DNA of 64,000 nucleotides, taken from NCBI GenBank assembly GCA_008534395.1, contig SHMQ01000002.1, forward strand, positions 1,557 to 65,556, in the 5' to 3' direction. The stretch comes from Candidatus Acidulodesulfobacterium acidiphilum (GTDB lineage: Bacteria > SZUA-79 > Acidulodesulfobacterales > Acidulodesulfobacteraceae). The notes under the pieces are model-generated. The model saw only the letters and a program-made list of their open reading frames with translations. It did not search any database and had not been told where the DNA came from. Below are positions 1 through 64,000 of this stretch, one piece after another. How positions within the stretch are numbered: the stretch's first letter is position 1; every line of letters starts with the position of its first letter. A program made the position numbers and the translations under genes.

Positions 1-486
1 CGTTATAAAATCCAAAAATACTTTATAGTTAGGATTACCGACTTTAGCCTCCAGCGATTTATTATATGCAACGCTATCATTTTCACAGTCTATATAACTC
101 CGCCTCGTGCTTAAATCCGGATTTTGGTTGTAAAGACGTTTTCCTAATAAATAGGATATTTCGTCTATTTTAAACAGACTTTTCGTTTTGATATAGCCTG
201 CCCAGCAATATGTAACTTCAGCGGGAGACATATAGTGCAAAAACAGTTTATAATTAGGATTGCCGTTTCCTTCCGCAAGTTTTTTATTGTATTTAAGCAT
301 AAAAATCTTGCATACTTGATAACTCTGCGTGGTAGTTAAATCAGTTTTTTTCTTATAAATAGATTTACCGGCTATATAAGCGGCTTCGTCAAGTTTCTGT
401 AAATTAGAATATACGTCGGCATGAGCAAGCGAAATCATCGAAATAAAAGAAAGAACTAAAACCGTAAAAAAAAATATTTTTTTCAA
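1..486 (-). CDS. partial hypothetical secreted protein (3' end outside window)
   Basis: My own minus-strand translation. TTG at 486 follows a GGGGGG SD-like run. Signal-like N-terminus LKKIFFFTVLVLSFISMISLAHA. Internal repeat GNPNYK(L/V)FL. Frame stays open to the window edge, so it is absent from the ORF track. Confidence 0.45.
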   Translation of the reverse strand, partial: MKKIFFFTVLVLSFISMISLAHADVYSNLQKLDEAAYIAGKSIYKKKTDLTTTQSYQVCKIFMLKYNKKLAEGNGNPNYKLFLHYMSPAEVTYCWAGYIKTKSLFKIDEISYLLGKRLYNQNPDLSTRRSYIDCENDSVAYNKSLEAKVGNPNYKVFLDFIT

Positions 487-498
487 TTTTTGTCCCCC

Positions 499-1245
499 CT
501 AAATATTTATATTTAGCAATAAAGCAGCAATAGCATTAATTTCTTCTACCGAAAATATCTGAGACGTGTTATCGAACATACTTACTGCATTGCTGACAGC
601 ATCGTATCTTGACTTTGCGGGTTTATTCAAAGAACTCGTCATATGAGCATCATCGATGAACCTGTCGGCTATGCCGATAACATAAGCGCTTCTCGAAACT
701 CCCGTCATCTTTTTGTTGTAGCCTTTTGCTAAAGGCAATTCGTGGTGGTCTAAAATAGCCAACGTCGAAACGGGAGATATTGGTAATGCCGAATTAGCCG
801 ATAACTTAGTATGTTGTTTCATCATATCGTATTCGCCTCCAGTTAAATCTCCCTTATATAAAATATATTCGGGTATGCCGATAAGACCGCTATTAGCCAT
901 ATACGAAGCTACCACTAAATCTTCTTTTTCTAATCTGGCTTCTTCATTATTACCGCTTTTAATCAAGTCGAAATCCATTTTTAGAAGCTCAAATATCGAC
1001 ATCGCCACTGCGCCCGTCTTTACGCATTTGTCGAATATTATAGGCTTATTGACCGCTACGTACCCTAAAATCGTGTTTAAAGATTTTATTTTTTCGGATA
1101 CCGGCTGCACCTGATTATTTTCAGGATTTGGATTTTCTTGCGACGGTTCTTGAATATCCGCATTGTCTTGATTAACGGTTTCTTCCGTTTGAACGCCTGC
1201 CGTCTCAGTGGTTTGTTCTTGTAGTTCTTCTTGATTCTCCAGCAT
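499..1245 (-). CDS. hypothetical protein, possibly a degenerate HD-GYP-like domain
   Basis: 248-aa ORF with an acidic Q/E/N-rich N-terminus. DHHELPLAKGYN resembles a degraded HHE..GYP motif. No clear catalytic HD pair. Function is tentative. Confidence 0.4.
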   Translation of the reverse strand: MLENQEELQEQTTETAGVQTEETVNQDNADIQEPSQENPNPENNQVQPVSEKIKSLNTILGYVAVNKPIIFDKCVKTGAVAMSIFELLKMDFDLIKSGNNEEARLEKEDLVVASYMANSGLIGIPEYILYKGDLTGGEYDMMKQHTKLSANSALPISPVSTLAILDHHELPLAKGYNKKMTGVSRSAYVIGIADRFIDDAHMTSSLNKPAKSRYDAVSNAVSMFDNTSQIFSVEEINAIAALLLNINI

Positions 1246-1258
1246 AATATTAATCCTC

Positions 1259-2011
1259 CTATGATTTTTTTGACTTGCAAGTATATTTTATATACCAAGC
1301 TTTACATCCCACGGTAAACAAAGGAATAAATGCGCTTATTCCGTAAACCAAAGCGCTTTTTACCATAAGGTCGAAAAAAGACGGCCTTATTAATTTATAA
1401 AACAACAAAGAGTAATAAACCCTTTTCTGCGGCAAACTTCTGTCTATGAATTTTGCCCAAGAAAAAAAAGTAACGAAATAATGCCCTATCGAGACAAAGC
1501 CGGATAATTTATAAAGCAGATAAAAAACAACTATTGAAAAACCGCCTATAAGCCCTATCATAACCGTTCTTCCCGTTAGAAGGGATAATATAGCTATTTT
1601 GGTTATTCTTCCCGTATAAAGGCTTGCAAGGGTCAGGCAAAGCATTAAATAAGCTATAAGCGGAAGAAGCGCAACCGATATTAAAAGAACCTGCTTAAAT
1701 AACCCTATCGGATGTCCGGTAAAAAAATATACGTAATCAGGTATTATAAAGGCAAGCAGAGGAAATAAGAGTAAAGTAAAAAGCAGTTCAAAAGAACCGT
1801 GTTTCATTCCTACGTTCATATACTCAAGCCTGTCTTTATAAGTAAATCTGTCTGTTTGCAATTTAACGCCCTCTAATTCTATAGCTCTCCATTTTTGCAC
1901 TTGGTCTATAACTTCCATAAATGTTAGAACTTTTTTCTTTTTTTCGGGCATCATAACGCCCGGAGTGCCTGAGCCTTGATTAAACATACCATCGAAATCA
2001 TCATTATTCAT
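1259..2011 (-). CDS. polytopic membrane protein, unknown function
   Basis: ORF track gives 1259..2032. The ATG at 2011 (MNNDDFDG) has a GGGGG SD and overlaps the iscB stop as ATGA. Several long hydrophobic segments. Confidence 0.6.
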   Translation of the reverse strand: MNNDDFDGMFNQGSGTPGVMMPEKKKKVLTFMEVIDQVQKWRAIELEGVKLQTDRFTYKDRLEYMNVGMKHGSFELLFTLLLFPLLAFIIPDYVYFFTGHPIGLFKQVLLISVALLPLIAYLMLCLTLASLYTGRITKIAILSLLTGRTVMIGLIGGFSIVVFYLLYKLSGFVSIGHYFVTFFSWAKFIDRSLPQKRVYYSLLFYKLIRPSFFDLMVKSALVYGISAFIPLFTVGCKAWYIKYTCKSKKS

Positions 2012-3249
2012 AGCTCGGATACCCCCATACAAGGGAGGAGAGCTATCCTCCTTGTTTTAAAAGTTTCAATCAACCTTAATTTTATATATTTAACCGAAGC
2101 GTTGATTTTTTCTCCGGTCAAAAGCCTTAAATCAAAATAGCCTGAACTTCTTAAGCTGTAAATAAAGCACTCTATCTTGCCGTATAATACCTTATCAAAC
2201 CTGTGGAAACCAAAAGCCTGTTTAATGGTATTAACCTTTCTTTTACCGCCTTTAAGCAGGTTAGCCTTAAATAAAGAGCGGTTACACTTGCGGACGTATT
2301 TAATGAAATAGTTATTGTCCGTCCTTTCCTGTCCGCTCCCGCCTGCTATGCAAAAGGCGTCGTTAGCGTGGCTCTTTTCGAGTTTTAACGCTATCCTTGA
2401 GGACTTGGTAAGGTAGCCGTAAGTAATGCTAACGGCGTTGCCTAACTCCCGCAGCTTATTAACTATCTTCCAGCGCAGGATAGACATAATAGTTTCAGCT
2501 TTAAAGGCTTTATGTTTCTTGACTTTAAGCTCTATCTTGCCTTTATGATACGCCTTATGGCAACTTTCGCATAATGTTATAAGGTTATCCGGTCTATCCC
2601 CGCCTGTCTGACGGCTTTCGATGTGGTGAACGTTTAATACCTTATCCTTGCTCTTGCCGTTACAAGCTTGGCATTTATGACCGTCCCTGTAAAGAACGTA
2701 TTCCCTTACGTTCCAAAAGTCCTTTTGATCGCCGTTCTGATAGTCCGTTCCCGTTATATCCGGATTCTTAATTTTCTGGATATCGAAAACAGCGGCTTCG
2801 ACGGTAATCTCCGATACAGGCAATATAGACTTAACAAAATCTACCGCTTTAACATGCTCGTTAAGCCTGTGTTCTACGCTCGGAGCGAGCCAACCGGCTT
2901 TAATACCACGGTTTAAGAAACGAGCCTTGCGATACCATAACCTATTGCGTCTCGTCCTGCGGTATTGCCTTTTCTCCGATAAGAGCTTTTGTATGTCGGT
3001 TCGTAATTCTACTTCGGAGCGAAAAAGCTCTTTATCGCTTGATACCGCCGATAATCCGACGTGCTTATAGCCGGTATCGACGCCTAATTTGACGTCTTGA
3101 ACCTGATTTTCACAATCAAAGTTAAGCTGAATTGTAAAAGGCGTTCTTTTAACCACTTTAGCCCTGCCTTGCTTTAAAAGTTTTCTTGCTTTAGCCGCTT
3201 TGCACGGCATTAACGGTTTACCGTCAATACTTAAAACATAGACTAACAT
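2008..3249 (-). CDS. iscB: IscB RNA-guided nuclease (OMEGA system, Cas9-ancestor family), copy 1
   Basis: 413 aa. PLMP motif (DGKPLMPC). RuvC-I GVDTGYKHVG. Arg-rich bridge RQYRRTRRNRLWYRKARF. RuvC-II ITVEAAVFD. HNH insert CQAC..HHIESRQTGGDRPDNLITLCESCH. RuvC-III SHANDAF. Confidence 0.9.
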   Translation of the reverse strand: MLVYVLSIDGKPLMPCKAAKARKLLKQGRAKVVKRTPFTIQLNFDCENQVQDVKLGVDTGYKHVGLSAVSSDKELFRSEVELRTDIQKLLSEKRQYRRTRRNRLWYRKARFLNRGIKAGWLAPSVEHRLNEHVKAVDFVKSILPVSEITVEAAVFDIQKIKNPDITGTDYQNGDQKDFWNVREYVLYRDGHKCQACNGKSKDKVLNVHHIESRQTGGDRPDNLITLCESCHKAYHKGKIELKVKKHKAFKAETIMSILRWKIVNKLRELGNAVSITYGYLTKSSRIALKLEKSHANDAFCIAGGSGQERTDNNYFIKYVRKCNRSLFKANLLKGGKRKVNTIKQAFGFHRFDKVLYGKIECFIYSLRSSGYFDLRLLTGEKINASVKYIKLRLIETFKTRRIALLPCMGVSEL

Positions 3250-3521
3250 AATCGTTTTTAAAACCTCCTGTTAGTTGAAGTTAGATACGCATCGGGAATG
3301 TTATTCAAGGTTTTTAAGTCTGTCACACTATCCATTACCCTCTCAGGATTGTTTAATAACAGACCACAGTTGCTACGGACTTGCGTTTTACGGGTCAATT
3401 CCCGATATCCGTAGGTGTGTGCCTTATAGGTTCTCTTGAATAACTGCTGATTAAACATAATTTAATCTCCCTTATCAACCGGCTTTTGCAAGCCTGCGGA
3501 TTTATCCGCGGGTGGTTGACT
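3250..3521 (-). ncRNA. omega-RNA-like scaffold upstream of iscB copy 1 (left end of element at about 3521)
   Basis: Locally GC-richer region directly 5' of iscB. Shares nucleotide blocks with the region upstream of iscB copy 2: ACCACAGTTGCTACGGAC, ATCCGTAGGTGTGT, GGATTGTT, TCAACC...GGTTGACT closing stem, and an internal hairpin CCTGCGGATTTATCCGCGGG. The 66-aa ORF here is probably spurious. Confidence 0.7.
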
Positions 3522-3552
3522 GTTTTTTAGTTCCAAAATTGCCTCCAGAAAA

Positions 3553-4092
3553 CTACAAAAATTTTCGTATAAAATATTGATTGTGAGTTAATGCGTATAT
3601 ATCCGCCTTTGGCACAAAATTTAAAACAAGTACAATTAAAACCGCAAGCAACGGCAAAGTAACAAGTCCGTATTCCTGAATAGTCCCAACTCTGAATAAA
3701 TGCAGGCAAAATCCTTTTTTCGTAATAGGATACAAAAACGGAACGCCTTCCATAGTGAGGCTATCGAGGAATAGATGAGAAAGAAAGGCAAGCGTAAAAA
3801 CGGTTATTTCAGGTTTAAGGTTTATATCGTAATGAATATATCTTCCTTTTAAATAAATAATGCCGAAAATACAAACCGCAAGAAATAATAGCGTATGAGC
3901 AATGCCTCTGTGCTTCCATATCGTATTTTTTTTTCTTGAGTCTCCCAGTATTAAATCTATATCCGGCAAAACACCGCCTACCATTCCCGTTAATAAGAGA
4001 GGAACGGTATTTATAGGGGCGTGACTTCCGCTAACGCCGATATAGGCGGCGGTGACGGTTAAACCGGCTATAATATGAGTTATTCTCGTCAT
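3553..4092 (-). CDS. YdjM/DUF457-like membrane-bound metal-dependent hydrolase
   Basis: 179 aa. MTRITHIIAG..., PDIDLILG and HRGIAHTLLF motifs within hydrophobic helices. Confidence 0.65.
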   Translation of the reverse strand: MTRITHIIAGLTVTAAYIGVSGSHAPINTVPLLLTGMVGGVLPDIDLILGDSRKKNTIWKHRGIAHTLLFLAVCIFGIIYLKGRYIHYDINLKPEITVFTLAFLSHLFLDSLTMEGVPFLYPITKKGFCLHLFRVGTIQEYGLVTLPLLAVLIVLVLNFVPKADIYALTHNQYFIRKFL

Positions 4093-4169
4093 GAAAAAAA
4101 TTAAAAAAATAAAAGTTTACGTGAACTACCCGCCCTTACGGACGGGGACTTAAAGTTATAGATTAGTTA

Positions 4170-4207
4170 AAAAATATCACTTTAATAAATGTTTGTCAAT
4201 ACAAAAA
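4170..4207 (-). promoter_or_regulatory. conserved 38-bp promoter cassette, copy 1 (TTGACA, 14 nt, TGaTATTTT on minus strand)
   Basis: Near-identical sequence recurs at 22810..22848 and 23598..23636, each just upstream of a minus-strand gene. Confidence 0.5.
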
Positions 4208-4263
4208 TTAAACAAAAAGATATTATACGGAAAAAATTAGTTAGTGGTATATGCTATATATTG

Positions 4264-6780
4264 TTATATAGTATTATCTTCCTTTAGGAACGAAGACTCG
4301 TATTTTTTATTAGTGTAAATTATTACTTTTTCCTTCGCCCTTGTTAATGCTACATAATAAAGCCTTCTTTCTTCTGCAAAAGGATATTCGTTAACGGTAT
4401 CGGATACGAGATCAAGAATAGAATCGCTTGCGTTTTCGGAAGGAATATTTTTTTTATTCGCATAAATCAAAAAAACAATATCCGCTTCAAGTCCTTTAAC
4501 CCCGTGAATAGTATCGTTCAATACGGTTATATGCTGTTTTTTAAATTCATCTTTAAGCCTGTCGATTTCAAGAGCGTATAGTTCTTTTTTTAAATATGCG
4601 CCGTTTTTTCTGTTAAGAATATATACGGTTTTATTTTTTTCGTCCTTTAAATATTTTTCTATATCGGTAAATATATCCGATTCTTTTTCATAGTTTACTA
4701 TTACGACGGCATCATCTTCGGAATTTGTATTTGCGATTATGCTCTTTTTAATCTGGTTCGGATTTTTCTGAATAAACTCGGAAGAATAATCGACTATTCC
4801 CTTGTCACATCTGAAAGTTTTCGTTAAAAAATTAGTTTTTGTGCCGTAACCGCAGCTTTTGAAATATTTATCGAAGTCATAGATATATTTAATATTGGCT
4901 CCGGCAAAACCGTTAATAGCCTGATAATCGTCGCCAACCGCAAAAAGTTTCGCGTCTTTGTTTTTATTTAAAACTGCTTGAACCATATTAAACTTAGAAT
5001 CCGAAATATCCTGAAATTCATCTATCATGATAAGTTTATAATCTGGGGTAAAATCGCCGGAATTAATGCTTTCTGCGGCCTTTATTACCATATCGGTATA
5101 GTCTATCATGTTTTTGCTTTTAAGTTCGTTTGCGTAGGCGCTATAAACTTCTTCGAACATTTTTAAAAACAAAATATTTCTTTTCCTGCCGTATGAAAAC
5201 TTAATAGATTTGGCTTTTCGTTTTAATTCATCAAGGCTAATTTGCCTGTCCTTAAAATTATCAAGGAAACAGACGAGCAAGTCGTTCAGTTTATTCTCCC
5301 CTATTCTACCTAAATCCCTGTTGATTTCCGATACGGATTTAGGAACAAGTTTTAAACCTCTCTTAATGAGTTCTTTTTTAAGATAGCCAAATAGTTTGCC
5401 TGAAAAAAACATACCGCTCGTGGTTGCAATAAAATCTATTTTGTCTTTTTTGTAAAGTTTTATTTTTCTATCCATATTTTCTATATATTCTTCCCCGAAA
5501 ACCGATTTACCGCAGTTGTCAACGGCAAAATGCTCGTGATATAAATCTGCATCAGGGTAATAGAAATCAGGATTAGCGACAATCTGTTTTTTATTCTTTG
5601 AAAAATAAGGCTTTTCATATTGATAGTTGACGCCGTTTACGTATAGATAGTTTGCTATAACCGCTTCTTGATAAGACTTAACATATTCGCCTTTTATGGT
5701 CCTATAACGGATATCTTTGCCGGTTGCAGCTTTTTTATATCTGTCTCTTTCCAATAAATCATTGTATTCGGCGTAGGGTTCGGCAGTTTCTTTTAAATCA
5801 GATAAATAGCGGGTTACAAATTCAACATAATAACCGAAGAATTTTTTATTGACGGAAGCGTAATTTCTAATAAATCTGTTCGCAAAATTTTCGTCGGCTA
5901 CCGAAACCGTACCGTCTCCTGATTTATTTATAACCAAAAAACCAAAAGAATGAAAAGTATGAATATTTCCCCTTCCTAAATCAATGCCGATTAAACCTGC
6001 TCTTTTAATTAATTCTTCCCTGACTTTTTTATTAAAAGCCAATAGAAGTATCTGTTCTGGTTCATATAAACCTTTTTTCAGAATATAATTTAATTTATAA
6101 AGCATAGTTTCGGTTTTACCGGAACCTGCCGCTGCAATTAAAAGGTTTCTGTCTTCAAACGTTATAATTGCGTTTTTCTGCTCCTCGGTAAGCTCATTGC
6201 CTTTTGCGCTAAAGAAAAGGTTTTTATATTTATTTTTTTCCGATTTTATATATTCGGCGTTTCTTTTTTCTATTTCTTCCGTAAATCTAAATTCTGCTAT
6301 GTTTTTTATTTTTTGGGATAAATCGGCGTCGTCAAGCAATTTATACATAGAAGATTTTACAAGATAGGAACAGTAGTTTACTAAAGCGCCGTATTTTTCT
6401 TTAAGTAAAGATATATCGGAATATGCGACATATTTGTCCTGAGACATTAAATCTTTGTAATCGGAACGCAAGATTTCTATTCCTAAATCGTTTAACTTTA
6501 AAAGACAAAGAGATTTGAGTTTAGGGGATAATGAATGCAAAAAATTATCTATAGTTATATTCAGAACAAAAGACAGTTTAATGCTGGGGCGATTATTCAA
6601 AATAACGACTATTGTAGAAAAAATAAAAGAGCTGCCGTATTTTATATCGTAAATATCGTCGTATTTAATAGATGTTTTATTTTTGCCGTTTTTAAAAATA
6701 AATAAAGCAGGCGGGTCGTCTATTAAACTTAAAGATTTTCTTTCAAATATGTTTAATAAAGCAAACGGTTTTATCTGCAT
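4264..6780 (-). CDS. UvrD/Rep superfamily-1 helicase, helicase IV (HelD)-like
   Basis: 838 aa. Walker A AAAGSGKTET. IMIDEFQDIS. YVALTRAKEKV. Inserted module IANYLYVNGVNYQYE...PDFYYP...HEHFAVD. About 200-aa N-terminal extension of unknown function. Confidence 0.8.
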   Translation of the reverse strand: MQIKPFALLNIFERKSLSLIDDPPALFIFKNGKNKTSIKYDDIYDIKYGSSFIFSTIVVILNNRPSIKLSFVLNITIDNFLHSLSPKLKSLCLLKLNDLGIEILRSDYKDLMSQDKYVAYSDISLLKEKYGALVNYCSYLVKSSMYKLLDDADLSQKIKNIAEFRFTEEIEKRNAEYIKSEKNKYKNLFFSAKGNELTEEQKNAIITFEDRNLLIAAAGSGKTETMLYKLNYILKKGLYEPEQILLLAFNKKVREELIKRAGLIGIDLGRGNIHTFHSFGFLVINKSGDGTVSVADENFANRFIRNYASVNKKFFGYYVEFVTRYLSDLKETAEPYAEYNDLLERDRYKKAATGKDIRYRTIKGEYVKSYQEAVIANYLYVNGVNYQYEKPYFSKNKKQIVANPDFYYPDADLYHEHFAVDNCGKSVFGEEYIENMDRKIKLYKKDKIDFIATTSGMFFSGKLFGYLKKELIKRGLKLVPKSVSEINRDLGRIGENKLNDLLVCFLDNFKDRQISLDELKRKAKSIKFSYGRKRNILFLKMFEEVYSAYANELKSKNMIDYTDMVIKAAESINSGDFTPDYKLIMIDEFQDISDSKFNMVQAVLNKNKDAKLFAVGDDYQAINGFAGANIKYIYDFDKYFKSCGYGTKTNFLTKTFRCDKGIVDYSSEFIQKNPNQIKKSIIANTNSEDDAVVIVNYEKESDIFTDIEKYLKDEKNKTVYILNRKNGAYLKKELYALEIDRLKDEFKKQHITVLNDTIHGVKGLEADIVFLIYANKKNIPSENASDSILDLVSDTVNEYPFAEERRLYYVALTRAKEKVIIYTNKKYESSFLKEDNTI

Positions 6781-6822
6781 TTTTGCTGTGTCCGCAATGC
6801 GGAAATTAGTTTGAAAAAAAAA

Positions 6823-7188
6823 TTAATCTTTATCGTATTTATTAGCTTCTTTTGAAATATCCGAAACGATTTTTGCTATATGCTGTTTTTCCGTCATCTC
6901 AAAGTCCACGCCTAATATAGTTCCTAAAACTAAAGCTAAGATTAAAACTCCGCCGGCGGCGAAAAACATATCGCCTAAAAGTGGAATAAACCACTTAAAT
7001 ATAATTCCTAAAACAGTAAAAACAACGGCAAATATCGTATAATACGCCTTTTTGCTTAATTCAGGCTTATCGCCTGTTTTATGCGATGAATAAGTTTTGT
7101 TTGCCGCATTTTTGCTTCTTTTGTAAAGATAAACAAGCAAAACGACAATGCCGATAATAATTAATTCAGGATAACCGATTCCATACAT
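6823..7188 (-). CDS. small membrane protein
   Basis: 121 aa with three hydrophobic helices. Confidence 0.5.
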   Translation of the reverse strand: MYGIGYPELIIIGIVVLLVYLYKRSKNAANKTYSSHKTGDKPELSKKAYYTIFAVVFTVLGIIFKWFIPLLGDMFFAAGGVLILALVLGTILGVDFEMTEKQHIAKIVSDISKEANKYDKD

Positions 7189-7249
7189 AATTAGCCCCCT
7201 TTAAAAAAATGTTATTTTAATAAATTATATCATAAAAATATGAAATAGA

Positions 7250-10200
7250 TTAATGTTGACCTGGCGCCGTTAATCCAAAAGGATGAACCATTTGTCCTTT
7301 CGCAATATTAAATCCGGTATTAATACTATTATTGAAACTATTAAGATTAATATCACCATAACTCGTTAAGTTAAGTCCTTCGTTAAACGCTCCTGGGTTA
7401 GATAAATTTTTTCCGCCTTGTTTAAATTGATTATATAAATAACCAGCGCCCGACTGAGAAAAAACACCTACGGTTGAAACAGCGACTCCGTCAACTATTC
7501 CTAATCCCTGATCAACTCCTGTATTAATAAAATCTTTTTTGCCCCCGTTAAAACCTGGCGCAAACGGATCATTGTTTTGTAAAAACTGCATTGCCGCCGG
7601 ATTTGCTTCTTTATTAACCCAATGACTCGTAGCCCCCGTCGGTTCGCCTACTGAGCCTATACTTGGCAACGGAAGATTATAAGCATTACTCGCCGCATTA
7701 TTTAAATTAACATAATTGCCGCCGTTATTGTTAAAATTGCCGTTAATTACGCCTTGAGCATGTTTTACCTGACCAGATATATTTGTAGGAACCGAAGATG
7801 TCGCCGAATGAAGAACTTTTCCTCCTGCATTGATGCCAGCATTAACTCCAGGAATCATTGCGCTTTTATCTCCAAAATTTGCCATTTGCTGCAATACTGG
7901 AGCCATAGTCGATAAATGTTTAGAATCGGTAACAAAATTTGAAAACTGTCCGACAAAATTGGAGAGACCGCCTTTACCCGTATGTGTGGCGTTTAAAAAT
8001 GCCGGCGTTACGCCTCCCGTAACCCCCATCGTTCCAGTTTGCACTTCTCCAAGTTCCTGCTTTAAATCCTTAATTTTAGACTCCGTTTGTTCTAATCTAT
8101 TAACTTGGCTTAACTCATGTCTTGCATCGTTACTAATACCAGCAATATGTTTGCTTGCTATAGTCGCTAAATCTTGATGCAGCGTGCCTGTATTCCGAGC
8201 AACGCCGGAAGCCGTTGCCGTCGTATGAGCCGAATTAACGGAATGGCTGCTTCCAGTAGTTACAGCACCTCCTATGCCATCTATTTCTAATCCTACAGTA
8301 CCATTTTTTCCAGTAGTAGTATTATGCGCCGTCGTCGTATTTTGTCCGTTCTTCGTTGAATTAAAAACCTTAACGGTTTGAATATGTCCTGAAGTAGAGG
8401 TATTGCCTTGCGAAGCTTCATATTTATTATATCTGTTTATAATGCTGTCGGAAGCTTTAGTAACAGACTGAGATCTGCTGTTCAATTCTCTTTCTTCATG
8501 CGTTAAGTTGGTTTTAATATCTGTTTCTAATGCTTTTCTCTCGTTAGCGCTCATATTGCTAGAAACGTTTGTAAAGCCCCATCCGTCAGAACCTTTTTCC
8601 AATGTAGCAGTAGCACCACTTCCCGCCTGGACGGACGCATATTCATGTCCTCCGTTTTCATAGGTATTTACTTTCATACCGTCGATTATCTGCTCTCCTG
8701 TATTTGCGCCGTGCTCGTTTGTAAAATTTCTTGCCCTATATCCCGTATTTTGAACGTTCGTGACATTCGTCCCATTAGCAAGATAGATATTATCTTTAAT
8801 CTGCCCCGCCGTCATATTGCCTAATCCTGCTTCTGCTCCTTTAACCGAAGCGTTTTTAGATATGGCGCTGTCCATTCCGCCGACTACGCTTGCGACGGCG
8901 TAACTGGAACCTGAGGCTATCATATAGGCAACCATTGGAACCGACCATGAGAAATAACCCATCCAAGACAAGGATGTAGCAAGGAAAGAATTTACCGTTC
9001 CACTTCCGGAAACGGAATAGCCTAAACCTGCAATAGGTTGATACTGCGCTTGAATTATAAGCTGCGTTATATAATTAAATATTGCGGTCAAAGACGGCCA
9101 AATCGTAATCATAATCATAAGCTGAAATAAGAGCTTAAGGTATGACACGCCCATATGCGTTAAAATAAGAATAAAAATAATAACGGAAGCGCCGAGTAAA
9201 ATCGCTTCGAATATGCCGAAAACTATCGGCATATATTTGCCCGCAAGTATGCCGGACTCCATCATGCCCGTTTTAGTAGATGTTACCCCCGTTCCGGTTG
9301 CTACGGCCAAAGAAGAAGCGTTTGAATCGGACGCCTGAGCCATTTTTAAAATTGCGGGAGCATACATATTGACGCCTATCGCCTGCATAAGCTGAGCCTG
9401 ACCGCCCTGCTGCATATTAAATATATAAGGATTAACCGCGCCTATGGCATTTGACAGGTCGGAAAAGGAAGCCATTTGTAAACCGCCCGCTATAGCCGGA
9501 CCTGCGTTATTTGTTATATAATCCTGAACGGCAGTTTGAAGCCAAGTAGTTTCCTGAGAACAAGTGGTTGTCGTTCCGCCGGGATCGCTTTGACCCGAAG
9601 CCGTTTCGGTAACGGAAGTTGGGGAACTACCTGAATACCATTCCGTAAGCAGATTGCCGCCCCCGCCGGTTGCGGTATTAGACGTGTAAGTGCTCATAAC
9701 CGTCCAAATGCTGTTTGCGGCGTTAGAGTTATAAGTTTGGGACGCGGTATCGGTTGCGTCTCCGGCTCCCAAAAGTTCGGAAACGTCTAAATATCCGGCG
9801 GATATTCCCGGCGCTACGCAGTTTGAAATATACTGGTTATAATCCTGATAAAGATAGGAATTAGACGTCGAAATAGTGGCGCTGTCCGCCTGCTGAATTA
9901 TGGAAACGCCTAAACCTTCGGACAGCATATTATCTCCGGCAGGAACTGAAAAATCATTAGTAAAATCTTTGGCAAGCCCGTATTGAATAGTCGTAAAATC
10001 CGACCATAAAACCGCTATTCCCCAAGGAACGTTACTTATAGGTTGGGCGTTTGTAGGAGCCGCGGGATTTGAAACATCGTTAATAATTACGGTAGTCTGA
10101 TTATAAACGAGCCCCGTTAGTATTATACTGAAAACTATAACGTATTTAGCCGTAGAAAGTAGCGAATGCTGATGATAGATAGTAACCCTGATAGCATAAT

Positions 10201-10327
10201 AAATCGCCGCTATTAAAGCCAATATAGTAAACAGAACCCCGATATTATTATTTTTAAAAAACAAGGCTATCGCCTGAAACATTCCGTAAAGCAGATAGCC
10301 GTTTCCGAAAGCGTAAACCGTATACAT
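7250..10327 (-). CDS. traG: F-type conjugation protein TraG (mating-pair stabilisation)
   Basis: 1025 aa. TraG_N-like start MYTVYAFGNGYLLYGMFQAIALFF. Polytopic N-terminal half and a long G/S/T/N-rich periplasmic C-terminal half. Lies directly after traH, as in F. Confidence 0.75.
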   Translation of the reverse strand: MYTVYAFGNGYLLYGMFQAIALFFKNNNIGVLFTILALIAAIYYAIRVTIYHQHSLLSTAKYVIVFSIILTGLVYNQTTVIINDVSNPAAPTNAQPISNVPWGIAVLWSDFTTIQYGLAKDFTNDFSVPAGDNMLSEGLGVSIIQQADSATISTSNSYLYQDYNQYISNCVAPGISAGYLDVSELLGAGDATDTASQTYNSNAANSIWTVMSTYTSNTATGGGGNLLTEWYSGSSPTSVTETASGQSDPGGTTTTCSQETTWLQTAVQDYITNNAGPAIAGGLQMASFSDLSNAIGAVNPYIFNMQQGGQAQLMQAIGVNMYAPAILKMAQASDSNASSLAVATGTGVTSTKTGMMESGILAGKYMPIVFGIFEAILLGASVIIFILILTHMGVSYLKLLFQLMIMITIWPSLTAIFNYITQLIIQAQYQPIAGLGYSVSGSGTVNSFLATSLSWMGYFSWSVPMVAYMIASGSSYAVASVVGGMDSAISKNASVKGAEAGLGNMTAGQIKDNIYLANGTNVTNVQNTGYRARNFTNEHGANTGEQIIDGMKVNTYENGGHEYASVQAGSGATATLEKGSDGWGFTNVSSNMSANERKALETDIKTNLTHEERELNSRSQSVTKASDSIINRYNKYEASQGNTSTSGHIQTVKVFNSTKNGQNTTTAHNTTTGKNGTVGLEIDGIGGAVTTGSSHSVNSAHTTATASGVARNTGTLHQDLATIASKHIAGISNDARHELSQVNRLEQTESKIKDLKQELGEVQTGTMGVTGGVTPAFLNATHTGKGGLSNFVGQFSNFVTDSKHLSTMAPVLQQMANFGDKSAMIPGVNAGINAGGKVLHSATSSVPTNISGQVKHAQGVINGNFNNNGGNYVNLNNAASNAYNLPLPSIGSVGEPTGATSHWVNKEANPAAMQFLQNNDPFAPGFNGGKKDFINTGVDQGLGIVDGVAVSTVGVFSQSGAGYLYNQFKQGGKNLSNPGAFNEGLNLTSYGDINLNSFNNSINTGFNIAKGQMVHPFGLTAPGQH

Positions 10328-10341
10328 AAAAACTCCAAAAA

Positions 10342-11976
10342 TTATGGATTATAGTTGTAATTTCCAGCAAGCCCATATTGCGATAGCGAACTTACCCACG
10401 CCTTATTTAGATTAGCGTAATATTTTAAATTAGCCTGCTGAATATGAAGCGTAGATTCATAGGTATCATACATTTTATCGATAGCGCTCTGCACGTGTTT
10501 GACCTGATTTACATAAATATTCCATATGCGCGTTTTTTTCTTTCTGTCTAAATTTTTTGCCGCCATAACGTTGATCTCTACCGCCTTTAATATATCGCTA
10601 AAAAGACTTCTCGCGTAACCCGCAGCCATTAAATCGGCTGCTGTTTCTACTATGGCAGGATCGTTATTGACATATGCAAGTTTAAGAACTAACAGCACAG
10701 GGACGGAAGATTGCGTTATGAGATTATCCATTTGCGATTGAGACAATGTTGCCACATAAGTTCCACAAAGTCCGCTGCCGACGTTTAAAAAATTAGACTC
10801 GCCGAAGTAACTTTGCATAATTTGATTTAAATAACTCTTATAATAAAACGCAAAACCCTGAAAACACATATTAGGCGTTACTTCTTCAAGACTGGATAGA
10901 CTTGTAGCATTTGTAACGGAACCGGACGGAGGAAAAGGAATTACCATAGAAGTTACATTTTTACTTCCGAACATCAACATGCCAAATAAACTCGTTAATT
11001 GATTTCCTGTCGGGTTAGTAGTAACGACCTCGGCGGGAGAAAACATTCTAACAACAGGTTCTCCTTTTTTAGCCGCAGACGCATAACCGACGACATCCCC
11101 TATAAACTGCCCCCTTAAAACTCCTATCAAATCATTTGCGCCGCCTGTACCCGGTTTTGTTCCGTCTATTAAACCGATATGCGCCTGCAACAAAGAATTT
11201 CTTAAGAGAGACCCCTCTTGAAATTGACTTGCGGCCGCCTTCTGTCCGCAACTCGAAAATCCTGAGTTTACTAGCGCCTGCGCTCCTGCTTCAGTCGAAG
11301 CGCAGTTCATAGCGCCGTTGACGGTATTTACAAAGTTTCCAACAGCGTTAGAAACATTGCCTAAAGTATTACTAACTTGGTCGGCGAAAGCGTTTGTAGC
11401 ACCCGCTACGCCTGTTTTACCTATCATATTTCCTAATTCCGCTCCGGCAAGGTTGCCCATCGCTTCGGCCGTTTGACAGGAATTAAAATTTAGCCCGTTA
11501 AGCTTATTGGCAATAGCTTCTATCTGATTCATAATGGTCTGGCACTGCTTGCATAGGACGCCTAAAACCATATTGAAAGCAAATACCAATACTTCACCCG
11601 ATTGGATGATAGACTGTAGGACTTGCATTAAATGAGAACCGAGCATTGCAAACGCTCCCCATTCGGCGCTTATACCTGAACATCCTATCGAGAAATTAGG
11701 CGGGGTTATGGTAAATAACTGCAAGCTCTGACCCGCAGTATTAAATCTTACGTTACTATAACCTAAAGCATAGATATTTTCGCCTTGCGTATGAAATACC
11801 CCTGCTCCACCGCTATTAGATACGGAATTGGCACCGTTAAGACCTGCGGAAACGAATGAATTTATCCCTGCATATGCCGGCTGAACATAATAACTAACGG
11901 TCGCAAGCGTAGGCGTCGCAATCAAGAAAAAAGATAAGAGCAAAGACGCTATCTTAAATTTTAAATTTTTATACAT
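10342..11976 (-). CDS. traH: F-type conjugation protein TraH
   Basis: Signal peptide. PPNFSIGCSGISAEWGAFAML matches the TraH GC(G/S)GI..G.F motif. Start moved to the ATG at 11976, which has a GGAGGG SD. Confidence 0.75.
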   Translation of the reverse strand: MYKNLKFKIASLLLSFFLIATPTLATVSYYVQPAYAGINSFVSAGLNGANSVSNSGGAGVFHTQGENIYALGYSNVRFNTAGQSLQLFTITPPNFSIGCSGISAEWGAFAMLGSHLMQVLQSIIQSGEVLVFAFNMVLGVLCKQCQTIMNQIEAIANKLNGLNFNSCQTAEAMGNLAGAELGNMIGKTGVAGATNAFADQVSNTLGNVSNAVGNFVNTVNGAMNCASTEAGAQALVNSGFSSCGQKAAASQFQEGSLLRNSLLQAHIGLIDGTKPGTGGANDLIGVLRGQFIGDVVGYASAAKKGEPVVRMFSPAEVVTTNPTGNQLTSLFGMLMFGSKNVTSMVIPFPPSGSVTNATSLSSLEEVTPNMCFQGFAFYYKSYLNQIMQSYFGESNFLNVGSGLCGTYVATLSQSQMDNLITQSSVPVLLVLKLAYVNNDPAIVETAADLMAAGYARSLFSDILKAVEINVMAAKNLDRKKKTRIWNIYVNQVKHVQSAIDKMYDTYESTLHIQQANLKYYANLNKAWVSSLSQYGLAGNYNYNP

Positions 11977-11990
11977 AAACCCTCCTAAAA

Positions 11991-12641
11991 TCAAACAACT
12001 GCTATATCTTTCGTAATGTATATCCTATTCCTTCCATTTTCTTTTGCTAAATAGACGTTATTATCCGCTTCTTTTAGTATTTCCTCTTTTGATTTACCGC
12101 TGTCAAAAAAACCCACGCCCATTGAGCAGGTTATTTTCGGTAAATCCGGTATTCTTATCTTTTCTACGGCGTCTTTTAATTTCTTTGTTAAAAACCTTGC
12201 CTCCTGTAATGAGTTCCTTATATGATTAGACGACACCAAAACAAATTCTTCGCCACCATATCTGAAAAATACATCGCTGTTTTTCCTTATATTTTTATTT
12301 ATAGTCTGCGCAAATATTTTAAGCACTTTATCTCCCGCCTCATGTCCATATGTATCGTTAAATTTCTTGAAATGATCTATATCGAAAAAAACTACAAAAA
12401 AAGGCTCGTTGCTAACTTGAGATTCTTTATAAACTTCTTCTAAATATTTATCGAATGTTCTTCTGTTATTCGCTCCGGTCAAGTGGTCTTTTTCCGCCGT
12501 ATCTTTTAATCTTGCAATTTTTTTCTCAGTCTTACTGAATTCTTTTTTTATATTTATAGCGAAGTTATAAACATCATACGAGATAAAAAAATTAAAACCC
12601 GACAATAATACAAAAATTAAAGAATATACGCCGAAATCCAT
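11991..12641 (-). CDS. GGDEF diguanylate cyclase with N-terminal membrane anchor
   Basis: 216 aa. RYGGEEF active-site motif, FDIDHFKKFNDTYGH, GRNR. Confidence 0.85.
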   Translation of the reverse strand: MDFGVYSLIFVLLSGFNFFISYDVYNFAINIKKEFSKTEKKIARLKDTAEKDHLTGANNRRTFDKYLEEVYKESQVSNEPFFVVFFDIDHFKKFNDTYGHEAGDKVLKIFAQTINKNIRKNSDVFFRYGGEEFVLVSSNHIRNSLQEARFLTKKLKDAVEKIRIPDLPKITCSMGVGFFDSGKSKEEILKEADNNVYLAKENGRNRIYITKDIAVV

Positions 12642-12693
12642 GAATAAAAAAAAAATGAAAAAGCCAAAAGCAAAATACTTGAAAGTAACAGCA

Positions 12694-13281
12694 TCAGCGT
12701 ATCACCGACTTAGGAAAAAGCGGTATAGTATTATATTTAACAACGCTATCTTTAACTAATCCGAAGTATCTCGAATCTAATCCGTATTTATCCGGGGAAG
12801 CGGCAAAAAAATAACCGGCGGGTATTTTATAATTATGCCAGACCGGAAAACCTTTTATTTTCATATGAGGCATAGGTATTAAAACCGCATACTTTGGTAT
12901 CTCGGCTATAAATCTTCCGTTACAATAGTCTTTTCTGCCTACGGTATTTAATATCTGTCCATGCGTGCAAGCTACGTATTTAACCAGCAAATCCTTTTTA
13001 GGATAATGAAGTCCGTTGGCTTCATAATATTTTTTCCATAAAAAAAATCTTTTAGGCGCAGGAAAAACTACCGCCTTGCCGTCCTTTATTGCAGGACGCA
13101 AGGCGGTATATTTTTCGTTAATAAAAAAATAGGTATCCATGGACGGAGTGTTGGATATTCCGAAGGCGTAAAACTGGCTTATGATAAGATAGAAGAAAGC
13201 AAAAAATAGTATAAGCGCAGAAATACTATAAAACCTTTTGCTCTTTAAGCCTGCTTTCAATTTTTCCCGTAATGTCTTCAT
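12694..13281 (-). CDS. S26-family signal peptidase, conjugative TraF(P-type)-like
   Basis: 195 aa. N-terminal TM helix, SNTPSMDTYF serine box, SPDKYGLDSRYFGLV box. Confidence 0.65.
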   Translation of the reverse strand: MKTLREKLKAGLKSKRFYSISALILFFAFFYLIISQFYAFGISNTPSMDTYFFINEKYTALRPAIKDGKAVVFPAPKRFFLWKKYYEANGLHYPKKDLLVKYVACTHGQILNTVGRKDYCNGRFIAEIPKYAVLIPMPHMKIKGFPVWHNYKIPAGYFFAASPDKYGLDSRYFGLVKDSVVKYNTIPLFPKSVIR

Positions 13282-13636
13282 ATCCCTTGCCGCCTATTAC
13301 CGCTTGTTTTACTATTATGACGCCGTTAGACTCGTAAACTTTAGTATCCAAATCGATGTCCTTTACGAAATCAGTTATCTCTCCTTTTATCATTTTAGGA
13401 GTGGTAGATGTAGGATGTCTTAATATTTCTTTATGAATTTCCTGCCTTTTTAAATCCGTCAGTTTTTTTAAATTCAAGGCGTAAATTTTAGTTCCGCCCG
13501 CTCCCATATGTTTAATATATACAATATTAACAAATAATGTCAATACTAAAATTGCAAAAAAAGATATTGCATAAATCAAAACGCTTATCTTGCTAAAAGT
13601 TTTTTGTTTTTTTACCGATTTTTCCTGCTGTTCCAC
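13226..13636 (-). CDS. membrane-anchored hypothetical protein in the position of F trbI
   Basis: 136 aa with a single N-terminal TM helix. Immediately downstream of traC. Confidence 0.45.
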   Translation of the reverse strand: MEQQEKSVKKQKTFSKISVLIYAISFFAILVLTLFVNIVYIKHMGAGGTKIYALNLKKLTDLKRQEIHKEILRHPTSTTPKMIKGEITDFVKDIDLDTKVYESNGVIIVKQAVIGGKGYEDITGKIESRLKEQKVL

Positions 13637-13652
13637 AAATACCTCCTAAAAA

Positions 13653-16103
13653 TTAATTTTTATTTTTTTCTTTTGCATTGTCTTCGGCTATAACCGACTC
13701 TATCGCCTGAACCATGCTTAGCCCCTTATCGGTATATTTCTTAAGTCTTAACTTGTCTTCCATGAACGTAGTAAACAGATAATACATAAACCTATCAACC
13801 ATTATCCTTGCCACTACTTTTACGCCGAAAGGCGTATTAATAAAAACTTCGGAATGATAAGGCTTAAAATTAGAAACCGACCTTAAAACGTGATAATCCA
13901 TTTCGGAAAAACTTATTAATTGAGAAAGTTTTAAAGCGTTAATAGATTCTTCCGTCTGTTTTAAAAAGAATTTCCAAGAGCTTGAGTTTATAATAACCCT
14001 GCCGGCTCTTGATATAGATTTTTCGTTTACCGAATAAATATCGTCAAAGCCCTGAGTAGCTATAACTATAGAAGCTCCGTGCTTTCTGAAACGCCTGTAC
14101 GCCTGTTCTATAAAAATATCAATCTTATGAGACGTGCCTAAAAATTTATGCGCTTCGTCGATAAAGCATATTACTCTTGATTTAGAAATACCGCCGTGAT
14201 AAGTTTTATTCGTTAAATGAAATATCATAATCATAATAACGGCGTCTCTTAATTCCTGCATATTTTCGATAGTATCAAGTTCCATAACGACGTAAGGCTT
14301 AGTAAAATCTATAGAAGATTTTCCGGTAAAAAACTTGCCGTAAATTCCGGTAGCGGTATAAGGTTTAAGCTGCTGCCCAAAGTTCTTTAACTCCCTGTCT
14401 TCGCTGCCAAAAAACCATTCAGATATATGCGTTATTTCGAGTTTTTCTTTATACTCGTTCCAAAGCTCCGTCAATGCGCCGTCGATATATGACTTTATTA
14501 ATTTTTCCACTTGGTCGGAATAGTCTTTTGAGAGCGAAGCGCCTATAAAATAAATAAAATCCCTCAGATATTCCCAGTTCTCCTCAAAATCTTTCTGCGT
14601 TTTTATTTCGGAAAAGGGGTTTATCGATATAGGATTATTAAGGTTAAATTCTATCCACTGTCCGCCTATTGATTCGCAAAGCTTTTCGTAAGAACGCCCT
14701 ATATCGAACGTAAAAACCGTATCGCCCCTTGAAAGATACATAAGCGTTAAATAGTTTATAAATACGGATTTACCGGCGCCGGACGTAGCGACTATATATC
14801 CGTTGTAATTGTCAGGAGAATCGAATAAATCAAACTCCATTAACTGTCCCCTTCTCGATATTAAAGGGATCGTCGGCGTCTTAGTCCCCGCCCAGTCGGC
14901 TTCTGAAGGTATAAACTGCGCCGCTTCGTCGGTGAAAAGCGTTATGTAATTTTCCGTAATAGTATAATATTCGCTGTTCATTGCCATAGGCAATGACGAA
15001 AAGAAATTGACGGGGACTATTCTTGCGACGTGTCCGAGCTTAATTCTTTGCTGCGGCGCCCCGGAGTCCCAATAGGACTTTACCGTATCTACGCTTCTTT
15101 TTACCTCTTTTTCGTTTTTTCCCGAAACAAGCACGTTCAGTGAAAACTGAACGAGTTTTTGTTTCTCTTCTATTTTCTTTACAGTATGTAAAGCATCCGC
15201 TTTCTTCTTATTATGTCTTGGAAATAAATTTGCAGGCATATCCTGAGCCATTGTAGCAGACTGCCTGCCTTTAATACCCGCCGCTTTTTTATTTGAAATC
15301 ATGGCAAAAGAAGCAGTTATTATAAAAGGCGTATAAAATTGCTGCTTATCGACGTTCGGAGTCAAATAATCGCCCAACCTCGAAGAAAACATCCAGATGT
15401 TTGTTTCGTTAGGCAGATGCACCGGTTCTAAAGAAGCCCAGTAAACGCCGTCCGATATAACGTATTTTTTATTTCTCGTATCTATTAAAGTATCGGGGGC
15501 AAGCATTTGCCTTGCAAGAGGCACTCTGTCGTCGTATTCCGGTATATCCCTGAAGTCGTGGTTCATGTTCAAAATTTCATAAACTAAAGCTTGAAATTCG
15601 GAAGGTTTTACGTTTCTCGGATAATAGCCTTTAGTACTTAAAATATTTTCTATGGATTCGGTAATCATACTAAGCCTGTCGAGGCTTTTTTCCATAGTAA
15701 TAGAAATAAAAAGCCTGTGGTTTTTAAGCTTCGTTTCCATAAGATTGTTGATTTTATCCTTCGTCTTATTATCCAAAAAATCGACGTAGTTTTTTATAAG
15801 AGCGCCGTATAAAGGTTCTTCTTTTGCCCTTTCTTTTTGCGAGGCGAATATATCAAGTTCGTTTGTAATATTAGGGGAGCCGTATAACATAAACTGTATT
15901 ATGGCACCGGGGACGAGCATATCTAAAATGGATTCAAAAGCGGTAGTATCCGCCGCTACTATAGAGGGGGATAATTCAAGTATGCTTCCCGCTATTCCGT
16001 CATTATGAATATAAATACGCTCGTCTTCTTTATACCATGAATACGGCAATACTTCGGAAATATGCGTATATTTTGAAGCTGTATCTTTTAGCAACGGCTG
16101 CAT
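13653..16103 (-). CDS. traC: F-type T4SS ATPase TraC (VirB4 family)
   Basis: 816 aa. Walker A ATSGAGKS. Walker B-like VICFIDEAH. Size and position match F TraC. Confidence 0.9.
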   Translation of the reverse strand: MQPLLKDTASKYTHISEVLPYSWYKEDERIYIHNDGIAGSILELSPSIVAADTTAFESILDMLVPGAIIQFMLYGSPNITNELDIFASQKERAKEEPLYGALIKNYVDFLDNKTKDKINNLMETKLKNHRLFISITMEKSLDRLSMITESIENILSTKGYYPRNVKPSEFQALVYEILNMNHDFRDIPEYDDRVPLARQMLAPDTLIDTRNKKYVISDGVYWASLEPVHLPNETNIWMFSSRLGDYLTPNVDKQQFYTPFIITASFAMISNKKAAGIKGRQSATMAQDMPANLFPRHNKKKADALHTVKKIEEKQKLVQFSLNVLVSGKNEKEVKRSVDTVKSYWDSGAPQQRIKLGHVARIVPVNFFSSLPMAMNSEYYTITENYITLFTDEAAQFIPSEADWAGTKTPTIPLISRRGQLMEFDLFDSPDNYNGYIVATSGAGKSVFINYLTLMYLSRGDTVFTFDIGRSYEKLCESIGGQWIEFNLNNPISINPFSEIKTQKDFEENWEYLRDFIYFIGASLSKDYSDQVEKLIKSYIDGALTELWNEYKEKLEITHISEWFFGSEDRELKNFGQQLKPYTATGIYGKFFTGKSSIDFTKPYVVMELDTIENMQELRDAVIMIMIFHLTNKTYHGGISKSRVICFIDEAHKFLGTSHKIDIFIEQAYRRFRKHGASIVIATQGFDDIYSVNEKSISRAGRVIINSSSWKFFLKQTEESINALKLSQLISFSEMDYHVLRSVSNFKPYHSEVFINTPFGVKVVARIMVDRFMYYLFTTFMEDKLRLKKYTDKGLSMVQAIESVIAEDNAKEKNKN

Positions 16104-16117
16104 TGTTTTTTCTCCTG

Positions 16118-16669
16118 TTAGCGTCTGATTCTGAACATATTTAACTTGTCGTTTTTATATTTTTTAAACAAATAATTTCCGTAAAGCCATCTGCCCGAAC
16201 GAACGACTACGAATATATCCTGTCCGCTATGAAACGTTTTTTTAGAGGAATACGGAAGTATCCATATCTTTTTAATTACCGCAGGAATATATAAAGGCGG
16301 AGTGCTTGTTTTAAGCATATATTTTAGAAGATACTGCGATACTGATATAGATTTCTTAAAATTATATTTACCCGCCTTAACGGTTTTAACGCCGCTATTT
16401 CCCATTTCTTCGCAGGCTTTCGTATGTCTTAAGGATACGGGGCAATTAACTTTTGCCTTTTTTTGTTTTTCTAATTTAGCGTATAGAGCGGGATGTAGAG
16501 ACGCCTTGTAATTAGTTACCAAAGACGAACAGTTGCCCATATCGGATTTTGCCTCAGGACAAGAATAATTACTTGAATACGGAAGCATAGCGCAACCGGA
16601 AAAAGCAAGCATCACAAAACCTACGCCTGCTAATATTCCTGCTATTTTAAATTTTTTATTTTTAAGCAT
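16118..16669 (-). CDS. traV: T4SS lipoprotein TraV
   Basis: 183 aa. Lipobox LAFSGC, followed by conserved Cys spacing (YSCPEAKSDMGNCSS). Confidence 0.65.
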   Translation of the reverse strand: MLKNKKFKIAGILAGVGFVMLAFSGCAMLPYSSNYSCPEAKSDMGNCSSLVTNYKASLHPALYAKLEKQKKAKVNCPVSLRHTKACEEMGNSGVKTVKAGKYNFKKSISVSQYLLKYMLKTSTPPLYIPAVIKKIWILPYSSKKTFHSGQDIFVVVRSGRWLYGNYLFKKYKNDKLNMFRIRR

Positions 16670-16749
16670 TTTATTGACACCCCGCTTTAATTAATTTTTT
16701 CTTTTTAATTTTAACCGTCTTGATTTGTTTTTCTTTTTCTTTATCCATA

Positions 16750-17556
16750 TTATTTAAAATTTTTAAAGATATTGCTCTGAATTTTCTTGACGTTTACGGT
16801 TTTAATACCTAAAAGGCTGTAAATTTTACCTATATTAAGCCCTAAAACCGCCTGATTTTTTATTATGAAATACGGCACTCCGAAAATAGAGAATTTTTGC
16901 GCCAAAGCGGTATCATATTCAAGCCTTTTCATCGCATAGGTAGACTGCTTGAATTTAGGCGGTATATTGCCAGACTTGGTTAAATAAACTTGTTTTACCA
17001 TTATCTTGTTTAATAAGGCCACTCTTTGTTTATTATTTAAATGCTGCATTTTAGTAAAATAATAGAGTTCCATTTCTGTAGAATGCGGATGTATGGACGG
17101 CTGCGGTATTAAAAATAAATATCTCGTCATTTTATTTCTTAATCTTTTCGACTCTGTGGTAAGTCTTTCAAACGCCCTGCAATAAGGACAGTCTATATTT
17201 GCAAATTCTATTACTTTAACCGGACCGTGTCCTATCTTAATGGCTTTTGCCAAATCAACGTATTTTGCAATCTTTTCCGCTTTAGACGCCTGAATGCCCG
17301 CCATAGATTCGTTAGTTAAATTCTTGCCGGTATTAGTCCAAATCTGACCGAATACTAAGAGTTTTTTAGACGGATAGACGTAAACTATCTGTCCGTTAGG
17401 CATTAAAGCCCCGTAAAGTCCTTGAATAGGCGTAGTTAAAACTTTAGAAATTTTGGTATGCGGTAGTATTGCTTGAATAGTATTTAAAGATATAGCATAA
17501 ACATTAACCGTTAAAGAAAATACCGCCATTAAGGTTAAAATAAATAATTTTTTCAT
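16750..17556 (-). CDS. DsbC/TrbB-like periplasmic thiol:disulfide isomerase
   Basis: 268 aa. Signal peptide and CPYC redox motif. 4-bp overlap with the traB stop. Confidence 0.7.
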   Translation of the reverse strand: MKKLFILTLMAVFSLTVNVYAISLNTIQAILPHTKISKVLTTPIQGLYGALMPNGQIVYVYPSKKLLVFGQIWTNTGKNLTNESMAGIQASKAEKIAKYVDLAKAIKIGHGPVKVIEFANIDCPYCRAFERLTTESKRLRNKMTRYLFLIPQPSIHPHSTEMELYYFTKMQHLNNKQRVALLNKIMVKQVYLTKSGNIPPKFKQSTYAMKRLEYDTALAQKFSIFGVPYFIIKNQAVLGLNIGKIYSLLGIKTVNVKKIQSNIFKNFK

Positions 17557-18839
17557 TTTTTAGCCCCCTTTTTATTAGGTTTATTATTAGATTTATTGCT
17601 TTCGATATTATTTTTATAAGTCGCATAAAATCCATGCGTTAATACCAGCGTTAATTTTCTCCCTGCGCCTACGACTACCACAGGCATCATAGAATTCGCC
17701 ATTTTAGAATAAAATTTAGAGAGTTCTCCCGCAGCAGTACTTAAACCTTGACCTAATCCCGCTTCGCCTACGTTAGACGGATTAATAGTAGAAGTAGAAC
17801 CTAATGCCGAATAGCTCATAGTTTCCGACTGCATACTCACGACATTGGCAAACCCTTGCATAATTCCCGCCATAAACTCTCTTGCGAGTATTGCTCCCTG
17901 TTTCGTTACGACCTTGCCTCTTAATCCGACTTTGCCGTGTTCGCCTACGATATAGCCTTTAATAGGAGCGGATATATGTTTATTCCCGCCCTTGACTATA
18001 CAGGACAAATCGGTAGTCCTTAAATATACCCTTTCGCTTGAGAGCGACCCGTAACCCTCGGCTATAACGAAACACCCTTTCATAGATAAGCGGTATTGGT
18101 TAGGCAAAAACGATAAATTAGTAAGCCTTATAATCGTAGGATAAGGATTAGACTTGCCTTTCATACTCGCTGGGGCGTCTAAACCGTTAAGAAGGATCCC
18201 TTGAGTAAATGTTCCCGCCGGAACGTAAAAACCCCCGATACTTTTTTTTTTATTTTTTTTGGTATTCTTGGGCGAAGAATTTAAAATAGTATTAATAGGG
18301 TTTGTTATCGGCACTATTTGAACCTGCGGCTTTTTGCCGGGGACGGGCGGAGACGCAAATTTAGAATTATTATTGTTGTTGTTAAACGGAAGCGGCGGCG
18401 TAAAGACCCCTCTTGGCGGCTGATTAGGCGTTTTACTTACGCCTTTTGCGCCGTTCGTAGAATGAATTACCGCAACGTCATGAAGTTCTTTTTGATATAC
18501 TTTATTCTGTTTTTCTAAATTTTTTATTTCGGCGTTATTTTCCTGAAGCTGGTTTTCGCCTTTTGCCACCCAGCTTTGCTTAGATAATTTATTGACGTTT
18601 ATTATACTTGCTACCGGAGATTTTTTTGTCTTAAGCATAACAGGCCTGTTTCTCATAAATAAAAGAGCTATTACTATAACAACAACGGCTACGCCGCTAA
18701 ACATCGCTATTTTTACGAATAACTGCCACGACTTTTCGGTTTTAAACTTAGAGCGTAAATTAGCTATAAAAGCATTGCCTTTCTTTTCGCCGTCTTCGTC
18801 GTCGTTTAAGTCGTTATTTAAATTCAAATCGTCAGACAT
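17553..18839 (-). CDS. traB: T4SS TraB (VirB10-like)
   Basis: 428 aa. Acidic N-terminus, one TM helix, Pro/Asn-rich linker and a beta-rich C-terminal domain. Sits between traK and traV. Confidence 0.7.
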   Translation of the reverse strand: MSDDLNLNNDLNDDEDGEKKGNAFIANLRSKFKTEKSWQLFVKIAMFSGVAVVVIVIALLFMRNRPVMLKTKKSPVASIINVNKLSKQSWVAKGENQLQENNAEIKNLEKQNKVYQKELHDVAVIHSTNGAKGVSKTPNQPPRGVFTPPLPFNNNNNNSKFASPPVPGKKPQVQIVPITNPINTILNSSPKNTKKNKKKSIGGFYVPAGTFTQGILLNGLDAPASMKGKSNPYPTIIRLTNLSFLPNQYRLSMKGCFVIAEGYGSLSSERVYLRTTDLSCIVKGGNKHISAPIKGYIVGEHGKVGLRGKVVTKQGAILAREFMAGIMQGFANVVSMQSETMSYSALGSTSTINPSNVGEAGLGQGLSTAAGELSKFYSKMANSMMPVVVVGAGRKLTLVLTHGFYATYKNNIESNKSNNKPNKKGAKK

Positions 18840-18842
18840 ATT

Positions 18843-19766
18843 TTATTCCCCCATGATTAAAAGTCTTGTGAATGTATTTTTAAACAGATGTTCGTTGGAT
18901 AAAGAAATAGCAAGGATATTGCTCTTTAGATAAAGAAACTCTTTATTGGATAAAGAAATTTCGTTATTAGAGAGATTTTTAATTAAATATTCGTAAACGC
19001 TAAATTTACCTTTATATTTCTTTATAAGTTTTATCGCTATTTGCGGATAATTGGATTTATAAACTATATCCGTTTTTTTAGGCATATACCCTTTAGGAAT
19101 CCGTTTTGCGTAAATATCCCTGAATACTTTTGCCACGTATTTAGAAAAACCGCCGCTTGAATGAAAAGAGCGACTTTTTTGCCCTAAAACGCTGTTTACG
19201 TAAATAGTCTGGGGCGGAATATTCTTAGGAATAAGGAGCAGCGATACTACGGAATTTCCCGATTTAAATAAAACCGAACTCGGTATTTTAGGATATACGA
19301 CTTTTTTAACCGCTCCGGATTCTATCATATAGGGAGAAAAAACGACTACGGCGTCTTTGCCGTTTAACGTTATGGAAACGTCGCCGGTCTTTGACGTTCT
19401 GGCATAATCTATATAATGATTAAAGCTGATTCTGTTAATAAAAGCCCTCGACAGATAAATCGTCTTGGTCTGACCGGATTTTACGCTGATATGGACCGCA
19501 TTTACCGTAGCCGGTAGATTTAATAACTTTTTATTTTCGACAGGCAACGGCGGAAGCGCAACATTAGTTTTCTTTTGAACGGCATTGTCCGTTTTTTTAG
19601 GACGGCTACGCCTGCCCTTTATGCCTCCGCTTTTTACTTTGGGGGGCGCGGGATACAAAGGACGAGCGTAACCGCTCGGAGGTGCTGCGAGAAAAAAAAC
19701 GGCTAAAGAAAATAAAAATAAATAATGCTTAATATGCTTTCTTTTGATATGAAATAGACTGGACAT
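18843..19766 (-). CDS. traK: T4SS TraK (VirB9-like secretin-like)
   Basis: 307 aa. Signal peptide and Pro-rich linker. Call rests mainly on position between traE and traB. Confidence 0.6.
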   Translation of the reverse strand: MSSLFHIKRKHIKHYLFLFSLAVFFLAAPPSGYARPLYPAPPKVKSGGIKGRRSRPKKTDNAVQKKTNVALPPLPVENKKLLNLPATVNAVHISVKSGQTKTIYLSRAFINRISFNHYIDYARTSKTGDVSITLNGKDAVVVFSPYMIESGAVKKVVYPKIPSSVLFKSGNSVVSLLLIPKNIPPQTIYVNSVLGQKSRSFHSSGGFSKYVAKVFRDIYAKRIPKGYMPKKTDIVYKSNYPQIAIKLIKKYKGKFSVYEYLIKNLSNNEISLSNKEFLYLKSNILAISLSNEHLFKNTFTRLLIMGE

Positions 19767-20283
19767 AAAACTCTCCGTTTTTAATTAAATATTTTATTTT
19801 TAAGGTTTTTTGATAGCTTTTGCTCTTATCCGTTATTACCCTTATAAGAGTTCCTCCGACGTAAATAATATGATGTTTAACCTTTATAGTCTGAGGAAAG
19901 AACGCCTGAGAAACTGAAAGCGTAGCAAGCGCTTTCATCTGCACTAAAAGTTCCGTTTTTAAAGCATTATAGTTAGGCGGATAGGCAAATTGCAAAAAAA
20001 GGTTGAGTTGCGTTTTATAATTGTGAGGCGTTAAATCTAAAAGCGTCTGGGACAAATACTGCCCCATATCTATAGCGTACCCTTTAGAAACGTGAGAACC
20101 GCTCACGTAAAAAGCTTTTTTCACTTTAGGCGGCAATATTATAGTCTTTGAGTTGCTCGTCAAGCGGAATATCATAAACATCTGAACGATTATAACCAAA
20201 GACATAGCGATAACCGCTATCCTCATAGTCCAAGTCTGCAAAATCGCTCTGTCTAATTCACGTTTAAAATTTTTCCATTCCAT
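19729..20283 (-). CDS. traE: T4SS TraE (VirB8-like)
   Basis: About 184 aa counted from the ATG at 20283. Single N-terminal TM helix. Size and position match F TraE. Confidence 0.6.
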   Translation of the reverse strand: MEWKNFKRELDRAILQTWTMRIAVIAMSLVIIVQMFMIFRLTSNSKTIILPPKVKKAFYVSGSHVSKGYAIDMGQYLSQTLLDLTPHNYKTQLNLFLQFAYPPNYNALKTELLVQMKALATLSVSQAFFPQTIKVKHHIIYVGGTLIRVITDKSKSYQKTLKIKYLIKNGEFYVQSISYQKKAY

Positions 20284-20839
20284 AAATAACAACCCTTCTG
20301 TCTTTGAGATTGATTTTAGAGATATAGCAACATTTGCCGTATCCGAATATTTTTATATTTTTAAGACCCAAAAATCGTTCTGCGGTTTCGGCTCTTTCCA
20401 ATGCCAATTTATTGTTGTACGCTTTTGTTCCGAAGTGATCCGTATAGCCGGTTATAGATTTCACTTTTATTTTTTTTCCGGCTATAAGCTTTTTAATTTT
20501 ATTAAGTTTTTTTGAAAGCATTTTATTTATTACAAATGAATTAAATTTAAATCCGTAAACCGTTAATTTGACGGGTTTAAACTTAACAACATGTATGGCG
20601 CTTGCGTTTCCTTTAAGCAAATACGCCATCTTTTTTAAAGCTCCCGCTACCGAACCGTCCGCCGTCTTGCTAACCGGCTTTTGAAACTTCGTTAAGCTTT
20701 TATTTCTTTGAAATACGTAAGTTAATGACGGCACGTATGTTGCGCCGTAGTTATAAGCCCGCTGTCTTGTCTTCGCAAAAGCGTTTCCCGCAAAGACAAG
20801 ACAGACCGTTAAAGCTATTAATAAGATTTTTTTCTGCAT
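20264..20839 (-). CDS. OmpA-family peptidoglycan-binding protein
   Basis: 191 aa. Signal peptide. C-terminal ITGYTDHFGTKAYNNKLALERAETAERFL (OmpA_C-like). Confidence 0.7.
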   Translation of the reverse strand: MQKKILLIALTVCLVFAGNAFAKTRQRAYNYGATYVPSLTYVFQRNKSLTKFQKPVSKTADGSVAGALKKMAYLLKGNASAIHVVKFKPVKLTVYGFKFNSFVINKMLSKKLNKIKKLIAGKKIKVKSITGYTDHFGTKAYNNKLALERAETAERFLGLKNIKIFGYGKCCYISKINLKDRRVVIYGMEKF

Positions 20840-20845
20840 TCTTTT

Positions 20846-21124
20846 TTACCTGATGATAAATTTTTGATACGCTTTTATATTTTTTTTTACGTTTAAATAG
20901 CCGAACCAGTACGAAAAATGGGTAAAATACCCTTTGATATTTTCCTCTTTAAATTTTGCGTATTTAGCCGCTATTACGACTCCTATGAGAGCCCCGAAAA
21001 TAGCCTGATGAAAAATAATAATACTGCCGAAAGTAAGCAAAAGTATTATTATTCCTTCCTGCATTTCCCACCAGAGAAATTGGATAGGGGCGTCTATGTA
21101 TTTAGGTATTCTTTTAAATTCCAC
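20846..21124 (-). CDS. traL: T4SS TraL
   Basis: FKRIPKYIDAPIQFLWWEMQE matches the TraL P.Y(L/I)D..p....w motif. GTG at 21124 has an AAGGAGGT SD overlapping the traA stop, giving 92 aa (F TraL is about 91 aa). Confidence 0.65.
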   Translation of the reverse strand: MEFKRIPKYIDAPIQFLWWEMQEGIIILLLTFGSIIIFHQAIFGALIGVVIAAKYAKFKEENIKGYFTHFSYWFGYLNVKKNIKAYQKFIIR

Positions 21125-21134
21125 GCTTACCTCC

Positions 21135-21521
21135 TTAGATAACAGCTCCCGCCAAACTGGCGCCCATCGAAGCAAGACTCAATACGATTTCCGGTATAAG
21201 AAAGAAAACTATGATAGCAATGATAACGACTACGAAAACCGTCCAGTGCTTGGATATCATCATTACGACACCAAAAAGCCCCATTAATATCGCTACTATA
21301 ATACCAGGTCCGCCGTATATGAAACCCATTATCGTATTATAAAGGTCAGAAAAGCTGCCGCTTGTTACGTTTACGGTCGCAGCGGTAACATTTTTACCTA
21401 TTAAAGCAAACGCAAATAAAGCTAATACGGTAAACATCAATAAAATTCTTGCCTTTGTGTTTTGTTTTAAATTCAATTCAAAGTTTGAAATTGAATCGTT
21501 GATTTTTTTAACTGTCTGCAT
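21135..21521 (-). CDS. traA: F-type propilin TraA-like
   Basis: 128 aa. Leader of about 47 aa ending VTA/A, then two hydrophobic helices. First gene of the traA-L-E-K-B order. Confidence 0.6.
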   Translation of the reverse strand: MQTVKKINDSISNFELNLKQNTKARILLMFTVLALFAFALIGKNVTAATVNVTSGSFSDLYNTIMGFIYGGPGIIVAILMGLFGVVMMISKHWTVFVVVIIAIIVFFLIPEIVLSLASMGASLAGAVI

Positions 21522-21549
21522 TTTTTTAACTCCTTCAAAAAAGAATATT

Positions 21550-21595
21550 AATTAAAATAAAGCGGCTTTTCTATTTACGAAAAAGAAAAGCCGCT
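21550..21595 (-). terminator. intrinsic terminator between the OMP gene and traA
   Basis: 11-bp stem AGCGGCTTTTC/GAAAAGCCGCT, followed on the minus strand by TTATTTT. Confidence 0.6.
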
Positions 21596-21601
21596 GAAAG
21601 T

Positions 21602-22435
21602 TTAAAAATCGTAGTGAACGCCTATCTGAACGCCGTACTGATGAGTCATGGAAGACGGCTCGTAAAATACGTTGCTCGTGTTTGAATGTTTAAAAAACAA
21701 AGCTGAATAATAGATGTCTCCGACTAAAGAAAGATTATCGGTAAGTCTGTATCTTGCGCCTTCGGCTACCGTATAACCGTTCTCTCCGGATAAGTTAAAC
21801 TCAAGATTATTACCGATAAAATAATCGCCTATAAACCCATGCAATCCTTTAGTAGTGGCCGTTCCGTTAAAACCGTCAAGATATTCAAGTTTAAATACGT
21901 TAGAAACCTTAGGCGTAAAAGCGTAAATGTTTTTATACGTAAGACTTAAATATTTGACCTGATAGCTTTCGTCATAACCGGTTGCTCCTCCTGAAAAAGA
22001 CGAATTAGCCGCCATAAAGTCGTGATTCATATCGCCCAAAGACAAATATAATTCATTCTGCATAAGCCCATTCATAAGACGCGGATCAATACCTGCGCCA
22101 ACTGAAAAATTATTTAAAGCATAGTGAACATTACCCGTCGTGGCCGTTCCGCCCTGCGTGGCGCCAGTATAAGTTGCGGGAACATAACCAAACGAACCCC
22201 TTAAAGATAAGAGAAATAAATTATTGTGGTAGTTAAACCTCTGGACCAAAGAATAGTTAGTCCCCGAATCTGAATCTCCCGCCGTCTCGCCGTAAGCGAA
22301 ATGTCCTACGCCTACTTTAGTGTTAGACGTCCAATAGGTATAACCGTGGGCGTAGCTTGTAGCCGCAAAGGTTAAACTTAAAACCAAAGCCAAAGCGACC
22401 GATAAAAACTTTTTCTTAAACAATTTTTTTCTCAT
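21602..22435 (-). CDS. outer-membrane beta-barrel protein
   Basis: 277 aa. Signal peptide ending SYA. Alternating amphipathic pattern. C-terminal aromatic residue (HYDF). Confidence 0.55.
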   Translation of the reverse strand: MRKKLFKKKFLSVALALVLSLTFAATSYAHGYTYWTSNTKVGVGHFAYGETAGDSDSGTNYSLVQRFNYHNNLFLLSLRGSFGYVPATYTGATQGGTATTGNVHYALNNFSVGAGIDPRLMNGLMQNELYLSLGDMNHDFMAANSSFSGGATGYDESYQVKYLSLTYKNIYAFTPKVSNVFKLEYLDGFNGTATTKGLHGFIGDYFIGNNLEFNLSGENGYTVAEGARYRLTDNLSLVGDIYYSALFFKHSNTSNVFYEPSSMTHQYGVQIGVHYDF

Positions 22436-22466
22436 AATACCTCCGTTTAAAATTAATTTTTATTTT

Positions 22467-22781
22467 TTATACAACAACTGCCGTTCCGTAAACCGTGACC
22501 GCCGTTATGTAATCGTTACTGTTTGAAACGATATTCTGCACGTCGATTCTTATGCCTTCTACAGCGTTTGCCCCATTATCGCTGGCATTTGCCGTCATTT
22601 TTTCTATCGCTTCTTTGATAGTCTCATCCGTCGAATTTGCAAACACATCAAGAAACCCGCCTTTTTTGACTTCGTAGGAACTTTTAAATGAGTCAATAAA
22701 CTTTTCCGAATAAATTGCCGTTCCTCTGACAATGCCTTTTACTTCTTTTACGTTTTCTAATTTTGTGCTCGATAATTGCAT
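22467..22781 (-). CDS. YbjQ/UPF0145-family protein
   Basis: 104 aa. GANAVEGIRID....GTAVVV C-terminus is typical of the family. Confidence 0.7.
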   Translation of the reverse strand: MQLSSTKLENVKEVKGIVRGTAIYSEKFIDSFKSSYEVKKGGFLDVFANSTDETIKEAIEKMTANASDNGANAVEGIRIDVQNIVSNSNDYITAVTVYGTAVVV

Positions 22782-22809
22782 AAAGCCTCCTTTAAATTTA
22801 AATTAATTA

Positions 22810-22848
22810 AAAAATATCATTTTAATAAATCTATGTCAATACATAAAT
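22810..22848 (-). promoter_or_regulatory. conserved 38-bp promoter cassette, copy 2
   Basis: AAAAATATCATTTTAATAAATCTATGTCAATACA. Same cassette as at 4170 and 23598. Confidence 0.5.
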
Positions 22849-22859
22849 TAATAAAAAAG

Positions 22860-23570
22860 TTATTTTGCTTCAAAACGCAATATTTTCTGCACTACGGCGT
22901 TAAGCAAACCGCTTGTAAGCTGTCCCGTCCAATGAAAAACTATTTTATGGTGCATTATAAAAAACGATTGAGGAACTTCGTTTATTCCGCCGTAGTCTTG
23001 CAATTCCAAAATATTTGCGTGGACTATAGGATAAGTTAAGCCGTCGTCAAACTGTTCGACGAAGTTTTTGACTCCGTTTTTAAGGACGTTTACGTTTATG
23101 CCTATTATCAATACGTTCTTTTTATTTCTTTTATAAAATCTATTAAGCATAGGCAATTCCGCCCGGCAAGGCGGACACCAAGTAGCCCAAAAATTTAATA
23201 TAATTACTTTTTTATGGATTTTGTTTAAATCGATATATTTATATCCGGAAAGTTTAGGGTTAAACACGTTGCCTCTTATATTTGGAGCCTTTGGCGTATA
23301 AGCGTAGGATTTTTGAGATAAAGCAAAAAAGGCGAGAAATAAAACAATTAACGAAAGAGCAGTCTTAAAATAACTTCTTTGTATAGTATTTTTTTTACGG
23401 ACCAAATAAAAATTTTTATAATGTTGATATATATAATGTTCTTTCGTTAAGGAATCTACAATATCCGATAAAACCTCTTTAGAAAATTTTGACTTCGACT
23501 GTAATGCCGTAAAAGTAATACCCGGATTTTCCGATATAATCTTGCAAACTAATTTTTGATAACTATCCAC
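22860..23570 (-). CDS. TlpA/ResA-like thioredoxin with N-terminal winged-helix-like segment and a TM helix
   Basis: 236 aa. FWATWCPPCRAELP redox motif. The N-terminal 60 aa look like a wHTH (ENPGITFTALQSKSKFSKEVLSDIVDSL). Confidence 0.7.
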   Translation of the reverse strand: MDSYQKLVCKIISENPGITFTALQSKSKFSKEVLSDIVDSLTKEHYIYQHYKNFYLVRKKNTIQRSYFKTALSLIVLFLAFFALSQKSYAYTPKAPNIRGNVFNPKLSGYKYIDLNKIHKKVIILNFWATWCPPCRAELPMLNRFYKRNKKNVLIIGINVNVLKNGVKNFVEQFDDGLTYPIVHANILELQDYGGINEVPQSFFIMHHKIVFHWTGQLTSGLLNAVVQKILRFEAK

Positions 23571-23597
23571 GTGAGCCTCCTTTTATTAAGGTTATAA

Positions 23598-23636
23598 AAA
23601 AAATATCATTTTAATAAATGTTTGTCAATACAAAAA
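23598..23636 (-). promoter_or_regulatory. conserved 38-bp promoter cassette, copy 3
   Basis: AAAAAATATCATTTTAATAAATGTTTGTCAATACAAAAA. Confidence 0.5.
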
Positions 23637-23647
23637 AATAATATAAA

Positions 23648-24334
23648 TTAAATAACATTAGAAATTTGTCCAAATCCAAGTCCCATTTTATATCCTAAAA
23701 ATTCAGGCAAGCGATAATTTGATATAAAAGATAAATACATAACAGGCAAAATTTTGTCTTTATATTTAATATTTTTAAAAACGAATTGATTATTTTGATT
23801 TTGAAAATAAATTTCTATTTTATCTAACAAATCAAATGGCAATTCGCTATTTAAATATTCTTTTGCTTGAAAAATAACGCTGTCTATTATTCTGCGCTTA
23901 AGATATTTTATAAAATCGGTTTTATCGCTTTTTTGGGAAACGTTAAACAATATCTTATATTCGGTATTATTAACTCCCAGAACGAATGGCGTTCTGCTCT
24001 TATAAAATACCATTTCCTTTTTATCTGCAAACGATAGGTAATTGTCGTAACTTACATCTACCTTATTGATTTTTTCGCCGTAACAAACAAAATTTCCTGA
24101 ATTTAATTTATTGGCTAAATCGCCTATAACATCTATAGACTCTTTATCTGATTTTGCAAATGTGATTTCAAAAATATTTCGATAAGGTTTAGAATAAATA
24201 ACAGGCGATAGACCCTTACCATGATACATAACAAAATCTTTATCTTTTTCATCTGCGATAGAACCAATAAAATTTCTGATATCTCTTGAATCAAAACCGG
24301 ATAAATTATTTGATAACGTAACTTTAATTTTCAT
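23648..24334 (-). CDS. cas6: Cas6-family (Csf5-like) crRNA endoribonuclease
   Basis: 228 aa. C-terminal glycine-rich loop GYKMGLGFGQ. Starts 22 nt after the last CRISPR repeat and has an AGGAGG SD. Confidence 0.65.
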   Translation of the reverse strand: MKIKVTLSNNLSGFDSRDIRNFIGSIADEKDKDFVMYHGKGLSPVIYSKPYRNIFEITFAKSDKESIDVIGDLANKLNSGNFVCYGEKINKVDVSYDNYLSFADKKEMVFYKSRTPFVLGVNNTEYKILFNVSQKSDKTDFIKYLKRRIIDSVIFQAKEYLNSELPFDLLDKIEIYFQNQNNQFVFKNIKYKDKILPVMYLSFISNYRLPEFLGYKMGLGFGQISNVI

Positions 24335-24356
24335 AAAACCTCCTAAAATTAATTTT

Positions 24357-25247
24357 ATTTTAACCTCACATATGTTAAACTCATACTACGATACAAAATG
24401 GTATTCTAATCCAACCTATTACTTTTAACCCCACATATGTTAAACTTATACGCGCAAGGCACGCAGGGAACGCAGCTTGTAAATTCCCTCTTTTAACCTC
24501 ACATATATTAAACTCATACCTATTTAAATAATCCCTTATAGAACGTCTGATAGACTTTTAACCTCACATATATTAAACTCATACAGAGATGCATCCTTGT
24601 CTCATATAGTTGATGGAGAATTCTTTTAACCTCACATATGTTAAACTCATACGAGAATTTTCGTCTCAAATTATTCCTGAAGAACCCGACTTTTAACCTC
24701 ACATATATTAAACTCATACTCTCGAAAATCGACACGCTCTTTTAGTCGGTGTCAGCTTTTAACCCCACATATGTTAAACTTATACCGGTTCTTCTAATGT
24801 ATGAAACCGGCGCCCGTATCGCTTTTAACCCCACATATATTAAACTCATACTCCGCCCAAACCGATGCCGAAAAATTTTTTATGACCTTTTAACCTCACA
24901 TATATTAAACTCATACACAAGTCATCTTATAAATTGTAATTTCAGCTAATCCCTTTTAACCCCACATATGTTAAACTCATACGTTACAAGGACGATATTA
25001 AATTTCCGGCGATAACTACTTTTAACCTCACATATGTTAAACTTATAGTAAACGCTATCCGTTTCCATTATCAAGCCCTTACAAACCTTTTAACCCCACA
25101 TATGTTAAACTTATACCAAGATTTTTTATCGACTTTACTTTGAATATCTTAACTTTTAACCCCACATATGTTAAACTTATACTTGTAGTACCTGTAGCAA
25201 GTTCGGCGTTCGACATTCTTTTAACCCCACATATGTTAAACTTATAC
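24357..25247 (-). CRISPR. CRISPR array: 14 repeats of 30 nt, 13 spacers of 35-38 nt
   Basis: Plus-strand repeat is CTTTTAACC[T/C]CACATAT[G/A]TTAAACT[C/T]ATAC. Repeat starts: 24357, 24422, 24490, 24555, 24623, 24690, 24756, 24822, 24887, 24953, 25019, 25087, 25153, 25218. Strand inferred from three things: co-orientation with the cas genes, identical repeats at the 25.2-kb end, and the GT...AAAAG form of the minus-strand repeat. Confidence 0.95.
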
Positions 25248-25352
25248 CCAAATTTTACCAAATGAAATCAAATAACTGCCGACCAAATCATCTTTTTTCG
25301 TCTGTCGCACTTGAGTAATGCAAAAATATCAGAAGAGCGACAGACAATCAAA

Positions 25353-26411
25353 TTATTCCTGAGCATCATCATCGGCAGATGTTTTAAAATATTTTTCTAT
25401 ATTTATGTTTTCTGCGGATATATTATCAAGCCATTTGTCCGCCTCCGTAATAGCCTTCCGTTGTTCGCTTGTATATTGCGGTTTCACGTTTACGTTAAAC
25501 GTATATTCATCGTCAGACCGGGACTGAAGAAAAGGATTGCCGTAATCTCCGTCTATGAACATATCGTAATTGATTACTCCCCAGCTTTTTTGGGTAGAAC
25601 CTACCCTCGCCGCAGCAAAAATCTCAAGCGTTTTTAGAAGTAAACCATATTCATATTCTTCAATTAGGTATCTGTCAGGCAATTGCATAATCGAGCTATG
25701 CAAAGTTATGCCCGGGACGATGTACTCTTTGCTTATCAACATTTGTATGGAAGTCTTGTCATCTTCTTTATCTACTTTTATCTGTTCCTGATAGGCTTGT
25801 AATTCCTCTAATGTAAATACTTTCGTTGCAGTTACGGAAACATTTCTTAAATCGTCCATATGCGCTATGTTCATTTCTTGTATATACGACGGTTTTTTAA
25901 TATCAAAATTTATCGTCCTATGATCAACTTGTTTTTCAATTATATCAGTAGTAGGTATAAAGTTATTAATGGCTATTTTGCCAGAAATGATAAGTCCTGT
26001 TCCAAATACAGATATTACGGGATTCAACTTTCTTATTTCATTTAAATCTTTTGCATTTCTTTTCGTTTGCTTTTTATCTTTATTCTTATCGGCGTCGACG
26101 TCGTTGTCACTCTCGCTTTTATTGTCTTTATTTTTTTTCTTGTTTTTTTTCTGGTTTACGCCGCCTCCATTAGACATCAAAGAAAAATCGGCGGGCGTAA
26201 GCTTTATGCCCTTGGATAGGGCTTTCTCCAACAAAAGCTCAGTCATAATCCTGCGCAATTTTCCGTTTACTCCGTTTGCAGGCAGATAACCTACCTCGTA
26301 AAGAGTGTTCCCAATACACACAACTAATTTTTTGATGTAAATGTTGCCTTTGTCGGCACTATCGATAATGCCTACCGGTGTTTTAGTGACTGCCCTAATG
26401 TCAATTCTCAT
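25353..26411 (-). CDS. csf2: Csf2 (type IV Cas7-like RAMP) with a lysine/aspartate-rich insertion
   Basis: 352 aa. LPANGVNGKLRR and NPVISVFGTG RAMP-like motifs. Lies between dinG and the array. Confidence 0.65.
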   Translation of the reverse strand: MRIDIRAVTKTPVGIIDSADKGNIYIKKLVVCIGNTLYEVGYLPANGVNGKLRRIMTELLLEKALSKGIKLTPADFSLMSNGGGVNQKKNKKKNKDNKSESDNDVDADKNKDKKQTKRNAKDLNEIRKLNPVISVFGTGLIISGKIAINNFIPTTDIIEKQVDHRTINFDIKKPSYIQEMNIAHMDDLRNVSVTATKVFTLEELQAYQEQIKVDKEDDKTSIQMLISKEYIVPGITLHSSIMQLPDRYLIEEYEYGLLLKTLEIFAAARVGSTQKSWGVINYDMFIDGDYGNPFLQSRSDDEYTFNVNVKPQYTSEQRKAITEADKWLDNISAENINIEKYFKTSADDDAQE

Positions 26412-26442
26412 AATTTGATACCTCCATAAATTAAATTTAAAA

Positions 26443-28215
26443 TTAGATTAATTTGCCTATGTTTTTAAAAATTCTATTTAATCTGGCTTTGATTCTTTCG
26501 TCGTTTATTCTTGCGTCAAGTATGTATATATCGCCTTTATCGTCAGGTCTTCTCTGAAGCCTTCCGAGACTTTGGCGGGTTATAAACAGCATGTCGTTAT
26601 AAACGGTATTCCAGTAATATCCGTCATTGAAAGCTTTCTTGTCTTGCATGTCTTTGTCGTTGATCGGGGGAAATAAAAGTTTTGTTATATATAACTTTTC
26701 AAGTTCGTCTCCGGGCAAATCGATGCCCGTTGCATAAGTTCTCGTTCCTATCAATATTCCGCCCTCAAGTTTAAATTTATTAATAGTTTGGGCTTGCGTC
26801 ATCGTATAGTCAGCTTTAATGATGTTTGTATTTGGCAAAAGTTTTATTAATGCAGAATGTAGCGCCTTAACTTCCGCATAACTTCCGGCTATTACCAACG
26901 AATTTTTGTTTTCAAACGTTTTATTTATGTAACTGGCTATGCCGTCAACCCATTCCGCATCCGGCGTCCCGTCGTCAGACATATTTTTATTTTTCTTTAC
27001 AAGATAATCAGTGTGTATCTTGATATTATCCGTAGGAAATAGTCTTGGTTCGCTTTTAATTATTACTTTATCTTTTAGTCCGCTAAGACCAAGTTTTTTA
27101 ATTATATAATCGCCGTTATCCATTTCTATGCTTTGAGAAAATTCTTTTTTATCGGCAGGCGGCGGGACAGTAAAAAGAGTTCCCGATACGCCGACAAATC
27201 CAGATAAACTTTTAAAAAAATTATATAAACCCGATTGAACGCTTTGCGACTGAAAATGGACAGTCGGATAACCCTTAGCAGGCGAATAATACAAAGAAAT
27301 ATTTTCTTCGCTATTAACTATGGTGTTAAGTTCTGTATACTCCTGTAAAAAAATCTTTGCGTATCTGTCGGTTTTTAGTTCTTTAATTAATTTCGTTAAT
27401 TTTTTTCGAGACGACGCAAATTTAGTTAAATCGTCCAGATAATCTTTAAATAAGCGCTTGTCCGTTACATACGAGTCGATTTTATTTTCGTCCTTATATT
27501 TTTTAAGTAATACAGACGATTCTTTATAGATTTTACCGAGATATGTTTTTGCCGTTCTGTCAATTTTGCTTTTTCCTATTATTCTTTTTAGCGAAGTTGT
27601 AAATCGTGAAACAGAAAAACTCGAAGTAGAAATTAATTTCTGAGCTTCGTACATTTTATCCACTTCGTCGGACAATATGTAATATTCCGATAAATCGACG
27701 TTTTTATTGTATCTAAGCATTATAAGAAAAACATGATTGGTGATTGATACATCATATTCAGATACGCTGTCCAAATCTTGCCTGTTGTCTGCATGATAGA
27801 TATTTGATACTACTAATTTGTCGTCGTCGTTTAAAAGGCAATTCCTGTACAACTCTTCAAACGTTATATTTTTATTTAAAGTTTTAGCGTATTCAATTAC
27901 TTTATCCGGATACGTAAAATAAGAATAAAACTCGTCGTCTATTTTGTTTAAATCTAAATAATTTTCCGCTCCGATTACTATGCCTACTTTCAAATTAGGG
28001 AATCTTTCCTTGAAATCTAAAAATAGCTTGTCGGCTAAAGAATTGGTAAAAGTAGATATTATAACCTTCCTGTCTTTAAGAAGCTCCACTGCGATATGAG
28101 GCAATAAATAACTTGATTTGCCGAATCCGGTTGATAATTCATGCAAATGAATAAATTTTCTCCTTGCATTTTCTACTGCTATTTTTAAAATTTCCGTCTG
28201 CTTTTTGCTTAACAT
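26443..28215 (-). CDS. dinG: Csf4/DinG-family (XPD-like) helicase
   Basis: 590 aa. STGFGKSS Walker A, SDEVDKMY (DEAH-type box), ATGIDLPG, LGRLQRRPDDKGDIYILD (motif VI). Confidence 0.85.
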   Translation of the reverse strand: MLSKKQTEILKIAVENARRKFIHLHELSTGFGKSSYLLPHIAVELLKDRKVIISTFTNSLADKLFLDFKERFPNLKVGIVIGAENYLDLNKIDDEFYSYFTYPDKVIEYAKTLNKNITFEELYRNCLLNDDDKLVVSNIYHADNRQDLDSVSEYDVSITNHVFLIMLRYNKNVDLSEYYILSDEVDKMYEAQKLISTSSFSVSRFTTSLKRIIGKSKIDRTAKTYLGKIYKESSVLLKKYKDENKIDSYVTDKRLFKDYLDDLTKFASSRKKLTKLIKELKTDRYAKIFLQEYTELNTIVNSEENISLYYSPAKGYPTVHFQSQSVQSGLYNFFKSLSGFVGVSGTLFTVPPPADKKEFSQSIEMDNGDYIIKKLGLSGLKDKVIIKSEPRLFPTDNIKIHTDYLVKKNKNMSDDGTPDAEWVDGIASYINKTFENKNSLVIAGSYAEVKALHSALIKLLPNTNIIKADYTMTQAQTINKFKLEGGILIGTRTYATGIDLPGDELEKLYITKLLFPPINDKDMQDKKAFNDGYYWNTVYNDMLFITRQSLGRLQRRPDDKGDIYILDARINDERIKARLNRIFKNIGKLI

Positions 28216-28225
28216 TTCATCCCCC

Positions 28226-29668
28226 TTAATTGAATGGATAAATAATTTTTAGTAAATTAAGAATATCGTGCGTGTATTTAGCCTTAAAACCGATATATTT
28301 GTTTTTGGAATATAAATAATCCGTTTTGTCTTCAGAATTATCCAGTTCCTCTACCGCTTTTAGAAACATTTCGGTATCTATCGTCATAACGCCGTATTGC
28401 TTGTTTGCTATTTGAAACATTGCATTACTGACATTGACGCTTGACTTGAAAACAAGATGTGCGCCGTTGGAATCATTTTTTATAGTTATAAGAAACGGCG
28501 GCGTTTTATCTTTAATATTTTTGTAAAATTGAAGTTTTGTTTCCCTAATTTTATTTTTGATTAAGTTGTCGAATTTTTCTTTTGTCATACCTGCCGGACG
28601 CTGAGTATTTTCTTTCACCGCTTTATCTAAATTTCCGCCGCCTATATAGATTTTTTCATTGTTAGAAATAAACAAATTTGCCGTTTTATTATAATTTTCG
28701 CTGTGTTCGATTGCCTTGCAATAATCGCAGACATAATCTCCCGCTTCTACGAATCCAAAATCCGTAAAAGTCTTCGGAAATATTTTTTCTTTTTCTTTTG
28801 TATCTCTTTTAATTCCGTCACTCCCGCCGCACATTATACAAATATGTTTTTTTTCAGATGTTTCAGGAACAAACGGCTTTTTTTCGTACGTGAAAGAAAA
28901 CATATCCTTTGTGTTTTTGTACATAAATTCCGTTGAACTCATAAAATCCATTGTGGTAATACTTTTAAATCCTTTATCCCAAGAAACGTCTTTTTCTTCC
29001 GTGTAATACATAGGCGGCATATAACAAGCAACCTTATTTTCTTTTAGCCAATAAGGCGGATAAAATCTATAAAACATAACTCTATGGGTATTTACCGAAA
29101 ATTTAGAACATGGAAGAGGTTTAGAAACAGTAGTTGCATTTAATAAAATACCTTTGTTTTCATCGATTACTTCTACTTCAGGATCATCGTCCGCAAATCC
29201 AAAACCTATTTTTGCTTTTTTTCCAAGATATTTAACTTCTTTTAATAAATCCAATATTTTGTCTTTATGTCCCGTTACATAAAAATAAATTTTCGGCAAA
29301 ACCAATATTGGAAAAATTAAATTATAGGCCTTATACTGACCTTTATCGGTAATAAATTTTTTATCGGTAAAAAACCCATGCTTTTTATATTCTTCGTGTT
29401 TCATAGACTTAAACATCCTGTATTCACTTTTGTAGATAGGGCTATCTTTGTCTGCGTACCATATAGAACCTGATATAATTCCGTTTTTTATTTCGAGAAA
29501 CTTGCCTATCTCGTCCAAAAAATCTTCCGTTTTAATAAAATCCGTAATATTCTTTTCCTCTTTGTATTTTTTAAAAAAGACAGAAAGCAAAATAGAATCT
29601 ATCGTCGTAAATCTATTTTGAAATATTGCAGGACTTTCAAGATTAAAAGTTATTTTTAAATTTTCCAC
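28226..29668 (-). CDS. candidate Cas5(Csf3)-Csf1(Cas8-like) fusion protein
   Basis: 480 aa with a GTG start after an AAGGAGAA SD. N-terminus MENLKITFNLESPAIF...IDSILLS plus YLGKKAKIGFGF loop are RAMP/Cas5-like. Central CIMCGG...CDYC zinc ribbon as in Csf1. Confidence 0.55.
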   Translation of the reverse strand: MENLKITFNLESPAIFQNRFTTIDSILLSVFFKKYKEEKNITDFIKTEDFLDEIGKFLEIKNGIISGSIWYADKDSPIYKSEYRMFKSMKHEEYKKHGFFTDKKFITDKGQYKAYNLIFPILVLPKIYFYVTGHKDKILDLLKEVKYLGKKAKIGFGFADDDPEVEVIDENKGILLNATTVSKPLPCSKFSVNTHRVMFYRFYPPYWLKENKVACYMPPMYYTEEKDVSWDKGFKSITTMDFMSSTEFMYKNTKDMFSFTYEKKPFVPETSEKKHICIMCGGSDGIKRDTKEKEKIFPKTFTDFGFVEAGDYVCDYCKAIEHSENYNKTANLFISNNEKIYIGGGNLDKAVKENTQRPAGMTKEKFDNLIKNKIRETKLQFYKNIKDKTPPFLITIKNDSNGAHLVFKSSVNVSNAMFQIANKQYGVMTIDTEMFLKAVEELDNSEDKTDYLYSKNKYIGFKAKYTHDILNLLKIIYPFN

Positions 29669-29726
29669 TTCTTATTCTCCTTATTTTTATTTATATTGAA
29701 CTAGCGAAAGCCGGAATATCAAAAAT

Positions 29727-29897
29727 CTACGCCGCTTCCTTTTTCTTTCCATAAAATTCAATTCCTTTGTTAGTTAATTCGTGAATTAAGGTCTCAAAAC
29801 TTATTTCAATTCCTGAATTTTTTTTATAAAAGCTTTGAATTTTCTTTAATCTCTTGACGTCTTCTTTGCTTAAATCGATTTTTTCTTTTTTTATCAT
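29727..29897 (-). CDS. small ribbon-helix-helix-like protein upstream of the cas operon
   Basis: 56 aa counted from the ATG at 29897, with a GGGGG SD. Paralogous to the three RHH genes at 44568..45301 (GIEISFETLIHEL versus GITLMARDIILKG). Confidence 0.5.
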   Translation of the reverse strand: MIKKEKIDLSKEDVKRLKKIQSFYKKNSGIEISFETLIHELTNKGIEFYGKKKEAA

Positions 29898-29931
29898 TTT
29901 GCCCCCTAAAATATATAGCGAAGTTATTTTT

Positions 29932-30618
29932 TTATTTTTTAAAAAAACCAAAGAATCTGCAAAATTTTGACATATTGATATTTTCGAGAAATTCTTTGGC
30001 TTCGGTATTGTTATTTAAAAAAAAGTCCTTATTTTTCTTATAGTCCATAACTTTTAACTTATGATTATATTTTTCTAACATCCAGCCGCCGGAATCGTCC
30101 CTTGATGCCGTTTCGGAAACTATGTCTATATCTACGGATAGCCCTTTTTTTCTTATGGTCTTTTTAATATCGTCGAATATGCCTTTTAATTCGTTATTCA
30201 TGCGATAATCGGTTACCGTTACGCCGTGGAGCGTAGTTTCGCCGGTTAAATAGAAAAAAGCCTTGCATATAGCCGTCCGGTGATTGCCGTCTCCGCCTAT
30301 ATAAAGTTCTCCGCCGTCGATACTCTGATAATACATAGATGGGATTTTCTTTTTGGTCTGCCTGTAATAATCGGGATTAGTTTTAAAAAAATTAAGATTA
30401 AGCGCCATTCTTTTGCCTGTTTCCAGAAATTCCAACCATGTTAAACCCGCATAATCCGGATGTTGAGTTCCTTTAACCCTAAATATGTTAACCGAAGCAC
30501 TATCCTGCCAGAATGATTCCTTTACGAAACGCATATCTGGAGCAGTCCACTTGTCTATCTGGCGGTTTAGTATTTCAGGATTAACATCTTTAATTTCTTT
30601 TAATAAATCATTGACCAT
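29932..30618 (-). CDS. ParB/Srx-fold (ParB-like nuclease domain) protein
   Basis: 228 aa. YIGGDGNHRTAICKA resembles the DGxHR core of ParB-like nuclease domains. Confidence 0.45.
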   Translation of the reverse strand: MVNDLLKEIKDVNPEILNRQIDKWTAPDMRFVKESFWQDSASVNIFRVKGTQHPDYAGLTWLEFLETGKRMALNLNFFKTNPDYYRQTKKKIPSMYYQSIDGGELYIGGDGNHRTAICKAFFYLTGETTLHGVTVTDYRMNNELKGIFDDIKKTIRKKGLSVDIDIVSETASRDDSGGWMLEKYNHKLKVMDYKKNKDFFLNNNTEAKEFLENINMSKFCRFFGFFKK

Positions 30619-30633
30619 TTTTTTCTCCTCAAA

Positions 30634-31023
30634 TTAGGTTCTGCTTATTTGCAAAACCGTCTTTTTCTCCCCGCAACCGAGCTTTATTTGCACGGAACAA
30701 GAATTAATATACCTTTCATCATCGTCGATGATTAAAAATCCTTTTAGAGCGTCTATAATAGGTTTAGGAAAATAATTATCGACATCTCTATGTTTTTTAT
30801 CCGCAAAGCAAACCGTGACAAAAATATCTACTTTGCTTCTGCCGAACGGAAAGCATTTTTGCTTAAAGCCTTTCGATAATAGAAACCACTGGACATCGTT
30901 TTTTAGACGCTTAACAATGGAACTCCTAAAATACGGATTCGAATTTGCGTAGAACTCGTTTAGAGATGGCGCCACGAAAGGCAAATCAATGACTATTTGA
31001 TTTTTTTGATTTTCGCTATACAT
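30634..31023 (-). CDS. rusA: RusA-family Holliday junction resolvase
   Basis: 129 aa. HRDVDNYFPKPIIDALKGFLIIDDDERY matches the RusA D.DN..K...D.L...DD signature. Confidence 0.75.
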   Translation of the reverse strand: MYSENQKNQIVIDLPFVAPSLNEFYANSNPYFRSSIVKRLKNDVQWFLLSKGFKQKCFPFGRSKVDIFVTVCFADKKHRDVDNYFPKPIIDALKGFLIIDDDERYINSCSVQIKLGCGEKKTVLQISRT

Positions 31024-31660
31024 TAATTTTTACCCCCACTATTTTATTTTTTGATTTTTTATCGACAAGCGACAGTTTCGGTTTGTACCCGTCGATTATT
31101 TTTATGATATCTTCCTGTTCTACAAACTGCTTTAGTTCGGCAACGTATATTTTTCCCTTGAAATCTTCCCATCTTTCGTTATTGATTTCTATTATTCCTG
31201 AAAAATAATTTGGAGCGTCGTAATTACCGTTAGATTCCGCAAACACCTTATAGCTTTCGATAAAATCCCTTTTTTTCCAGTGGGTTTCCGTTCTGTTACA
31301 CCCACACAATTCTACGTCATAATCTATAAGCGAAATCGCCTTTCTAATAGCCTTATCCTTGAAAGTAAAGCTTTCATATATGCCGCATACGTCTATTACG
31401 TTTAAAACGTAACTCCAAGCTAATTCCGCCATAACATGAATATCAGTCTTGTTTTTAACTTTTTTCAATATATCGGCGATAGTAGGCATATATGATATTT
31501 CCTGCGTGCAGGATTTTAAAGCGTGAAGGACATTATCGATAGGATATTCTTTAAGGGAACTGATATAAATCTCAAGAACGCCTTCGGATAAATTCCTGTT
31601 AAAGAGTTCGGCGCACACCATTAATGCGTTTTTAATCCTTAATTTTTCATCATTATTCAT
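31016..31660 (-). CDS. hypothetical protein of the replication module
   Basis: 214 aa. Translationally coupled (4-bp overlap) to the replisome organiser gene. Confidence 0.5.
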   Translation of the reverse strand: MNNDEKLRIKNALMVCAELFNRNLSEGVLEIYISSLKEYPIDNVLHALKSCTQEISYMPTIADILKKVKNKTDIHVMAELAWSYVLNVIDVCGIYESFTFKDKAIRKAISLIDYDVELCGCNRTETHWKKRDFIESYKVFAESNGNYDAPNYFSGIIEINNERWEDFKGKIYVAELKQFVEQEDIIKIIDGYKPKLSLVDKKSKNKIVGVKINV

Positions 31661-33201
31661 AATAACCCCGCTTTAATCTTTTCTTCGAGCCTTTTTGAAA
31701 TTTCGTTATTTTTTTCGGTTCTTATTTCATCCCAAGTTCTTTTCGAATAATTAATAGACGATTTTAAGGATTTATTATCCTGCGCCCTTGTAAGCCAGTT
31801 ATTTATAAAACGCATATAATCGCTCGCCGGTCGTTTTGAAGGATTGTTTAATAACCAAGACTCCATTTTTTTAATTTCTAAATAAATATCAAGATATGGA
31901 AATTTCGATTTTAAAATATTTAGGTAGTCCTCAGTTAAACCGGTAAAGCTTGCTATTTCAGAATCAAAAGAAATATTGTATTTTGTTGCTTTTTTAGTTT
32001 TAGCATTAGCTTTGGTTTTAGTTTTTTCGTTAAAAAGCCATTTCACGGCAAATCTCATAAAATTGCCTGCATTGTTTTTTTGTATATCCAATACTGTTTC
32101 CGGATTGCTCATAAGCCATAAAGACATTTCTTTAAACTTTAATTCTAAATCAACATCCGGATATGCTGATTGTAAAATTTTTATGAGTGCTTCGGGGATT
32201 TCCATTTTATTATTTTCAGGATTGAAAGATATTATATTTTCCGGTATTACAACGCAACGGCGTTTTTCGTCGTTGCGTAAATCTTCTTCTTCTGTATTTT
32301 CTTTTTCTAAATCTATATCTTTATTCTTATTCTTATTCTTATAGGCGTTACGTAACGTTACAGAGACATTACTTGTAACGTTACAGCAATTATCCTTACT
32401 CTCACTTGCATTTGCATTGTCCCTTGGGACAAAATTTGGGACAGTTTTTGGGGTAATTTTTGTCCCGTCGTGGGACAACATAGGGACAACATAGGGACAA
32501 TCTTGGGACAGATATGGGACAGTTGTGGGACAGATATGGGACAGTTGCGTCTCGCCGGTTTTATTATCAGAATCATATTCGCTATCTTCTTGCTTGTCGA
32601 TATTAGAATTATTTTGGAATATTTCATTATCGTATTGATCAGGCATATTATTATTTTCTTTTAATAAATTTTCAATTTTCTTAATAATTCTCGACACTGT
32701 ATTTTTTGACATATTAAATTTTTTTCCAATATCCCTAAGTGTATATCCCTTTTTATATAATTCATAAATTTCGGATTCTGCATGTTTTGAACTTAACGAT
32801 AAAAGTTTTTGTTTTTCTCTATAATTTTCAACTCTTTGCCTATTAAGTTCTTTCACTCTTTCCATACCGTCAATATTTTGATATTTACTCCAGTTTTTCA
32901 AACAATAAATTTTCTGCTCATCCTTATTTAATAATTCTATTATTTCGTATTGAACAAGCACCGATAAGGCTAATCTTACTGAATTTAGCGGTCTGTCAAA
33001 TATAGTGGACAACATTTCATCTGTATAGGGAATTTTATTTGAAAAAAGCAATTCGCCTGAATTATTGCTTTTTCCGGCGAGAACAAATATTTTAAATAAT
33101 ACAACTAAAATAGTATCTCGCTCCGGCATTCCATCTATTAATTTTATTTTTTCGTCGTCAAAAATATTAGTAGATATTTTTATCCATTTAATCATAGACA
33201 T
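31657..33201 (-). CDS. phage-type replisome organiser / replication initiator with internal HTH
   Basis: 514 aa. N-terminus MIKWIKISTNIFDDEKIKLIDGMPERDTILVVLFKIFVLAGK is typical of the phage replisome organiser N-terminal domain. HTH YTLRDIGKKFNMSKNTVSRIIKKI. Iteron array lies inside the ORF. Confidence 0.65.
   Translation of the reverse strand: MSMIKWIKISTNIFDDEKIKLIDGMPERDTILVVLFKIFVLAGKSNNSGELLFSNKIPYTDEMLSTIFDRPLNSVRLALSVLVQYEIIELLNKDEQKIYCLKNWSKYQNIDGMERVKELNRQRVENYREKQKLLSLSSKHAESEIYELYKKGYTLRDIGKKFNMSKNTVSRIIKKIENLLKENNNMPDQYDNEIFQNNSNIDKQEDSEYDSDNKTGETQLSHICPTTVPYLSQDCPYVVPMLSHDGTKITPKTVPNFVPRDNANASESKDNCCNVTSNVSVTLRNAYKNKNKNKDIDLEKENTEEEDLRNDEKRRCVVIPENIISFNPENNKMEIPEALIKILQSAYPDVDLELKFKEMSLWLMSNPETVLDIQKNNAGNFMRFAVKWLFNEKTKTKANAKTKKATKYNISFDSEIASFTGLTEDYLNILKSKFPYLDIYLEIKKMESWLLNNPSKRPASDYMRFINNWLTRAQDNKSLKSSINYSKRTWDEIRTEKNNEISKRLEEKIKAGLL
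32418..32543. repeat. iteron array (putative replication origin) inside the initiator gene
   Basis: GGGACA at 32426, 32438, 32472, 32483, 32494, 32505, 32516, 32527 and 32538; the last seven are exactly 11 bp apart. Inverted TGTCCC at 32418 and 32461. An AT-rich tract follows at about 32560-32690. Confidence 0.7.
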
Positions 33202-33216
33202 ATTAATACTCCTCGA

Positions 33217-33297
33217 TTTTATCTAAAACCAGCAAGAAGACCCCGTCTTTACAAGGCGAGGATAAATTGCAATCCCTTGCCGTATTTAATTAAAATT
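33217..33297 (-). mobile_element. solo right-end relic of an IscB element
   Basis: About 80 nt nearly identical to 58056..58135, which is the last ~16 codons of iscB copy 2 plus 32 nt downstream, including hairpin CCCGCC-TTGTAAA-GACGGGG. Confidence 0.7.
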
Positions 33298-33298
33298 A

Positions 33299-33715
33299 TT
33301 ATTCAAAAACTTTTTCGGCAAATCCCGCCTTGATATATTCTTCCTGAAAGGTGAACGTTTGTTTCCTGTATCGGTTATCCCATTCCTTAAGACGTTCTAC
33401 TATTTCAATTTCTTGATAATTGTCGTTTCTTTCGTCTATCAAAGCGTCTATAATTTCTTGATTGAATTGAATACCGCAACCAAACAATTTTTCTATCAAT
33501 GCCGTTAAAACGTACGGCGATTTAATTTCTAACCACTTAATGCCATACCAAACAGTCGGATAATCTTCGTCTTTATCCAATTGCATAAAATAAGTTTCAA
33601 GCGGGTCATCATAGCCAATCCAGCCGTATTTTTGCCAATCCAATAAGGTATTGCCGAAAATATCTTTTTCGGCTTTAATTTCTTTTGCAAAATCTGAAAA
33701 TCGATACCTGCTCAT
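33299..33715 (-). CDS. hypothetical protein
   Basis: 138-aa ORF with no recognisable motif. Confidence 0.5.
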   Translation of the reverse strand: MSRYRFSDFAKEIKAEKDIFGNTLLDWQKYGWIGYDDPLETYFMQLDKDEDYPTVWYGIKWLEIKSPYVLTALIEKLFGCGIQFNQEIIDALIDERNDNYQEIEIVERLKEWDNRYRKQTFTFQEEYIKAGFAEKVFE

Positions 33716-33723
33716 AAAAACTC

Positions 33724-34044
33724 CTATTTATATTTATTGATTTGTTCTAATATTTTTTCTTTAGAATATCTTTTTAGCACTGCCTTTGCGTGATTGACGG
33801 CTTCCTGCTTAGTTTGACCGCTTCCTATTAGCATCCCCGTCGTTTCCTCGGCAACCCGCCAACTGTTCCCCAAAATACAGGTTTTTCCGCCAACGGAAAT
33901 AAACGGAAGTCTATATATAAAAAGTTTTACAAAATTATTGCTTCCTAAAATTAGTGATTCTCCTTTGACTTCTACGATAACTTTTTGGAAACCCGCCAAA
34001 ACTATTTTTGCTTTGTATTTTTTGCTATTTTCTATAGTATCCAT
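33724..34044 (-). CDS. hypothetical protein, paralogue of 36195..36560
   Basis: 106 aa. WRVAEETTGMLIGSGQTKQEAVNHAKAVLKRYSKE aligns with WRVVEEKTGLTVGHGKSRSGAIRHAYKTLQNYSKE. Confidence 0.55.
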   Translation of the reverse strand: MDTIENSKKYKAKIVLAGFQKVIVEVKGESLILGSNNFVKLFIYRLPFISVGGKTCILGNSWRVAEETTGMLIGSGQTKQEAVNHAKAVLKRYSKEKILEQINKYK

Positions 34045-34466
34045 CTGATTTTCTCCTTTTTATAAATATTTTGCGTCTCTCTTTTTCTTTTTTCTCTCGA
34101 CCACTCTTGAGGCTTAACTAAACCGTCTTTTTGAGCTCCTACCGCCCTTAAAGACGAGCCGCTTTCTTCCGCAAGCGTGTAAGTGAGAACCTTTTTATAA
34201 CCCATTACTTGCGCAATTTTCTTAACTCTACCGTAAAGCATAGAATTTGCGTTTCTCGTCCCGTCCGTGCAGACCCTTAAAATTTCCAAAGTTAATCCAT
34301 CGTCCGCCATACGCGCTACCGGACGTCCGCAAATTGCGACGCCGATTAGCCTTTCGTCGTCAAACAAGCCTATCGAAAATTTATGACCGGCGACGGGCTT
34401 GTTATGGCGGTGATTAGCCAAAACAAATTCGTTAGCGAGTTTTAGGCTTATAGGTTGAAAATTCAT
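34032..34466 (-). CDS. XF1762-like (GNAT-fold) protein
   Basis: 144 aa. ANHRHNKPVAGHKFSIG...GVAICGRPVARMADDGLTLEILRVCTDGTRNANSMLYG matches my recollection of the XF1762 family signature. Confidence 0.6.
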   Translation of the reverse strand: MNFQPISLKLANEFVLANHRHNKPVAGHKFSIGLFDDERLIGVAICGRPVARMADDGLTLEILRVCTDGTRNANSMLYGRVKKIAQVMGYKKVLTYTLAEESGSSLRAVGAQKDGLVKPQEWSREKRKRETQNIYKKEKIRWIL

Positions 34467-34473
34467 AATTTTT

Positions 34474-35304
34474 TTAAAACAAATTTAACTGTTCTCCTTT
34501 ATTTTTTATTCTTCTTTTAACTGTTTTTTGCTTATTTTTCTTAAAATTACAGTTACTTGCACTTCTTAAAGCGCCGCCGACGCCCGCGGTTAAAGCAAGC
34601 GATTTCTTAAGTGCATCCGTAACGCCAAATCCGCCGTCTTCTAAAATTCTGCAAAACTCGTCCATTATAGGAATTCCGTCAGGGGTAACCATATTTACGA
34701 TATTAGGAACGTTTTCCATAGCCAAAGCTTTAGGCTTCATCTCGGATATAAACCTTGCATATTCAAAAACCAAACTATTTCTGGGATCCAATACGTTGCG
34801 TTTTCCAAGAGTCGAAAATCCTTGACACGGTGGAGAGCCGACCATTAAATCCAACTCGCCGGGTTTAATTCCTAATTCGCTCATAATCCTATCCGACGAC
34901 AATTTCCTTACGTCTCCGACGAATATATATTTAACCCCTTCAAACCACGCGGGGCATACTTTATGACGATTATTGCCGGAAACTTCCATATGAACGATGC
35001 CGTCTTCCGTTTTAGTCATCATTTTTTGAAAATACTTTTCGGCGCGTTCCCTGTCGGATTCTTCGACAAATATCATTTTAAGCGGATACGCCCCTAAATT
35101 TATAGAATATGTATGAACGGCCGCTATGTCCCATTCTGCCGCCGCTATTACGTTAATACCCGCATTGATTAAACCTAAGCTAAATCCGCCAATGCCCGAA
35201 AAGAAATCCATCGCTATCAAACGTTTTTCGGGTAAACAAGTTTTTGGAATAATTAAACCTGACGAATTTCTATAAAAATTATCTTCGTTAAAAAGTAAAT
35301 TCAT
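34474..35304 (-). CDS. DNA cytosine-5 methyltransferase, N-terminal catalytic part only (motifs I-VII)
   Basis: 276 aa. Motif I DFFSGIGGFSLG, motif IV GSPPCQGFS, motif VI MENVPNI. I could not find motif VIII (QxRxR), a TRD, or motifs IX/X. Confidence 0.7.
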   Translation of the reverse strand: MNLLFNEDNFYRNSSGLIIPKTCLPEKRLIAMDFFSGIGGFSLGLINAGINVIAAAEWDIAAVHTYSINLGAYPLKMIFVEESDRERAEKYFQKMMTKTEDGIVHMEVSGNNRHKVCPAWFEGVKYIFVGDVRKLSSDRIMSELGIKPGELDLMVGSPPCQGFSTLGKRNVLDPRNSLVFEYARFISEMKPKALAMENVPNIVNMVTPDGIPIMDEFCRILEDGGFGVTDALKKSLALTAGVGGALRSASNCNFKKNKQKTVKRRIKNKGEQLNLF

Positions 35305-35343
35305 ATTAATTTACGCCTCCGCAAAGAGCGGTATCTGCCCCTG

Positions 35344-36159
35344 CTAGTTTAAATCGTAATTAGCCCAGACGGTTTCCGTCCGTTCAGGACAGTTATTTTT
35401 ATTCCTATACCTCAAGCTATTAGCAAGACAATTAAAATCCTGCCTGTAAAAGCCTGAAAGCCTTTTGTTATAAATATCGTTATCGTAGCCGCTTAAAAGC
35501 CATTTACCTTTAATACTTAAAAGAATATCGATAAGGTCGTTGTGGTCTTTATCCGTCATCTCGAACATATAACCGCCGCTCTTGCGGGAACTTGCCACGT
35601 AAGGCGGGTCGAGATAGAAAAACGTATCGGGGCGGTCCCAGTTAGCGATTAATTTTCTGAAATCCAAATTATCAATATAAACATCCGAAAGTCTTTTGTG
35701 TATTAAATTTAATTTATCAATGCTATTTCTAATGTATTTTGGTATATTCACGTCTATCGAAAACCGCCAACCGGCTCCTTTCTTGGCGTTAGGATGTTCG
35801 CCGTTTATCGTTGATTTAATCAGATAATAAAACCTTACCGCCCGCTCTGCTTTGTTAAGCTTATCCGTCCGCATATCACGATATTCGTAATAGCATTCGC
35901 GGGAATACGGCAATAAACTTATTTTCTCTTGAAATTTCTTAAACAGCTTTCCGTCCGCTATAACCTTAAAAAAATTATAAAGTTCGCCGTCTATATCGTT
36001 ATAAACTTCGATTTCGGACGGCTCTTTATTTATCAGTATCGCGCCGGACCCGCCGAAAACTTCGACGTAAGTTTTATGTTTCGGAAATAAAGGCATTAAC
36101 TTATCCGCCATAAAAAATTTGCCGCCGAAGTAGCCGAATGGAGTTAATTTTGTTTTCAT
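35344..36159 (-). CDS. dam: Dam-family (D12 class) N6-adenine DNA methyltransferase
   Basis: 271 aa. FGYFGGK...VEVFGGSGA and FYLDPPY motifs. Confidence 0.8.
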   Translation of the reverse strand: MKTKLTPFGYFGGKFFMADKLMPLFPKHKTYVEVFGGSGAILINKEPSEIEVYNDIDGELYNFFKVIADGKLFKKFQEKISLLPYSRECYYEYRDMRTDKLNKAERAVRFYYLIKSTINGEHPNAKKGAGWRFSIDVNIPKYIRNSIDKLNLIHKRLSDVYIDNLDFRKLIANWDRPDTFFYLDPPYVASSRKSGGYMFEMTDKDHNDLIDILLSIKGKWLLSGYDNDIYNKRLSGFYRQDFNCLANSLRYRNKNNCPERTETVWANYDLN

Positions 36160-36194
36160 AATTTATTTAAATCTCCATTCGATAACCTGTAAAT

Positions 36195-36560
36195 TTAGAT
36201 ATCTGTCATCGGCTCTGATAAACATTTTCTGTTCTCATTTTTTTTTATAAATTCTTCTAACTGTTCTTTTGAGTAATTCTGTAATGTTTTATAAGCGTGT
36301 CTTATTGCACCGGACCTGCTTTTCCCGTGTCCGACCGTTAGTCCTGTCTTTTCTTCTACAACGCGCCAACCTGTAAATATATTGTTATGAACTTTAATTT
36401 GACCGGCGGAAGAAAAACTTATTTCCGGCATTCTGCAAACAAATAAACTTAAATATTCTCTTTCCGGTAATTTTACAGGTTCGCCTTCGACTTTAATTTT
36501 CGTCAATGGAATGCCAATTCCTATTACGCCTATTCCCATTACTTTAATAAAATATTCCAT
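36195..36560 (-). CDS. hypothetical protein, paralogue of 33724..34044
   Basis: ORF track gives 36195..36608. The ATG at 36560 (MEYFIKV) is the likely start. Confidence 0.5.
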   Translation of the reverse strand: MEYFIKVMGIGVIGIGIPLTKIKVEGEPVKLPEREYLSLFVCRMPEISFSSAGQIKVHNNIFTGWRVVEEKTGLTVGHGKSRSGAIRHAYKTLQNYSKEQLEEFIKKNENRKCLSEPMTDI

Positions 36561-36576
36561 AATGCCCCTTTTTTTT

Positions 36577-36837
36577 CTAAAAATAAATGTGGTGTTCCTC
36601 AAAAACATTGTCCTTAATGTAAGTATTTTTCTTGAAACTTTCTTTAATAGGAATTTTTTTATAGACTATGAAATAAAACCCTTCGATTTTTTGCGGATAA
36701 ACATTAACTACTTTATATCTTTTTCCTTTCTCAATTATGCACTCCGCCTGAAATTCCCTCATTGCGAATGCATAATCATTTTTGGAATAATGTTCTCTAA
36801 ACCATCTTACGAATTCTAAAACGCCCCCCGTTTTCAT
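36577..36837 (-). CDS. hypothetical protein
   Basis: 86-aa ORF. Confidence 0.45.
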   Translation of the reverse strand: MKTGGVLEFVRWFREHYSKNDYAFAMREFQAECIIEKGKRYKVVNVYPQKIEGFYFIVYKKIPIKESFKKNTYIKDNVFEEHHIYF

Positions 36838-36846
36838 AATGCCCCC

Positions 36847-37233
36847 TTATTTTTTATTTTTTATATATTTTTTTCCTCTTAATTCCCCCACGTTTATTTG
36901 AAACGAAAACTTTTCTTTTTTCTTTTCCTGAATGAATTTTTCAATATCTTCTCTGTCGAATTTTATAGAACCGTCAATTCTTACGCTTGGTATTTCCTGT
37001 TTGGCTACCATGTCATATAATTTAGACCGTCCGATACCCAATATGAGCATTACCTCTTTGAAAGGTATTAGTCTTTTCTTTTCTTCCTCTACTTTTTGAT
37101 TTTTAAGTTCGTTAATTTCAGAAATAATAACTTTAAACATCTGGCGAAGTTCTTCGACTTCAGGATTAAAGTTTTCCTTATTTAAATTATTTAAATCTAA
37201 AGACTGCGGTTGTATATTAGTTTCCATTTTCAA
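36847..37233 (-). CDS. excisionase/MerR-type HTH DNA-binding protein
   Basis: 128 aa. IPFKEVMLILGIGRSKLYDMVAKQEIPSVRIDGSIKFDREDIEKFI. Confidence 0.6.
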   Translation of the reverse strand: MKMETNIQPQSLDLNNLNKENFNPEVEELRQMFKVIISEINELKNQKVEEEKKRLIPFKEVMLILGIGRSKLYDMVAKQEIPSVRIDGSIKFDREDIEKFIQEKKKEKFSFQINVGELRGKKYIKNKK

Positions 37234-37408
37234 TAAAATCCTTTAAAATTAAAGACTTAATAATATATTTCAAAAAACTAACTTGAATTTGTGAAATCTT
37301 GTCATCTGGATTGTTTTTGGATATTTTTACTGCTTCTATATATTTAAAAAGCGTCGCATTAATTTCTGGATTAATTATTTTTTTGGCTTGCATTTTCAAC
37401 CTCATCAT
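37217..37408 (-). CDS. hypothetical small protein
   Basis: 63-aa ORF located between the cro-like and xis-like genes. Confidence 0.35.
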   Translation of the reverse strand: MMRLKMQAKKIINPEINATLFKYIEAVKISKNNPDDKISQIQVSFLKYIIKSLILKDFIENGN

Positions 37409-37610
37409 TTTTAATATTTTCAGGGTATAGCAAATCTATTACTGTTATTTTGTTGTTAGTTATAATTTCAATTTTTTTTGCAAGCGTTCTTCGGGGATAA
37501 AATTTGTAGTTAATAATGTTATGCAAACTTTGCCTTGAAATACCTAATAACTTACAGAAATTTCCAATATTAATACGATTTTCTTTGATATATATTTTTA
37601 ATGGATGCAT
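37371..37610 (-). CDS. Cro-like HTH regulator
   Basis: 79 aa. INIGNFCKLLGISRQSLHNIINY. Divergent from the CI-like repressor gene. Confidence 0.6.
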   Translation of the reverse strand: MHPLKIYIKENRINIGNFCKLLGISRQSLHNIINYKFYPRRTLAKKIEIITNNKITVIDLLYPENIKNDEVENASQKNN

Positions 37611-37643
37611 AATTTTAATTTTGACCTCTTAGTATGAATGAAC

Positions 37644-37722
37644 ACAACTTAAAGTTTAATTTAACAACTTAATATTTAAAATAATACAACTTAATATTTA
37701 ATATGTCAAGCTTAAATTTAAA
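37644..37722. promoter_or_regulatory. four direct 17-bp operator-like repeats in the cro/cI intergenic region
   Basis: ACAACTTAAAGTTTAAT (37644), ACAACTTAATATTTAAA (37664), ACAACTTAATATTTAAT (37686), TCAAGCTTAAATTTAAA (37706). Spacing is 20-22 bp. Confidence 0.55.
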
Positions 37723-37860
37723 AAAAAATACAATATCAATATAATTTAAACCCTATATGTAATATAGCGAAGTTGATAAACTAAATATAGGGTTTATTTA
37801 CTATGCAATATTTTTATGATATATATTTAAAATCACAAAATATAAAAGGTTAATTGTTCT

Positions 37861-38556
37861 ATGAAATCAATTAATACGGAATTGTATAAACAAATAGCAG
37901 AAAAAATTAAATCTGCTATTAAAGAAAAGAATGTAACGCAAGAACAAATCGCAAGTAAGTTAAATATATCGGCTCAACAATTTCAAGCTTATATTAATAA
38001 ATTTGATAAAAATAAAATTCCACTTGATTATTTGATAGAAATAGCTAATTTTTTAAATATTAGCCCTGAATATTTTTACAAAAAAAATCAAAATATAATT
38101 CCTTCCGCTTCCTGTATTTCAGAATCTCAAGCCGACGACTTAAGTCTCGACAAATCCAAATATCAAACCATTCCCGTTTATTCTTTTGCCGGCGCCGGAA
38201 AATTTGTAAATTTAACCGAAATCGAGCCTATTGATACGCTTTTAGTCCCGAAAGAATTTATTAAGAAAAAATTAGCCGTAGTAAAAGTAATCGGTCCAAG
38301 CATGGAGCCTTATATAAAAGACGGCTCTTATGTAGGAATTGACTTAAATTACAAAGAACTCGTATCGGGATATATTTATTGCGTTAATTTAGACTATGAA
38401 GGCGCTCTTATCAAATACGTCATTAAAGACAGGAACGGCATAACTCTTAAATCGGAAAATCCTAAATTTCACGATATATTTATTAAAAAAGAAGAGATTG
38501 CCGACGGGGATCACTTTGTAATAGGACGAGTTGTCTGGGTGTGGCAGAACATATGA
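37861..38556 (+). CDS. CI/LexA-type repressor (XRE HTH plus S24 peptidase domain)
   Basis: 231 aa. N-terminal HTH VTQEQIASKLNISAQQFQAYI. C-terminal VIGPSMEPYIKDGSYVGID (S24 Ser box). Confidence 0.8.
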   Translation: MKSINTELYKQIAEKIKSAIKEKNVTQEQIASKLNISAQQFQAYINKFDKNKIPLDYLIEIANFLNISPEYFYKKNQNIIPSASCISESQADDLSLDKSKYQTIPVYSFAGAGKFVNLTEIEPIDTLLVPKEFIKKKLAVVKVIGPSMEPYIKDGSYVGIDLNYKELVSGYIYCVNLDYEGALIKYVIKDRNGITLKSENPKFHDIFIKKEEIADGDHFVIGRVVWVWQNI

Positions 38557-38729
38557 AAATTAATCTTTTATATTTTTATATTATTTTTTGCAAGATAATC
38601 TTTATTTTTGCATAATTATTTCCGATTATTAAATAGAGAGATTTTATATCGCTTTCCTTTGATTTTTGCTTGACAATAAAGGCTATAAAAAATACAATAA
38701 ATATCAATGATTTCACGGGGGAAATAAAT

Positions 38730-39635
38730 ATGGAAGAAGTCGGTTTAATAGAACCGGTCGTATCGGTATCGTCGGTATCTGGTCCTTATTCTTTTAATAT
38801 ATTACCCGAATCAATTTCCGAACAGCCATGCGAAATTATTCCTTATAAGCGCAAACCTAATCTAAACGAGCTATTAAATAAAATTATTAACGAAGATGCG
38901 TTAATCGGATTAAAAAATATTCCGGACGAATCAGTCGATGTCGTTATTACCGATCCGCCTTACGGCATTGCCAAAAAAAATTCGTTTAAAGATAAAAGCC
39001 ACGGGACATTCAAGGCTTTAGATTCCGAATGGGATATTTTTCCTTCGAAAAATCATTATATCAAGTTTACCGAAAACTGGATTAAAGAATGTTGTAGAAT
39101 ATTAAAGCCGACAGGCTCTATCGCGGTTTGGGGAAGCAGGATAAGCATTTTCGACGTTCAACCCGTTCTCTCGCAATTTTTCCCGAAATTTCTGGATATG
39201 CTTACGTGGATAAAAAGGGATTCTCCGCCGAATATGACCCGAAGAGGAATGGCTCCGTCCACGGAATTTTGCCTTATATTTACCAAAGCAGAAAAAGGCT
39301 GGACTTTTAATCACGACGATATTAAAAGGTATAACGACGGCAAACAAATGAGAAATTACGTAGATATTCAAAGGACGATGCCTGCCGAGGAAAGAACCGG
39401 ACACCCTACTCAAAAGAAAATCGAAACGCAACTTCTTTTAGTAGAAATGTTAAGCAATAAAAACGAGATAGTATTAGATCCATTTACGGGAAGCGGAACG
39501 TTGCCTGTTGCCTGTCTTAAAACCGACAGAAATTTTATCGGATTTGAATTAAACAAGGAATATTATGCCGTCGCTAAAAATAGAATAAAAAAACTTATAA
39601 ATGTTAACGATAAACACAAAAGAAACCGATATTGA
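38730..39635 (+). CDS. beta-class N6A/N4C DNA methyltransferase (type II R-M)
   Basis: VITDPPYGI (motif IV) precedes VLDPFTGSGT (motif I). Start set at the ATG at 38730 after a GGGGGA SD. TTGACA-17-TACAAT promoter at 38670..38698. Confidence 0.8.
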   Translation: MEEVGLIEPVVSVSSVSGPYSFNILPESISEQPCEIIPYKRKPNLNELLNKIINEDALIGLKNIPDESVDVVITDPPYGIAKKNSFKDKSHGTFKALDSEWDIFPSKNHYIKFTENWIKECCRILKPTGSIAVWGSRISIFDVQPVLSQFFPKFLDMLTWIKRDSPPNMTRRGMAPSTEFCLIFTKAEKGWTFNHDDIKRYNDGKQMRNYVDIQRTMPAEERTGHPTQKKIETQLLLVEMLSNKNEIVLDPFTGSGTLPVACLKTDRNFIGFELNKEYYAVAKNRIKKLINVNDKHKRNRY

Positions 39636-40320
39636 TTGTCAATCTCCTAATGAGAAAAGGAATATCGGCAGAAAATTTAGGGTTGTGGAATGTCTTTTCG
39701 ATAATACGGGACAAAATAAATCCGCCCTTTACGACGCATCTTCACAACTTGCAAATAAAGTTAATCCGGGACAGGCAAATAAATCTTCGAATATACGAGA
39801 TTCAAACACATTAATTAGGGATGCCGGAGGCGGCATTTTGGCGGAGTCAGGTTGTCTGACGTTTATAAATAAAACCTTTGGAAATATAGCCCATCCTACG
39901 AAATTTACTTCGTCTATCGGACAAATAGATATAGAACTTAACAAAGAACACACGATAGAGGTCAGGTCTTCTTTCCCCCGCAATGGCGTAAAATTTGCCA
40001 TTTGTAACGATAAATATAATTTTAAAAATATCGGAAGGTATTCAAATCTCTATAAACCGGACGAGAAAGCAAAGGACTTCTTTGCCATGATCCTGTTTGA
40101 AACGCGAAAAGACGTTTTGTTCGAAAGCGACACGATAAAATTTTATCTTATAGGCGGTTCTACGAAAGAGATGCTTAAAGACGACAAAATAACCTATACC
40201 GGCGATTTAATAGCGGAAGGCGATTCGACCCAAACCAAGACTAAATATCGGATTATAAAATTAAAAGACGCGCTTGATATAGACGGGTTTAAAAATTATA
40301 TGCATATCATAGGCTATTAG
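39601..40320 (+). CDS. putative type II restriction endonuclease
   Basis: 239 aa. Overlaps the methyltransferase 3' end. QIDIEL...IEVRSS is compatible with a PD-(D/E)xK core. No further support. Confidence 0.45.
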   Translation: MLTINTKETDIDCQSPNEKRNIGRKFRVVECLFDNTGQNKSALYDASSQLANKVNPGQANKSSNIRDSNTLIRDAGGGILAESGCLTFINKTFGNIAHPTKFTSSIGQIDIELNKEHTIEVRSSFPRNGVKFAICNDKYNFKNIGRYSNLYKPDEKAKDFFAMILFETRKDVLFESDTIKFYLIGGSTKEMLKDDKITYTGDLIAEGDSTQTKTKYRIIKLKDALDIDGFKNYMHIIGY

Positions 40321-40376
40321 CTAATGTTTATAGAATAAACGCATTGCGGACAATAAAAATTAAAGGGGGCAAAAAA

Positions 40377-40610
40377 ATGAAAAGTATTATTAAAACAATC
40401 AGAGAAATAGACTTAAAACTTTGCGAGAAGTATCTTTTCTACGAAAGAATAGTTAATTTGTGTGGGCTTGAACAGAAATTCGACGTTGCGTTAATTAAAA
40501 AATTTCCGTCGCTTTCAAGGCATTTTACGGACGAGATAACTATCAAAAGGTTTTCTGATTTGCAAAGAGCGGAGATTGAAAAATTAAATTTAAAAAATTT
40601 AAAAAGTTGA
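40377..40610 (+). CDS. hypothetical protein
   Basis: ATG at 40377 after an AAGGGGG SD. 77 aa. Confidence 0.45.
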   Translation: MKSIIKTIREIDLKLCEKYLFYERIVNLCGLEQKFDVALIKKFPSLSRHFTDEITIKRFSDLQRAEIEKLNLKNLKS

Positions 40611-40618
40611 GGCTGCTT

Positions 40619-40963
40619 ATGAACAAAATTATTACAGGATTATTTATTTTTATTATTTGTTTTTCTTTTGTGCATCCATCTTTTGCCATGAGTCACAAAA
40701 AAATTAATCAAAATCATAGCAATTTAATAGAATTGGGCGCAAAAGCCTACGTAATCGGATACAAAATTGAACAAAAAGTTTTAATCCAAAAAGCTGAAGG
40801 AGAAATTTCGAGTAATACTATGACAAACAGATGCAGCATAGCTGTAAAAAAAATCGGCAATCATTCTTCTATGTTGTTTTTGGAAGCAAAATGTTTGCAA
40901 GGAGCAGAAGCTCAAGCTATGATATCAATGGCGACTCAAGAAGCATTAAAATTAGCTTCTTAA
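40619..40963 (+). CDS. small secreted protein
   Basis: Signal peptide MNKIITGLFIFIICFSFVHPSFA. Confidence 0.5.
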   Translation: MNKIITGLFIFIICFSFVHPSFAMSHKKINQNHSNLIELGAKAYVIGYKIEQKVLIQKAEGEISSNTMTNRCSIAVKKIGNHSSMLFLEAKCLQGAEAQAMISMATQEALKLAS

Positions 40964-40979
40964 ATATTCGCTATCAAAT

Positions 40980-41186
40980 TTACCCCGCCCTTACGGACGG
41001 GGTATCTTTTTTTCTGTATATTATTTTCCCCGCATTAGTATCTATTATTTCTTTTATATCTTCTTTAAAAACTCTATACACCGCCCTTGCTATTTCGAGC
41101 CTTTCCTCTTCTGACAACTCTATCCTGTCCGCAAAGCGATTTTCTTCTTTTTCTTCTTCTATTTCCCCGAACAGATTGTATTGCAT
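40980..41186 (-). CDS. small acidic hypothetical protein downstream of the primase
   Basis: 68-aa ORF. Its 3' end runs through the terminator hairpin, so its extent is uncertain. Confidence 0.35.
   Translation of the reverse strand: MQYNLFGEIEEEKEENRFADRIELSEEERLEIARAVYRVFKEDIKEIIDTNAGKIIYRKKDTPSVRAG
40983..41013 (+). terminator. intrinsic (probably bidirectional) terminator
   Basis: CCCCGCCC-TTAC-GGACGGGG hairpin followed by TATCTTTTTTT. Confidence 0.65.
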
Positions 41187-41188
41187 AA

Positions 41189-42796
41189 CTATTTTCCTGC
41201 TTTAGAAAATATAGAACTTATCAAAGACTTGCCCTCTTTGCTTTCCGTCTTCGTTATCCTTATCTCTTCAGTTCCCCTTAAATTTTCTACCTTAAAAACT
41301 TTTTTCCAAAACTTATCGTAAACTTCCCCGTTTTTAAAATAATAATCCGGAAGCCATCGTTCGCTTTGCGGACAAACTATAGTAAAACCCTTTTTTTCAA
41401 TAAAAACGGTCGAGATTATTATATCAGCTTCGTTAATTTCCGCCGCAGCATTCCCTACGGATATATCTTTAATATTAACCCTGTCGTTTTTTGCCATTCT
41501 TTTGGCGACGTTTGCAAAATACGGGAATAAAGACTCAGTTTGATAATTTGACAAAAAAACCATATTAAATTTTTTCGATAATAATAAAGTTAAATAAATC
41601 AAAAATTCAAGCGTAGCGCCGGAAACGGTATTAATATCCTCTTTTTTCAGCGGCATAAAATCGGAAAGCATATATTGCGTTTTATCGACGAACATCTTCA
41701 TTTCAAAAGCGTTAAATACCGTTAATTCCGTTTTGTCCGCCGTGCGATTTTCTTCCTCTATTTTTTCTAATAGTTCCTCTAATCTGAATTTTTCAAGATA
41801 ATCGCTTACGTCTCCGTGTTCTTCTAACTCCTCGAATTTAACTACTTTAAAGCTTTTTGCGATTTTGCTTAACGCCGCCGTAAGCTTTTCCGTCCGTTTT
41901 CTTCCCGCCTCGTCGTTATCTTCGAATACCACGACGTTTTTACCTTTTAAATACATATTATAGGATTCTTCCCAGCTCTCGGCGCCGGTAGCGTTAGTCG
42001 TGAAAGCGGCGTTTTTATCCGGCCATACAGTTTTTAAATTATTGCAATCTTTTTCCCCTTCGCATATAAAAATGTTTTCCGCCAAAAGCACGTCTTTTAA
42101 GTTGTAAAGTATAAGTTTTGCGTTTCCTTTGCCGGTTAACCTTTTAGCGCCTTCGTAGTGGTAAAACAAGAACTTCTTAGATATCCTTTCTTCGCCTTTA
42201 AAACGCTCCCAGCGTTCTTTTTCGTATAATATTTTGCCGCTTTCGTCGTCGTAGATGTACGTGGCCGTTTTTTTATCTACCTCTTTATCTTTTACCTGCA
42301 CAGGTTTTTTAACCGGCTGCTTAACCGGTTTGTCCGCATTGCGAACGGGGACAGGGGGCGGCGGTTCTTCGATATTATTTATTTCGGGATTATAGTCTTC
42401 CGCTTCAGGATTTTTGAACTCCGGTTCTTTTTCGTTTTCGTTTTCCATAACATTTACCTCGTTATCCGCATTAAAAGCGGTTTTATTTTCTTTGTCCGCA
42501 AAACGGACTTGTCCGTCTTTGTTTTTAAAAGCGGATTTTTCCTTAAAATTATCGGGCGGATCTATTCCGTATCCTCTGGCTATTTCTACCGCTTCCGGAA
42601 ACTTAACCGACTCCATTCTTTCGATTAAGTGATAAATGTTGCCTTTTTCTCCGCAACCCCAGCAAAACCAGACTCCGTTATCCGGATTTACAGAAAAAGA
42701 AGGCGTTTTTTCCTCGTGAAACGGACATAAACCGAAATAATTGCGCCCCTGTTTCTTTAATTTTATATATCTTTCCGCAACGTCTATGTAGGACAT
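41189..42796 (-). CDS. DNA primase (CHC2 zinc finger plus Toprim)
   Basis: 535 aa. CPFHEEKTPSFSV....WFCWGCGEKGN zinc finger. Toprim motifs ICEGEKD and VFEDNDEAGRK. Confidence 0.85.
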   Translation of the reverse strand: MSYIDVAERYIKLKKQGRNYFGLCPFHEEKTPSFSVNPDNGVWFCWGCGEKGNIYHLIERMESVKFPEAVEIARGYGIDPPDNFKEKSAFKNKDGQVRFADKENKTAFNADNEVNVMENENEKEPEFKNPEAEDYNPEINNIEEPPPPVPVRNADKPVKQPVKKPVQVKDKEVDKKTATYIYDDESGKILYEKERWERFKGEERISKKFLFYHYEGAKRLTGKGNAKLILYNLKDVLLAENIFICEGEKDCNNLKTVWPDKNAAFTTNATGAESWEESYNMYLKGKNVVVFEDNDEAGRKRTEKLTAALSKIAKSFKVVKFEELEEHGDVSDYLEKFRLEELLEKIEEENRTADKTELTVFNAFEMKMFVDKTQYMLSDFMPLKKEDINTVSGATLEFLIYLTLLLSKKFNMVFLSNYQTESLFPYFANVAKRMAKNDRVNIKDISVGNAAAEINEADIIISTVFIEKKGFTIVCPQSERWLPDYYFKNGEVYDKFWKKVFKVENLRGTEEIRITKTESKEGKSLISSIFSKAGK

Positions 42797-42799
42797 AAC

Positions 42800-44440
42800 T
42801 TAGTATATTCCTTCGAGTTTTTTTCTTTTGTTTTTCTCTTTAATGCTTTTTAAAATAATAGAACTCATATCCTTTTTATGCCTTAACCCCCAATACATCG
42901 AATATTCTATCGTATCTTTTGCGTGCATAAAAACTTCAAGGGACTTATGCTTTAATCCTATCCTCTGCACCCTTTTTCTCGCCTGGTCAAAAATTTCGTA
43001 ATCCCAAACGGGCGAAAACCAGATAATACCTTTAGAGACAGAAAGATTTAACCCCGTTCCCACGCTGACGGGATTAGCCAAAAGGATCTGAACGGCGCCC
43101 GACTTAAAATCGGCGATAGATTTGCCTGAATTCTGTCCTCCGTAAGCGGCCGCTATTGAAAAATGCCCCTTAAGAGCTTTAATTATTTCATCTATATGGC
43201 TTTTGAAGTAAGCAAAAACAATAACCCGCTCTCTGCCGAATTCCTCTTCGATGATTTCTCTTAATGCTTCTATCTTTTTATTGTTTTTAGTCAACGAGAC
43301 AGAGCGCCCTATATCGTCATAAACGTAACCGCTCGCCGCCTGCCAGAGTTTTGAAGCCTTAGCGGACGATTCTGTATTAATGTTGCTATTTTCTATTAAA
43401 GCCGAAGCTTCATTTTCGATTTTGTCGTAGTTTCTTAAATGTTCCGAGTCTAATTCAACCTCTCTCCATAGCGTTATGTTTTCCGGCAAATCTACGCAGT
43501 CTTCTAACTCAAACCTTATGGATTTAGCTACTACTTTTTCTTTAATGGCGGCTGCGCCGTCTTTGGTAATAAACCAGTCGAACTTAGTTTTATAGGCATG
43601 CTTACTTAAGAATTGCCAATAGTTTACGCCTAAAGTTTTTCCGCCGTCCATTAAATAAAACTGGCTCCAGTATTCAAGCGGGGTATTAGGCGCCGGAAGC
43701 CCGGACAAAATAAAAGTGTATTCTACGGGCAAATAACGCTTCAGTATTTCAAATCTTTTGGTCCGGACGTTTCTTGCTTTTGCCGATTCGTCCAATAATA
43801 CGCAATCGAAATCAAAATTAAAAGTTTTAGTTATTCTTTTTATCTTTTTGCCGGTTTTTTCGTCTTCTTCTATAACGTAATCAAAAAGGATTTTAATCAT
43901 ATCCCAGTTAATTATCCAAATGCCTTCTCCCGCCTCGTTTTGATTTTTGCTTAACTTTTGAATATTTAAATGCGGGAAATAAGTATTGCAGTCCGAAATC
44001 CAAGCGTCGTTCATAACTAAAAGAGGGGTTATAATCAAAGCTTTTTTGATTAGCCCGTTCTGAAAAAGGTAATCTAAAGCCATTAAAGACGTTATAGTTT
44101 TACCCGTTCCCATGGTATTGAAAACCGCCGCCTGTTTTTGTTGAAGCATAAATTTTAAGGTTTCTATCTGATGTTTATACGGGGTAAGACCGGAAGGCGG
44201 AACATAGTTTAAAAGAGGGTTGTTTTGTCTGTTAAAATCGAAATTCCTGACGGATTTGTCTATTTCGGCGTTAGGAAAAGCTTTTCTGAATACGTAAAAA
44301 CTTTCCAAATTCAAAGGTAATATCCAGTTTTTAGTCTGTGGATCGAAAGACCTGTTAGGCAAGGTTTTGACTTTTTCTACCAAAGCAGGGTCGTAATAAA
44401 AACTGATAATCAATTTTTTGCCGTCGGTATATAGTTCCAT
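42800..44440 (-). CDS. SNF2-family helicase
   Basis: NTMGTGKTITS, VLLDESAKARN, ANPVSVGTGLNLS, QARKRVQRIG. The ATG at 44440 is preferred over 44500 because the TTGACA-17-TATAAA promoter lies between them. Confidence 0.85.
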   Translation of the reverse strand: MELYTDGKKLIISFYYDPALVEKVKTLPNRSFDPQTKNWILPLNLESFYVFRKAFPNAEIDKSVRNFDFNRQNNPLLNYVPPSGLTPYKHQIETLKFMLQQKQAAVFNTMGTGKTITSLMALDYLFQNGLIKKALIITPLLVMNDAWISDCNTYFPHLNIQKLSKNQNEAGEGIWIINWDMIKILFDYVIEEDEKTGKKIKRITKTFNFDFDCVLLDESAKARNVRTKRFEILKRYLPVEYTFILSGLPAPNTPLEYWSQFYLMDGGKTLGVNYWQFLSKHAYKTKFDWFITKDGAAAIKEKVVAKSIRFELEDCVDLPENITLWREVELDSEHLRNYDKIENEASALIENSNINTESSAKASKLWQAASGYVYDDIGRSVSLTKNNKKIEALREIIEEEFGRERVIVFAYFKSHIDEIIKALKGHFSIAAAYGGQNSGKSIADFKSGAVQILLANPVSVGTGLNLSVSKGIIWFSPVWDYEIFDQARKRVQRIGLKHKSLEVFMHAKDTIEYSMYWGLRHKKDMSSIILKSIKEKNKRKKLEGIY

Positions 44441-44470
44441 GCTATATTTTATATTAATAAATAGAATTTT

Positions 44471-44559
44471 TGTCAATACAAAATTTAATAAAAACGTCAT
44501 TTTAAATCAAAAATATATAAATTCTGTATTGACAAAAATTAACGAAATATGATTATAAT
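44471..44559. promoter_or_regulatory. divergent promoter pair built on inverted GTATTGACAAAA boxes
   Basis: Minus strand: TTGACA (44476-44471), 17 nt, TATAAA, 7 nt, ATG. Plus strand: TTGACA (44529-44534), about 19 nt, TATAAT (44554-44559). Confidence 0.55.
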
Positions 44560-44567
44560 ATAACGTC

Positions 44568-44891
44568 ATGCCGATATTAAAAGAGAAAAAAGAAAGAATG
44601 GTGAGGGCTTACATCGATAAGTCCTTATATAAAAAAATAGAAGAGGTCATAAAAGAAGCCGAAAAAAACGGCATAACTTTAATGGCAAGGGATATTATAC
44701 TTAAAGGATTAGAATTAAAAGAAGAAGAAATAGCAAAAGTTAAAATATCGGTCGCCTTAAAAAAAGAAAATTACGAAAAATTTTTAAAGTTAAAGGAAAA
44801 ACGCAAAGAGACGCTAATTGAAGATCTCGTGCGGGCTGGAATAAACGAGACTATCGATGAATATAAAAAAACAATAAAAAACTTTGTATAG
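44568..44891 (+). CDS. ribbon-helix-helix protein, paralogue 1
   Basis: 107 aa. RMVRAYIDKSLYKKIEEVIKEAEKNGITLMARDIILKGL shows a beta-alpha-alpha RHH pattern. Confidence 0.6.
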   Translation: MPILKEKKERMVRAYIDKSLYKKIEEVIKEAEKNGITLMARDIILKGLELKEEEIAKVKISVALKKENYEKFLKLKEKRKETLIEDLVRAGINETIDEYKKTIKNFV

Positions 44892-44892
44892 C

Positions 44893-45135
44893 ATGCCTCC
44901 AAAAAAAGAAGACAAAAAAGAAAATAAAGATAAAAACACCGTTTATGCGTCTATAAAACTCACGAAAGACGAGTACGGCAAACTGGAAGAGATGCGGAAA
45001 GAAGCTGAAAAAAAAGGCATACGGCTTACGTTTAAAGATATTATAAACAAAGCCTTTCAGAAAGGAATTGATTTAGCGGAGAAAGAAATTGAAGAAATTA
45101 AAAAAGAGCGAAAAAAGTCCGGCAAAAAAAACTAA
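44893..45135 (+). CDS. ribbon-helix-helix protein, paralogue 2
   Basis: ATG at 44893. VYASIKLTKDEYGKLEEMRKEAEKKGIRLTFKDIINKAF. Confidence 0.55.
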   Translation: MPPKKEDKKENKDKNTVYASIKLTKDEYGKLEEMRKEAEKKGIRLTFKDIINKAFQKGIDLAEKEIEEIKKERKKSGKKN

Positions 45136-45301
45136 AAACGTATCGGTTAGGATTCCGATAGATTTATACGAAAAATATCAAGAAGCTAAAGAAAAAGCTA
45201 AAGAGTTTAATTTAAACGTTTCTTTAAGCGCTATAATAAGAAACAGCGTTCAGGAATATATAGAAAAAATTAAAAACTTTAAAAACCGCGGGAAAAAGTA
45301 A
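45089..45301 (+). CDS. ribbon-helix-helix protein, paralogue 3
   Basis: VSVRIPIDLYEKYQEAKEKAKEFNLNVSLSAIIRNSV. The only available start is the TTG at 45089, which overlaps paralogue 2 by 47 nt. Confidence 0.45.
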   Translation: MKKLKKSEKSPAKKTKNVSVRIPIDLYEKYQEAKEKAKEFNLNVSLSAIIRNSVQEYIEKIKNFKNRGKK

Positions 45302-45887
45302 ATAATAAGCAAGATACCAAAAACAAAACCGGCACGAAAGCGAAATGAAACGCTTTTACCCTGCTCTTATCGAACAAGCCGTCTAGTCTTGCGCTGAAAT
45401 AAGTTATCACCTTTCCTAATATTATAGCGCAAATCGAAATAATAATTATATTGTCTATCCCGACGAACGCCCCTATAGCTCCCGCCGTCAATATATCTCC
45501 AAAAGCGTAAGAACCGAGCCTTGTTATATCGATTAGGATAAATATGCCTAAACCTATGCCTAACGCCTCAAAAGCGTCAATAAGGGGCTTATTTGCCATA
45601 TAAGCGAATAACACGCCCGCAAGCATTAAAAATATGGGAATAAACCTGTGTATTCTTTCAAAAAGCATATCGGTCAAAGACATAAAAATTAATCCGGAGA
45701 AAAGAACGAGATATTTTAAATTAAAACTGACAGGGATAATTAATTTATGAGTTGAAAAAGCGGTTTTAATTGCAAAATAAATATCGGCAAAATTGCTGGA
45801 GAAAAAGGGATATAGAATTAGTATCCCTAAAAGGACGGCAAGGACGGGGAGAATAAATATGCGCTTAGATACGGCGAAATTAAACAT
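45279..45887 (-). CDS. A24-family prepilin peptidase-like membrane protein
   Basis: 202 aa, polytopic. SLTDMLFERI and YAFGDILTAGAIGAFVG resemble the two Asp boxes. Confidence 0.55.
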   Translation of the reverse strand: MFNFAVSKRIFILPVLAVLLGILILYPFFSSNFADIYFAIKTAFSTHKLIIPVSFNLKYLVLFSGLIFMSLTDMLFERIHRFIPIFLMLAGVLFAYMANKPLIDAFEALGIGLGIFILIDITRLGSYAFGDILTAGAIGAFVGIDNIIIISICAIILGKVITYFSARLDGLFDKSRVKAFHFAFVPVLFLVSCLLFTFSRGF

Positions 45888-45948
45888 TAAATTATCTTTT
45901 TAATTTCATTAATTTTTGTAGAGTATCAATAACTTTTTGAAACTTGCA
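45827..45948. repeat. direct repeat A flanking the R-M cassette
   Basis: Aligns with 48703..48811 at roughly 85% identity judged by eye, with a 12-bp gap in copy B that removes the peptidase start codon. Confidence 0.7.
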
Positions 45949-46014
45949 ATAATTTAATCTCCGCTTATCAACCTGCTTTTACAAGCCTGCTCCTTTAAGC
46001 GTAGGTGGTTGACT
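45949..46014 (-). mobile_element. solo IscB left-end / omega-RNA 5' fragment
   Basis: ATAATTTAATCTCCGCTTATCAACCTGCTTTTACAAGCCTGC...GGTGGTTGACT aligns with 3457..3521. Similarity stops at the same GACT boundary as in both full copies. Confidence 0.7.
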
Positions 46015-46055
46015 ATCAAAATAGAATTTCAAGAACAAAATATTATTCTTTCTTT

Positions 46056-48614
46056 TTATGAAAATTCAACAAAGGTATCTATAACTTTATCTAAATCTTT
46101 TTTAAGTTCATTTTTAATCTGTTCAATTAAATTATATTTTTTTGCCAACTCTCTTTGCCTACTTAAATCAAATTCCCCTTTCTTATCAACTGGTATTTTA
46201 ATACTTATTTTTTCAATATGGGTTTTTTTAAGTCTCTTATTTCCTTCTCCGACAGAATAATTAGGGAGTTCATTATCTAATAAATATTTTAGGAATTCAT
46301 AATCTAATTTATCTTTAAACTGTTCTTTAATGGTTAATAATCCACAATGGGTAGTTAAACTAAATTTTCCATTTCTATAAAATACTCTACCTGCATATCC
46401 GTCAATAGTCCAAGTTAAACCTTCTTTATCGTAATCATAACTGTCTATTTTTGCTATTTCTCCATTATTTTTAGTCTGACCTGAATAAACCGGATATTTT
46501 CCTTGATGTGTTGAAAAGTATTTATGGTTATATTTTGAAATACCAAGATTTATATTAAATACATCTGTTATAGCTACTTTTTTTAATTTAGTTTCTTTTC
46601 TTTCTTCAAGTAAGTTTATTTCTTGTTTGAATTCTTTTAAATTATCTGAGGTTTCATCAAGCATAGAAGAAAAATCAAGGATATTTACTTTATTTTCTTT
46701 TTCAACAATACCTAATTTTATCTTTTCTTTTTTAGACCAAAATCTATCAATTACCCAATTATCTTCGGGTTTGAAATTTTTAATTGGTAGTGTTTTACAT
46801 CTTAAAGAATTTGTTTTAAAGGCATTTTTAGCTCCTTTAAATTGATTAAATAAATCAACTGCTTCGTTCAAATCATTTTTCTCTGGATTTTCAAATCTGT
46901 AAATATCTAAACTTTCTCCAATATTACTCACTAAATATAAAAACACAGGAGTGTCTTGAATATCTGAAGAACTATTTTTTTTTGTAATTGCTAATATATA
47001 AGTTTTTTTAATGTTTGTAAAAAAAGTTTTTGTCGGCAAAGAGATAATGGCATCAATAACACATTCATCGGTAATAAATTTTCTTAAATTCTTATCGTTT
47101 ATTCTATTTAAAATCCCATCAGGGATAATAACAAATGCTTTTCCATTTTTTTTTAATGCCCTTATTATCCACTCTATAAATAGTCCTTCTACACCCATAG
47201 CATTTATTTTATAATAGCTCTCTAATTTGCTTTTTACTATTTCTTCTTTTAGGTTGCTACTACCAGTAGTTACATATGGAGGATTTGTTAAAATCCAATC
47301 ATATTTTTCTTTAACATCATCAGCTAATGTTCCAAGTATAGAATTAGTCTTCAAAATAAAACTTTTATTGAATAAATCTGAAAATTCTTTAGTTAAATTA
47401 GGATGTTTTTTAATTAAATCGGAAAAATAAATAAGCATATTTGCTTTTGCCAAGATAATTGTTTTTTGTTCTTCTGTGTCAAACCCCTTGTCGAAGCCAT
47501 AAATTTCTATTTTTGCTTCTATTTTATTATTTATAACTTTATAAAATCTATCAATATTATTAGCAATGATTTCCAATGGAAATTTTCCAACGCCGCAAGC
47601 AGGATCGCATATTTTATCACCTTCTTTTACATCTGTCATTCTAACTATTGCCTTAACAACTTTAAGAGGTGTAAAAAATTGCCCCCAATTTTTTTTACTT
47701 ATGCTCTGCTTCATAAAACTTTCAAATAATCTGCTTTTAAATTCATAATCAATATTCTCTAATTTCTTATAATCCCTAAATCTATATAGAACTTTTTTAA
47801 AAACAGTGCTATATCCTTCGACTGCTTTTTGGTCTTTACTTACAAATATTGTTCCGTTAATTATTGTCGTATGATCTATAGGATTTTCCTTAAATAATTC
47901 TTTTATTTTTGGTCTTATTATCTTCGCATATTGCTCTAAAACTTCTTCATCTGTATTTTTTTTGTACATATCAATTAAATCATAAAAACCAAACATGCCC
48001 TGTAACACACCTAAATCACTTAAATATTTAAAAATAAATAATTCAATAAAGGTATATAAACAGTTTTCAGGAGTAGCACCACTAACCATCCAAATATCTT
48101 GCCAGATTTGTTTTGCTAATTCAGTAGGATTAATAAGCTCAATTGATTTTAGAGTAGAATTGGTTTCGCTTATAGAGTTATTTATTTTATTAATTAACTC
48201 TATAATATCTTTATCTTTAGGGTTAAAAATATAATTTAAATCGTTATGATTTTCATCTTTAATAATCTCGCCATTTAAAGCATTAACCCATATAGTTTCT
48301 GTTGTATCTGTAATAATTAGAATTTTTGTTAATTTTTGTGCTACTTCTATTTCTTGTTTTAGTGCTTTTTGTTTTTGATTAATTGTTTTAAATTTAGAAG
48401 GTCTTTTGTTTTCAATTATTGCTATAACATTATCTCCTTCTGTAATAAGTCCATCAACTTTTTTCTTTTCAATTTTTTCCCCATAATCAATATTTTTGAT
48501 TATGCCGTTTTCTTTAAGCGATTTTATTGTGGTCGAACCGATATTATAAAAATTCCACCCCCCAATTTTTTCAGGGTTTTTAATTAGATCTCTTTGTAAT
48601 AATTCTTCGCTCAT
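46056..48614 (-). CDS. type IIG-like single-chain restriction-modification enzyme (nuclease + N6A methylase + TRD)
   Basis: 852 aa. N-terminal VDGLITEGDNVIAIIENKRP (PD-ExK-like). FFTPLKVV...DPACGVGKF (motif I). LTNPPY (motif IV). HsdS-like C-terminal TRD. Confidence 0.75.
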   Translation of the reverse strand: MSEELLQRDLIKNPEKIGGWNFYNIGSTTIKSLKENGIIKNIDYGEKIEKKKVDGLITEGDNVIAIIENKRPSKFKTINQKQKALKQEIEVAQKLTKILIITDTTETIWVNALNGEIIKDENHNDLNYIFNPKDKDIIELINKINNSISETNSTLKSIELINPTELAKQIWQDIWMVSGATPENCLYTFIELFIFKYLSDLGVLQGMFGFYDLIDMYKKNTDEEVLEQYAKIIRPKIKELFKENPIDHTTIINGTIFVSKDQKAVEGYSTVFKKVLYRFRDYKKLENIDYEFKSRLFESFMKQSISKKNWGQFFTPLKVVKAIVRMTDVKEGDKICDPACGVGKFPLEIIANNIDRFYKVINNKIEAKIEIYGFDKGFDTEEQKTIILAKANMLIYFSDLIKKHPNLTKEFSDLFNKSFILKTNSILGTLADDVKEKYDWILTNPPYVTTGSSNLKEEIVKSKLESYYKINAMGVEGLFIEWIIRALKKNGKAFVIIPDGILNRINDKNLRKFITDECVIDAIISLPTKTFFTNIKKTYILAITKKNSSSDIQDTPVFLYLVSNIGESLDIYRFENPEKNDLNEAVDLFNQFKGAKNAFKTNSLRCKTLPIKNFKPEDNWVIDRFWSKKEKIKLGIVEKENKVNILDFSSMLDETSDNLKEFKQEINLLEERKETKLKKVAITDVFNINLGISKYNHKYFSTHQGKYPVYSGQTKNNGEIAKIDSYDYDKEGLTWTIDGYAGRVFYRNGKFSLTTHCGLLTIKEQFKDKLDYEFLKYLLDNELPNYSVGEGNKRLKKTHIEKISIKIPVDKKGEFDLSRQRELAKKYNLIEQIKNELKKDLDKVIDTFVEFS

Positions 48615-48702
48615 AATTTATATTGTTAAAATATATATAGTTAATGAAATTTAAAAATATTTGTTATTTATATCGTATTATATTTTTACACCTTTAAAAC
48701 AC

Positions 48703-48811
48703 ACTAAAAAGAAGGCAAGAATAGGAAAAATAAAAATGCGCTTAGACACGGCGAGAATTATCTTTTTAGTTTCATTATCTTTTGTAGAGATCAATAACTT
48801 TTAAAACTTAC
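48703..48811. repeat. direct repeat B (dead copy of the peptidase 5' end and its upstream region)
   Basis: See repeat A. Confidence 0.7.
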
Positions 48812-48936
48812 ACCAAAATCAAGATTTTCCTTTCTTTTTTTAAATCTAAATTTGCCATTGTTAGTAGTCAGAAACTTTAATAAAATCAACCGTTTTTCAT
48901 AATTTATACCATAAAAAAAATATTAACTTTTTATAA

Positions 48937-49485
48937 TTAATCGTTTAATTTACTTCTATGCTGCTCTGTCTCGCTGTTAGATTTCATTAAAGCATTTCCA
49001 ATAAATTCTGATAATTTGCTTATCAACTCATTAATGGTAATGTTATTCAATTTATAACTCTCTATTACCTCTGGAGGTATATAAGACGTGTTTTTAATAT
49101 CATCTTCATTAAATTCATAATTTAAGTCCTTTGCCATTTTCTTTAATAAATTATAAAAATGCTCCTTCTTTTCAGTGTTCCATTTTAAGTCTTCGTTATT
49201 AGAAATTATTTTATCCTTTTCAGGATTGCTGGCTATATAATTTCTAAATTCTTTCCAAGCATGAATTACGTCTTTATTATTATAGAATGCCACATTAATA
49301 CTATTTAAAGCTATATAAAATTGTGAAGAAAAAGGGAATTCCCTATTTTGCATAAGGGTATAAAAAATATTTATTTTTATTTGTTGGTCAGAATTTTTTT
49401 TTAAATAATATTGATTTAATTTTATAGAAATTATTACAGCAATAAGAGGACCTAAAAAAATGGCAATTATAGAAATAATTTGCAT
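48937..49485 (-). CDS. hypothetical protein with N-terminal TM helix
   Basis: 182-aa ORF. Confidence 0.5.
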   Translation of the reverse strand: MQIISIIAIFLGPLIAVIISIKLNQYYLKKNSDQQIKINIFYTLMQNREFPFSSQFYIALNSINVAFYNNKDVIHAWKEFRNYIASNPEKDKIISNNEDLKWNTEKKEHFYNLLKKMAKDLNYEFNEDDIKNTSYIPPEVIESYKLNNITINELISKLSEFIGNALMKSNSETEQHRSKLND

Positions 49486-49547
49486 ATAATTGTTGTAAAT
49501 TAATATTAATATGGCTTTTTATTTATCGTATCATATTTTTTAAATTT

Positions 49548-50072
49548 TTAAAACCTCATCATCGCTTCCAACTTTATCCCGTTCATCACATAAACGAATA
49601 CCGTCCCAACGTAAACTCCGGTCTTTGCTATTATCCTGTATCCGTAATAATTAGCCGTCGCTTTGCCGTATTGCCTTGCTTCTTGAATAGTATTATTTAT
49701 AACGGGTTTTATTCCTTTTGGCAAATTATCCCACCCCGCCATATTGGTATTTTTAACCTCTGCAATATTTCCGTTGCATATCTTATAATTTTCTATTGCC
49801 CAGTATGCCGGTTTCGGAAAGCCCTGCGTGCGCCTTATAATGCTTATCAGTTTGCACCCTGACATAGTTGTTGTTATAGGAATAGCGTTATAGGTATAAG
49901 CTCCGTATGCGTAAGCATAAGGACTGCCGGAATTATAAACTCTCATTGCAAGTTTATTAAAGTTAGTGTCAGACTGGTTGTAAGGAATATTGAAAATGCC
50001 GAAAGCAAAAACTTTATTTGCAGAAAATAAAATAAATGCAAATATAAATATTTTAAAAATTATTTTAATCAT
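49548..50072 (-). CDS. hypothetical secreted protein
   Basis: 174 aa with a signal peptide ending VFA. Confidence 0.5.
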   Translation of the reverse strand: MIKIIFKIFIFAFILFSANKVFAFGIFNIPYNQSDTNFNKLAMRVYNSGSPYAYAYGAYTYNAIPITTTMSGCKLISIIRRTQGFPKPAYWAIENYKICNGNIAEVKNTNMAGWDNLPKGIKPVINNTIQEARQYGKATANYYGYRIIAKTGVYVGTVFVYVMNGIKLEAMMRF

Positions 50073-50073
50073 T

Positions 50074-50397
50074 TTAAAATTTTTTATAAGATTTTGATTT
50101 ACCGTTTCCCCAATCTGTATCTCTGATATATAAAGTTCCGTTTTCTATTTTTATAAAATAATTAAATAATTTAGTATGCGCTTTCCCTTGTTGTTGATAT
50201 TTTTTGATTAATGACACTAAAGCATTTTTAACGGAGTTATCTATACTTTTAATATCTCCGAGATAATTATCAATTCTTGTTAATAACGGATTATCATTAA
50301 AAAAATCGTTAATAACCAAGCATTGAATATTATTTATTATATATCTAAAATAATTATTTTGAACCGATTTAATCTTATTAATATTTTTATTTTTCAT
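50074..50397 (-). CDS. hypothetical protein
   Basis: 107-aa ORF abutting the downstream gene. Confidence 0.45.
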   Translation of the reverse strand: MKNKNINKIKSVQNNYFRYIINNIQCLVINDFFNDNPLLTRIDNYLGDIKSIDNSVKNALVSLIKKYQQQGKAHTKLFNYFIKIENGTLYIRDTDWGNGKSKSYKKF

Positions 50398-50408
50398 AAC
50401 AAAATAAA

Positions 50409-50948
50409 TTAATAATTTTTTTTAAAGAACTCCGTCAAACTATTTATCTTATTCTCCGGTTCCGTCAGGCTAAAATCTCCATAACCTCTATTGAGCCAAT
50501 AAGCGTTGCACTCAGGACAGTTTAATTCTATATGGTGAATTGCCAAATTATAATCGTCTATGAAATATTTTATTCCAAGTTCGGAAATAATTCTATGCTT
50601 TTCTTTCGTGTCGGCGTGATATACGGGAATGTCTTTGCCTAATACTTTAGATACGTTTAATTTCCTTAAATGCAAAGCTTCTTTCGGGCTTGCCGTTATA
50701 AAGCATTTGATATCCTTAATATGATGTTTTAGATTTATAACCTCGTCAAAAACTTCCATATCGGAAAAGTCAATTTTTGAATTGATTAAGGATACCTGCT
50801 CCGCGGTAATCTCGTATCTATCCGCCATATTGTATATTTCGGGACGTTTGATTGAAATATTTAGACCAAGTTCGGCGGCTTTCTTCCGGAAAGTTTTCTC
50901 GTAGTCGAATATAACGCCGTCTAAGTCTAATGCGATTTTATTGAGCAT
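50409..50948 (-). CDS. HAD-superfamily hydrolase, 5'(3')-deoxyribonucleotidase-like
   Basis: 179 aa. ALDLDGVIFD (HAD motif I) and FIDD (motif IV-like). Confidence 0.55.
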   Translation of the reverse strand: MLNKIALDLDGVIFDYEKTFRKKAAELGLNISIKRPEIYNMADRYEITAEQVSLINSKIDFSDMEVFDEVINLKHHIKDIKCFITASPKEALHLRKLNVSKVLGKDIPVYHADTKEKHRIISELGIKYFIDDYNLAIHHIELNCPECNAYWLNRGYGDFSLTEPENKINSLTEFFKKNY

Positions 50949-50979
50949 TAAATTTCTCCGTTAGCTCTGTCTATCGTAT

Positions 50980-51387
50980 TTAATTTATACTGTCATATAT
51001 TACATAAGCCAATATGCCTGCAAATAGAACTGCGAAAAAACAACATCCGCCATACATAATTAATGACTGCCATGTCGATAAATGAGCTGTGTCGGTAAAT
51101 TGAACTCCTAAGGAACTTGTAACCGCAATAAAAATTAAATATGCAAACCCTAAAATAAGTAAGGTTTCAATTATTGCAACGGTTAATTTATACGCTACAG
51201 ACTTTTTTTCTCGTTCTATTAATCCAGCTTTTTCTTTTAAGTTTTCTATTTCAATATTGCGCTCCCACAGAGGCATTCTATCCCAGCGTTCTTTTTCTTT
51301 TTGTGCCTCAATTTCATTGAGTTATTTATTTATAGATTCAAGTTCAAGTTTAGCCTTTGCTTTTTTGAGTTTATAAGATTCAAACAT
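50980..51387 (-). pseudogene. membrane protein gene interrupted by an in-frame TAA (51322..51324)
   Basis: The ATG at 51387 with a strong AGGAGGAG SD opens a frame that hits TAA after 21 codons. The same frame continues into the 98-aa ORF 50980..51276, whose own ATG lacks an SD. Confidence 0.45.
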
Positions 51388-51455
51388 TTTGAGACTCCTC
51401 CTGCTGTCCTCGAATTTTTTGTTTTTTCTAAATTCTAAGCGTGCCTTTATCGCTT

Positions 51456-51644
51456 CTAACTTTTAACGGAGTACCTTTCTTGTAACTGCTTATCTAAATT
51501 TGGCATTAATTTATCAAATAGTCTTTGATCTTCGATATTCGACAAAATTGCGATCTCTGCGCTGTCGGGATTTCTATTTTCTCTTTTACAACTTTTAAAA
51601 ATTTCTTCCTCCAATCTCTTTCTTGTTTCTTCTTTTTGGTTCAT
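51456..51644 (-). CDS. hypothetical small protein
   Basis: 62-aa ORF. Confidence 0.4.
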   Translation of the reverse strand: MNQKEETRKRLEEEIFKSCKRENRNPDSAEIAILSNIEDQRLFDKLMPNLDKQLQERYSVKS

Positions 51645-51848
51645 TTTAGTCCTCCAATAATTATTATTTTTGAATTAGTAGTGCGTATATATTTCTAATA
51701 TAATCATCGTCGCCGAAAATATTATAAACGACAAATAAATATAGAAATATAAATTTTTAAAATTATCCTTCATTAGAGTCTTCCTCTTGTATTTTCCATT
51801 CATTTTCGGCTATTCTATCCTCCTTTTCTTTAATATTTTATATATATT

Positions 51849-52244
51849 TTATACGGAGATTTGCTTTCCTTCCGTTAAAGAATAAACCTTTTCTTTTAAC
51901 TTTTCTTTTTTGTATTCTTTTTCCAAATCAAATAACTCTGCTTTCAAACTTTTAATTATTTCAGGTATTCTTTTCAAATCTTCTTCTAAATAGTAAATCT
52001 TTGCGCTTCTGTTTAAAGAAGCGTCTATTATTTTATTGCTGAAATCATCATGACCGTTATCGTTAATATATTCCTGCGTTCTTTCGTCCGTTATCTTAAG
52101 TATTTTTTTTAAGGATTCTATATTTTCAGGTATTTCCGATAACTTTTTTTCCATTCTAATTATCTCTTTTTGATTAGATACAATTTGTGCTTCAATTTCA
52201 GTAATCTTTTTATTTACAGATTTTAATTTAAAATTTTCAAACAT
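51849..52244 (-). CDS. coiled-coil hypothetical protein
   Basis: 131 aa. N-terminus MFENFKLKS resembles MFESYKLKK of the interrupted gene at 51387. Confidence 0.5.
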   Translation of the reverse strand: MFENFKLKSVNKKITEIEAQIVSNQKEIIRMEKKLSEIPENIESLKKILKITDERTQEYINDNGHDDFSNKIIDASLNRSAKIYYLEEDLKRIPEIIKSLKAELFDLEKEYKKEKLKEKVYSLTEGKQISV

Positions 52245-52258
52245 TTCAACACCTCTTT

Positions 52259-52531
52259 CTAATAGTTTTTATTTGCCCTTAAACTAACAAACAAAGCTCT
52301 ATTTTTAGCAATATTTTCTTTTTTCATAACGTTGCACCAATCTACCAGTTCATCAATGTTTACAATTACTTTTTTAACATTATACCCTTCTTTCCTTAAA
52401 TTTTGCATTGTAGCAGTCGCAATTTCAAGCCAAACTTCATAAACACTAGGCATAGAATCCTTATCATCAATGACTCTTAATAATTTGTCGTATTCGTCTT
52501 TTTTATACCAAGCAATAACAATATCGTCCAT
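52259..52531 (-). CDS. hypothetical protein
   Basis: 90-aa ORF. Confidence 0.5.
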   Translation of the reverse strand: MDDIVIAWYKKDEYDKLLRVIDDKDSMPSVYEVWLEIATATMQNLRKEGYNVKKVIVNIDELVDWCNVMKKENIAKNRALFVSLRANKNY

Positions 52532-52567
52532 AAAACACCGTTTTTATATATGAATTTAAAAATTAGA

Positions 52568-52780
52568 TTATGAAGTTCTTTTTTTAGCCCGGGGAATATA
52601 TTCTTGTATGTGAACATTCCATCCCCTTTTACTTTTGCTGGCCTCGAATTTTTTGTTTTTTCTAAATTCTAAGCGTGCCTTTATCGCTTCATCTCTTGTC
52701 GCAAAACCTTTCGCAACTATAAAAAGGTTATACCCGCATGGTTTAAGCATGTTCGGATTTGTTTTGATTAGTCTAAACAT
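52568..52780 (-). CDS. hypothetical basic small protein
   Basis: 70-aa ORF. Contains one copy of the 54-bp repeat. Confidence 0.45.
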   Translation of the reverse strand: MFRLIKTNPNMLKPCGYNLFIVAKGFATRDEAIKARLEFRKNKKFEASKSKRGWNVHIQEYIPRAKKRTS

Positions 52781-52806
52781 TTTTAGCCTCCTATATAAAT
52801 ATTTTA

Positions 52807-53595
52807 CTATATTTTTATAGCGAAGTTCTCCGGAAAAAGAACTTCCAATATAGACCTATCAACGCTTTTCCTGAAATATATCGACCTTATAAAAATTTTA
52901 ACCTTGTCCCTGCCGAATTTTTCCAGTAAAACATTTAAAGCGTTTCTTAATTCCTCTATGTCATCTTTTCCGTATTTTTCTTTTTTACCTTTCAATTCTT
53001 CAAAATCTTCGTAAATCGCCTGCGCTATCAAATCTTCCTGAATTTCTGTTTCTTCGGCTTCCCGCTTCGACAATTCTCTTTTTTCTTCTATCCTGTCCGC
53101 ACTGCGTTCGTATTTAAGAATAGTTTCTCTAAACGGCGCCGGCTTTACGATTTTTTCTATAATATTTTCGCTCGTAAGTCCTTCCTCTTTTAATCTATCG
53201 TAAACCGCCTGCCTTAAACACGTAAAATCGTAGTCGTCGAGATTTAAGCCCGCTATATCTAAATTAACGATACTACTTATATCGTTATCGATTTTGAATT
53301 TAAGGGATTCGTTTAAGTTTTCTACCTCGTCTATATTTGATAAACCCGCGTAGCCCGGATAGTCGTTTATAAAATCTTCTACGGTTTCGTAATCGTCTAT
53401 ATTATATCCGTTTTCTATAACTTCCGTAAGTTCCCTGAAAGCTCCGTTCTGTTTAGAAAAATAAGTCTTATATCTTATGCCGTTATAGAATTTGTCCGCA
53501 ATGAAAACGAAAATTTTGTTATATAAAAGCCCGTTTTCTGATAGCTGGGATTTAATAGAATATGTTATTTTATCGATTAAGGAATTTTTATCCAT
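52807..53595 (-). CDS. hypothetical acidic protein
   Basis: 262-aa ORF. Confidence 0.5.
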   Translation of the reverse strand: MDKNSLIDKITYSIKSQLSENGLLYNKIFVFIADKFYNGIRYKTYFSKQNGAFRELTEVIENGYNIDDYETVEDFINDYPGYAGLSNIDEVENLNESLKFKIDNDISSIVNLDIAGLNLDDYDFTCLRQAVYDRLKEEGLTSENIIEKIVKPAPFRETILKYERSADRIEEKRELSKREAEETEIQEDLIAQAIYEDFEELKGKKEKYGKDDIEELRNALNVLLEKFGRDKVKIFIRSIYFRKSVDRSILEVLFPENFAIKI

Positions 53596-53637
53596 AAGAT
53601 TTATAGTTTTATCATGTCCGGTTGTCGGACAAAATTA

Positions 53638-54168
53638 TTAATTTATACAATTTTTATTTATCCCGACAATCTTACTGTTCACCTTGAAATAATCCATATA
53701 ATTGCCTTTATAAATTAAGAACGCTTTATCGGGCAAATTAATTCCGCTGCAATCCTTTTTAATTCTATACGAAACCGTTTTTCCGCCTTTATTATACAGA
53801 TTTAATATGTATCTTTGCGGCGAATAGCGCCATTTCGCAAAGAGACCTAAAAGCATAATAATTACGGTTATTCCGGCTATCAAACTTAAAATAAATTTGA
53901 ATAAATTTTCCGGACCGACGGAAAACATAACGCCTATGCCGAATAGTATCAAAAACAATTTAGCAAAATCGGTTAATAGATTGTTGTCCACCGGAAATGG
54001 CGCTCCGTATTCCGTCGCGTAAAGAAAAAGCAAAATGAATCCGACGAGGTATGACAAAAATATAGCTATAACCAACAGCTTTACATATTCTAATAACGAT
54101 ACAAAACCTATTTTCATATCATTCCTTAACGATGCTAAAAAACTGTTTTCGATTGTTTTGTTCTGCAT
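53638..54168 (-). CDS. membrane protein
   Basis: ORF track gives 53638..54207. The upstream part overlaps the tnpB 3' end and right end, so an internal ATG (54168 or 54117) is more likely. Confidence 0.45.
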   Translation of the reverse strand: MQNKTIENSFLASLRNDMKIGFVSLLEYVKLLVIAIFLSYLVGFILLFLYATEYGAPFPVDNNLLTDFAKLFLILFGIGVMFSVGPENLFKFILSLIAGITVIIMLLGLFAKWRYSPQRYILNLYNKGGKTVSYRIKKDCSGINLPDKAFLIYKGNYMDYFKVNSKIVGINKNCIN

Positions 54169-54196
54169 ATTATTTATCCCCTCTAAGAATTGTGAA

Positions 54197-55480
54197 CTAC
54201 CTATCAATAAATTGATAGGCTTCCTGCCTCATCGTATGGTTACTATATCCGATACTCTGAATACCCGTAAGAGCATACTCCAGAGGCGTTAATTCCGCCG
54301 TTCCCGGCGTATTTTTTAAGATTGTTAATCCTTCAAGGAAAAGGTTAATACTTGCATTTACATCTCTGTCGTGGACGGCTCCGCATTGCGGGCATATCCA
54401 GAACCTTTCGGATAACTTAAGGTCTTTATGGATATATCCGCAGTCCGGAGTAGAACAAGTTTTAGACGACGGATAAAACCTGTTAACCTTAAATACCTGT
54501 CTGCCGTACCAAGACGCTTTATATTCAAGCATATCGTTAAATTTACTCCACGATACGTCGGATATAGGCTTCGATAAATTACCGTTCTTAACCATTCCTT
54601 TGATATTTAAGTCCTCGAGAACGATAACTTGGCTATCGTTTACCGTTCTTGAAGACAATTTATGCAAAAAATCGTTGCGCTGATTAAATATATGTTCGTG
54701 CAATTTTGAAAGTTTATTTTTAAATTTAATATAATTCTTTGACGGAGTAGTCTTATCCTGTTTACTGCGTTTATGAACCTTTCTATCAAGTTGTCTTGAA
54801 AGCTTAATAAGGCGTTTTTGGGACTTAAGCAAATATTTCGGGTTAGGTATCTTAAAACTCTCTTTATTATCAAAGCTTGTGCCTGTAGTTATAATGGCAA
54901 AATCTTTTAAGCCTAAGTCTATGCCTGTTGATATACCTACCACTTTTTTAGGTATATACGGAGTAAAAGCAAACTTTTCTACCAGCATATTGACGTAATA
55001 CTTGCCGGACGTAGTTTTAGAAATACTAATAGACTTTACCGCTTCGTAAACTTTCCTATGAAATTTAACCTTTATAGCGGTTTTGAGTTTCGGTATATTG
55101 ATAAAACTGTCCTTTATCTCAAAGCTTTGCGGTATTACGATACTGCTATATACGCCTTTCTTTTTGAAATTGGGATAACCTGCCTGTTTCTTAAAGAATT
55201 TCTGAAAGGCATCGTCCAAATCCTTAAGGCTTGCTTGCAAGGATTGGGAGTTAGCTTCTTTAAGAAAAGAAAAGCCTTTTTTAAGCAAAGGCAATATTTT
55301 TTTAAATTCATAGTAGTTAAATTTAATATTATGAGTTTTATATAAATGCGTAGCTCTTTCAAGAAAGAAATTATATACGAACCGGTTATAGCTCATCTGC
55401 TCGTCGAGATAAGCTACCTGCTCGGCGTTAGGATATAACCGAAATCTATATACGTAAAATTTATTGTCTCTATCTTTCAT
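54197..55480 (-). CDS. tnpB: TnpB (IS200/IS605-family OrfB, RNA-guided nuclease)
   Basis: 427 aa. FRLYPNAEQ start. RuvC triad candidates GIDLGLKDF, VIVLEDLNIKGM, HDRDVNASINL. Zinc ribbon CSTPDCG...CPQCG. Confidence 0.85.
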   Translation of the reverse strand: MKDRDNKFYVYRFRLYPNAEQVAYLDEQMSYNRFVYNFFLERATHLYKTHNIKFNYYEFKKILPLLKKGFSFLKEANSQSLQASLKDLDDAFQKFFKKQAGYPNFKKKGVYSSIVIPQSFEIKDSFINIPKLKTAIKVKFHRKVYEAVKSISISKTTSGKYYVNMLVEKFAFTPYIPKKVVGISTGIDLGLKDFAIITTGTSFDNKESFKIPNPKYLLKSQKRLIKLSRQLDRKVHKRSKQDKTTPSKNYIKFKNKLSKLHEHIFNQRNDFLHKLSSRTVNDSQVIVLEDLNIKGMVKNGNLSKPISDVSWSKFNDMLEYKASWYGRQVFKVNRFYPSSKTCSTPDCGYIHKDLKLSERFWICPQCGAVHDRDVNASINLFLEGLTILKNTPGTAELTPLEYALTGIQSIGYSNHTMRQEAYQFIDR

Positions 55481-55518
55481 ATTATTATAGCTAACTTGCT
55501 TTTTGAGATACCGAAAAA

Positions 55519-56013
55519 TTAATTTAAATTTTTTATATTTTTATCCAACTGTTTTAATTTTAAAATTTTTTCTTTTTCTTTTCTATCTTTTTCTTTTAAT
55601 TCTCTTTCTTTTTCTAACTGCTCATTAATAACATCTTTATGTTGCCATACGAATGCTCTTGTGGGAATATTTATTCTATTGTGCATATTAAACCAATAAT
55701 TGTCTCCTATATACGTTTTATATACCCCTGTGATTATATCTATTATTTTATAACCATATCTATCACTAACATCGTATATTTTAGTATATGTTTTAGTATT
55801 TACTATCACGTATTTATATATATTGCCATCGTTATCTTTATCCTGAAAGGATATAATGTCTTCATTAATTATAAAATCGTTTACGTCTTTAAACGTTTCG
55901 ATTTTACCTGAAAACGAATTTCTCTTTTTATTTATATGACGATATATTTTTGGAATATATTCTATTAATAGAACTCCAAATATTAGAATTGCTACGCCGT
56001 ATATTGGTGCCAT
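55519..56013 (-). CDS. membrane-anchored hypothetical protein, paralogue of 60364..60762
   Basis: RAFVWQHKDVINEQLEKERELKEK aligns with RAYIWVNRDDINKALLLQKERNEY. Confidence 0.5.
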   Translation of the reverse strand: MAPIYGVAILIFGVLLIEYIPKIYRHINKKRNSFSGKIETFKDVNDFIINEDIISFQDKDNDGNIYKYVIVNTKTYTKIYDVSDRYGYKIIDIITGVYKTYIGDNYWFNMHNRINIPTRAFVWQHKDVINEQLEKERELKEKDRKEKEKILKLKQLDKNIKNLN

Positions 56014-56066
56014 TTATACCTCCAGCTTTTTTGTAAAATTAATTTTAGGCATGTTTCAGTCTGTCC

Positions 56067-57152
56067 TCATCCTTTGATGTTAATTATGGGTATAAATTTA
56101 TCTACTACTTCTATATTTTTGCCATTCTGCGCATTTATAACATCTTCCAAATTTTTATAAGCGAATGGCGATTCGTCAAGCGTTTCTCTATCTACTTTAG
56201 CAAAAATTCCGCTCATTACGGATTTAAAATCATTTATATCTATCGTCTTTTTAGCCTTACCTCTGCTCATAACCCTGCCTGCTCCGTGAGATGCGGAATT
56301 AAGATAGTCGTTATTGCCGAGTCCTTTGACTATATAAACCCCGTCTCTCATATTTCCGGGGATTATCCCCATTTCGTCTTTTTCGGCGGATATCGCTCCT
56401 TTGCGATGCAATATGCCGTCCTGCGTAATAACAGCATGATTATGATTTTTATTAATAAAATCATACATAAAAACGCTGATATCGAGTTTTAATATATTTA
56501 ATACTATCTGCATTATTTTCTTTCTATTCTCCAAGGCAAACTCAAGGCAGTAGTTCATATCCTCTAAGTATGCCTGTCCTAATTCTGAATTTATATCGAA
56601 CATCCGCCCTTTTTTCATATAAAATTCGGCGACGGTATGCCCTGCGTTTCTGGACCCGGAGTGGACGGTTATTCCTATTTCGTTTTTATCATTAATGCCT
56701 ATTTCGATAAAATGGTTACCTCCGCCCAATGTCGCATATTGCATGTTTATCTTATTCCTTACCGTTTTAGTTAATTGCTTATCGCCGGATACGGACGTAA
56801 ACTCCTGTTTAATATAGCATGCCGGCTTGGACAGAGAATTAAATCCTACGGGAATTTGTTTATATATTTCGTTAAATACGTAATCCCTAAACTCATCATA
56901 ATCTTTATCTGTCTTATCTAATAAGACCTTAGTATTTATATTAGATACGCCGCAGCCTATATCGTAACCGACGAATGACGGCGATATTTGATTATCCAGC
57001 AAAGCAACCCCGCCGATAGGCATATCGTAACCGGCATGAACGTCTGGCATTATAGCAAACGATTTTAAACAGTCTAAACTTTCGATATTTTTTATTTGAT
57101 TATGCGCTTCCGACTCGATACTTTCTTTTGGAATACCGTAAAATGTCTGCAT
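56067..57152 (-). CDS. rtcB: RtcB-family RNA ligase (short form)
   Basis: 361 aa. DVHAGYDMPIGG, GGGNHFIE, HSGSRNAGH, SASHGAGR. Confidence 0.85.
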   Translation of the reverse strand: MQTFYGIPKESIESEAHNQIKNIESLDCLKSFAIMPDVHAGYDMPIGGVALLDNQISPSFVGYDIGCGVSNINTKVLLDKTDKDYDEFRDYVFNEIYKQIPVGFNSLSKPACYIKQEFTSVSGDKQLTKTVRNKINMQYATLGGGNHFIEIGINDKNEIGITVHSGSRNAGHTVAEFYMKKGRMFDINSELGQAYLEDMNYCLEFALENRKKIMQIVLNILKLDISVFMYDFINKNHNHAVITQDGILHRKGAISAEKDEMGIIPGNMRDGVYIVKGLGNNDYLNSASHGAGRVMSRGKAKKTIDINDFKSVMSGIFAKVDRETLDESPFAYKNLEDVINAQNGKNIEVVDKFIPIINIKG

Positions 57153-57215
57153 TTTTTATTCTCCATATTTAGTTATATAAAAATCTTTACTACATATATA
57201 GCGAAGTTAATCTTT

Positions 57216-57773
57216 CTACAACCTAACCAACGACTCTTTAGCTTTATTTATTAATCGAAAAAGTTTCGTAAAATTTTCTACAATAAAATCGTATATATTA
57301 TTAATTAACTTTCGTTCTTCTATCAAACACAAGATATTTTCAATTCCTGACGGATTTTCACAGTTAAGAACTATATATTCTCTGTCATCGAGAAAGTATA
57401 GCAACTCTGACAATAGATATTCTATTGCAAACAATATAAGCGATAATAAAGCGATAAGTATAGGCAATATCACAAACTCTGCTATTGCTCCGACAAATAT
57501 CATAATGATTATTTCTGACATTAATAAAATTCCATTGTTTACATAATGCAAATGCACAACATGAGGAGCAATATATCTAAGAAAAAAGAAAAAAATCTTG
57601 CCAATCGCAAAAGTAATCAATAAATACGGCGTTAATAAAATGGCAAAAATAATAGTTTTTAAAAAAAATTTTAAACTATCTTTCAAAATTTTAGAATAAT
57701 TAATAATCATAAATCCCCCGCTATTATCCTGCATATCTATCATAATATCCATTAAAACATTTCCCAAATACAC
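57216..57773 (-). CDS. membrane protein
   Basis: 185 aa with about 4 TM helices. Confidence 0.5.
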   Translation of the reverse strand: MYLGNVLMDIMIDMQDNSGGFMIINYSKILKDSLKFFLKTIIFAILLTPYLLITFAIGKIFFFFLRYIAPHVVHLHYVNNGILLMSEIIIMIFVGAIAEFVILPILIALLSLILFAIEYLLSELLYFLDDREYIVLNCENPSGIENILCLIEERKLINNIYDFIVENFTKLFRLINKAKESLVRL

Positions 57774-58035
57774 GATTCATGCGCTTAAAAATTTTTTCGT
57801 CGTAAAACATCGAATAACCTTTTAAGTTAGCGACAGCACAATCTTCGGCATCCTCGCGAGACGGTATTTTATATTTCGACATCATCCAATCGACATAATC
57901 ATTGAAATATCTCTCGGCATCCGCCTTATTGTCTATTTCCATTGCAGGACCTAATACGGAACGGTTTGTCATATCTCCGGGATTAAAAACTATCTTTCTC
58001 TTCTTACTCCAGAATCTGTCAAAATTTTTAAACAT
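57724..58035 (-). CDS. hypothetical protein
   Basis: 103-aa ORF. Confidence 0.5.
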   Translation of the reverse strand: MFKNFDRFWSKKRKIVFNPGDMTNRSVLGPAMEIDNKADAERYFNDYVDWMMSKYKIPSREDAEDCAVANLKGYSMFYDEKIFKRMNRVFGKCFNGYYDRYAG

Positions 58036-58087
58036 CTAAAACCTCCATTATTTAGTTTTATCTAAAATCAGCAATAAGACCCCGTCT

Positions 58088-59269
58088 TTACAAGGCGGGA
58101 ATAAATTGCAACCCCTTGCCGTATTTAATTAAATTGACTAATTCTGTTTTAACGGGCTTTTTTAAACCCGCAAGTTTGATATACTTACCTAAATTCTGCA
58201 TACCTTTAACGAGAAAGGCTTTACCGTTAAATCTTACCAAGTCGTTCGGTTGCAGTTTATACCTTACTTTCCTGATAGACGGTTTAAAGCCCTTGCGGTT
58301 AAGCTGCGTGCATCTATTCTGCCTGCGGGTAAAAGAACCGTTAATAACGTCCGTCCTTTCTTGCCCGCTCCCGCCGGCTATGCAAAAGGCGTCGTTAGCG
58401 TGGCTCTTTTCGAGTTTCAGGGCTATCCTTGCGGACTTGGTAAGGTAGCCGTAAGTAATACTGACGGTATAGCCAAGTTCTTTTAACTTATTAACTATTT
58501 TCCACCGCAGGATAGACATAATAGTTTCCGCCTTAAAGGTCTTATGCTTCTTGATTTTAAGTTCGAGCTTGCCCTTGTGATAAGCCTTATGACAACTTTC
58601 GCATAATGTTATCAGGTTATCCGGTCTATCCGTCCCGCCGTCAGCTCTCGGAGTAACGTGGTGAACGTTAAGTATTTTATCTTTACTCTTGCCGTTGCAA
58701 GCTTGGCATATATGGTTATCACGGTATAAGACGTATTCCCTGACATTCCAAAATCCCGCTTGTTCTCCATTCTGATATTCAACGCCGGATATATCCGGAT
58801 CCTTAATTTTTTGAATATCGAAAGCGGCGGCTTCGACGGTAATCTCCATAACCGGTAAAATAGACTTAATAAATTCTACCGCTTTGATATGCTCGTTAAG
58901 CCTGTGTTCTACCGACGGAGCGAGCCAGCCGGCTTTCTTGCTCTTAACTCTGTTTAAGAAACGAGCCTTACGATACCAGAGGCGGTTTCTCCGAGTCCTG
59001 CGGTATTGCCTTTTTTCGGATAACAGCTTCGGTATATCCGTTCTTAACTCTACTTCGGAGCGAAAAAGTTCTTTAGCACTTGATACCGCCGATAATCCGA
59101 TGTGCTTGTATCCGGTATCGACGCCTAAGGATACAGGTTGCTTTGTTTCTCCCGTCGCATAAGTAAGCTGAATCGTAAAGGGAGTTCTCATAATTACTTT
59201 GGCTAATCCTTTTCTTAAAAGTTTTCTTGCTTTGCCTGCCGTTGTCGGCATTAAAGGCTTACCGCGCAT
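58088..59269 (-). CDS. iscB: IscB RNA-guided nuclease, copy 2
   Basis: ORF track extends to 59470, but those 67 codons overlie the conserved omega-RNA blocks. ATG at 59269 gives MRGKPLMP. GVDTGYKHIG, ITVEAAAFD, CQAC..HHVTPRADGGTDRPDNLITLCESCH and SHANDAF are all intact. Confidence 0.85.
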   Translation of the reverse strand: MRGKPLMPTTAGKARKLLRKGLAKVIMRTPFTIQLTYATGETKQPVSLGVDTGYKHIGLSAVSSAKELFRSEVELRTDIPKLLSEKRQYRRTRRNRLWYRKARFLNRVKSKKAGWLAPSVEHRLNEHIKAVEFIKSILPVMEITVEAAAFDIQKIKDPDISGVEYQNGEQAGFWNVREYVLYRDNHICQACNGKSKDKILNVHHVTPRADGGTDRPDNLITLCESCHKAYHKGKLELKIKKHKTFKAETIMSILRWKIVNKLKELGYTVSITYGYLTKSARIALKLEKSHANDAFCIAGGSGQERTDVINGSFTRRQNRCTQLNRKGFKPSIRKVRYKLQPNDLVRFNGKAFLVKGMQNLGKYIKLAGLKKPVKTELVNLIKYGKGLQFIPAL

Positions 59270-59548
59270 GTTTAAGACGAATACCCGCGGGTTTCGTCCT
59301 CTCCTGCCGGAGAGTAGGTTCTCTTCGGGATTGTTATTAACCGTTTTTAAGCCTGCCGCACTAAGAGTTTCCTCTTTGTTTAACGACAAACCACAGTTGC
59401 TACGGACTAAAGAAGTATCCGTAGGTGTGTCGGTTATCCGTCTTGTTAATAACTTCTGCATTTTTTTCATAATTAATGCCCCCTAATCAACCAGTTGCCC
59501 TTGTGCCTCACGACTCAAGCCCCGTCCGAAAGGGCGGGGTGATTGACT
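59270..59548 (-). ncRNA. omega-RNA-like scaffold of iscB copy 2
   Basis: Same conserved blocks as 3250..3521. The internal hairpin is replaced by CCCCGTCC-GAAA-GGGCGGGG, so the sequence differs but a hairpin is retained. Confidence 0.7.
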
Positions 59549-59554
59549 CGTATT

Positions 59555-59914
59555 CTAATCAAAAGGACGCCAAGCATACCTTAATATTTTTTCAAAAAAA
59601 CCATATTTTTTATTATTATCTGTAAATTCTATAATATTTCTTTTCCATAAAAAGTTTACTATTAAAGATAAAATAATCATGGCAATTATATATGATAGGA
59701 GTCCAAATATAAGTAATGCTATAAGTAATGTAGCCCCTAATAACGGTGTATTGAAATATGAATGTAGCGAAGCATGAAAATGGCTAAAAACATGAATATT
59801 TCTAACTGTATATCCTATTCCAAATAAGATAAGATAAATTAATATAGAACGTAAAGTAAATATAAATAATTTATTAATTAACTTACGCAAATTTTCAATA
59901 TTTAAAGAAACCAT
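59555..59914 (-). CDS. small membrane protein
   Basis: 119 aa with 3 TM helices. Confidence 0.5.
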   Translation of the reverse strand: MVSLNIENLRKLINKLFIFTLRSILIYLILFGIGYTVRNIHVFSHFHASLHSYFNTPLLGATLLIALLIFGLLSYIIAMIILSLIVNFLWKRNIIEFTDNNKKYGFFEKILRYAWRPFD

Positions 59915-59958
59915 AAAACCTCCAATAAATAAAATTATATAACTATAGAAATTTAGTT

Positions 59959-60327
59959 TTATTTATCTTTCTTCCAATCTATAGAACCTTTTAACTTTTT
60001 TTCGATAAAAGACTCCTTGCCTTTTTCCGTAAAACTAAAAGCTCCTTTGTTATATAAATATTGCAATAAAGCATAAAACGTTGCAAGTATTAACACTACC
60101 AACATTATTACATCAAAAATAATCAATACACCAATAACAATATAGGCAAAATCCATGCCGATATTACTTGACAAACGCAATAAGTTATTTATATTGCGAT
60201 ATAAAAACAACACAAAAACCAACCTGCCCGCCAAATAAAAAAGAATGATGGCAGAAAAGTATAATGCTATCTTAAAAACTAAACGCAATATCGCGGTAAA
60301 AAAGTTTTTAGCGTTAAAAACTACCAT
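59959..60327 (-). CDS. small membrane protein
   Basis: 122 aa with similar topology to 59555..59914. Confidence 0.5.
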   Translation of the reverse strand: MVVFNAKNFFTAILRLVFKIALYFSAIILFYLAGRLVFVLFLYRNINNLLRLSSNIGMDFAYIVIGVLIIFDVIMLVVLILATFYALLQYLYNKGAFSFTEKGKESFIEKKLKGSIDWKKDK

Positions 60328-60363
60328 AAAACCTCCTAATAACTGCTTTTTTTGGTAAAAAAA

Positions 60364-60762
60364 CTATAAGCCGTTTTTTTTAATTTGATTTTCAAGCTCT
60401 CTTTGCCTCTGCAATTTTCTTTCTTCGTACTCGTTTCTTTCCTTTTGGAGCAAAAGCGCTTTGTTAATATCGTCTCTATTAACCCAAATATAAGCCCTAA
60501 TATTCGGCTCAACTTTTTCGTCTATTAAACCTGTTGCTATTTCCTCTATAACAATATATTTATGCCATACTTTTCTTATTTTTCTTTCTCGTGACCTGTC
60601 ATTACAAAAAGTAAAAAACCAATATGCGCCATTCCCAAACGAAGTTTTTGAGAAATAATGTTTATATCCATCTAAAAATAAATTGACGTCTTCATATGTC
60701 TTAATGACTTCTATTTTTGGCACATCTTTAATATTTAAAAGCTTTTTAATTTTTTTTAACAT
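60364..60762 (-). CDS. hypothetical protein, paralogue of 55519..56013
   Basis: 132 aa. Confidence 0.5.
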   Translation of the reverse strand: MLKKIKKLLNIKDVPKIEVIKTYEDVNLFLDGYKHYFSKTSFGNGAYWFFTFCNDRSRERKIRKVWHKYIVIEEIATGLIDEKVEPNIRAYIWVNRDDINKALLLQKERNEYEERKLQRQRELENQIKKNGL

Positions 60763-60781
60763 TTTACATCCTATGTTAAGG

Positions 60782-60955
60782 TTACATTAATTTTATTTGA
60801 TAAGCCACAAATCCAAGAAAAATAATAGTAAAACCAATCACAAATATAAGGAAAACTATGGTAAATGTTTCTCCACTGAAATAATCGAGAAAATATATGA
60901 AAAACTCCGCAAAATTTGAATTTTTAAATATTTTCTGATTATCGAATACTATCAT
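60782..60955 (-). CDS. 57-aa membrane peptide (below the ORF-track cutoff)
   Basis: My own translation: GGAGG SD, ATG at 60955, MIVFDNQKIFKNSNFAEFFIYFLDYFSGETFTIVFLIFVIGFTIIFLGFVAYQIKLM. Confidence 0.4.
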   Translation of the reverse strand: MIVFDNQKIFKNSNFAEFFIYFLDYFSGETFTIVFLIFVIGFTIIFLGFVAYQIKLM

Positions 60956-60998
60956 TTTATTTGCCTCCTATTATAGCCGTTTTTTTTATTTACCATAA

Positions 60999-61244
60999 CT
61001 AACGCTTTATATTAAAAAGAACATTAAATAATGTCGGATCGGCTAAGAAAATTGCAGCGAAAACGCTAAACAAAATAACCACCATTCCAGCCCACATAAC
61101 CATTCCAAACATTTTGCCGGCTTCATATTTAACGCCGTCATCACCTTTTAAATGAGCAATTATAAAAAGTATAGTACCTACAATTATTGCAACTGCAAGA
61201 CCATCTACTATAGATCTAATCATTTCAGAACCGCCGAAATTCAT
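60999..61244 (-). CDS. small membrane protein
   Basis: ATG at 61244 after an AAGGAGG SD. Two TM helices. Confidence 0.5.
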   Translation of the reverse strand: MNFGGSEMIRSIVDGLAVAIIVGTILFIIAHLKGDDGVKYEAGKMFGMVMWAGMVVILFSVFAAIFLADPTLFNVLFNIKR

Positions 61245-61306
61245 AATAACCTCCTTTAGACTTGTCCGACAACCGGACAAAATTATTTTTTTTTATTACT
61301 AACAAT

Positions 61307-61355
61307 CCCCGTCCTTACGGACGGGGTAGCCCTGCTTTTTCTTTAAACAGGGCTA
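61307..61355 (-). terminator. tandem hairpins at the ssb 3' end
   Basis: TAGCCCTG...CAGGGCTA spans the stop codon. It is followed on the minus strand by CCCCGTCC-GTAA-GGACGGGG and an A/T-rich run. Confidence 0.5.
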
Positions 61356-61846
61356 TTATCAAAAGGGATGTCGTCCTCATCGCCAGTGCTTGGCGGCGGC
61401 GCTTGATATTTTTGTCCGCCTTGCGTCCTCTGTGCTGTTCCTGACATTTGTCTTTGTGTTTGCGCCTGAGGCGGTTTTTCATCATAATAATCGTCTTGTC
61501 CGCCCTGCGAATCTTCTTTTCTGCCTATCAAAACAATATTATTTGCTATTATTTCAGAGATGTATTTCTTATTGCCCTCAGCGTCGTCATAAGAGCGGTT
61601 GTTAATCCTGCCTTCTACAAAAACCTGCTTGCCCTTACTAAGATAATTTGCCATAGTGCTTGCTAACTTATCAAAAAGCACTATATTATGCCAAATCGCC
61701 TTTTCCGTTTTATTGCCTGATTTATCATTAAAATACTCAGTCGTGGCCATCGAAAATTTTAAAATTGCCAGACCATCCGGCGTGTATCTTAATTCCGGAT
61801 CTTTCCCTAAATTACCTATAAGCATTACTTTGTTTAAACTTCCCAT
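61343..61846 (-). CDS. ssb: single-stranded DNA-binding protein
   Basis: 167 aa. OB-fold start LNKVMLIGNLGKDPELRYTPDG. Gly/Gln/Pro-rich linker. Acidic tail DEDDIPF followed by five extra residues. Confidence 0.9.
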   Translation of the reverse strand: MGSLNKVMLIGNLGKDPELRYTPDGLAILKFSMATTEYFNDKSGNKTEKAIWHNIVLFDKLASTMANYLSKGKQVFVEGRINNRSYDDAEGNKKYISEIIANNIVLIGRKEDSQGGQDDYYDEKPPQAQTQRQMSGTAQRTQGGQKYQAPPPSTGDEDDIPFDNSPV

Positions 61847-61922
61847 GATTTCCTCCTTAAATTAAATATTATTATATTTTTAAATTTTTAAAAATAACTA
61901 AGTTTGTCCGTTTTGCGGACAA

Positions 61923-62435
61923 TTAGCTTAACGCTTTAAAACCCTCACTTTTCAATCTAATAAATTTATTTTTTTTGACTACAACGCCGGGGATATCCAA
62001 TAAGTCCCCCATTGCTTTAATCTGTTTTTTAAGTTCAGCCTCATTTACAGCAATAAGGCTTTCCGGCGTGTTGCCGTTCTTTATACCCTCAATAAAATCC
62101 GCCATATCTATCTGAAAATCTACGCCCTCCGTGCGAACGAAATCTCCGTCTTTCAAATCGTTTTCGTCGAGATATTCGATTATGTTTTGCTTCAAAACGG
62201 ATTCTTTCTCCTCAATACTTGCTACAATTACATTGCGTCGATCACGAATACTTTTGTAAGACTCATAGGCTTTTTTAACAGGTTCGTCGAACAAATTTTG
62301 AAATATCTTTTTGAACGCCCCTGTTTTTTTTAAATTTTGTTTTGCTAATTGCAGATCACTCTGGTTTTTAACTTCGAATTTCATTTTAGATAAAACAGCA
62401 TCTTTAGTAACTATTAGCTTATCTTCTTTGAACAT
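61923..62435 (-). CDS. hypothetical protein
   Basis: 170-aa ORF. Confidence 0.5.
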   Translation of the reverse strand: MFKEDKLIVTKDAVLSKMKFEVKNQSDLQLAKQNLKKTGAFKKIFQNLFDEPVKKAYESYKSIRDRRNVIVASIEEKESVLKQNIIEYLDENDLKDGDFVRTEGVDFQIDMADFIEGIKNGNTPESLIAVNEAELKKQIKAMGDLLDIPGVVVKKNKFIRLKSEGFKALS

Positions 62436-62460
62436 AAAACCTCCTTTTTTTTAAAATTAT

Positions 62461-62700
62461 TTAATTGTTAATTTTTATTAAACAAAGATTATTCTCTTTA
62501 AAAGTCCATTTATAGCAGTCAAATAACCTGCCGGACGAATCCGAAAAAAACTTCTTGATAATAGCTAAATTTGAAAAAGTCCATTTAGCAATACATGTGT
62601 TTTCTGTGCATTTAACGATAGGCAAACTTAATATTTTTTTAGTATCTTCATATCTGAATATTTCTATTAAATTATCTTTAAATATTATTAATATATCCAC
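62461..62700 (-). CDS. hypothetical small protein
   Basis: 79 aa. GTG start after an AGAGGTGA SD. Confidence 0.4.
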   Translation of the reverse strand: MDILIIFKDNLIEIFRYEDTKKILSLPIVKCTENTCIAKWTFSNLAIIKKFFSDSSGRLFDCYKWTFKENNLCLIKINN

Positions 62701-62772
62701 TTTGAAATCACCTCTTTTTTTCTTTCTTATCTACATAGCGAAGTTATGCCGTCCGTTTTGCGGACAATAAAA

Positions 62773-64000
62773 TTAATTGTTATTTCTTAAATCTATTTCT
62801 TTAACAAATCTTGATATATCGTTATGTTTGTATCCCTTTTCGGTTTTTCTGTTCTCCGCGCACGTCATATACAATAATTCCTTTGCTCTTGTTATCCCGA
62901 CGTAACAGAGCCTTCTTTCTTCCTCTACTGATAATCCGTCCCCTAACGACTTTGCATGCGGAAAAATATTTTCTTCCATACCGACCATGAATACGACCGC
63001 AAATTCAAGCCCTTTTGCCGCATGTATCGTGGCGAGAGTTACTTTATCGGTTTCTTCTTTTTCTATCCCTATCTCGGCGTCCATTGCGCTTGCGTCTAAA
63101 AATTCTTGAATATTTAAATAATTAGACGCCGCTTTTATAAGCTCTTTGATATTGTCAATTCTGTTGTTTTGCAATTCGTCTTTTTCCGCTTTTTCTATTA
63201 ATAAATTTTCGTATCCGGATTCTTTGAAAACAGTTTCTATAATCTCGTCTGCTTTTGCCGTCCCGGCCGTTTCTTTTATTTTTAAAATCAACTGAAAATA
63301 ATTTAATAATTTCGACTTGTCCGCCGTGCGTTTGGTTTCAAAAAGGTCGCCTTGTTTTACTTTTAATCCTTTTATCTCGTCTAATAATCCCTTGTGAAAA
63401 GCCGTTAAAATATCCGTATCGCTTTCGTCCGCAATGCGTTTTATCTTTTCTATCGCAACCTCTCCGGCTCCGGTCGGAATGCATTGAACGCTTCTTTTAA
63501 AACTCAAAAAGTCAAAAGGATTAACGGCAAATCTAACAAAAGACAAAATATCTTTAATTTCTTTTCTCTGGTAAAACTTTAGTCCGCCGTAAATCTGATA
63601 ATCGATATCGTTATTTAATAGTCCTGCCTCGATACCTCTCGATAAGGAATTTATCCTATATAAAATAGCCATATCTTTATATGAATATCCGGACCGCGTC
63701 AATAATTTAATTTCTCTTGCAATATACCCCGCTTCCTGTTCATCCGTTTCAAACTTATAAACCTTAACGGGCTTTCCGCCTTTTTTAATCGCCCTTATTT
63801 CTTTATCAGCCCTTTTTTGATTTATCTTTATGACGTTAGAGGCGGCATTTAAGATAGTTTCGTGGGACCTGTAGTTTTTTCCGAGATGTATTTCTTTGCA
63901 ATCCTTAAAGCTGTTTTTAAATTTCAAAATGTTATCTACCAAAGCTCCTCTAAAACCGTAAATCGACTGGTCGTCGTCTCCGACTACGCATATATTTTTA
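62773..64000 (-). CDS. UvrD/PcrA-family helicase, C-terminal part (5' end outside window)
   Basis: The frame is open to the window edge: my translation of 63943..64000 gives NICVVGDDDQSIYGFRGA. Also GKNYRS, TIHAAKGLEF, YVGITRAKE. Confidence 0.85.
   Translation of the reverse strand, partial: KNICVVGDDDQSIYGFRGALVDNILKFKNSFKDCKEIHLGKNYRSHETILNAASNVIKINQKRADKEIRAIKKGGKPVKVYKFETDEQEAGYIAREIKLLTRSGYSYKDMAILYRINSLSRGIEAGLLNNDIDYQIYGGLKFYQRKEIKDILSFVRFAVNPFDFLSFKRSVQCIPTGAGEVAIEKIKRIADESDTDILTAFHKGLLDEIKGLKVKQGDLFETKRTADKSKLLNYFQLILKIKETAGTAKADEIIETVFKESGYENLLIEKAEKDELQNNRIDNIKELIKAASNYLNIQEFLDASAMDAEIGIEKEETDKVTLATIHAAKGLEFAVVFMVGMEENIFPHAKSLGDGLSVEEERRLCYVGITRAKELLYMTCAENRKTEKGYKHNDISRFVKEIDLRNNN

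What the first reader, a model, noticed from the sequence alone, without database searches (positions are those of the whole stretch)
32418..32690. Lambda-style origin: 11-bp-phased GGGACA iterons inside the initiator ORF
Nine direct and two inverted copies of GGGACA lie within 126 bp of the replisome organiser gene. Seven of them are spaced exactly 11 bp apart, which places them on one face of the helix. An AT-rich stretch lies on one side. In the protein, the iterons are read as a repetitive linker (CPTTVPYLSQ / CPYVVPMLSH / TPKTVPNFVP) between the N-terminal organiser domain plus HTH and the C-terminal region. This parallels phage lambda, where ori lies within gene O. The array also generates two spurious overlapping ORFs in other frames.
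Basis: partly seen in the sequence, partly recalled or inferred. Interest (0 to 1): 0.65.

Follow-up and report, generated by a model that had tools for sequence, protein, structure and literature searches.

The report
Composite replication origin inside initiator gene
The GGGACA repeats are real protein-binding sites kept by selection on the DNA, inside the replication-initiator gene of a conjugative element; origins inside initiator genes are well known, and the one new point is that this array and an extra DNA-binding domain were added beside the family's usual origin repeats.

Summary
Nine direct and two inverted GGGACA copies lie at 32418-32543, and seven are exactly 11 bp apart. They sit in a 514-aa Phage_rep_org_N (PF09681) gene, in a stretch predicted to be a disordered linker.

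Selection acts on the DNA. The hexamer is read in all three frames. It is invariant in six relatives of 46-87% identity, while the spacers drift. Two relatives have switched every copy from TGTCCC to TGTCTC.

The "origin inside the initiator gene" reading is supported in kind, but it is already known from lambda O, SPP1 oriL, Tuc2009 and r1t. That core is GTAACGTTAC x2 followed by an (AAGAAT)n AT-rich tract (32283-32386), then a covarying GC-rich hairpin (32252-32278). Streptococcus and Bacillus phage members carry nearly the same block.

The GGGACA array occurs only in the small clade that also has an inserted helix-turn-helix (aa 139-183). The hexamer type follows the HTH type, not the N-terminal domain, the C-terminal domain or the partner gene.

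Best reading: a composite origin (oriV) of an F-type conjugative element, in which the HTH reads the added array. This is a new variant of a known kind, and none of it has been tested at the bench.

The parts
31657..33201 (-). Initiator (replisome organiser) gene, 514 aa
   Evidence: ORF. PF09681 Phage_rep_org_N at aa 6-129, E 3.8e-43. phrog_4880 'replisome organizer', E 1e-41.
32815..33186 (-). N-terminal winged-helix domain (PF09681, aa 6-129). Inferred reader of the canonical GTAACGTTAC repeats.
   Evidence: Pfam hit and AF2 model. Fold matches to winged-HTH proteins and phage replisome organisers. Family members without the HTH carry GTAACGTTAC repeats directly after this domain.
32653..32787 (-). 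Inserted three-helix HTH (aa 139-183). Inferred reader of the GGGACA/TGTCCC hexamers.
   Evidence: HTH_38 and HTH_Tnp_4, E about 3e-6. AF2 helices 139-150, 155-162 and 166-183, pLDDT about 80. Absent from canonical members. The HTH type tracks the hexamer type.
32242..32652 (-). Linker-coding stretch (aa 184-320), predicted disordered. It contains every repeat element of the proposed origin.
   Evidence: pLDDT 25-33 over aa 184-320.
32556..32720 (.). AT-rich flank A, on the 5' side of the array in the sense of the gene
   Evidence: GC 0.20-0.24. The 60-bp windows starting at 32645 and 32711 are among the least stable in 30.5-34.5 kb. The depth of this dip varies among relatives.
32461..32543 (-). 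Hexamer sub-array 1: seven direct TGTCCC (sense strand) at exact 11-bp phase, plus one inverted copy (32461-32466)
   Evidence: Hexamer positions are 42/42 identical between window, L013 and L019, against 11-20 of 35 spacer positions (Fisher p < 1e-6). Four strain variants in runs X5 and X9 all fall outside the hexamers.
32418..32443 (-). Hexamer sub-array 2: two direct copies 12 bp apart, plus an overlapping inverted copy that forms the palindrome TGTCCCaaGGGACA
   Evidence: The same layout is present in all six relatives.
32346..32386 (.). Canonical family repeats: GTAACGTTAC at 32352 and 32375, a CGTTAC half-site at 32346, and one embedded hexamer GAGACA at 32363-32368
   Evidence: (D10, I14). 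The same motif, x2-4, follows the N-domain in Streptococcus phages SM1 and IPP44, Bacillus phage BC-1 and an IMG/VR contig. Its translation (NVT / VT[LVF]) appears in 84 of 120 homologues.
32283..32345 (.). AT/purine-rich tract B, (AAGAAT)n in the sense strand. Candidate DNA-unwinding element.
   Evidence: TRF TTATTC x3.7 at 32321-32342. A GC dip of 0.17-0.29 at the same relative position in all seven loci. The 60-bp window starting at 32283 is among the least stable. The same tract follows the repeats in canonical phage members, r1t and Tuc2009.
32252..32278 (.). GC-rich inverted repeat (11-bp stem, 5-nt A/T loop) beyond tract B
   Evidence: (I21). Across six loci, 88% of cells are paired and 5 of 11 pairs carry compensatory changes. 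Only 1 of 500 shuffles reaches this, and slid controls give 0-1.
31762..32229 (-). Two tandem C-terminal domains (aa 325-401 and 411-480), each ending in [FY]MRFxxxWL. Inferred helicase-loader docking region.
   Evidence: AF2 model. Internal duplication, 32% identity, E 2e-11. This region co-varies with the downstream partner gene.
31016..31660 (-). Conserved 214-aa partner gene, overlapping the initiator's stop codon. Possible helicase loader.
   Evidence: DUF6475 (below Pfam's cut-off), phrog_10105, and weakly phrog_2289 'helicase loader'. It follows the initiator in every locus whose contig extends past the gene. Its identity pattern follows the initiator's C-terminal domain.

Best explanation
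The GGGACA array is one part of a composite replication origin (oriV) that lies inside the initiator's own gene. The origin spans about 32240-32720 and coincides with the stretch that encodes the initiator's disordered linker.

In the sense of the gene the order is:
1. AT-rich flank A.
2. Seven 11-bp-phased TGTCCC hexamers capped by an inverted copy.
3. Two more hexamers that end in a palindrome.
4. The PF09681 family's canonical GTAACGTTAC repeats.
5. An (AAGAAT)n AT-rich tract.
6. A GC-rich hairpin.

What is shown:
- The hexamers and their register are held by selection on the DNA.
- The layout is conserved in relatives.
- The hexamer type switches in concert and follows the HTH type.
- The canonical repeats and the AT tract are shared with phage members that lack the HTH.

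What is inferred:
- The N-terminal winged helix binds the GTAACGTTAC repeats, as it presumably does in canonical members.
- The inserted HTH binds the hexamers, one protomer per helical turn along roughly one face of the DNA. This builds an oligomer that bends the DNA and helps melt an adjacent AT-rich tract, most likely tract B.
- The tandem C-terminal domains then recruit the 214-aa partner and a replicative helicase.
- The HTH-plus-array cassette would give this replicon its own specificity, and perhaps iteron-type copy control, on a conjugative element.
For: Initiator identity: PF09681, E 3.8e-43, plus an HTH, and replisome-organizer PHROGs.

The array is far beyond chance.

Selection on DNA rather than protein:
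- The 11-bp period puts the same hexamer in all three frames (CP / VP / xSx).
- In L012 and L009 every copy is TGTCTC, which gives CL / VS / xSx.
- Hexamer positions are 42/42 identical against 11-20 of 35 spacer positions.
- The four strain variants all lie outside the hexamers.

The same architecture is found in six relatives of 46-87% identity. Each locus has a single hexamer cluster, always in this gene.

The canonical GTAACGTTAC repeats plus AT tract are present here and in Streptococcus and Bacillus phage members that lack both the HTH and the hexamers.

L021 has the same N- and C-terminal domains but no HTH. It lacks the hexamer array and carries TGTCAATGACA x5 instead.

Module matrices show that the hexamer type follows the HTH grouping only. 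The N-domain, the C-domain and the partner gene group differently.

The linker is predicted disordered. The hairpin covaries.

Precedent:
- SPP1 oriL lies within gene 38, with iterons plus a DUE (PMC6316719, PMC5737612).
- The Tuc2009 and TP901-1 organisers bind direct repeats inside their own genes that serve as ori (PMC8965321). The Tuc2009 record says 'contains origin of replication'.
- Tuc2009 and r1t have 11-bp-period repeats plus an AGATAAGAAT-type tract inside the gene.
Against: - There is no experimental evidence of any kind for this element or its clade.
- No GC-skew inflection is seen at 32.4 kb. The skew simply follows the direction of transcription.
- Only assembled contigs of public runs were available, so a coverage peak could not be tested.
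- The link between HTH and hexamers rests on two HTH classes and one HTH-less relative. The HTH coding region is only 70-130 bp from the array, so plain physical linkage could explain part of the co-inheritance.
- It is not resolved which AT-rich flank melts.
N-domains only 33% identical keep similar repeats.
- Tuc2009 Rep and r1t ORF11 did not match PF09681 at E 0.001 or better, so the experimental precedent concerns the architecture, not this exact family.
Confidence: 0.72

Rival explanations
1. The hexamer array is a regulatory site, not a firing site. The initiator, through its HTH, binds it to repress its own gene or to pair two copies (handcuffing). This would set copy number and incompatibility, while initiation uses only the canonical GTAACGTTAC repeats and the AT tract. 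It overlaps the main explanation and differs only in what the array does.
For: Canonical family members have the GTAACGTTAC/AT-tract block alone, without any hexamer array. The array comes as an add-on together with the HTH. The element is a conjugative element, and relatives carry ParA/ParB, so it is plasmid-like, and iterons are known to control copy number in plasmids (established knowledge, e.g. PMC3401445 for chrII iterons). Inverted copies and a palindrome cap both sub-arrays.
Against: The array lies about 650 bp inside the coding region, far from any promoter of the gene. Extra iterons are needed for firing in Stx phages (PMC7466680), so added sites can be part of the origin proper. Nothing here separates the two roles.
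Confidence: 0.17
2. The array is a partition site (centromere) bound by a ParB-type or other centromere-binding protein of the element, and it only happens to lie inside the initiator gene.
For: Relatives L015, L016 and L009 encode ParA and ParB a few kb downstream. Arrays of short direct and inverted repeats are typical of some plasmid centromeres (own knowledge).
Against: The window has no homologue of the relatives' ParA or ParB in 64 kb, yet it keeps the array intact. The hexamer type follows the HTH of the initiator itself. The position inside the initiator linker is fixed in all seven loci.
Confidence: 0.05
3. The repeats serve the protein: a repetitive Cys/Pro/Val/Ser linker selected at the amino-acid level. 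Alternatively they are a functionless slippage-generated microsatellite.
For: The region is translated, and the Cys, Val and Ser columns are invariant in the protein alignment.
Against: The peptide repeat is exactly what one hexamer gives in three frames. The C-to-T switch changes P to L in one frame and P to S in another, and is silent in the third, in every copy at once. Spacers vary while the hexamers do not. The region is predicted disordered. Inverted copies at fixed places are not produced by slippage.
Confidence: 0.03

Closest known systems
In-gene origins of Gram-positive phage replisome organisers: SPP1 oriL in gene 38 (G38P), Tuc2009 rep2009, TP901-1 ORF13, r1t ORF11
   Same: The origin lies inside the organiser gene, between a DNA-binding N-terminal part and a C-terminal part. 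Short direct repeats are followed by an AT-rich tract that serves as the unwinding element. A loader gene lies directly downstream (PMC6316719, PMC5737612, PMC8965321). r1t and Tuc2009 have 11-bp-period repeats followed by AGATAAGAAT- or AGGAT-type tracts.
   Different: Tuc2009 Rep and r1t ORF11 did not match PF09681. None of these has the extra HTH or a second, separate hexamer array. They are phages, whereas this is a conjugative element.
Canonical PF09681 (Phage_rep_org_N) members, e.g. Streptococcus phage SM1 gp19, pneumococcal IPP44, Bacillus phage BC-1
   Same: The N-domain is 50-60% identical. GTAACGTTAC repeats plus an (AAGAAT)n-type tract lie right after it, nearly the same DNA as window 32283-32386.
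   Different: They are 265-285 aa long, have no HTH, have zero TGTCYC hexamers in the gene, and carry a single DnaB_2-type or other C-terminal domain. As far as I could find in the held literature, the GTAACGTTAC block has not been tested as an origin.
Phage lambda ori inside gene O (and Stx phages with six iterons)
   Same: Iterons and an AT-rich tract lie in the middle of the initiator gene and are translated as a linker. Extra iterons add residues to the protein (PMC7466680).
   Different: The proteins are unrelated: no Phage_rep_O hit. Lambda has a few longer iterons. Here there are 6-bp cores at an 11-bp period plus a second repeat class.
Iteron plasmids and Vibrio cholerae chrII (RctB)
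   Same: Arrays of short initiator-binding repeats occur on a plasmid-like replicon and can both fire and limit replication (PMC3401445).
   Different: The initiator family is different. In those systems the iterons are normally intergenic and spaced about two helical turns apart (own knowledge).

Membership tests
PF09681 phage replisome organiser family | N-terminal Phage_rep_org_N domain above Pfam's gathering score | tested here: met
   146.8 bits against a cut-off of 23.3, E 3.8e-43, aa 6-129 covering profile positions 1-121 of 121.
PF09681 phage replisome organiser family | A low-complexity linker after the N-domain that reflects DNA direct repeats. The family description, as I recall it (TIGR01714/Pfam, own knowledge), says these can act as an origin. 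| tested here: met
   GTAACGTTAC x2 plus (AAGAAT)n at 32283-32386, the same block as in SM1, IPP44, BC-1 and L001. The linker is predicted disordered.
PF09681 phage replisome organiser family | Replication-module context: a loader-type gene directly downstream | tested here: inconclusive
   A conserved 214-aa partner overlaps the stop codon. It hits DUF6475 below the cut-off and phrog_2289 'helicase loader' at only E 1.7e-6, with no PDB relative.
Iteron-type origin of replication (functional class) | Clustered repeats in helical phase, conserved as DNA | tested here: met
Iteron-type origin of replication (functional class) | An adjacent AT-rich unwinding element | tested here: met
   Both flanks are among the four least stable 60-bp windows of 4 kb. 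Tract B is conserved in all seven loci.
Iteron-type origin of replication (functional class) | The initiator binds the repeats, and the fragment supports replication | not testable with these tools
   Needs EMSA or footprinting and a replication assay. Coverage could not be used, because only contigs were available.
Lambda O / ori-lambda family | Initiator homologous to lambda O (Phage_rep_O) | tested here: not met
   No such Pfam hit at E 0.01 or better. The N-domain belongs to PF09681.
Plasmid partition centromere (parS-like) | A cognate ParA/ParB pair on the same element that co-varies with the repeats | tested here: not met
   tblastn found no homologue of the relatives' ParA or ParB in the 64-kb window. 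The hexamer type follows the initiator's HTH.

The most novel reading that the evidence does not exclude
The initiator has captured a transposase-type mini-HTH together with its own array of once-per-turn hexamer sites. This forms a portable 'HTH + iteron' cassette that sits beside the ancestral origin. Recombination exchanges the cassette independently of the N-terminal DNA-binding domain and of the C-terminal, loader-binding domain. That would re-key replicon specificity and incompatibility among competing conjugative elements: TGTCCC with an SKNT recognition helix, against TGTCTC with SKDT. The origin would then be read by two different DNA-binding domains of a single initiator.
Probability: 0.4. 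Interest if true: 0.55.

Novelty: new variant of a known kind. Interest (0 to 1): 0.35.

Why it matters
Origins embedded in initiator genes are textbook (lambda, SPP1) and turn up very often in this scan, so the basic finding is ordinary. Three things add something.

1. The locus gives a clean natural experiment on modularity. Three modules recombine independently: the N-domain, the HTH plus hexamer array, and the C-domain plus partner gene. This points to which protein part reads which DNA element and yields a simple testable prediction: swapping the HTH class should swap the preference between TGTCCC and TGTCTC.

2. The GTAACGTTAC/(AAGAAT)n block is conserved as DNA from Firmicutes phages to an uncultured mine-drainage conjugative element. 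That marks it as the likely core origin of the whole PF09681 family and would help annotate origins in many phages.

3. It identifies the probable oriV and incompatibility determinant of a conjugative element that carries a type IV-E CRISPR system. Such systems are thought to act in competition between plasmids.

Tried and rejected
- GC skew: no inflection at the array. The skew follows gene orientation, so it is uninformative.
- Coverage peak: the public runs that hold the element (mine drainage, tailings and sediment metagenomes) are kept only as contigs, so depth is flat per contig. The only use was for strain variants.
- megablast of 28-37 kb against phage records: no match.
- Widening the HTH-bearing clade: a search restricted to the HTH region and a search of all representatives found no further members beyond the same small clade. 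The genome and metagenome scans added only L018-L021.
- Sequence search of PDB: only marginal HTH hits, such as the Sleeping Beauty PAI subdomain at E 0.13, and nothing for the partner protein.
- Fold search against PDB: only weak winged-helix matches, E > 0.01. The C-terminal domain could not be tied to DnaB_2/DnaD by BLASTP.
- Second origin like SPP1 oriR: neither the hexamer cluster nor GTAACGTTAC occurs elsewhere in the window or in the relatives' loci.
- Partition-site idea: the window has no ParA or ParB.
- Protein-level repeat idea: rejected by the three-frame argument.
- Literature search for GTAACGTTAC: only unrelated oligonucleotides.
- The genome search and the fetch from genomes were shut, so the rest of the host assembly could not be examined.
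Full report
**1. Observation**

The + strand of 32418-32543 carries nine GGGACA copies and two inverted copies. The seven from 32472 to 32538 are exactly 11 bp apart. The other 63.9 kb hold only 12 copies, so 0.024 are expected in 126 bp (Poisson about 3e-26). This is the largest cluster of any hexamer in the window: 11 copies, against 4-6 in shuffles. TGGGACA-N4-6-TGGGACA occurs four times, against none in 100 shuffles.

The array lies in a 514-aa ORF on the minus strand (31657-33201) and is translated as SHICPTTVPYLSQDCPYVVPMLSHDGTKITPKTVPNFVPRD. Every descriptive statement of the finding is correct, except that AT-rich DNA lies on both sides, not one.

**2. The gene and its setting**

- The protein has a Phage_rep_org_N domain (PF09681, aa 6-129, E 3.8e-43), followed by a small helix-turn-helix (HTH_38 / HTH_Tnp_4, aa 144-182). 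It also matches replisome-organizer PHROGs.
- An AlphaFold model built from eight relatives shows five parts:
  - a winged-helix N-domain;
  - a long helix;
  - a confident three-helix HTH (aa 139-183);
  - a disordered stretch, aa 184-320 (pLDDT 25-33);
  - two tandem C-terminal domains.
- The two C-terminal domains are an internal duplication (32% identity, E 2e-11).
- The disordered stretch corresponds to window 32242-32652 and contains every repeat element described below.
- A 214-aa gene overlaps the stop codon and follows the initiator in every locus whose contig extends past the gene. RusA lies further on. Upstream are Mom-like and methylase genes and a divergent S24-peptidase repressor.
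- The window also carries F-type transfer genes: TraG_N, TraC, TraH, TrbI and TraK.
- Earlier notes of this scan report a type IV-E CRISPR locus at 23.6-29.9 kb.
- The host element is therefore a conjugative element with a phage-like early region, not evidently a phage. It occurs in mine-drainage, tailings and sediment metagenomes.

**3. Selection acts on the DNA**

- Six full-length relatives of 46-99% identity, plus L019/L020 from a metagenome scan, were fetched with their DNA.
- All carry the same layout at the same place in the gene:
  - four to seven direct hexamers in unbroken 11-bp phase, and up to eight if isolated copies one step (22 bp) away are counted;
  - one inverted copy;
  - a gap of about 23 bp;
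  - two or three direct copies 12 bp apart;
  - an overlapping inverted copy that forms a palindrome (TGTCCCaaGGGACA).
- Because 11 is not a multiple of 3, the same hexamer is read as C-P, V-P and x-S-x in turn.
- In L012 and L009 every copy is TGTCTC instead of TGTCCC. The peptide then becomes C-L, V-S and x-S-x. A protein-level repeat cannot explain this concerted change.
- Between window, L013 and L019 the hexamer positions are 42/42 identical, while only 11-20 of 35 spacer positions agree (Fisher p < 1e-6).
- Four strain variants seen in two other metagenomes all fall outside the hexamers.
- Each locus has a single such cluster, always inside this gene.

**4.

- Canonical PF09681 members without the HTH carry two to four copies of GTAACGTTAC (period 10-12) directly after the N-domain, followed by an AAGAATAAGAAT-type tract. 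The examples checked were Streptococcus phage SM1 gp19, pneumococcal phage IPP44, Bacillus phage BC-1 and an IMG/VR contig.
- They have no TGTCYC hexamers at all.
- The translation of this block (CNVTSNVTVTxxNA[TI]D...) is visible in 84 of 120 homologues.
- The window has the same block at 32283-32386: GTAACGTTAC at 32352 and 32375, a half-site at 32346, and (TTATTC)3.7 at 32321-32342. This is just outside the finding's coordinates.
- Beyond it lies a GC-rich inverted repeat (32252-32278). It is kept in six loci through compensatory changes: 5 of 11 pairs, 88% of cells paired, reached by only 1 of 500 shuffles.
- The hexamer array plus HTH is therefore an insertion between the N-domain and the ancestral origin block, found only in this small clade.
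- L021 (P0007) has the same N- and C-domains but no HTH. It lacks the hexamers and has TGTCAATGACA x5 in their place.

**5. Which domain reads which repeat (inference)**

Identity matrices by module show three independent groupings.

| Module | Grouping |
|---|---|
| N-domain | {window, P0002, P0003, P0006, P0007} vs {P0004, L019, P0005}, about 33% identity between groups |
| HTH | {window, P0002, P0003, P0004, L019} vs {P0005, P0006} |
| C-domain and 214-aa partner | co-vary with each other; L012 (P0005) is 83-86% identical to L015 and L016 |

- The hexamer type follows the HTH grouping only.
- The start of the recognition helix reads SKNT with TGTCCC (five loci) and SKDT with TGTCTC (two loci).
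- This points to the HTH as reader of the hexamers, the N-domain as reader of the GTAAC-type repeats, and the C-domains as the partner-binding part.
- The caveat is that there are only two HTH classes and the HTH coding region is 70-130 bp from the array, so physical linkage contributes to the pattern.
- The HTH belongs to a widespread mini-HTH family that often occurs as tandem arrays of up to 14 copies in one protein. That fits a module which reads one short site per copy.

**6. Mechanism proposed**

1. Initiator protomers bind the hexamers once per 11 bp, roughly along one face of the helix. The register drifts by about 17 degrees per step relative to 10.5 bp per turn.
2. They also bind the GTAACGTTAC repeats.
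3. The resulting oligomer distorts the DNA and opens an adjacent AT-rich tract. Tract B is the better candidate, because it is the one shared with canonical members and conserved in all seven loci.
4. The hairpin may form in the opened strand.
5. The C-terminal domains recruit the 214-aa partner and a replicative helicase. A DnaG-type primase is encoded at 41189-42796.

None of these steps has been shown experimentally.

**7. Comparison with what is known**

- The design is established in several systems:
  - lambda ori in gene O (PMC7466680);
  - SPP1 oriL in gene 38, with iterons and a DUE, reconstituted in vitro (PMC6316719, PMC5737612);
  - the Tuc2009 and TP901-1 organisers, which bind direct repeats inside their own genes that act as ori (PMC8965321; the record annotation is).
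- r1t and Tuc2009 even show 11-bp-period repeats followed by AGATAAGAAT-type tracts, although their N-domains are not PF09681.
- This scan already holds hundreds of similar notes.
- Membership in PF09681 is met. Membership in the lambda O family is not.
- What is new is the second repeat class coupled to an inserted HTH, its concerted specificity switch, and the setting on a conjugative element.

**8. Rivals**

- The array might act in copy control or autoregulation rather than firing. This cannot be excluded, and it overlaps the main reading.
- It might be a centromere. This is unlikely, because the window has no ParA or ParB.
- It might be a protein-level or junk repeat. This is rejected.

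**9. Verdict**

This is a real feature, correctly described and correctly classed in kind. It is an ordinary design with a modestly new twist. Interest is 0.35, and the novelty class is a new variant of a known kind.

Noticed in passing
window 32252-32278: A GC-rich inverted repeat (11-bp stem, 5-nt loop) lies inside the initiator gene, just beyond the (AAGAAT)n tract. Six loci keep it through compensatory changes (5 of 11 pairs). It could be a hairpin in the opened origin strand, an RNA structure, or a dyad binding site.
   Followed up: partly
window 33223-33290; L016 2678-3232; L017 197-751: In runs X5 and X9 the 66 bases just upstream of the initiator gene are replaced by 534 other letters. 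Relatives L016 and L017 have at that place a 184-aa ORF that combines a Phage_rep_org_N fragment with an HNH nuclease. This may be a homing-endonuclease-type insertion at the 5' end of the gene.
   Followed up: no
P0127 (273 aa), relative of L019: This is a truncated variant of the L019-type initiator. The reading frame is lost inside the hexamer array (…CPTSVPFWDSKCPNNCPKCCPAGQ…), which leaves only the N-domain plus HTH. An 11-bp copy-number change in the array, or an assembly error, would do this. Only 33-bp steps keep the frame.
   Followed up: no
L019 1737-2030: In L019 and L020 the block 'two hexamers + palindrome + GTAAT-type repeat' is duplicated, so that it flanks the phased array on both sides.
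   Followed up: no
P0122, P0123, P0134: The inserted HTH belongs to a mini-HTH family (consensus about YxxYxxGxSLxEIGxxFxVSxxTVxRxxK) that often forms proteins made of 4-14 tandem HTH copies. Their DNA targets might be phased repeat arrays.
   Followed up: no
P0173, P0228: Two unrelated predicted proteins are built from 11-aa repeats (VCPAFVPRLSR; CPVGVPWVSHG). These are what a TGTCCC word at an 11-bp period gives in three frames. They are probably translated DNA satellites and have no evident link to this locus.
   Followed up: no
L023 1898-1993; L025; L024 1930-2015; L001 3401-3488: GTAACGTTAC x2-4 followed by an AAGAATAAGAAT-type tract is conserved almost base for base inside the replisome-organiser genes of Streptococcus phages SM1 and IPP44, Bacillus phage BC-1 and an IMG/VR contig. 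It is probably the untested core origin of the PF09681 family.
   Followed up: partly
window 7250-19766; 54197-55480; 58088-59470; 2008-3249; 56067-57152: The window carries F-type conjugation genes (TraG_N, TraC, TraH, TrbI, TraK_C), a TnpB (OrfB_IS605/Cas12f-like TNB), an RRXRR-HNH (IscB-like) protein and a second HNH protein, and an RtcB ligase.
   Followed up: no
window 31016-31660 and initiator aa 325-514: The 214-aa downstream protein and the initiator's C-terminal tandem domains show the same identity pattern across loci (L012 is 83-86% identical to L015 and L016). This pattern differs from those of the N-domain and the HTH, which suggests an interacting pair.
   Followed up: partly

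What the first reader, a model, noticed from the sequence alone, without database searches (positions are those of the whole stretch)
58056..59564. Second, diverged IscB element; the annotated N-terminal 67 codons are really omega-RNA
The six-frame ORF (58088..59470) begins inside the conserved RNA blocks. Its N-terminus (..VRSNCGL..) mirrors the spurious 66-aa ORF upstream of copy 1 only because the underlying nucleotide sequence ACCACAGTTGCTACGGAC is conserved. Starting at the ATG at 59269 gives MRGKPLMP, a normal IscB N-terminus. The two IscB proteins are clearly related but diverged, and the omega-RNA hairpin near the 5' end is replaced by a different hairpin (CCTGCGG...CCGCGGG versus CCCCGTCC-GAAA-GGGCGGGG). 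Replacement of one hairpin by another is the pattern expected for a structured RNA. The candidate guide lies at 59549..59564.
Basis: partly seen in the sequence, partly recalled or inferred. Interest (0 to 1): 0.65.

Follow-up and report, generated by a model that had tools for sequence, protein, structure and literature searches.

The report
IscB transposon; guide RNA overlaps ORF
This is an ordinary, recently mobile IscB (Cas9-ancestor) transposon with its guide RNA, but this copy has lost the usual start codon, and relatives suggest the nuclease is translated from an ATG inside the guide-RNA gene, so the "spurious" 67 codons may really be read.

Summary
Window 58062..59547 (- strand) is a 1486-nt IscB/omega-RNA (OMEGA) element. 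Rfam HEARO matches 59314..59547 at 123 bits. NCBIfam guided_IscB scores 372 bits. An empty-site joint in two metagenomes and alignments to relatives fix both ends. The guide is 59548..59563 and the TAM is ATAAA at 58061..58057.

The first 200 nt of the 460-aa ORF are structured omega-RNA scaffold. 37 of 47 predicted pairs covary in the family, and copy 1 and copy 2 differ by 9 compensatory pairs.

The proposed start at ATG 59269 is not supported. Homology, the family models and the predicted first beta-strand begin at V63 (59284), upstream of that ATG. Relatives have TTG or CTG where this copy has CCG (59290..59288). Yet the CCG lineage keeps the core under purifying selection (dN/dS 0.11-0.16) and occupies several insertion sites.

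Across about 150 diverged loci the frame through the omega-RNA is usually open and in frame. Every locus that lacks an internal start has it open. The extension shows no amino-acid-level constraint and is predicted disordered.

My best reading, at about 55-60%, is that translation starts at ATG 59470 inside the omega-RNA. The element is a known kind of system. The dual use is a less-described twist.

The parts
58062..59547 (-). Complete non-autonomous IscB/omega-RNA (OMEGA, IS200/IS605-type) element, 1486 nt
   Evidence: It is 86.5% identical to L001 from exactly 59547 onward. An empty-site joint 58061->59550 appears in DNA runs X1 and X2, and loose ends lie at 59547. All relatives start with GTCAA and have unrelated 5' flanks.
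59306..59547 (-). Omega-RNA (HEARO) scaffold
   Evidence: Rfam RF02033 matches 59314..59547 at 123 bits. RNAalifold predicts 47 pairs, 37 with compensatory changes. The MFE fold has z=-3.54. A 233-nt contig at 59306..59538, 100% identical, is the only part of the locus found in run X13, whose 'RNA' label is a guess.
59548..59563 (-). Guide segment TTTGATTAGAATACGA, encoded outside the element; it includes the TAG stop of the upstream gene
   Evidence: It lies directly 5' of the scaffold boundary. The 16-nt length is taken from published IscB systems and was not measured here.
58057..58061 (-). Target-adjacent motif (TAM) / transposon target-site motif ATAAA, flanking the element's 3' end
   Evidence: The flank is ATAAA at 6 of 7 independent insertion sites of close relatives, and AGAAA in L001. 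It adjoins the guide-matching flank in the empty site.
58088..59470 (-). Long IscB ORF (460 aa) as called; residues 1-62 overlap the omega-RNA and linker
   Evidence: Relatives down to 45% identity keep the same in-frame extension.
58088..59284 (-). Conserved IscB core (V63 to stop): PLMP domain, split RuvC, HNH, C-terminal TAM-interaction region
   Evidence: Pfam, NCBIfam and PDB alignments all start at residue 63. D118, E213, H271 and H357/D360 align with catalytic residues of OgeuIscB.
59288..59290 (-). CCG codon at the position of the family's canonical start codon (a lost start)
   Evidence: The same position is TTG in L001 and L249/250, CTG in L242-244, CCG in W2, L251-253 and L256/257, and CCA in L255. 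It aligns with the ATG of copy 1.
59297..59305 (-). AGGAGAGGA Shine-Dalgarno-like motif, 6 nt upstream of the lost start codon
   Evidence: Read directly from the sequence. In L001 the same motif precedes TTG by 6 nt.
59468..59470 (-). ATG inside the omega-RNA; most likely translation start of this copy. A second ATG, the family-conserved 'MQKL', lies at 59459..59461
   Evidence: These are the only canonical in-frame starts upstream of the conserved N-terminus. The GGGGG at 59479..59483 lies 8 nt upstream.
59479..59483 (-). GGGGG: SD-like for ATG 59470, and also the 5' strand of the long-range/pseudoknot helix of the omega-RNA (pairs with 59327..59330)
   Evidence: Rfam pseudoknot brackets. 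RNAalifold pairs 81-84/291-294 show GC<->AU covariation.
59267..59269 (-).
   Evidence: It lies inside the conserved N-terminal strand-turn, 25 nt from the nearest SD-like motif.
59517..59540 (-). 5' hairpin of the scaffold, replaced relative to copy 1 by compensatory changes
   Evidence: pairs 14/41, 15/40, 17/38 and 18/37 are changed on both sides between the copies.

Best explanation
Window 58062..59547 (- strand) is an intact, recently mobile, non-autonomous IscB element of the OMEGA / IS200-IS605 kind. It sits just after the stop codon of a co-oriented gene on what earlier notes call a conjugative element.

How it works. Transcription reading in from the upstream gene yields an omega-RNA. 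Its 5' 16 nt (59563..59548) come from the flank and act as the guide. Its scaffold (59547..~59306) folds into the HEARO structure and binds IscB. The complex should cut the empty site (guide match followed by TAM ATAAA), which favours retention of the element. These steps are inferred from the family and were not shown here.

What is particular to this copy and its clade. The iscB reading frame runs in frame through the scaffold. The family's normal start (TTG after AGGAGAGGA) has mutated to CCG. The nuclease is therefore most likely translated from ATG 59470, which lies in a hairpin loop of the omega-RNA 8 nt after a GGGGG that is also one strand of the scaffold's long-range helix. This would give a 460-aa IscB with a disordered ~60-residue N-terminal tail whose sequence is dictated by the RNA.

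A transcript could then either fold as guide RNA or be translated, which offers a simple feedback. That last step is inference.

My odds: IscB/omega-RNA element about 0.97; translation from within the omega-RNA about 0.55-0.6.
For: Identity of the element:
- Rfam HEARO 123 bits.
- NCBIfam guided_IscB 371.9 bits against a cutoff of 175.
- Pfam RRXRR and HNH.
- OgeuIscB structures matched at E about 1e-45, with catalytic residues aligned.

RNA structure:
- 37 of 47 predicted pairs covary.
- Copy 1 and copy 2 differ by 9 double-compensatory pairs.
- MFE fold z=-3.54.

Mobility and boundaries:
- Empty-site joint in two runs from different studies.
- Different 5' flanks at GTCAA, and an ATAAA 3' flank at 6 of 7 sites.

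Start codon:
- The core starts at V63, and the first strand is 62-66.
- The canonical start runs through the series TTG, CTG, CCG, CCA.
- Core dN/dS is 0.11-0.16 within the CCG/CCA lineage.
- In samples chosen by core similarity alone, 33 of 60 metagenome loci and 4 of 20 viral loci that have this omega-RNA keep a long in-frame open extension from the conserved ATG.
- Length changes downstream of that ATG are multiples of 3 far more often than upstream of it: 78/160 against 39/158, p=9e-6.
- Loci with no ATG/GTG/TTG near the N-terminus number 19 of 101 among open-frame loci and 0 of 51 among closed-frame loci, p=4e-4.
- On the core tree, presence or absence of that internal start changes at least 16 times, and every tip without one has the open frame.
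- Some such loci also lack the internal Met (L078, L136, L231, L108).
Against: - There is no direct evidence of translation.
- The extension shows no codon periodicity: entropy at codon positions 1/2/3 is 1.00/1.01/0.99, against 0.79/0.62/1.58 in the core.
- The extension is predicted disordered, pLDDT below 50. Nothing therefore shows that the peptide itself matters.
- The open frame is lost at least 20 times on the tree. Loci with a TTG start and a closed upstream frame exist (L066, L074, L119, L159, L164, L183), so the extension is dispensable when an internal start is present.
- The first 80 loci were fetched with a query that included the extension, which biases them.
- The RNA-run evidence rests on contigs from runs whose type is only guessed.
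Confidence: 0.6

Rival explanations
1. The 67 upstream codons are only omega-RNA and are never translated. IscB starts at ATG 59269 (MRGKPLMP, 393 aa), and the open frame is a by-product of RNA sequence conservation and of gene callers preferring long ORFs.
For: - The region is a conserved structured RNA.
- The extension has no codon periodicity and no predicted structure.
- The Met at this position is nearly invariant in the clade.
- Published work treats HEARO as a 5' UTR.
Against: - This ATG lies 5 codons inside the conserved N-terminus and would remove predicted strand 1, which corresponds to OgeuIscB residues 1-9.
- It has no SD-like motif within 25 nt.
- Closed-frame members of the same 'LNMRG' clade start upstream of the strand (L100, L143, L159).
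- Clade members without this Met and without any other internal start exist, and all of them have the open frame.
- The bias towards length changes in multiples of 3 downstream of the omega-RNA ATG is not expected for an untranslated RNA.
Confidence: 0.25
2. This copy is translationally crippled. The loss of the TTG start (now CCG) silenced iscB, and the element persists only because TnpA acting in trans still moves it. The open upstream frame is a leftover.
For: The canonical start codon is gone. IS200/IS605 transposition does not need IscB (Meers et al. preprint).
Against: - The core ORF is intact with all catalytic residues.
- dN/dS is 0.11-0.16 between members of the CCG/CCA lineage at dS 0.66-1.3. 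Selection on the protein therefore continued long after the start was lost.
- This lineage occupies at least 4 different sites.
Confidence: 0.1
3. Initiation at a non-canonical codon near the old start site, downstream of AGGAGAGGA, gives a normal-length IscB without use of the upstream ATG.
For: A well-placed SD-like motif is retained at 59297..59305. The TTG to CTG step in relatives shows that weak starts are tolerated.
Against: CCG and CCA are not known initiation codons, and no near-cognate codon lies at a suitable distance. Archaeal relatives such as the 'QNTSVSA' group have neither an SD nor a start there.
Confidence: 0.05

Closest known systems
IscB-omegaRNA (OMEGA) systems, e.g. OgeuIscB (PDB 7XHT/7UTN) and GstIscB/ISGst5 (Meers et al., bioRxiv 10.1101/2023.03.14.532601)
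   Same: - PLMP domain, split RuvC, HNH and C-terminal TAM-reading region.
- HEARO-type omega-RNA directly 5' of the gene, with its scaffold forming the transposon end and its guide taken from the flank.
- Co-oriented with the upstream host gene.
- 3' TAM equal to the transposon's target motif.
- No tnpA inside the element.
   Different: - The canonical start codon is mutated to CCG.
- The reading frame continues through the scaffold to an ATG inside the RNA.
- The characterised proteins start 3-4 residues before the first strand.
HEARO RNA, Rfam RF02033 (Weinberg et al. 2010; identified as omega-RNA by Altae-Tran et al. 2021, as cited in PMC9755519)
   Same: Full-length match to model positions 1-211. 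It has the same P1 helix, 5' hairpin, pseudoknot/long-range helices and conserved ACACACC / UUAAAC / UUAAAAAC / AACAAyCCCGA motifs.
   Different: The literature treats it as a non-coding 5' UTR. Here, and in a large clade, positions from about 75 onward also lie in the iscB frame.
Copy 1 in the same window (2008..3520)
   Same: 78% identical protein over 340 aa, the same scaffold architecture, and the same strand and replicon.
   Different: - Copy 1 has its own AGGAGG + ATG start.
- Its omega-RNA-internal ORF (66 aa, 3258..3458) is out of frame and stops 8 nt before that ATG.
- Its C-terminal ~80 aa are unrelated, so it probably reads another TAM.
TnpB and its omega-RNA, where the RNA overlaps the 3' end of the tnpB ORF
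   Same: It sets a precedent within OMEGA systems for one DNA stretch serving both as guide-RNA scaffold and as coding sequence.
   Different: There the overlap is at the 3' end of the gene, with the guide 3' of the scaffold. Here it is at the 5' end and includes the initiation site.

Membership tests
IscB (RNA-guided endonuclease, OMEGA) | Matches the curated family model above its cutoff | tested here: met
   NCBIfam NF040563 guided_IscB (equivalog) scores 371.9 bits against a cutoff of 175, residues 63-365. Pfam RRXRR E=6e-61.
IscB (RNA-guided endonuclease, OMEGA) | N-terminal PLMP domain | tested here: met
   GKPLMP lies at residues 70-75. It aligns to OgeuIscB residues 4-121.
IscB (RNA-guided endonuclease, OMEGA) | Split RuvC with catalytic acidic/His residues and an inserted HNH domain | tested here: met
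   D118 (LGVDTG), E213 (ITVEAA) and H357/D360 (SHANDAF) are invariant in alignment A1 and align to OgeuIscB. HNH spans 255-299, with H271 invariant and H270 nearly invariant.
IscB (RNA-guided endonuclease, OMEGA) | C-terminal TAM-interaction domain | tested here: inconclusive
   The last ~90 residues are conserved among close relatives and modelled as beta-strands at 411-449. The model is weak (mean pLDDT 54.9) and there was no PDB sequence match over this part.
IscB (RNA-guided endonuclease, OMEGA) | RNA-guided double-strand DNA cleavage | not testable with these tools
   This needs biochemistry.
HEARO / IscB omega-RNA (RF02033) | Covariance-model score above gathering threshold, full length | tested here: met
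   123 bits against 83, model positions 1-211, E=6e-25.
HEARO / IscB omega-RNA (RF02033) | Helices supported by compensatory changes | tested here: met
   37 of 47 RNAalifold pairs have both-sided changes across 33 sequences. 9 such pairs differ between copy 1 and copy 2.
HEARO / IscB omega-RNA (RF02033) | Lies directly 5' of iscB on the same strand, with the scaffold starting at the transposon end and a variable guide outside it | tested here: met
HEARO / IscB omega-RNA (RF02033) | Accumulates as a discrete RNA | tested here: inconclusive
   Runs X13 and X19 hold contigs covering only 59306..59538 and 59341..59509, and nothing of the ORF even at 80% likeness. These are contigs, the 'RNA' label is a guess, and three true metatranscriptomes held nothing.
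IS200/IS605-type element | Carries a Y1 (HUH) TnpA transposase | tested here: not met
   The 1486-nt element is filled by the omega-RNA and iscB. It is therefore non-autonomous, as most IscB elements are. The rest of the window was not screened for tnpA.
IS200/IS605-type element | Insertion next to a short conserved motif, without target duplication; present/absent polymorphism | tested here: met
   The empty-site joint 58061->59550 shows no duplication. Its flanks on the two sides are short (30 and 19 nt) and the depth is low. The flank is ATAAA at 6 of 7 sites.

The most novel reading that the evidence does not exclude
In a large, old clade of IscB elements spanning bacteria, archaea and some viruses, the omega-RNA scaffold is dual-use DNA. 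The same ~200 nt fold into the guide-RNA scaffold and are also translated as an unconstrained, disordered N-terminal leader of IscB. Translation would start at a conserved AUG whose ribosome-binding G-run is one strand of the scaffold's long-range helix. Folding or IscB binding and translation would then exclude each other on a given transcript, giving the transposon built-in feedback between nuclease and guide. Databases and curators would be wrong to trim these extensions.
Probability: 0.45. Interest if true: 0.6.

Novelty: new member of a known kind. Interest (0 to 1): 0.45.

Why it matters
As an element it adds little. IscB/omega-RNA transposons are well described, and this is one more, on a mobile replicon that also carries another IscB and a TnpB.

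Two things are useful.

1. The locus gives a complete natural picture: guide, scaffold, TAM, empty site and sister insertions. From that, the TAM (ATAAA) and the target can be read without an assay.

2. This copy is a natural 'start-codon knockout'. Together with about 150 relatives, it makes a concrete question testable: is the guide-RNA gene of IscB also its translation-initiation region? If so, this bears on correct annotation of IscB proteins, on how the nuclease-to-guide ratio is set in the ancestor of Cas9, and on the design of native-context expression constructs.

Tried and rejected
Copy number in the host genome and a search for tnpA could not be done.
- The phage database gave no DNA match. 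My first reading of the window as a phage (PHROG hits to helicase, primase and replisome organiser) gave way to 'conjugative element' from earlier notes. I did not test that reading myself.
- I expected a codon-periodicity signal in the extension if it were a functional peptide. There is none, so I dropped the idea that the extension is a conserved protein domain.
- AlphaFold2 with 28 sequences gave a weak model (pLDDT 54.9). I used it only for the N-terminal strand and for disorder, and ran no fold search.
- Three metatranscriptomes from the same study as the DNA runs hold nothing from this locus.
- The per-segment multiples-of-3 test on the 'long in-frame' set alone is circular. I replaced it with the test on a frame-blind sample.
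- treekit independent_pairs was uninformative, because the neighbours of no-start tips are also open-frame.
- Literature searches found no paper that describes translation of the HEARO region or an IscB N-terminal extension. The Altae-Tran 2021 paper was not available in the library.
- dN/dS in the extension itself (0.09-0.45, few sites) is confounded by RNA constraint, so I did not use it.
Full report
**What is there.** The - strand of 58088..59470 holds a 460-aa ORF.
- It matches Pfam RRXRR (residues 63-235, E=6e-61) and HNH (255-299).
- It matches the NCBIfam equivalog model guided_IscB at 371.9 bits against a cutoff of 175, residues 63-365.
- It matches the solved OgeuIscB structures at E about 1e-45. 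The RuvC and HNH catalytic residues align, and W2 residue V63 falls on OgeuIscB residue 4-5.
- Rfam's HEARO model (RF02033), the RNA now known as the IscB omega-RNA, matches 59314..59547 (-) full length at 123 bits. It also matches copy 1 at 3280..3520 at 113.8 bits.

**The RNA is real and structured.**
- An RNAalifold consensus over 33 scaffolds (both window copies plus 31 loci from bacteria and archaea) predicts 47 pairs. 37 of them show changes on both sides that keep the pair.
- Between copy 1 and copy 2, 31 pairs are identical, 6 differ on one side and stay paired, 9 are compensatory on both sides, and 1 is unpaired in one copy.
- The single-sequence fold has the same architecture, with z=-3.54 and no shuffle out of 200 folding as well.
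- Three of the covarying helices (59453/59333, 59424/59400, 59391/59351) lie inside the ORF's first 55 codons.

**Boundaries, guide, TAM and mobility.**
- Similarity to the closest genome locus, L001 (86.5%), begins exactly at 59547.
- In 17 loci of the same subclade the scaffold always begins GTCAA, and the sequences upstream of it are unrelated.
- Two DNA metagenome runs from different studies hold a contig that joins 58061 to 59550 and skips 1488 nt. This is an empty site. Other contigs break at 59547.
- The element is therefore 58062..59547 (1486 nt). The guide is the flank 59563..59548, TTTGATTAGAATACGA, and it includes the stop codon of the upstream gene 59555..59914.
- The 3' flank is ATAAA here and at 5 of 6 other independent sites, and AGAAA in L001. 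That is the expected TAM and transposon target motif.
- The empty allele reads A instead of G at 59549, two bases from the TAM.
- The joint rests on low depth (2.3 and 3.7) and short flanks (30 and 19 nt), so it is good evidence but not perfect.
- The layout matches the published model: scaffold at the transposon end, guide outside the element, read-in transcription from a co-oriented upstream gene (Meers et al. preprint).
- There is no room for tnpA, so the element is non-autonomous.

**RNA evidence.** Two runs that the tool guesses to be RNA hold contigs covering only the scaffold: 59306..59538 at 100% identity, and 59341..59509. They hold nothing from the ORF even at 80% likeness. This fits a stable, processed omega-RNA. 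But these are contigs from runs of unverified type, and three real metatranscriptomes held nothing.

- ATG 59269 is residue 68. Homology with copy 1, Pfam, NCBIfam and OgeuIscB all begin at V63.
- The AlphaFold2 model, weak overall, puts the first strand at residues 62-66 with pLDDT about 77.
- Copy 1's ATG aligns with W2's CCG at 59290..59288.
- In L001 the sequence is AGGAGAGGA-cgaaac-TTG-AGA-GTA, a good ribosome site with a TTG start. Within the subclade this codon is TTG, CTG, CCG (W2 and at least three other insertion sites) or CCA.
- Loci of the same 'LRV..LNMRG' type with a TTG start and a closed upstream frame exist (L066, L074, L119, L159, L164, L183). So TTG is the family's normal start.
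- W2 has lost that start. Yet the core has evolved under strong purifying selection within the CCG/CCA lineage: dN/dS is 0.11-0.16 at dS 0.66-1.3. The protein is therefore still made from some other start.

**Is the upstream frame translated?**
- The protein search showed that relatives down to 54% identity carry the same in-frame extension, starting 'MQKL' inside the scaffold.
- That query, and the first 80 loci, included the extension, so they are biased. I therefore fetched 160 more loci with a core-only alignment.
- After de-duplication, 33 of 60 metagenome loci and 4 of 20 viral loci that have this omega-RNA type keep a frame of at least 55 codons, open and in frame with IscB, from the conserved ATG.
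- In this frame-blind sample of 77 loci, non-modal segment lengths are multiples of three in 39 of 158 cases upstream of the ATG and in 78 of 160 cases downstream of it (Fisher p=9e-6).
- Loci with no ATG/GTG/TTG from codon -8 to +1 of the core number 19 of 101 among open-frame loci and 0 of 51 among closed-frame loci (p=4e-4). In the unbiased subset the counts are 7 of 48 against 0 of 32 (p=0.04).
- On a core-protein tree of 152 tips, presence or absence of this internal start changes at least 16 times. Every tip without an internal start has the open frame.
The ATG inside the omega-RNA is their only canonical start.

**What argues the other way.**
- The extension shows no codon periodicity at all: entropy at codon positions 1/2/3 is 1.00/1.01/0.99, against 0.79/0.62/1.58 in the core.
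- It is predicted disordered, with pLDDT 26-36. Its sequence evolves as RNA and not as protein. Only its openness and phase look selected.
- The open frame is lost at least 20 times on the tree, always where an internal start exists, so it is dispensable.
- The Met of LNMRG is nearly invariant in the clade and could serve as a start.
- Nothing here is direct evidence of translation.

**Best reading.** The element is an ordinary, intact, recently mobile IscB/omega-RNA transposon (about 0.97). In this copy the protein is most likely made from ATG 59470 (about 0.55-0.6).
- That ATG sits in the loop of a small scaffold hairpin, 8 nt after GGGGG (59483..59479).
- The G-run is also the 5' strand of the covarying long-range helix with 59330..59327.
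- A folded or IscB-bound scaffold should therefore hide the ribosome site. This suggests a fold-or-translate choice on each transcript, which is inference.

**Comparison with what is known.** Membership in IscB and in HEARO is met on every sequence-level criterion tested. Only biochemical activity is untestable here. The dual use of the scaffold is not described in the papers I could search, which call HEARO a 5' UTR. NCBI's pipeline already annotates the long ORFs. Earlier notes of this scan raised the same idea for other genomes. Those notes are leads, not independent support. The tests above were run here.

**Context.** Almost all genes in the window lie on the - strand. There are replication genes, a TnpB at 54197..55480 and the other IscB. 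Earlier notes call the replicon a conjugative element with a type IV-E CRISPR locus. I did not verify that.

Noticed in passing
window 54197..55480 (-): A 427-aa TnpB (NCBIfam guided_TnpB 316 bits against a cutoff of 100; PHROG 506 'transposase' E=9e-116). It is a third OMEGA-type nuclease gene in the same 64-kb window.
   Followed up: partly
window 3258..3458 (-), copy 1: Copy 1's omega-RNA also contains a 66-codon ORF that starts at the equivalent ATG. It stays open through the whole scaffold, covers the AGGAGG of iscB and stops 8 nt before the iscB ATG. L004 and L005 have the same layout. In L002, L021, L071, L085 and L116 this ORF ends at ATGTTAG, overlapping the iscB start. In L144 and L174 it ends at TTGA, overlapping a TTG start. 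This could reflect translational coupling, or it could be a by-product of RNA conservation.
   Followed up: partly
window 58088..58350 vs 2008..2317 (-): The two IscB copies are 77% identical in DNA up to about residue 375 of copy 2. Beyond that, their C-terminal ~80 residues (the TAM-reading part) and their 3' element ends are unrelated. This mosaic pattern suggests recombination between IscB elements with different TAMs.
   Followed up: partly
window 59549: The empty-site allele seen in runs X1 and X2 has A where the occupied allele has G. The position is guide position 15 of 16, two bases from the TAM, in the expected seed. It could be a strain SNP, or an allele that escapes cutting by this element's own guide.
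   Followed up: no
L251/L253 vs L252: An identical IscB protein (P0007) with an identical 3' flank (ATAAATAATTCGGGGA) but different 5' flanks, and hence different guides. This could be a rearrangement or recombination at the element's guide-side end.
   Followed up: no
L001, L242-244, W2, L255 (codon at window 59288..59290): A stepwise decay of the canonical start codon within one subclade: TTG-AGA, then CTG-CGG, then CCG-CGG, then CCA-CGG. The SD-like AGGAGAGGA is kept in the first three forms (AAGAGAGGA in L255, the CCA form).
   Followed up: yes
runs X13 and X25 (coded), laid on 59360..59547: Besides the exact 233-nt scaffold contig, these runs hold a second 195-243-nt contig of another omega-RNA variant with a different flank beyond 59547. 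No iscB-like contig is present at 80% likeness or more. The organism and library type are hidden.
   Followed up: partly
window 58079..58098 (-): An imperfect hairpin, CCCGCC-TTGTAAA-GACGGGG, spans the iscB stop codon, about 20 nt from the element's 3' end. It may be the subterminal hairpin of the transposon end. It is conserved in L001.
   Followed up: no
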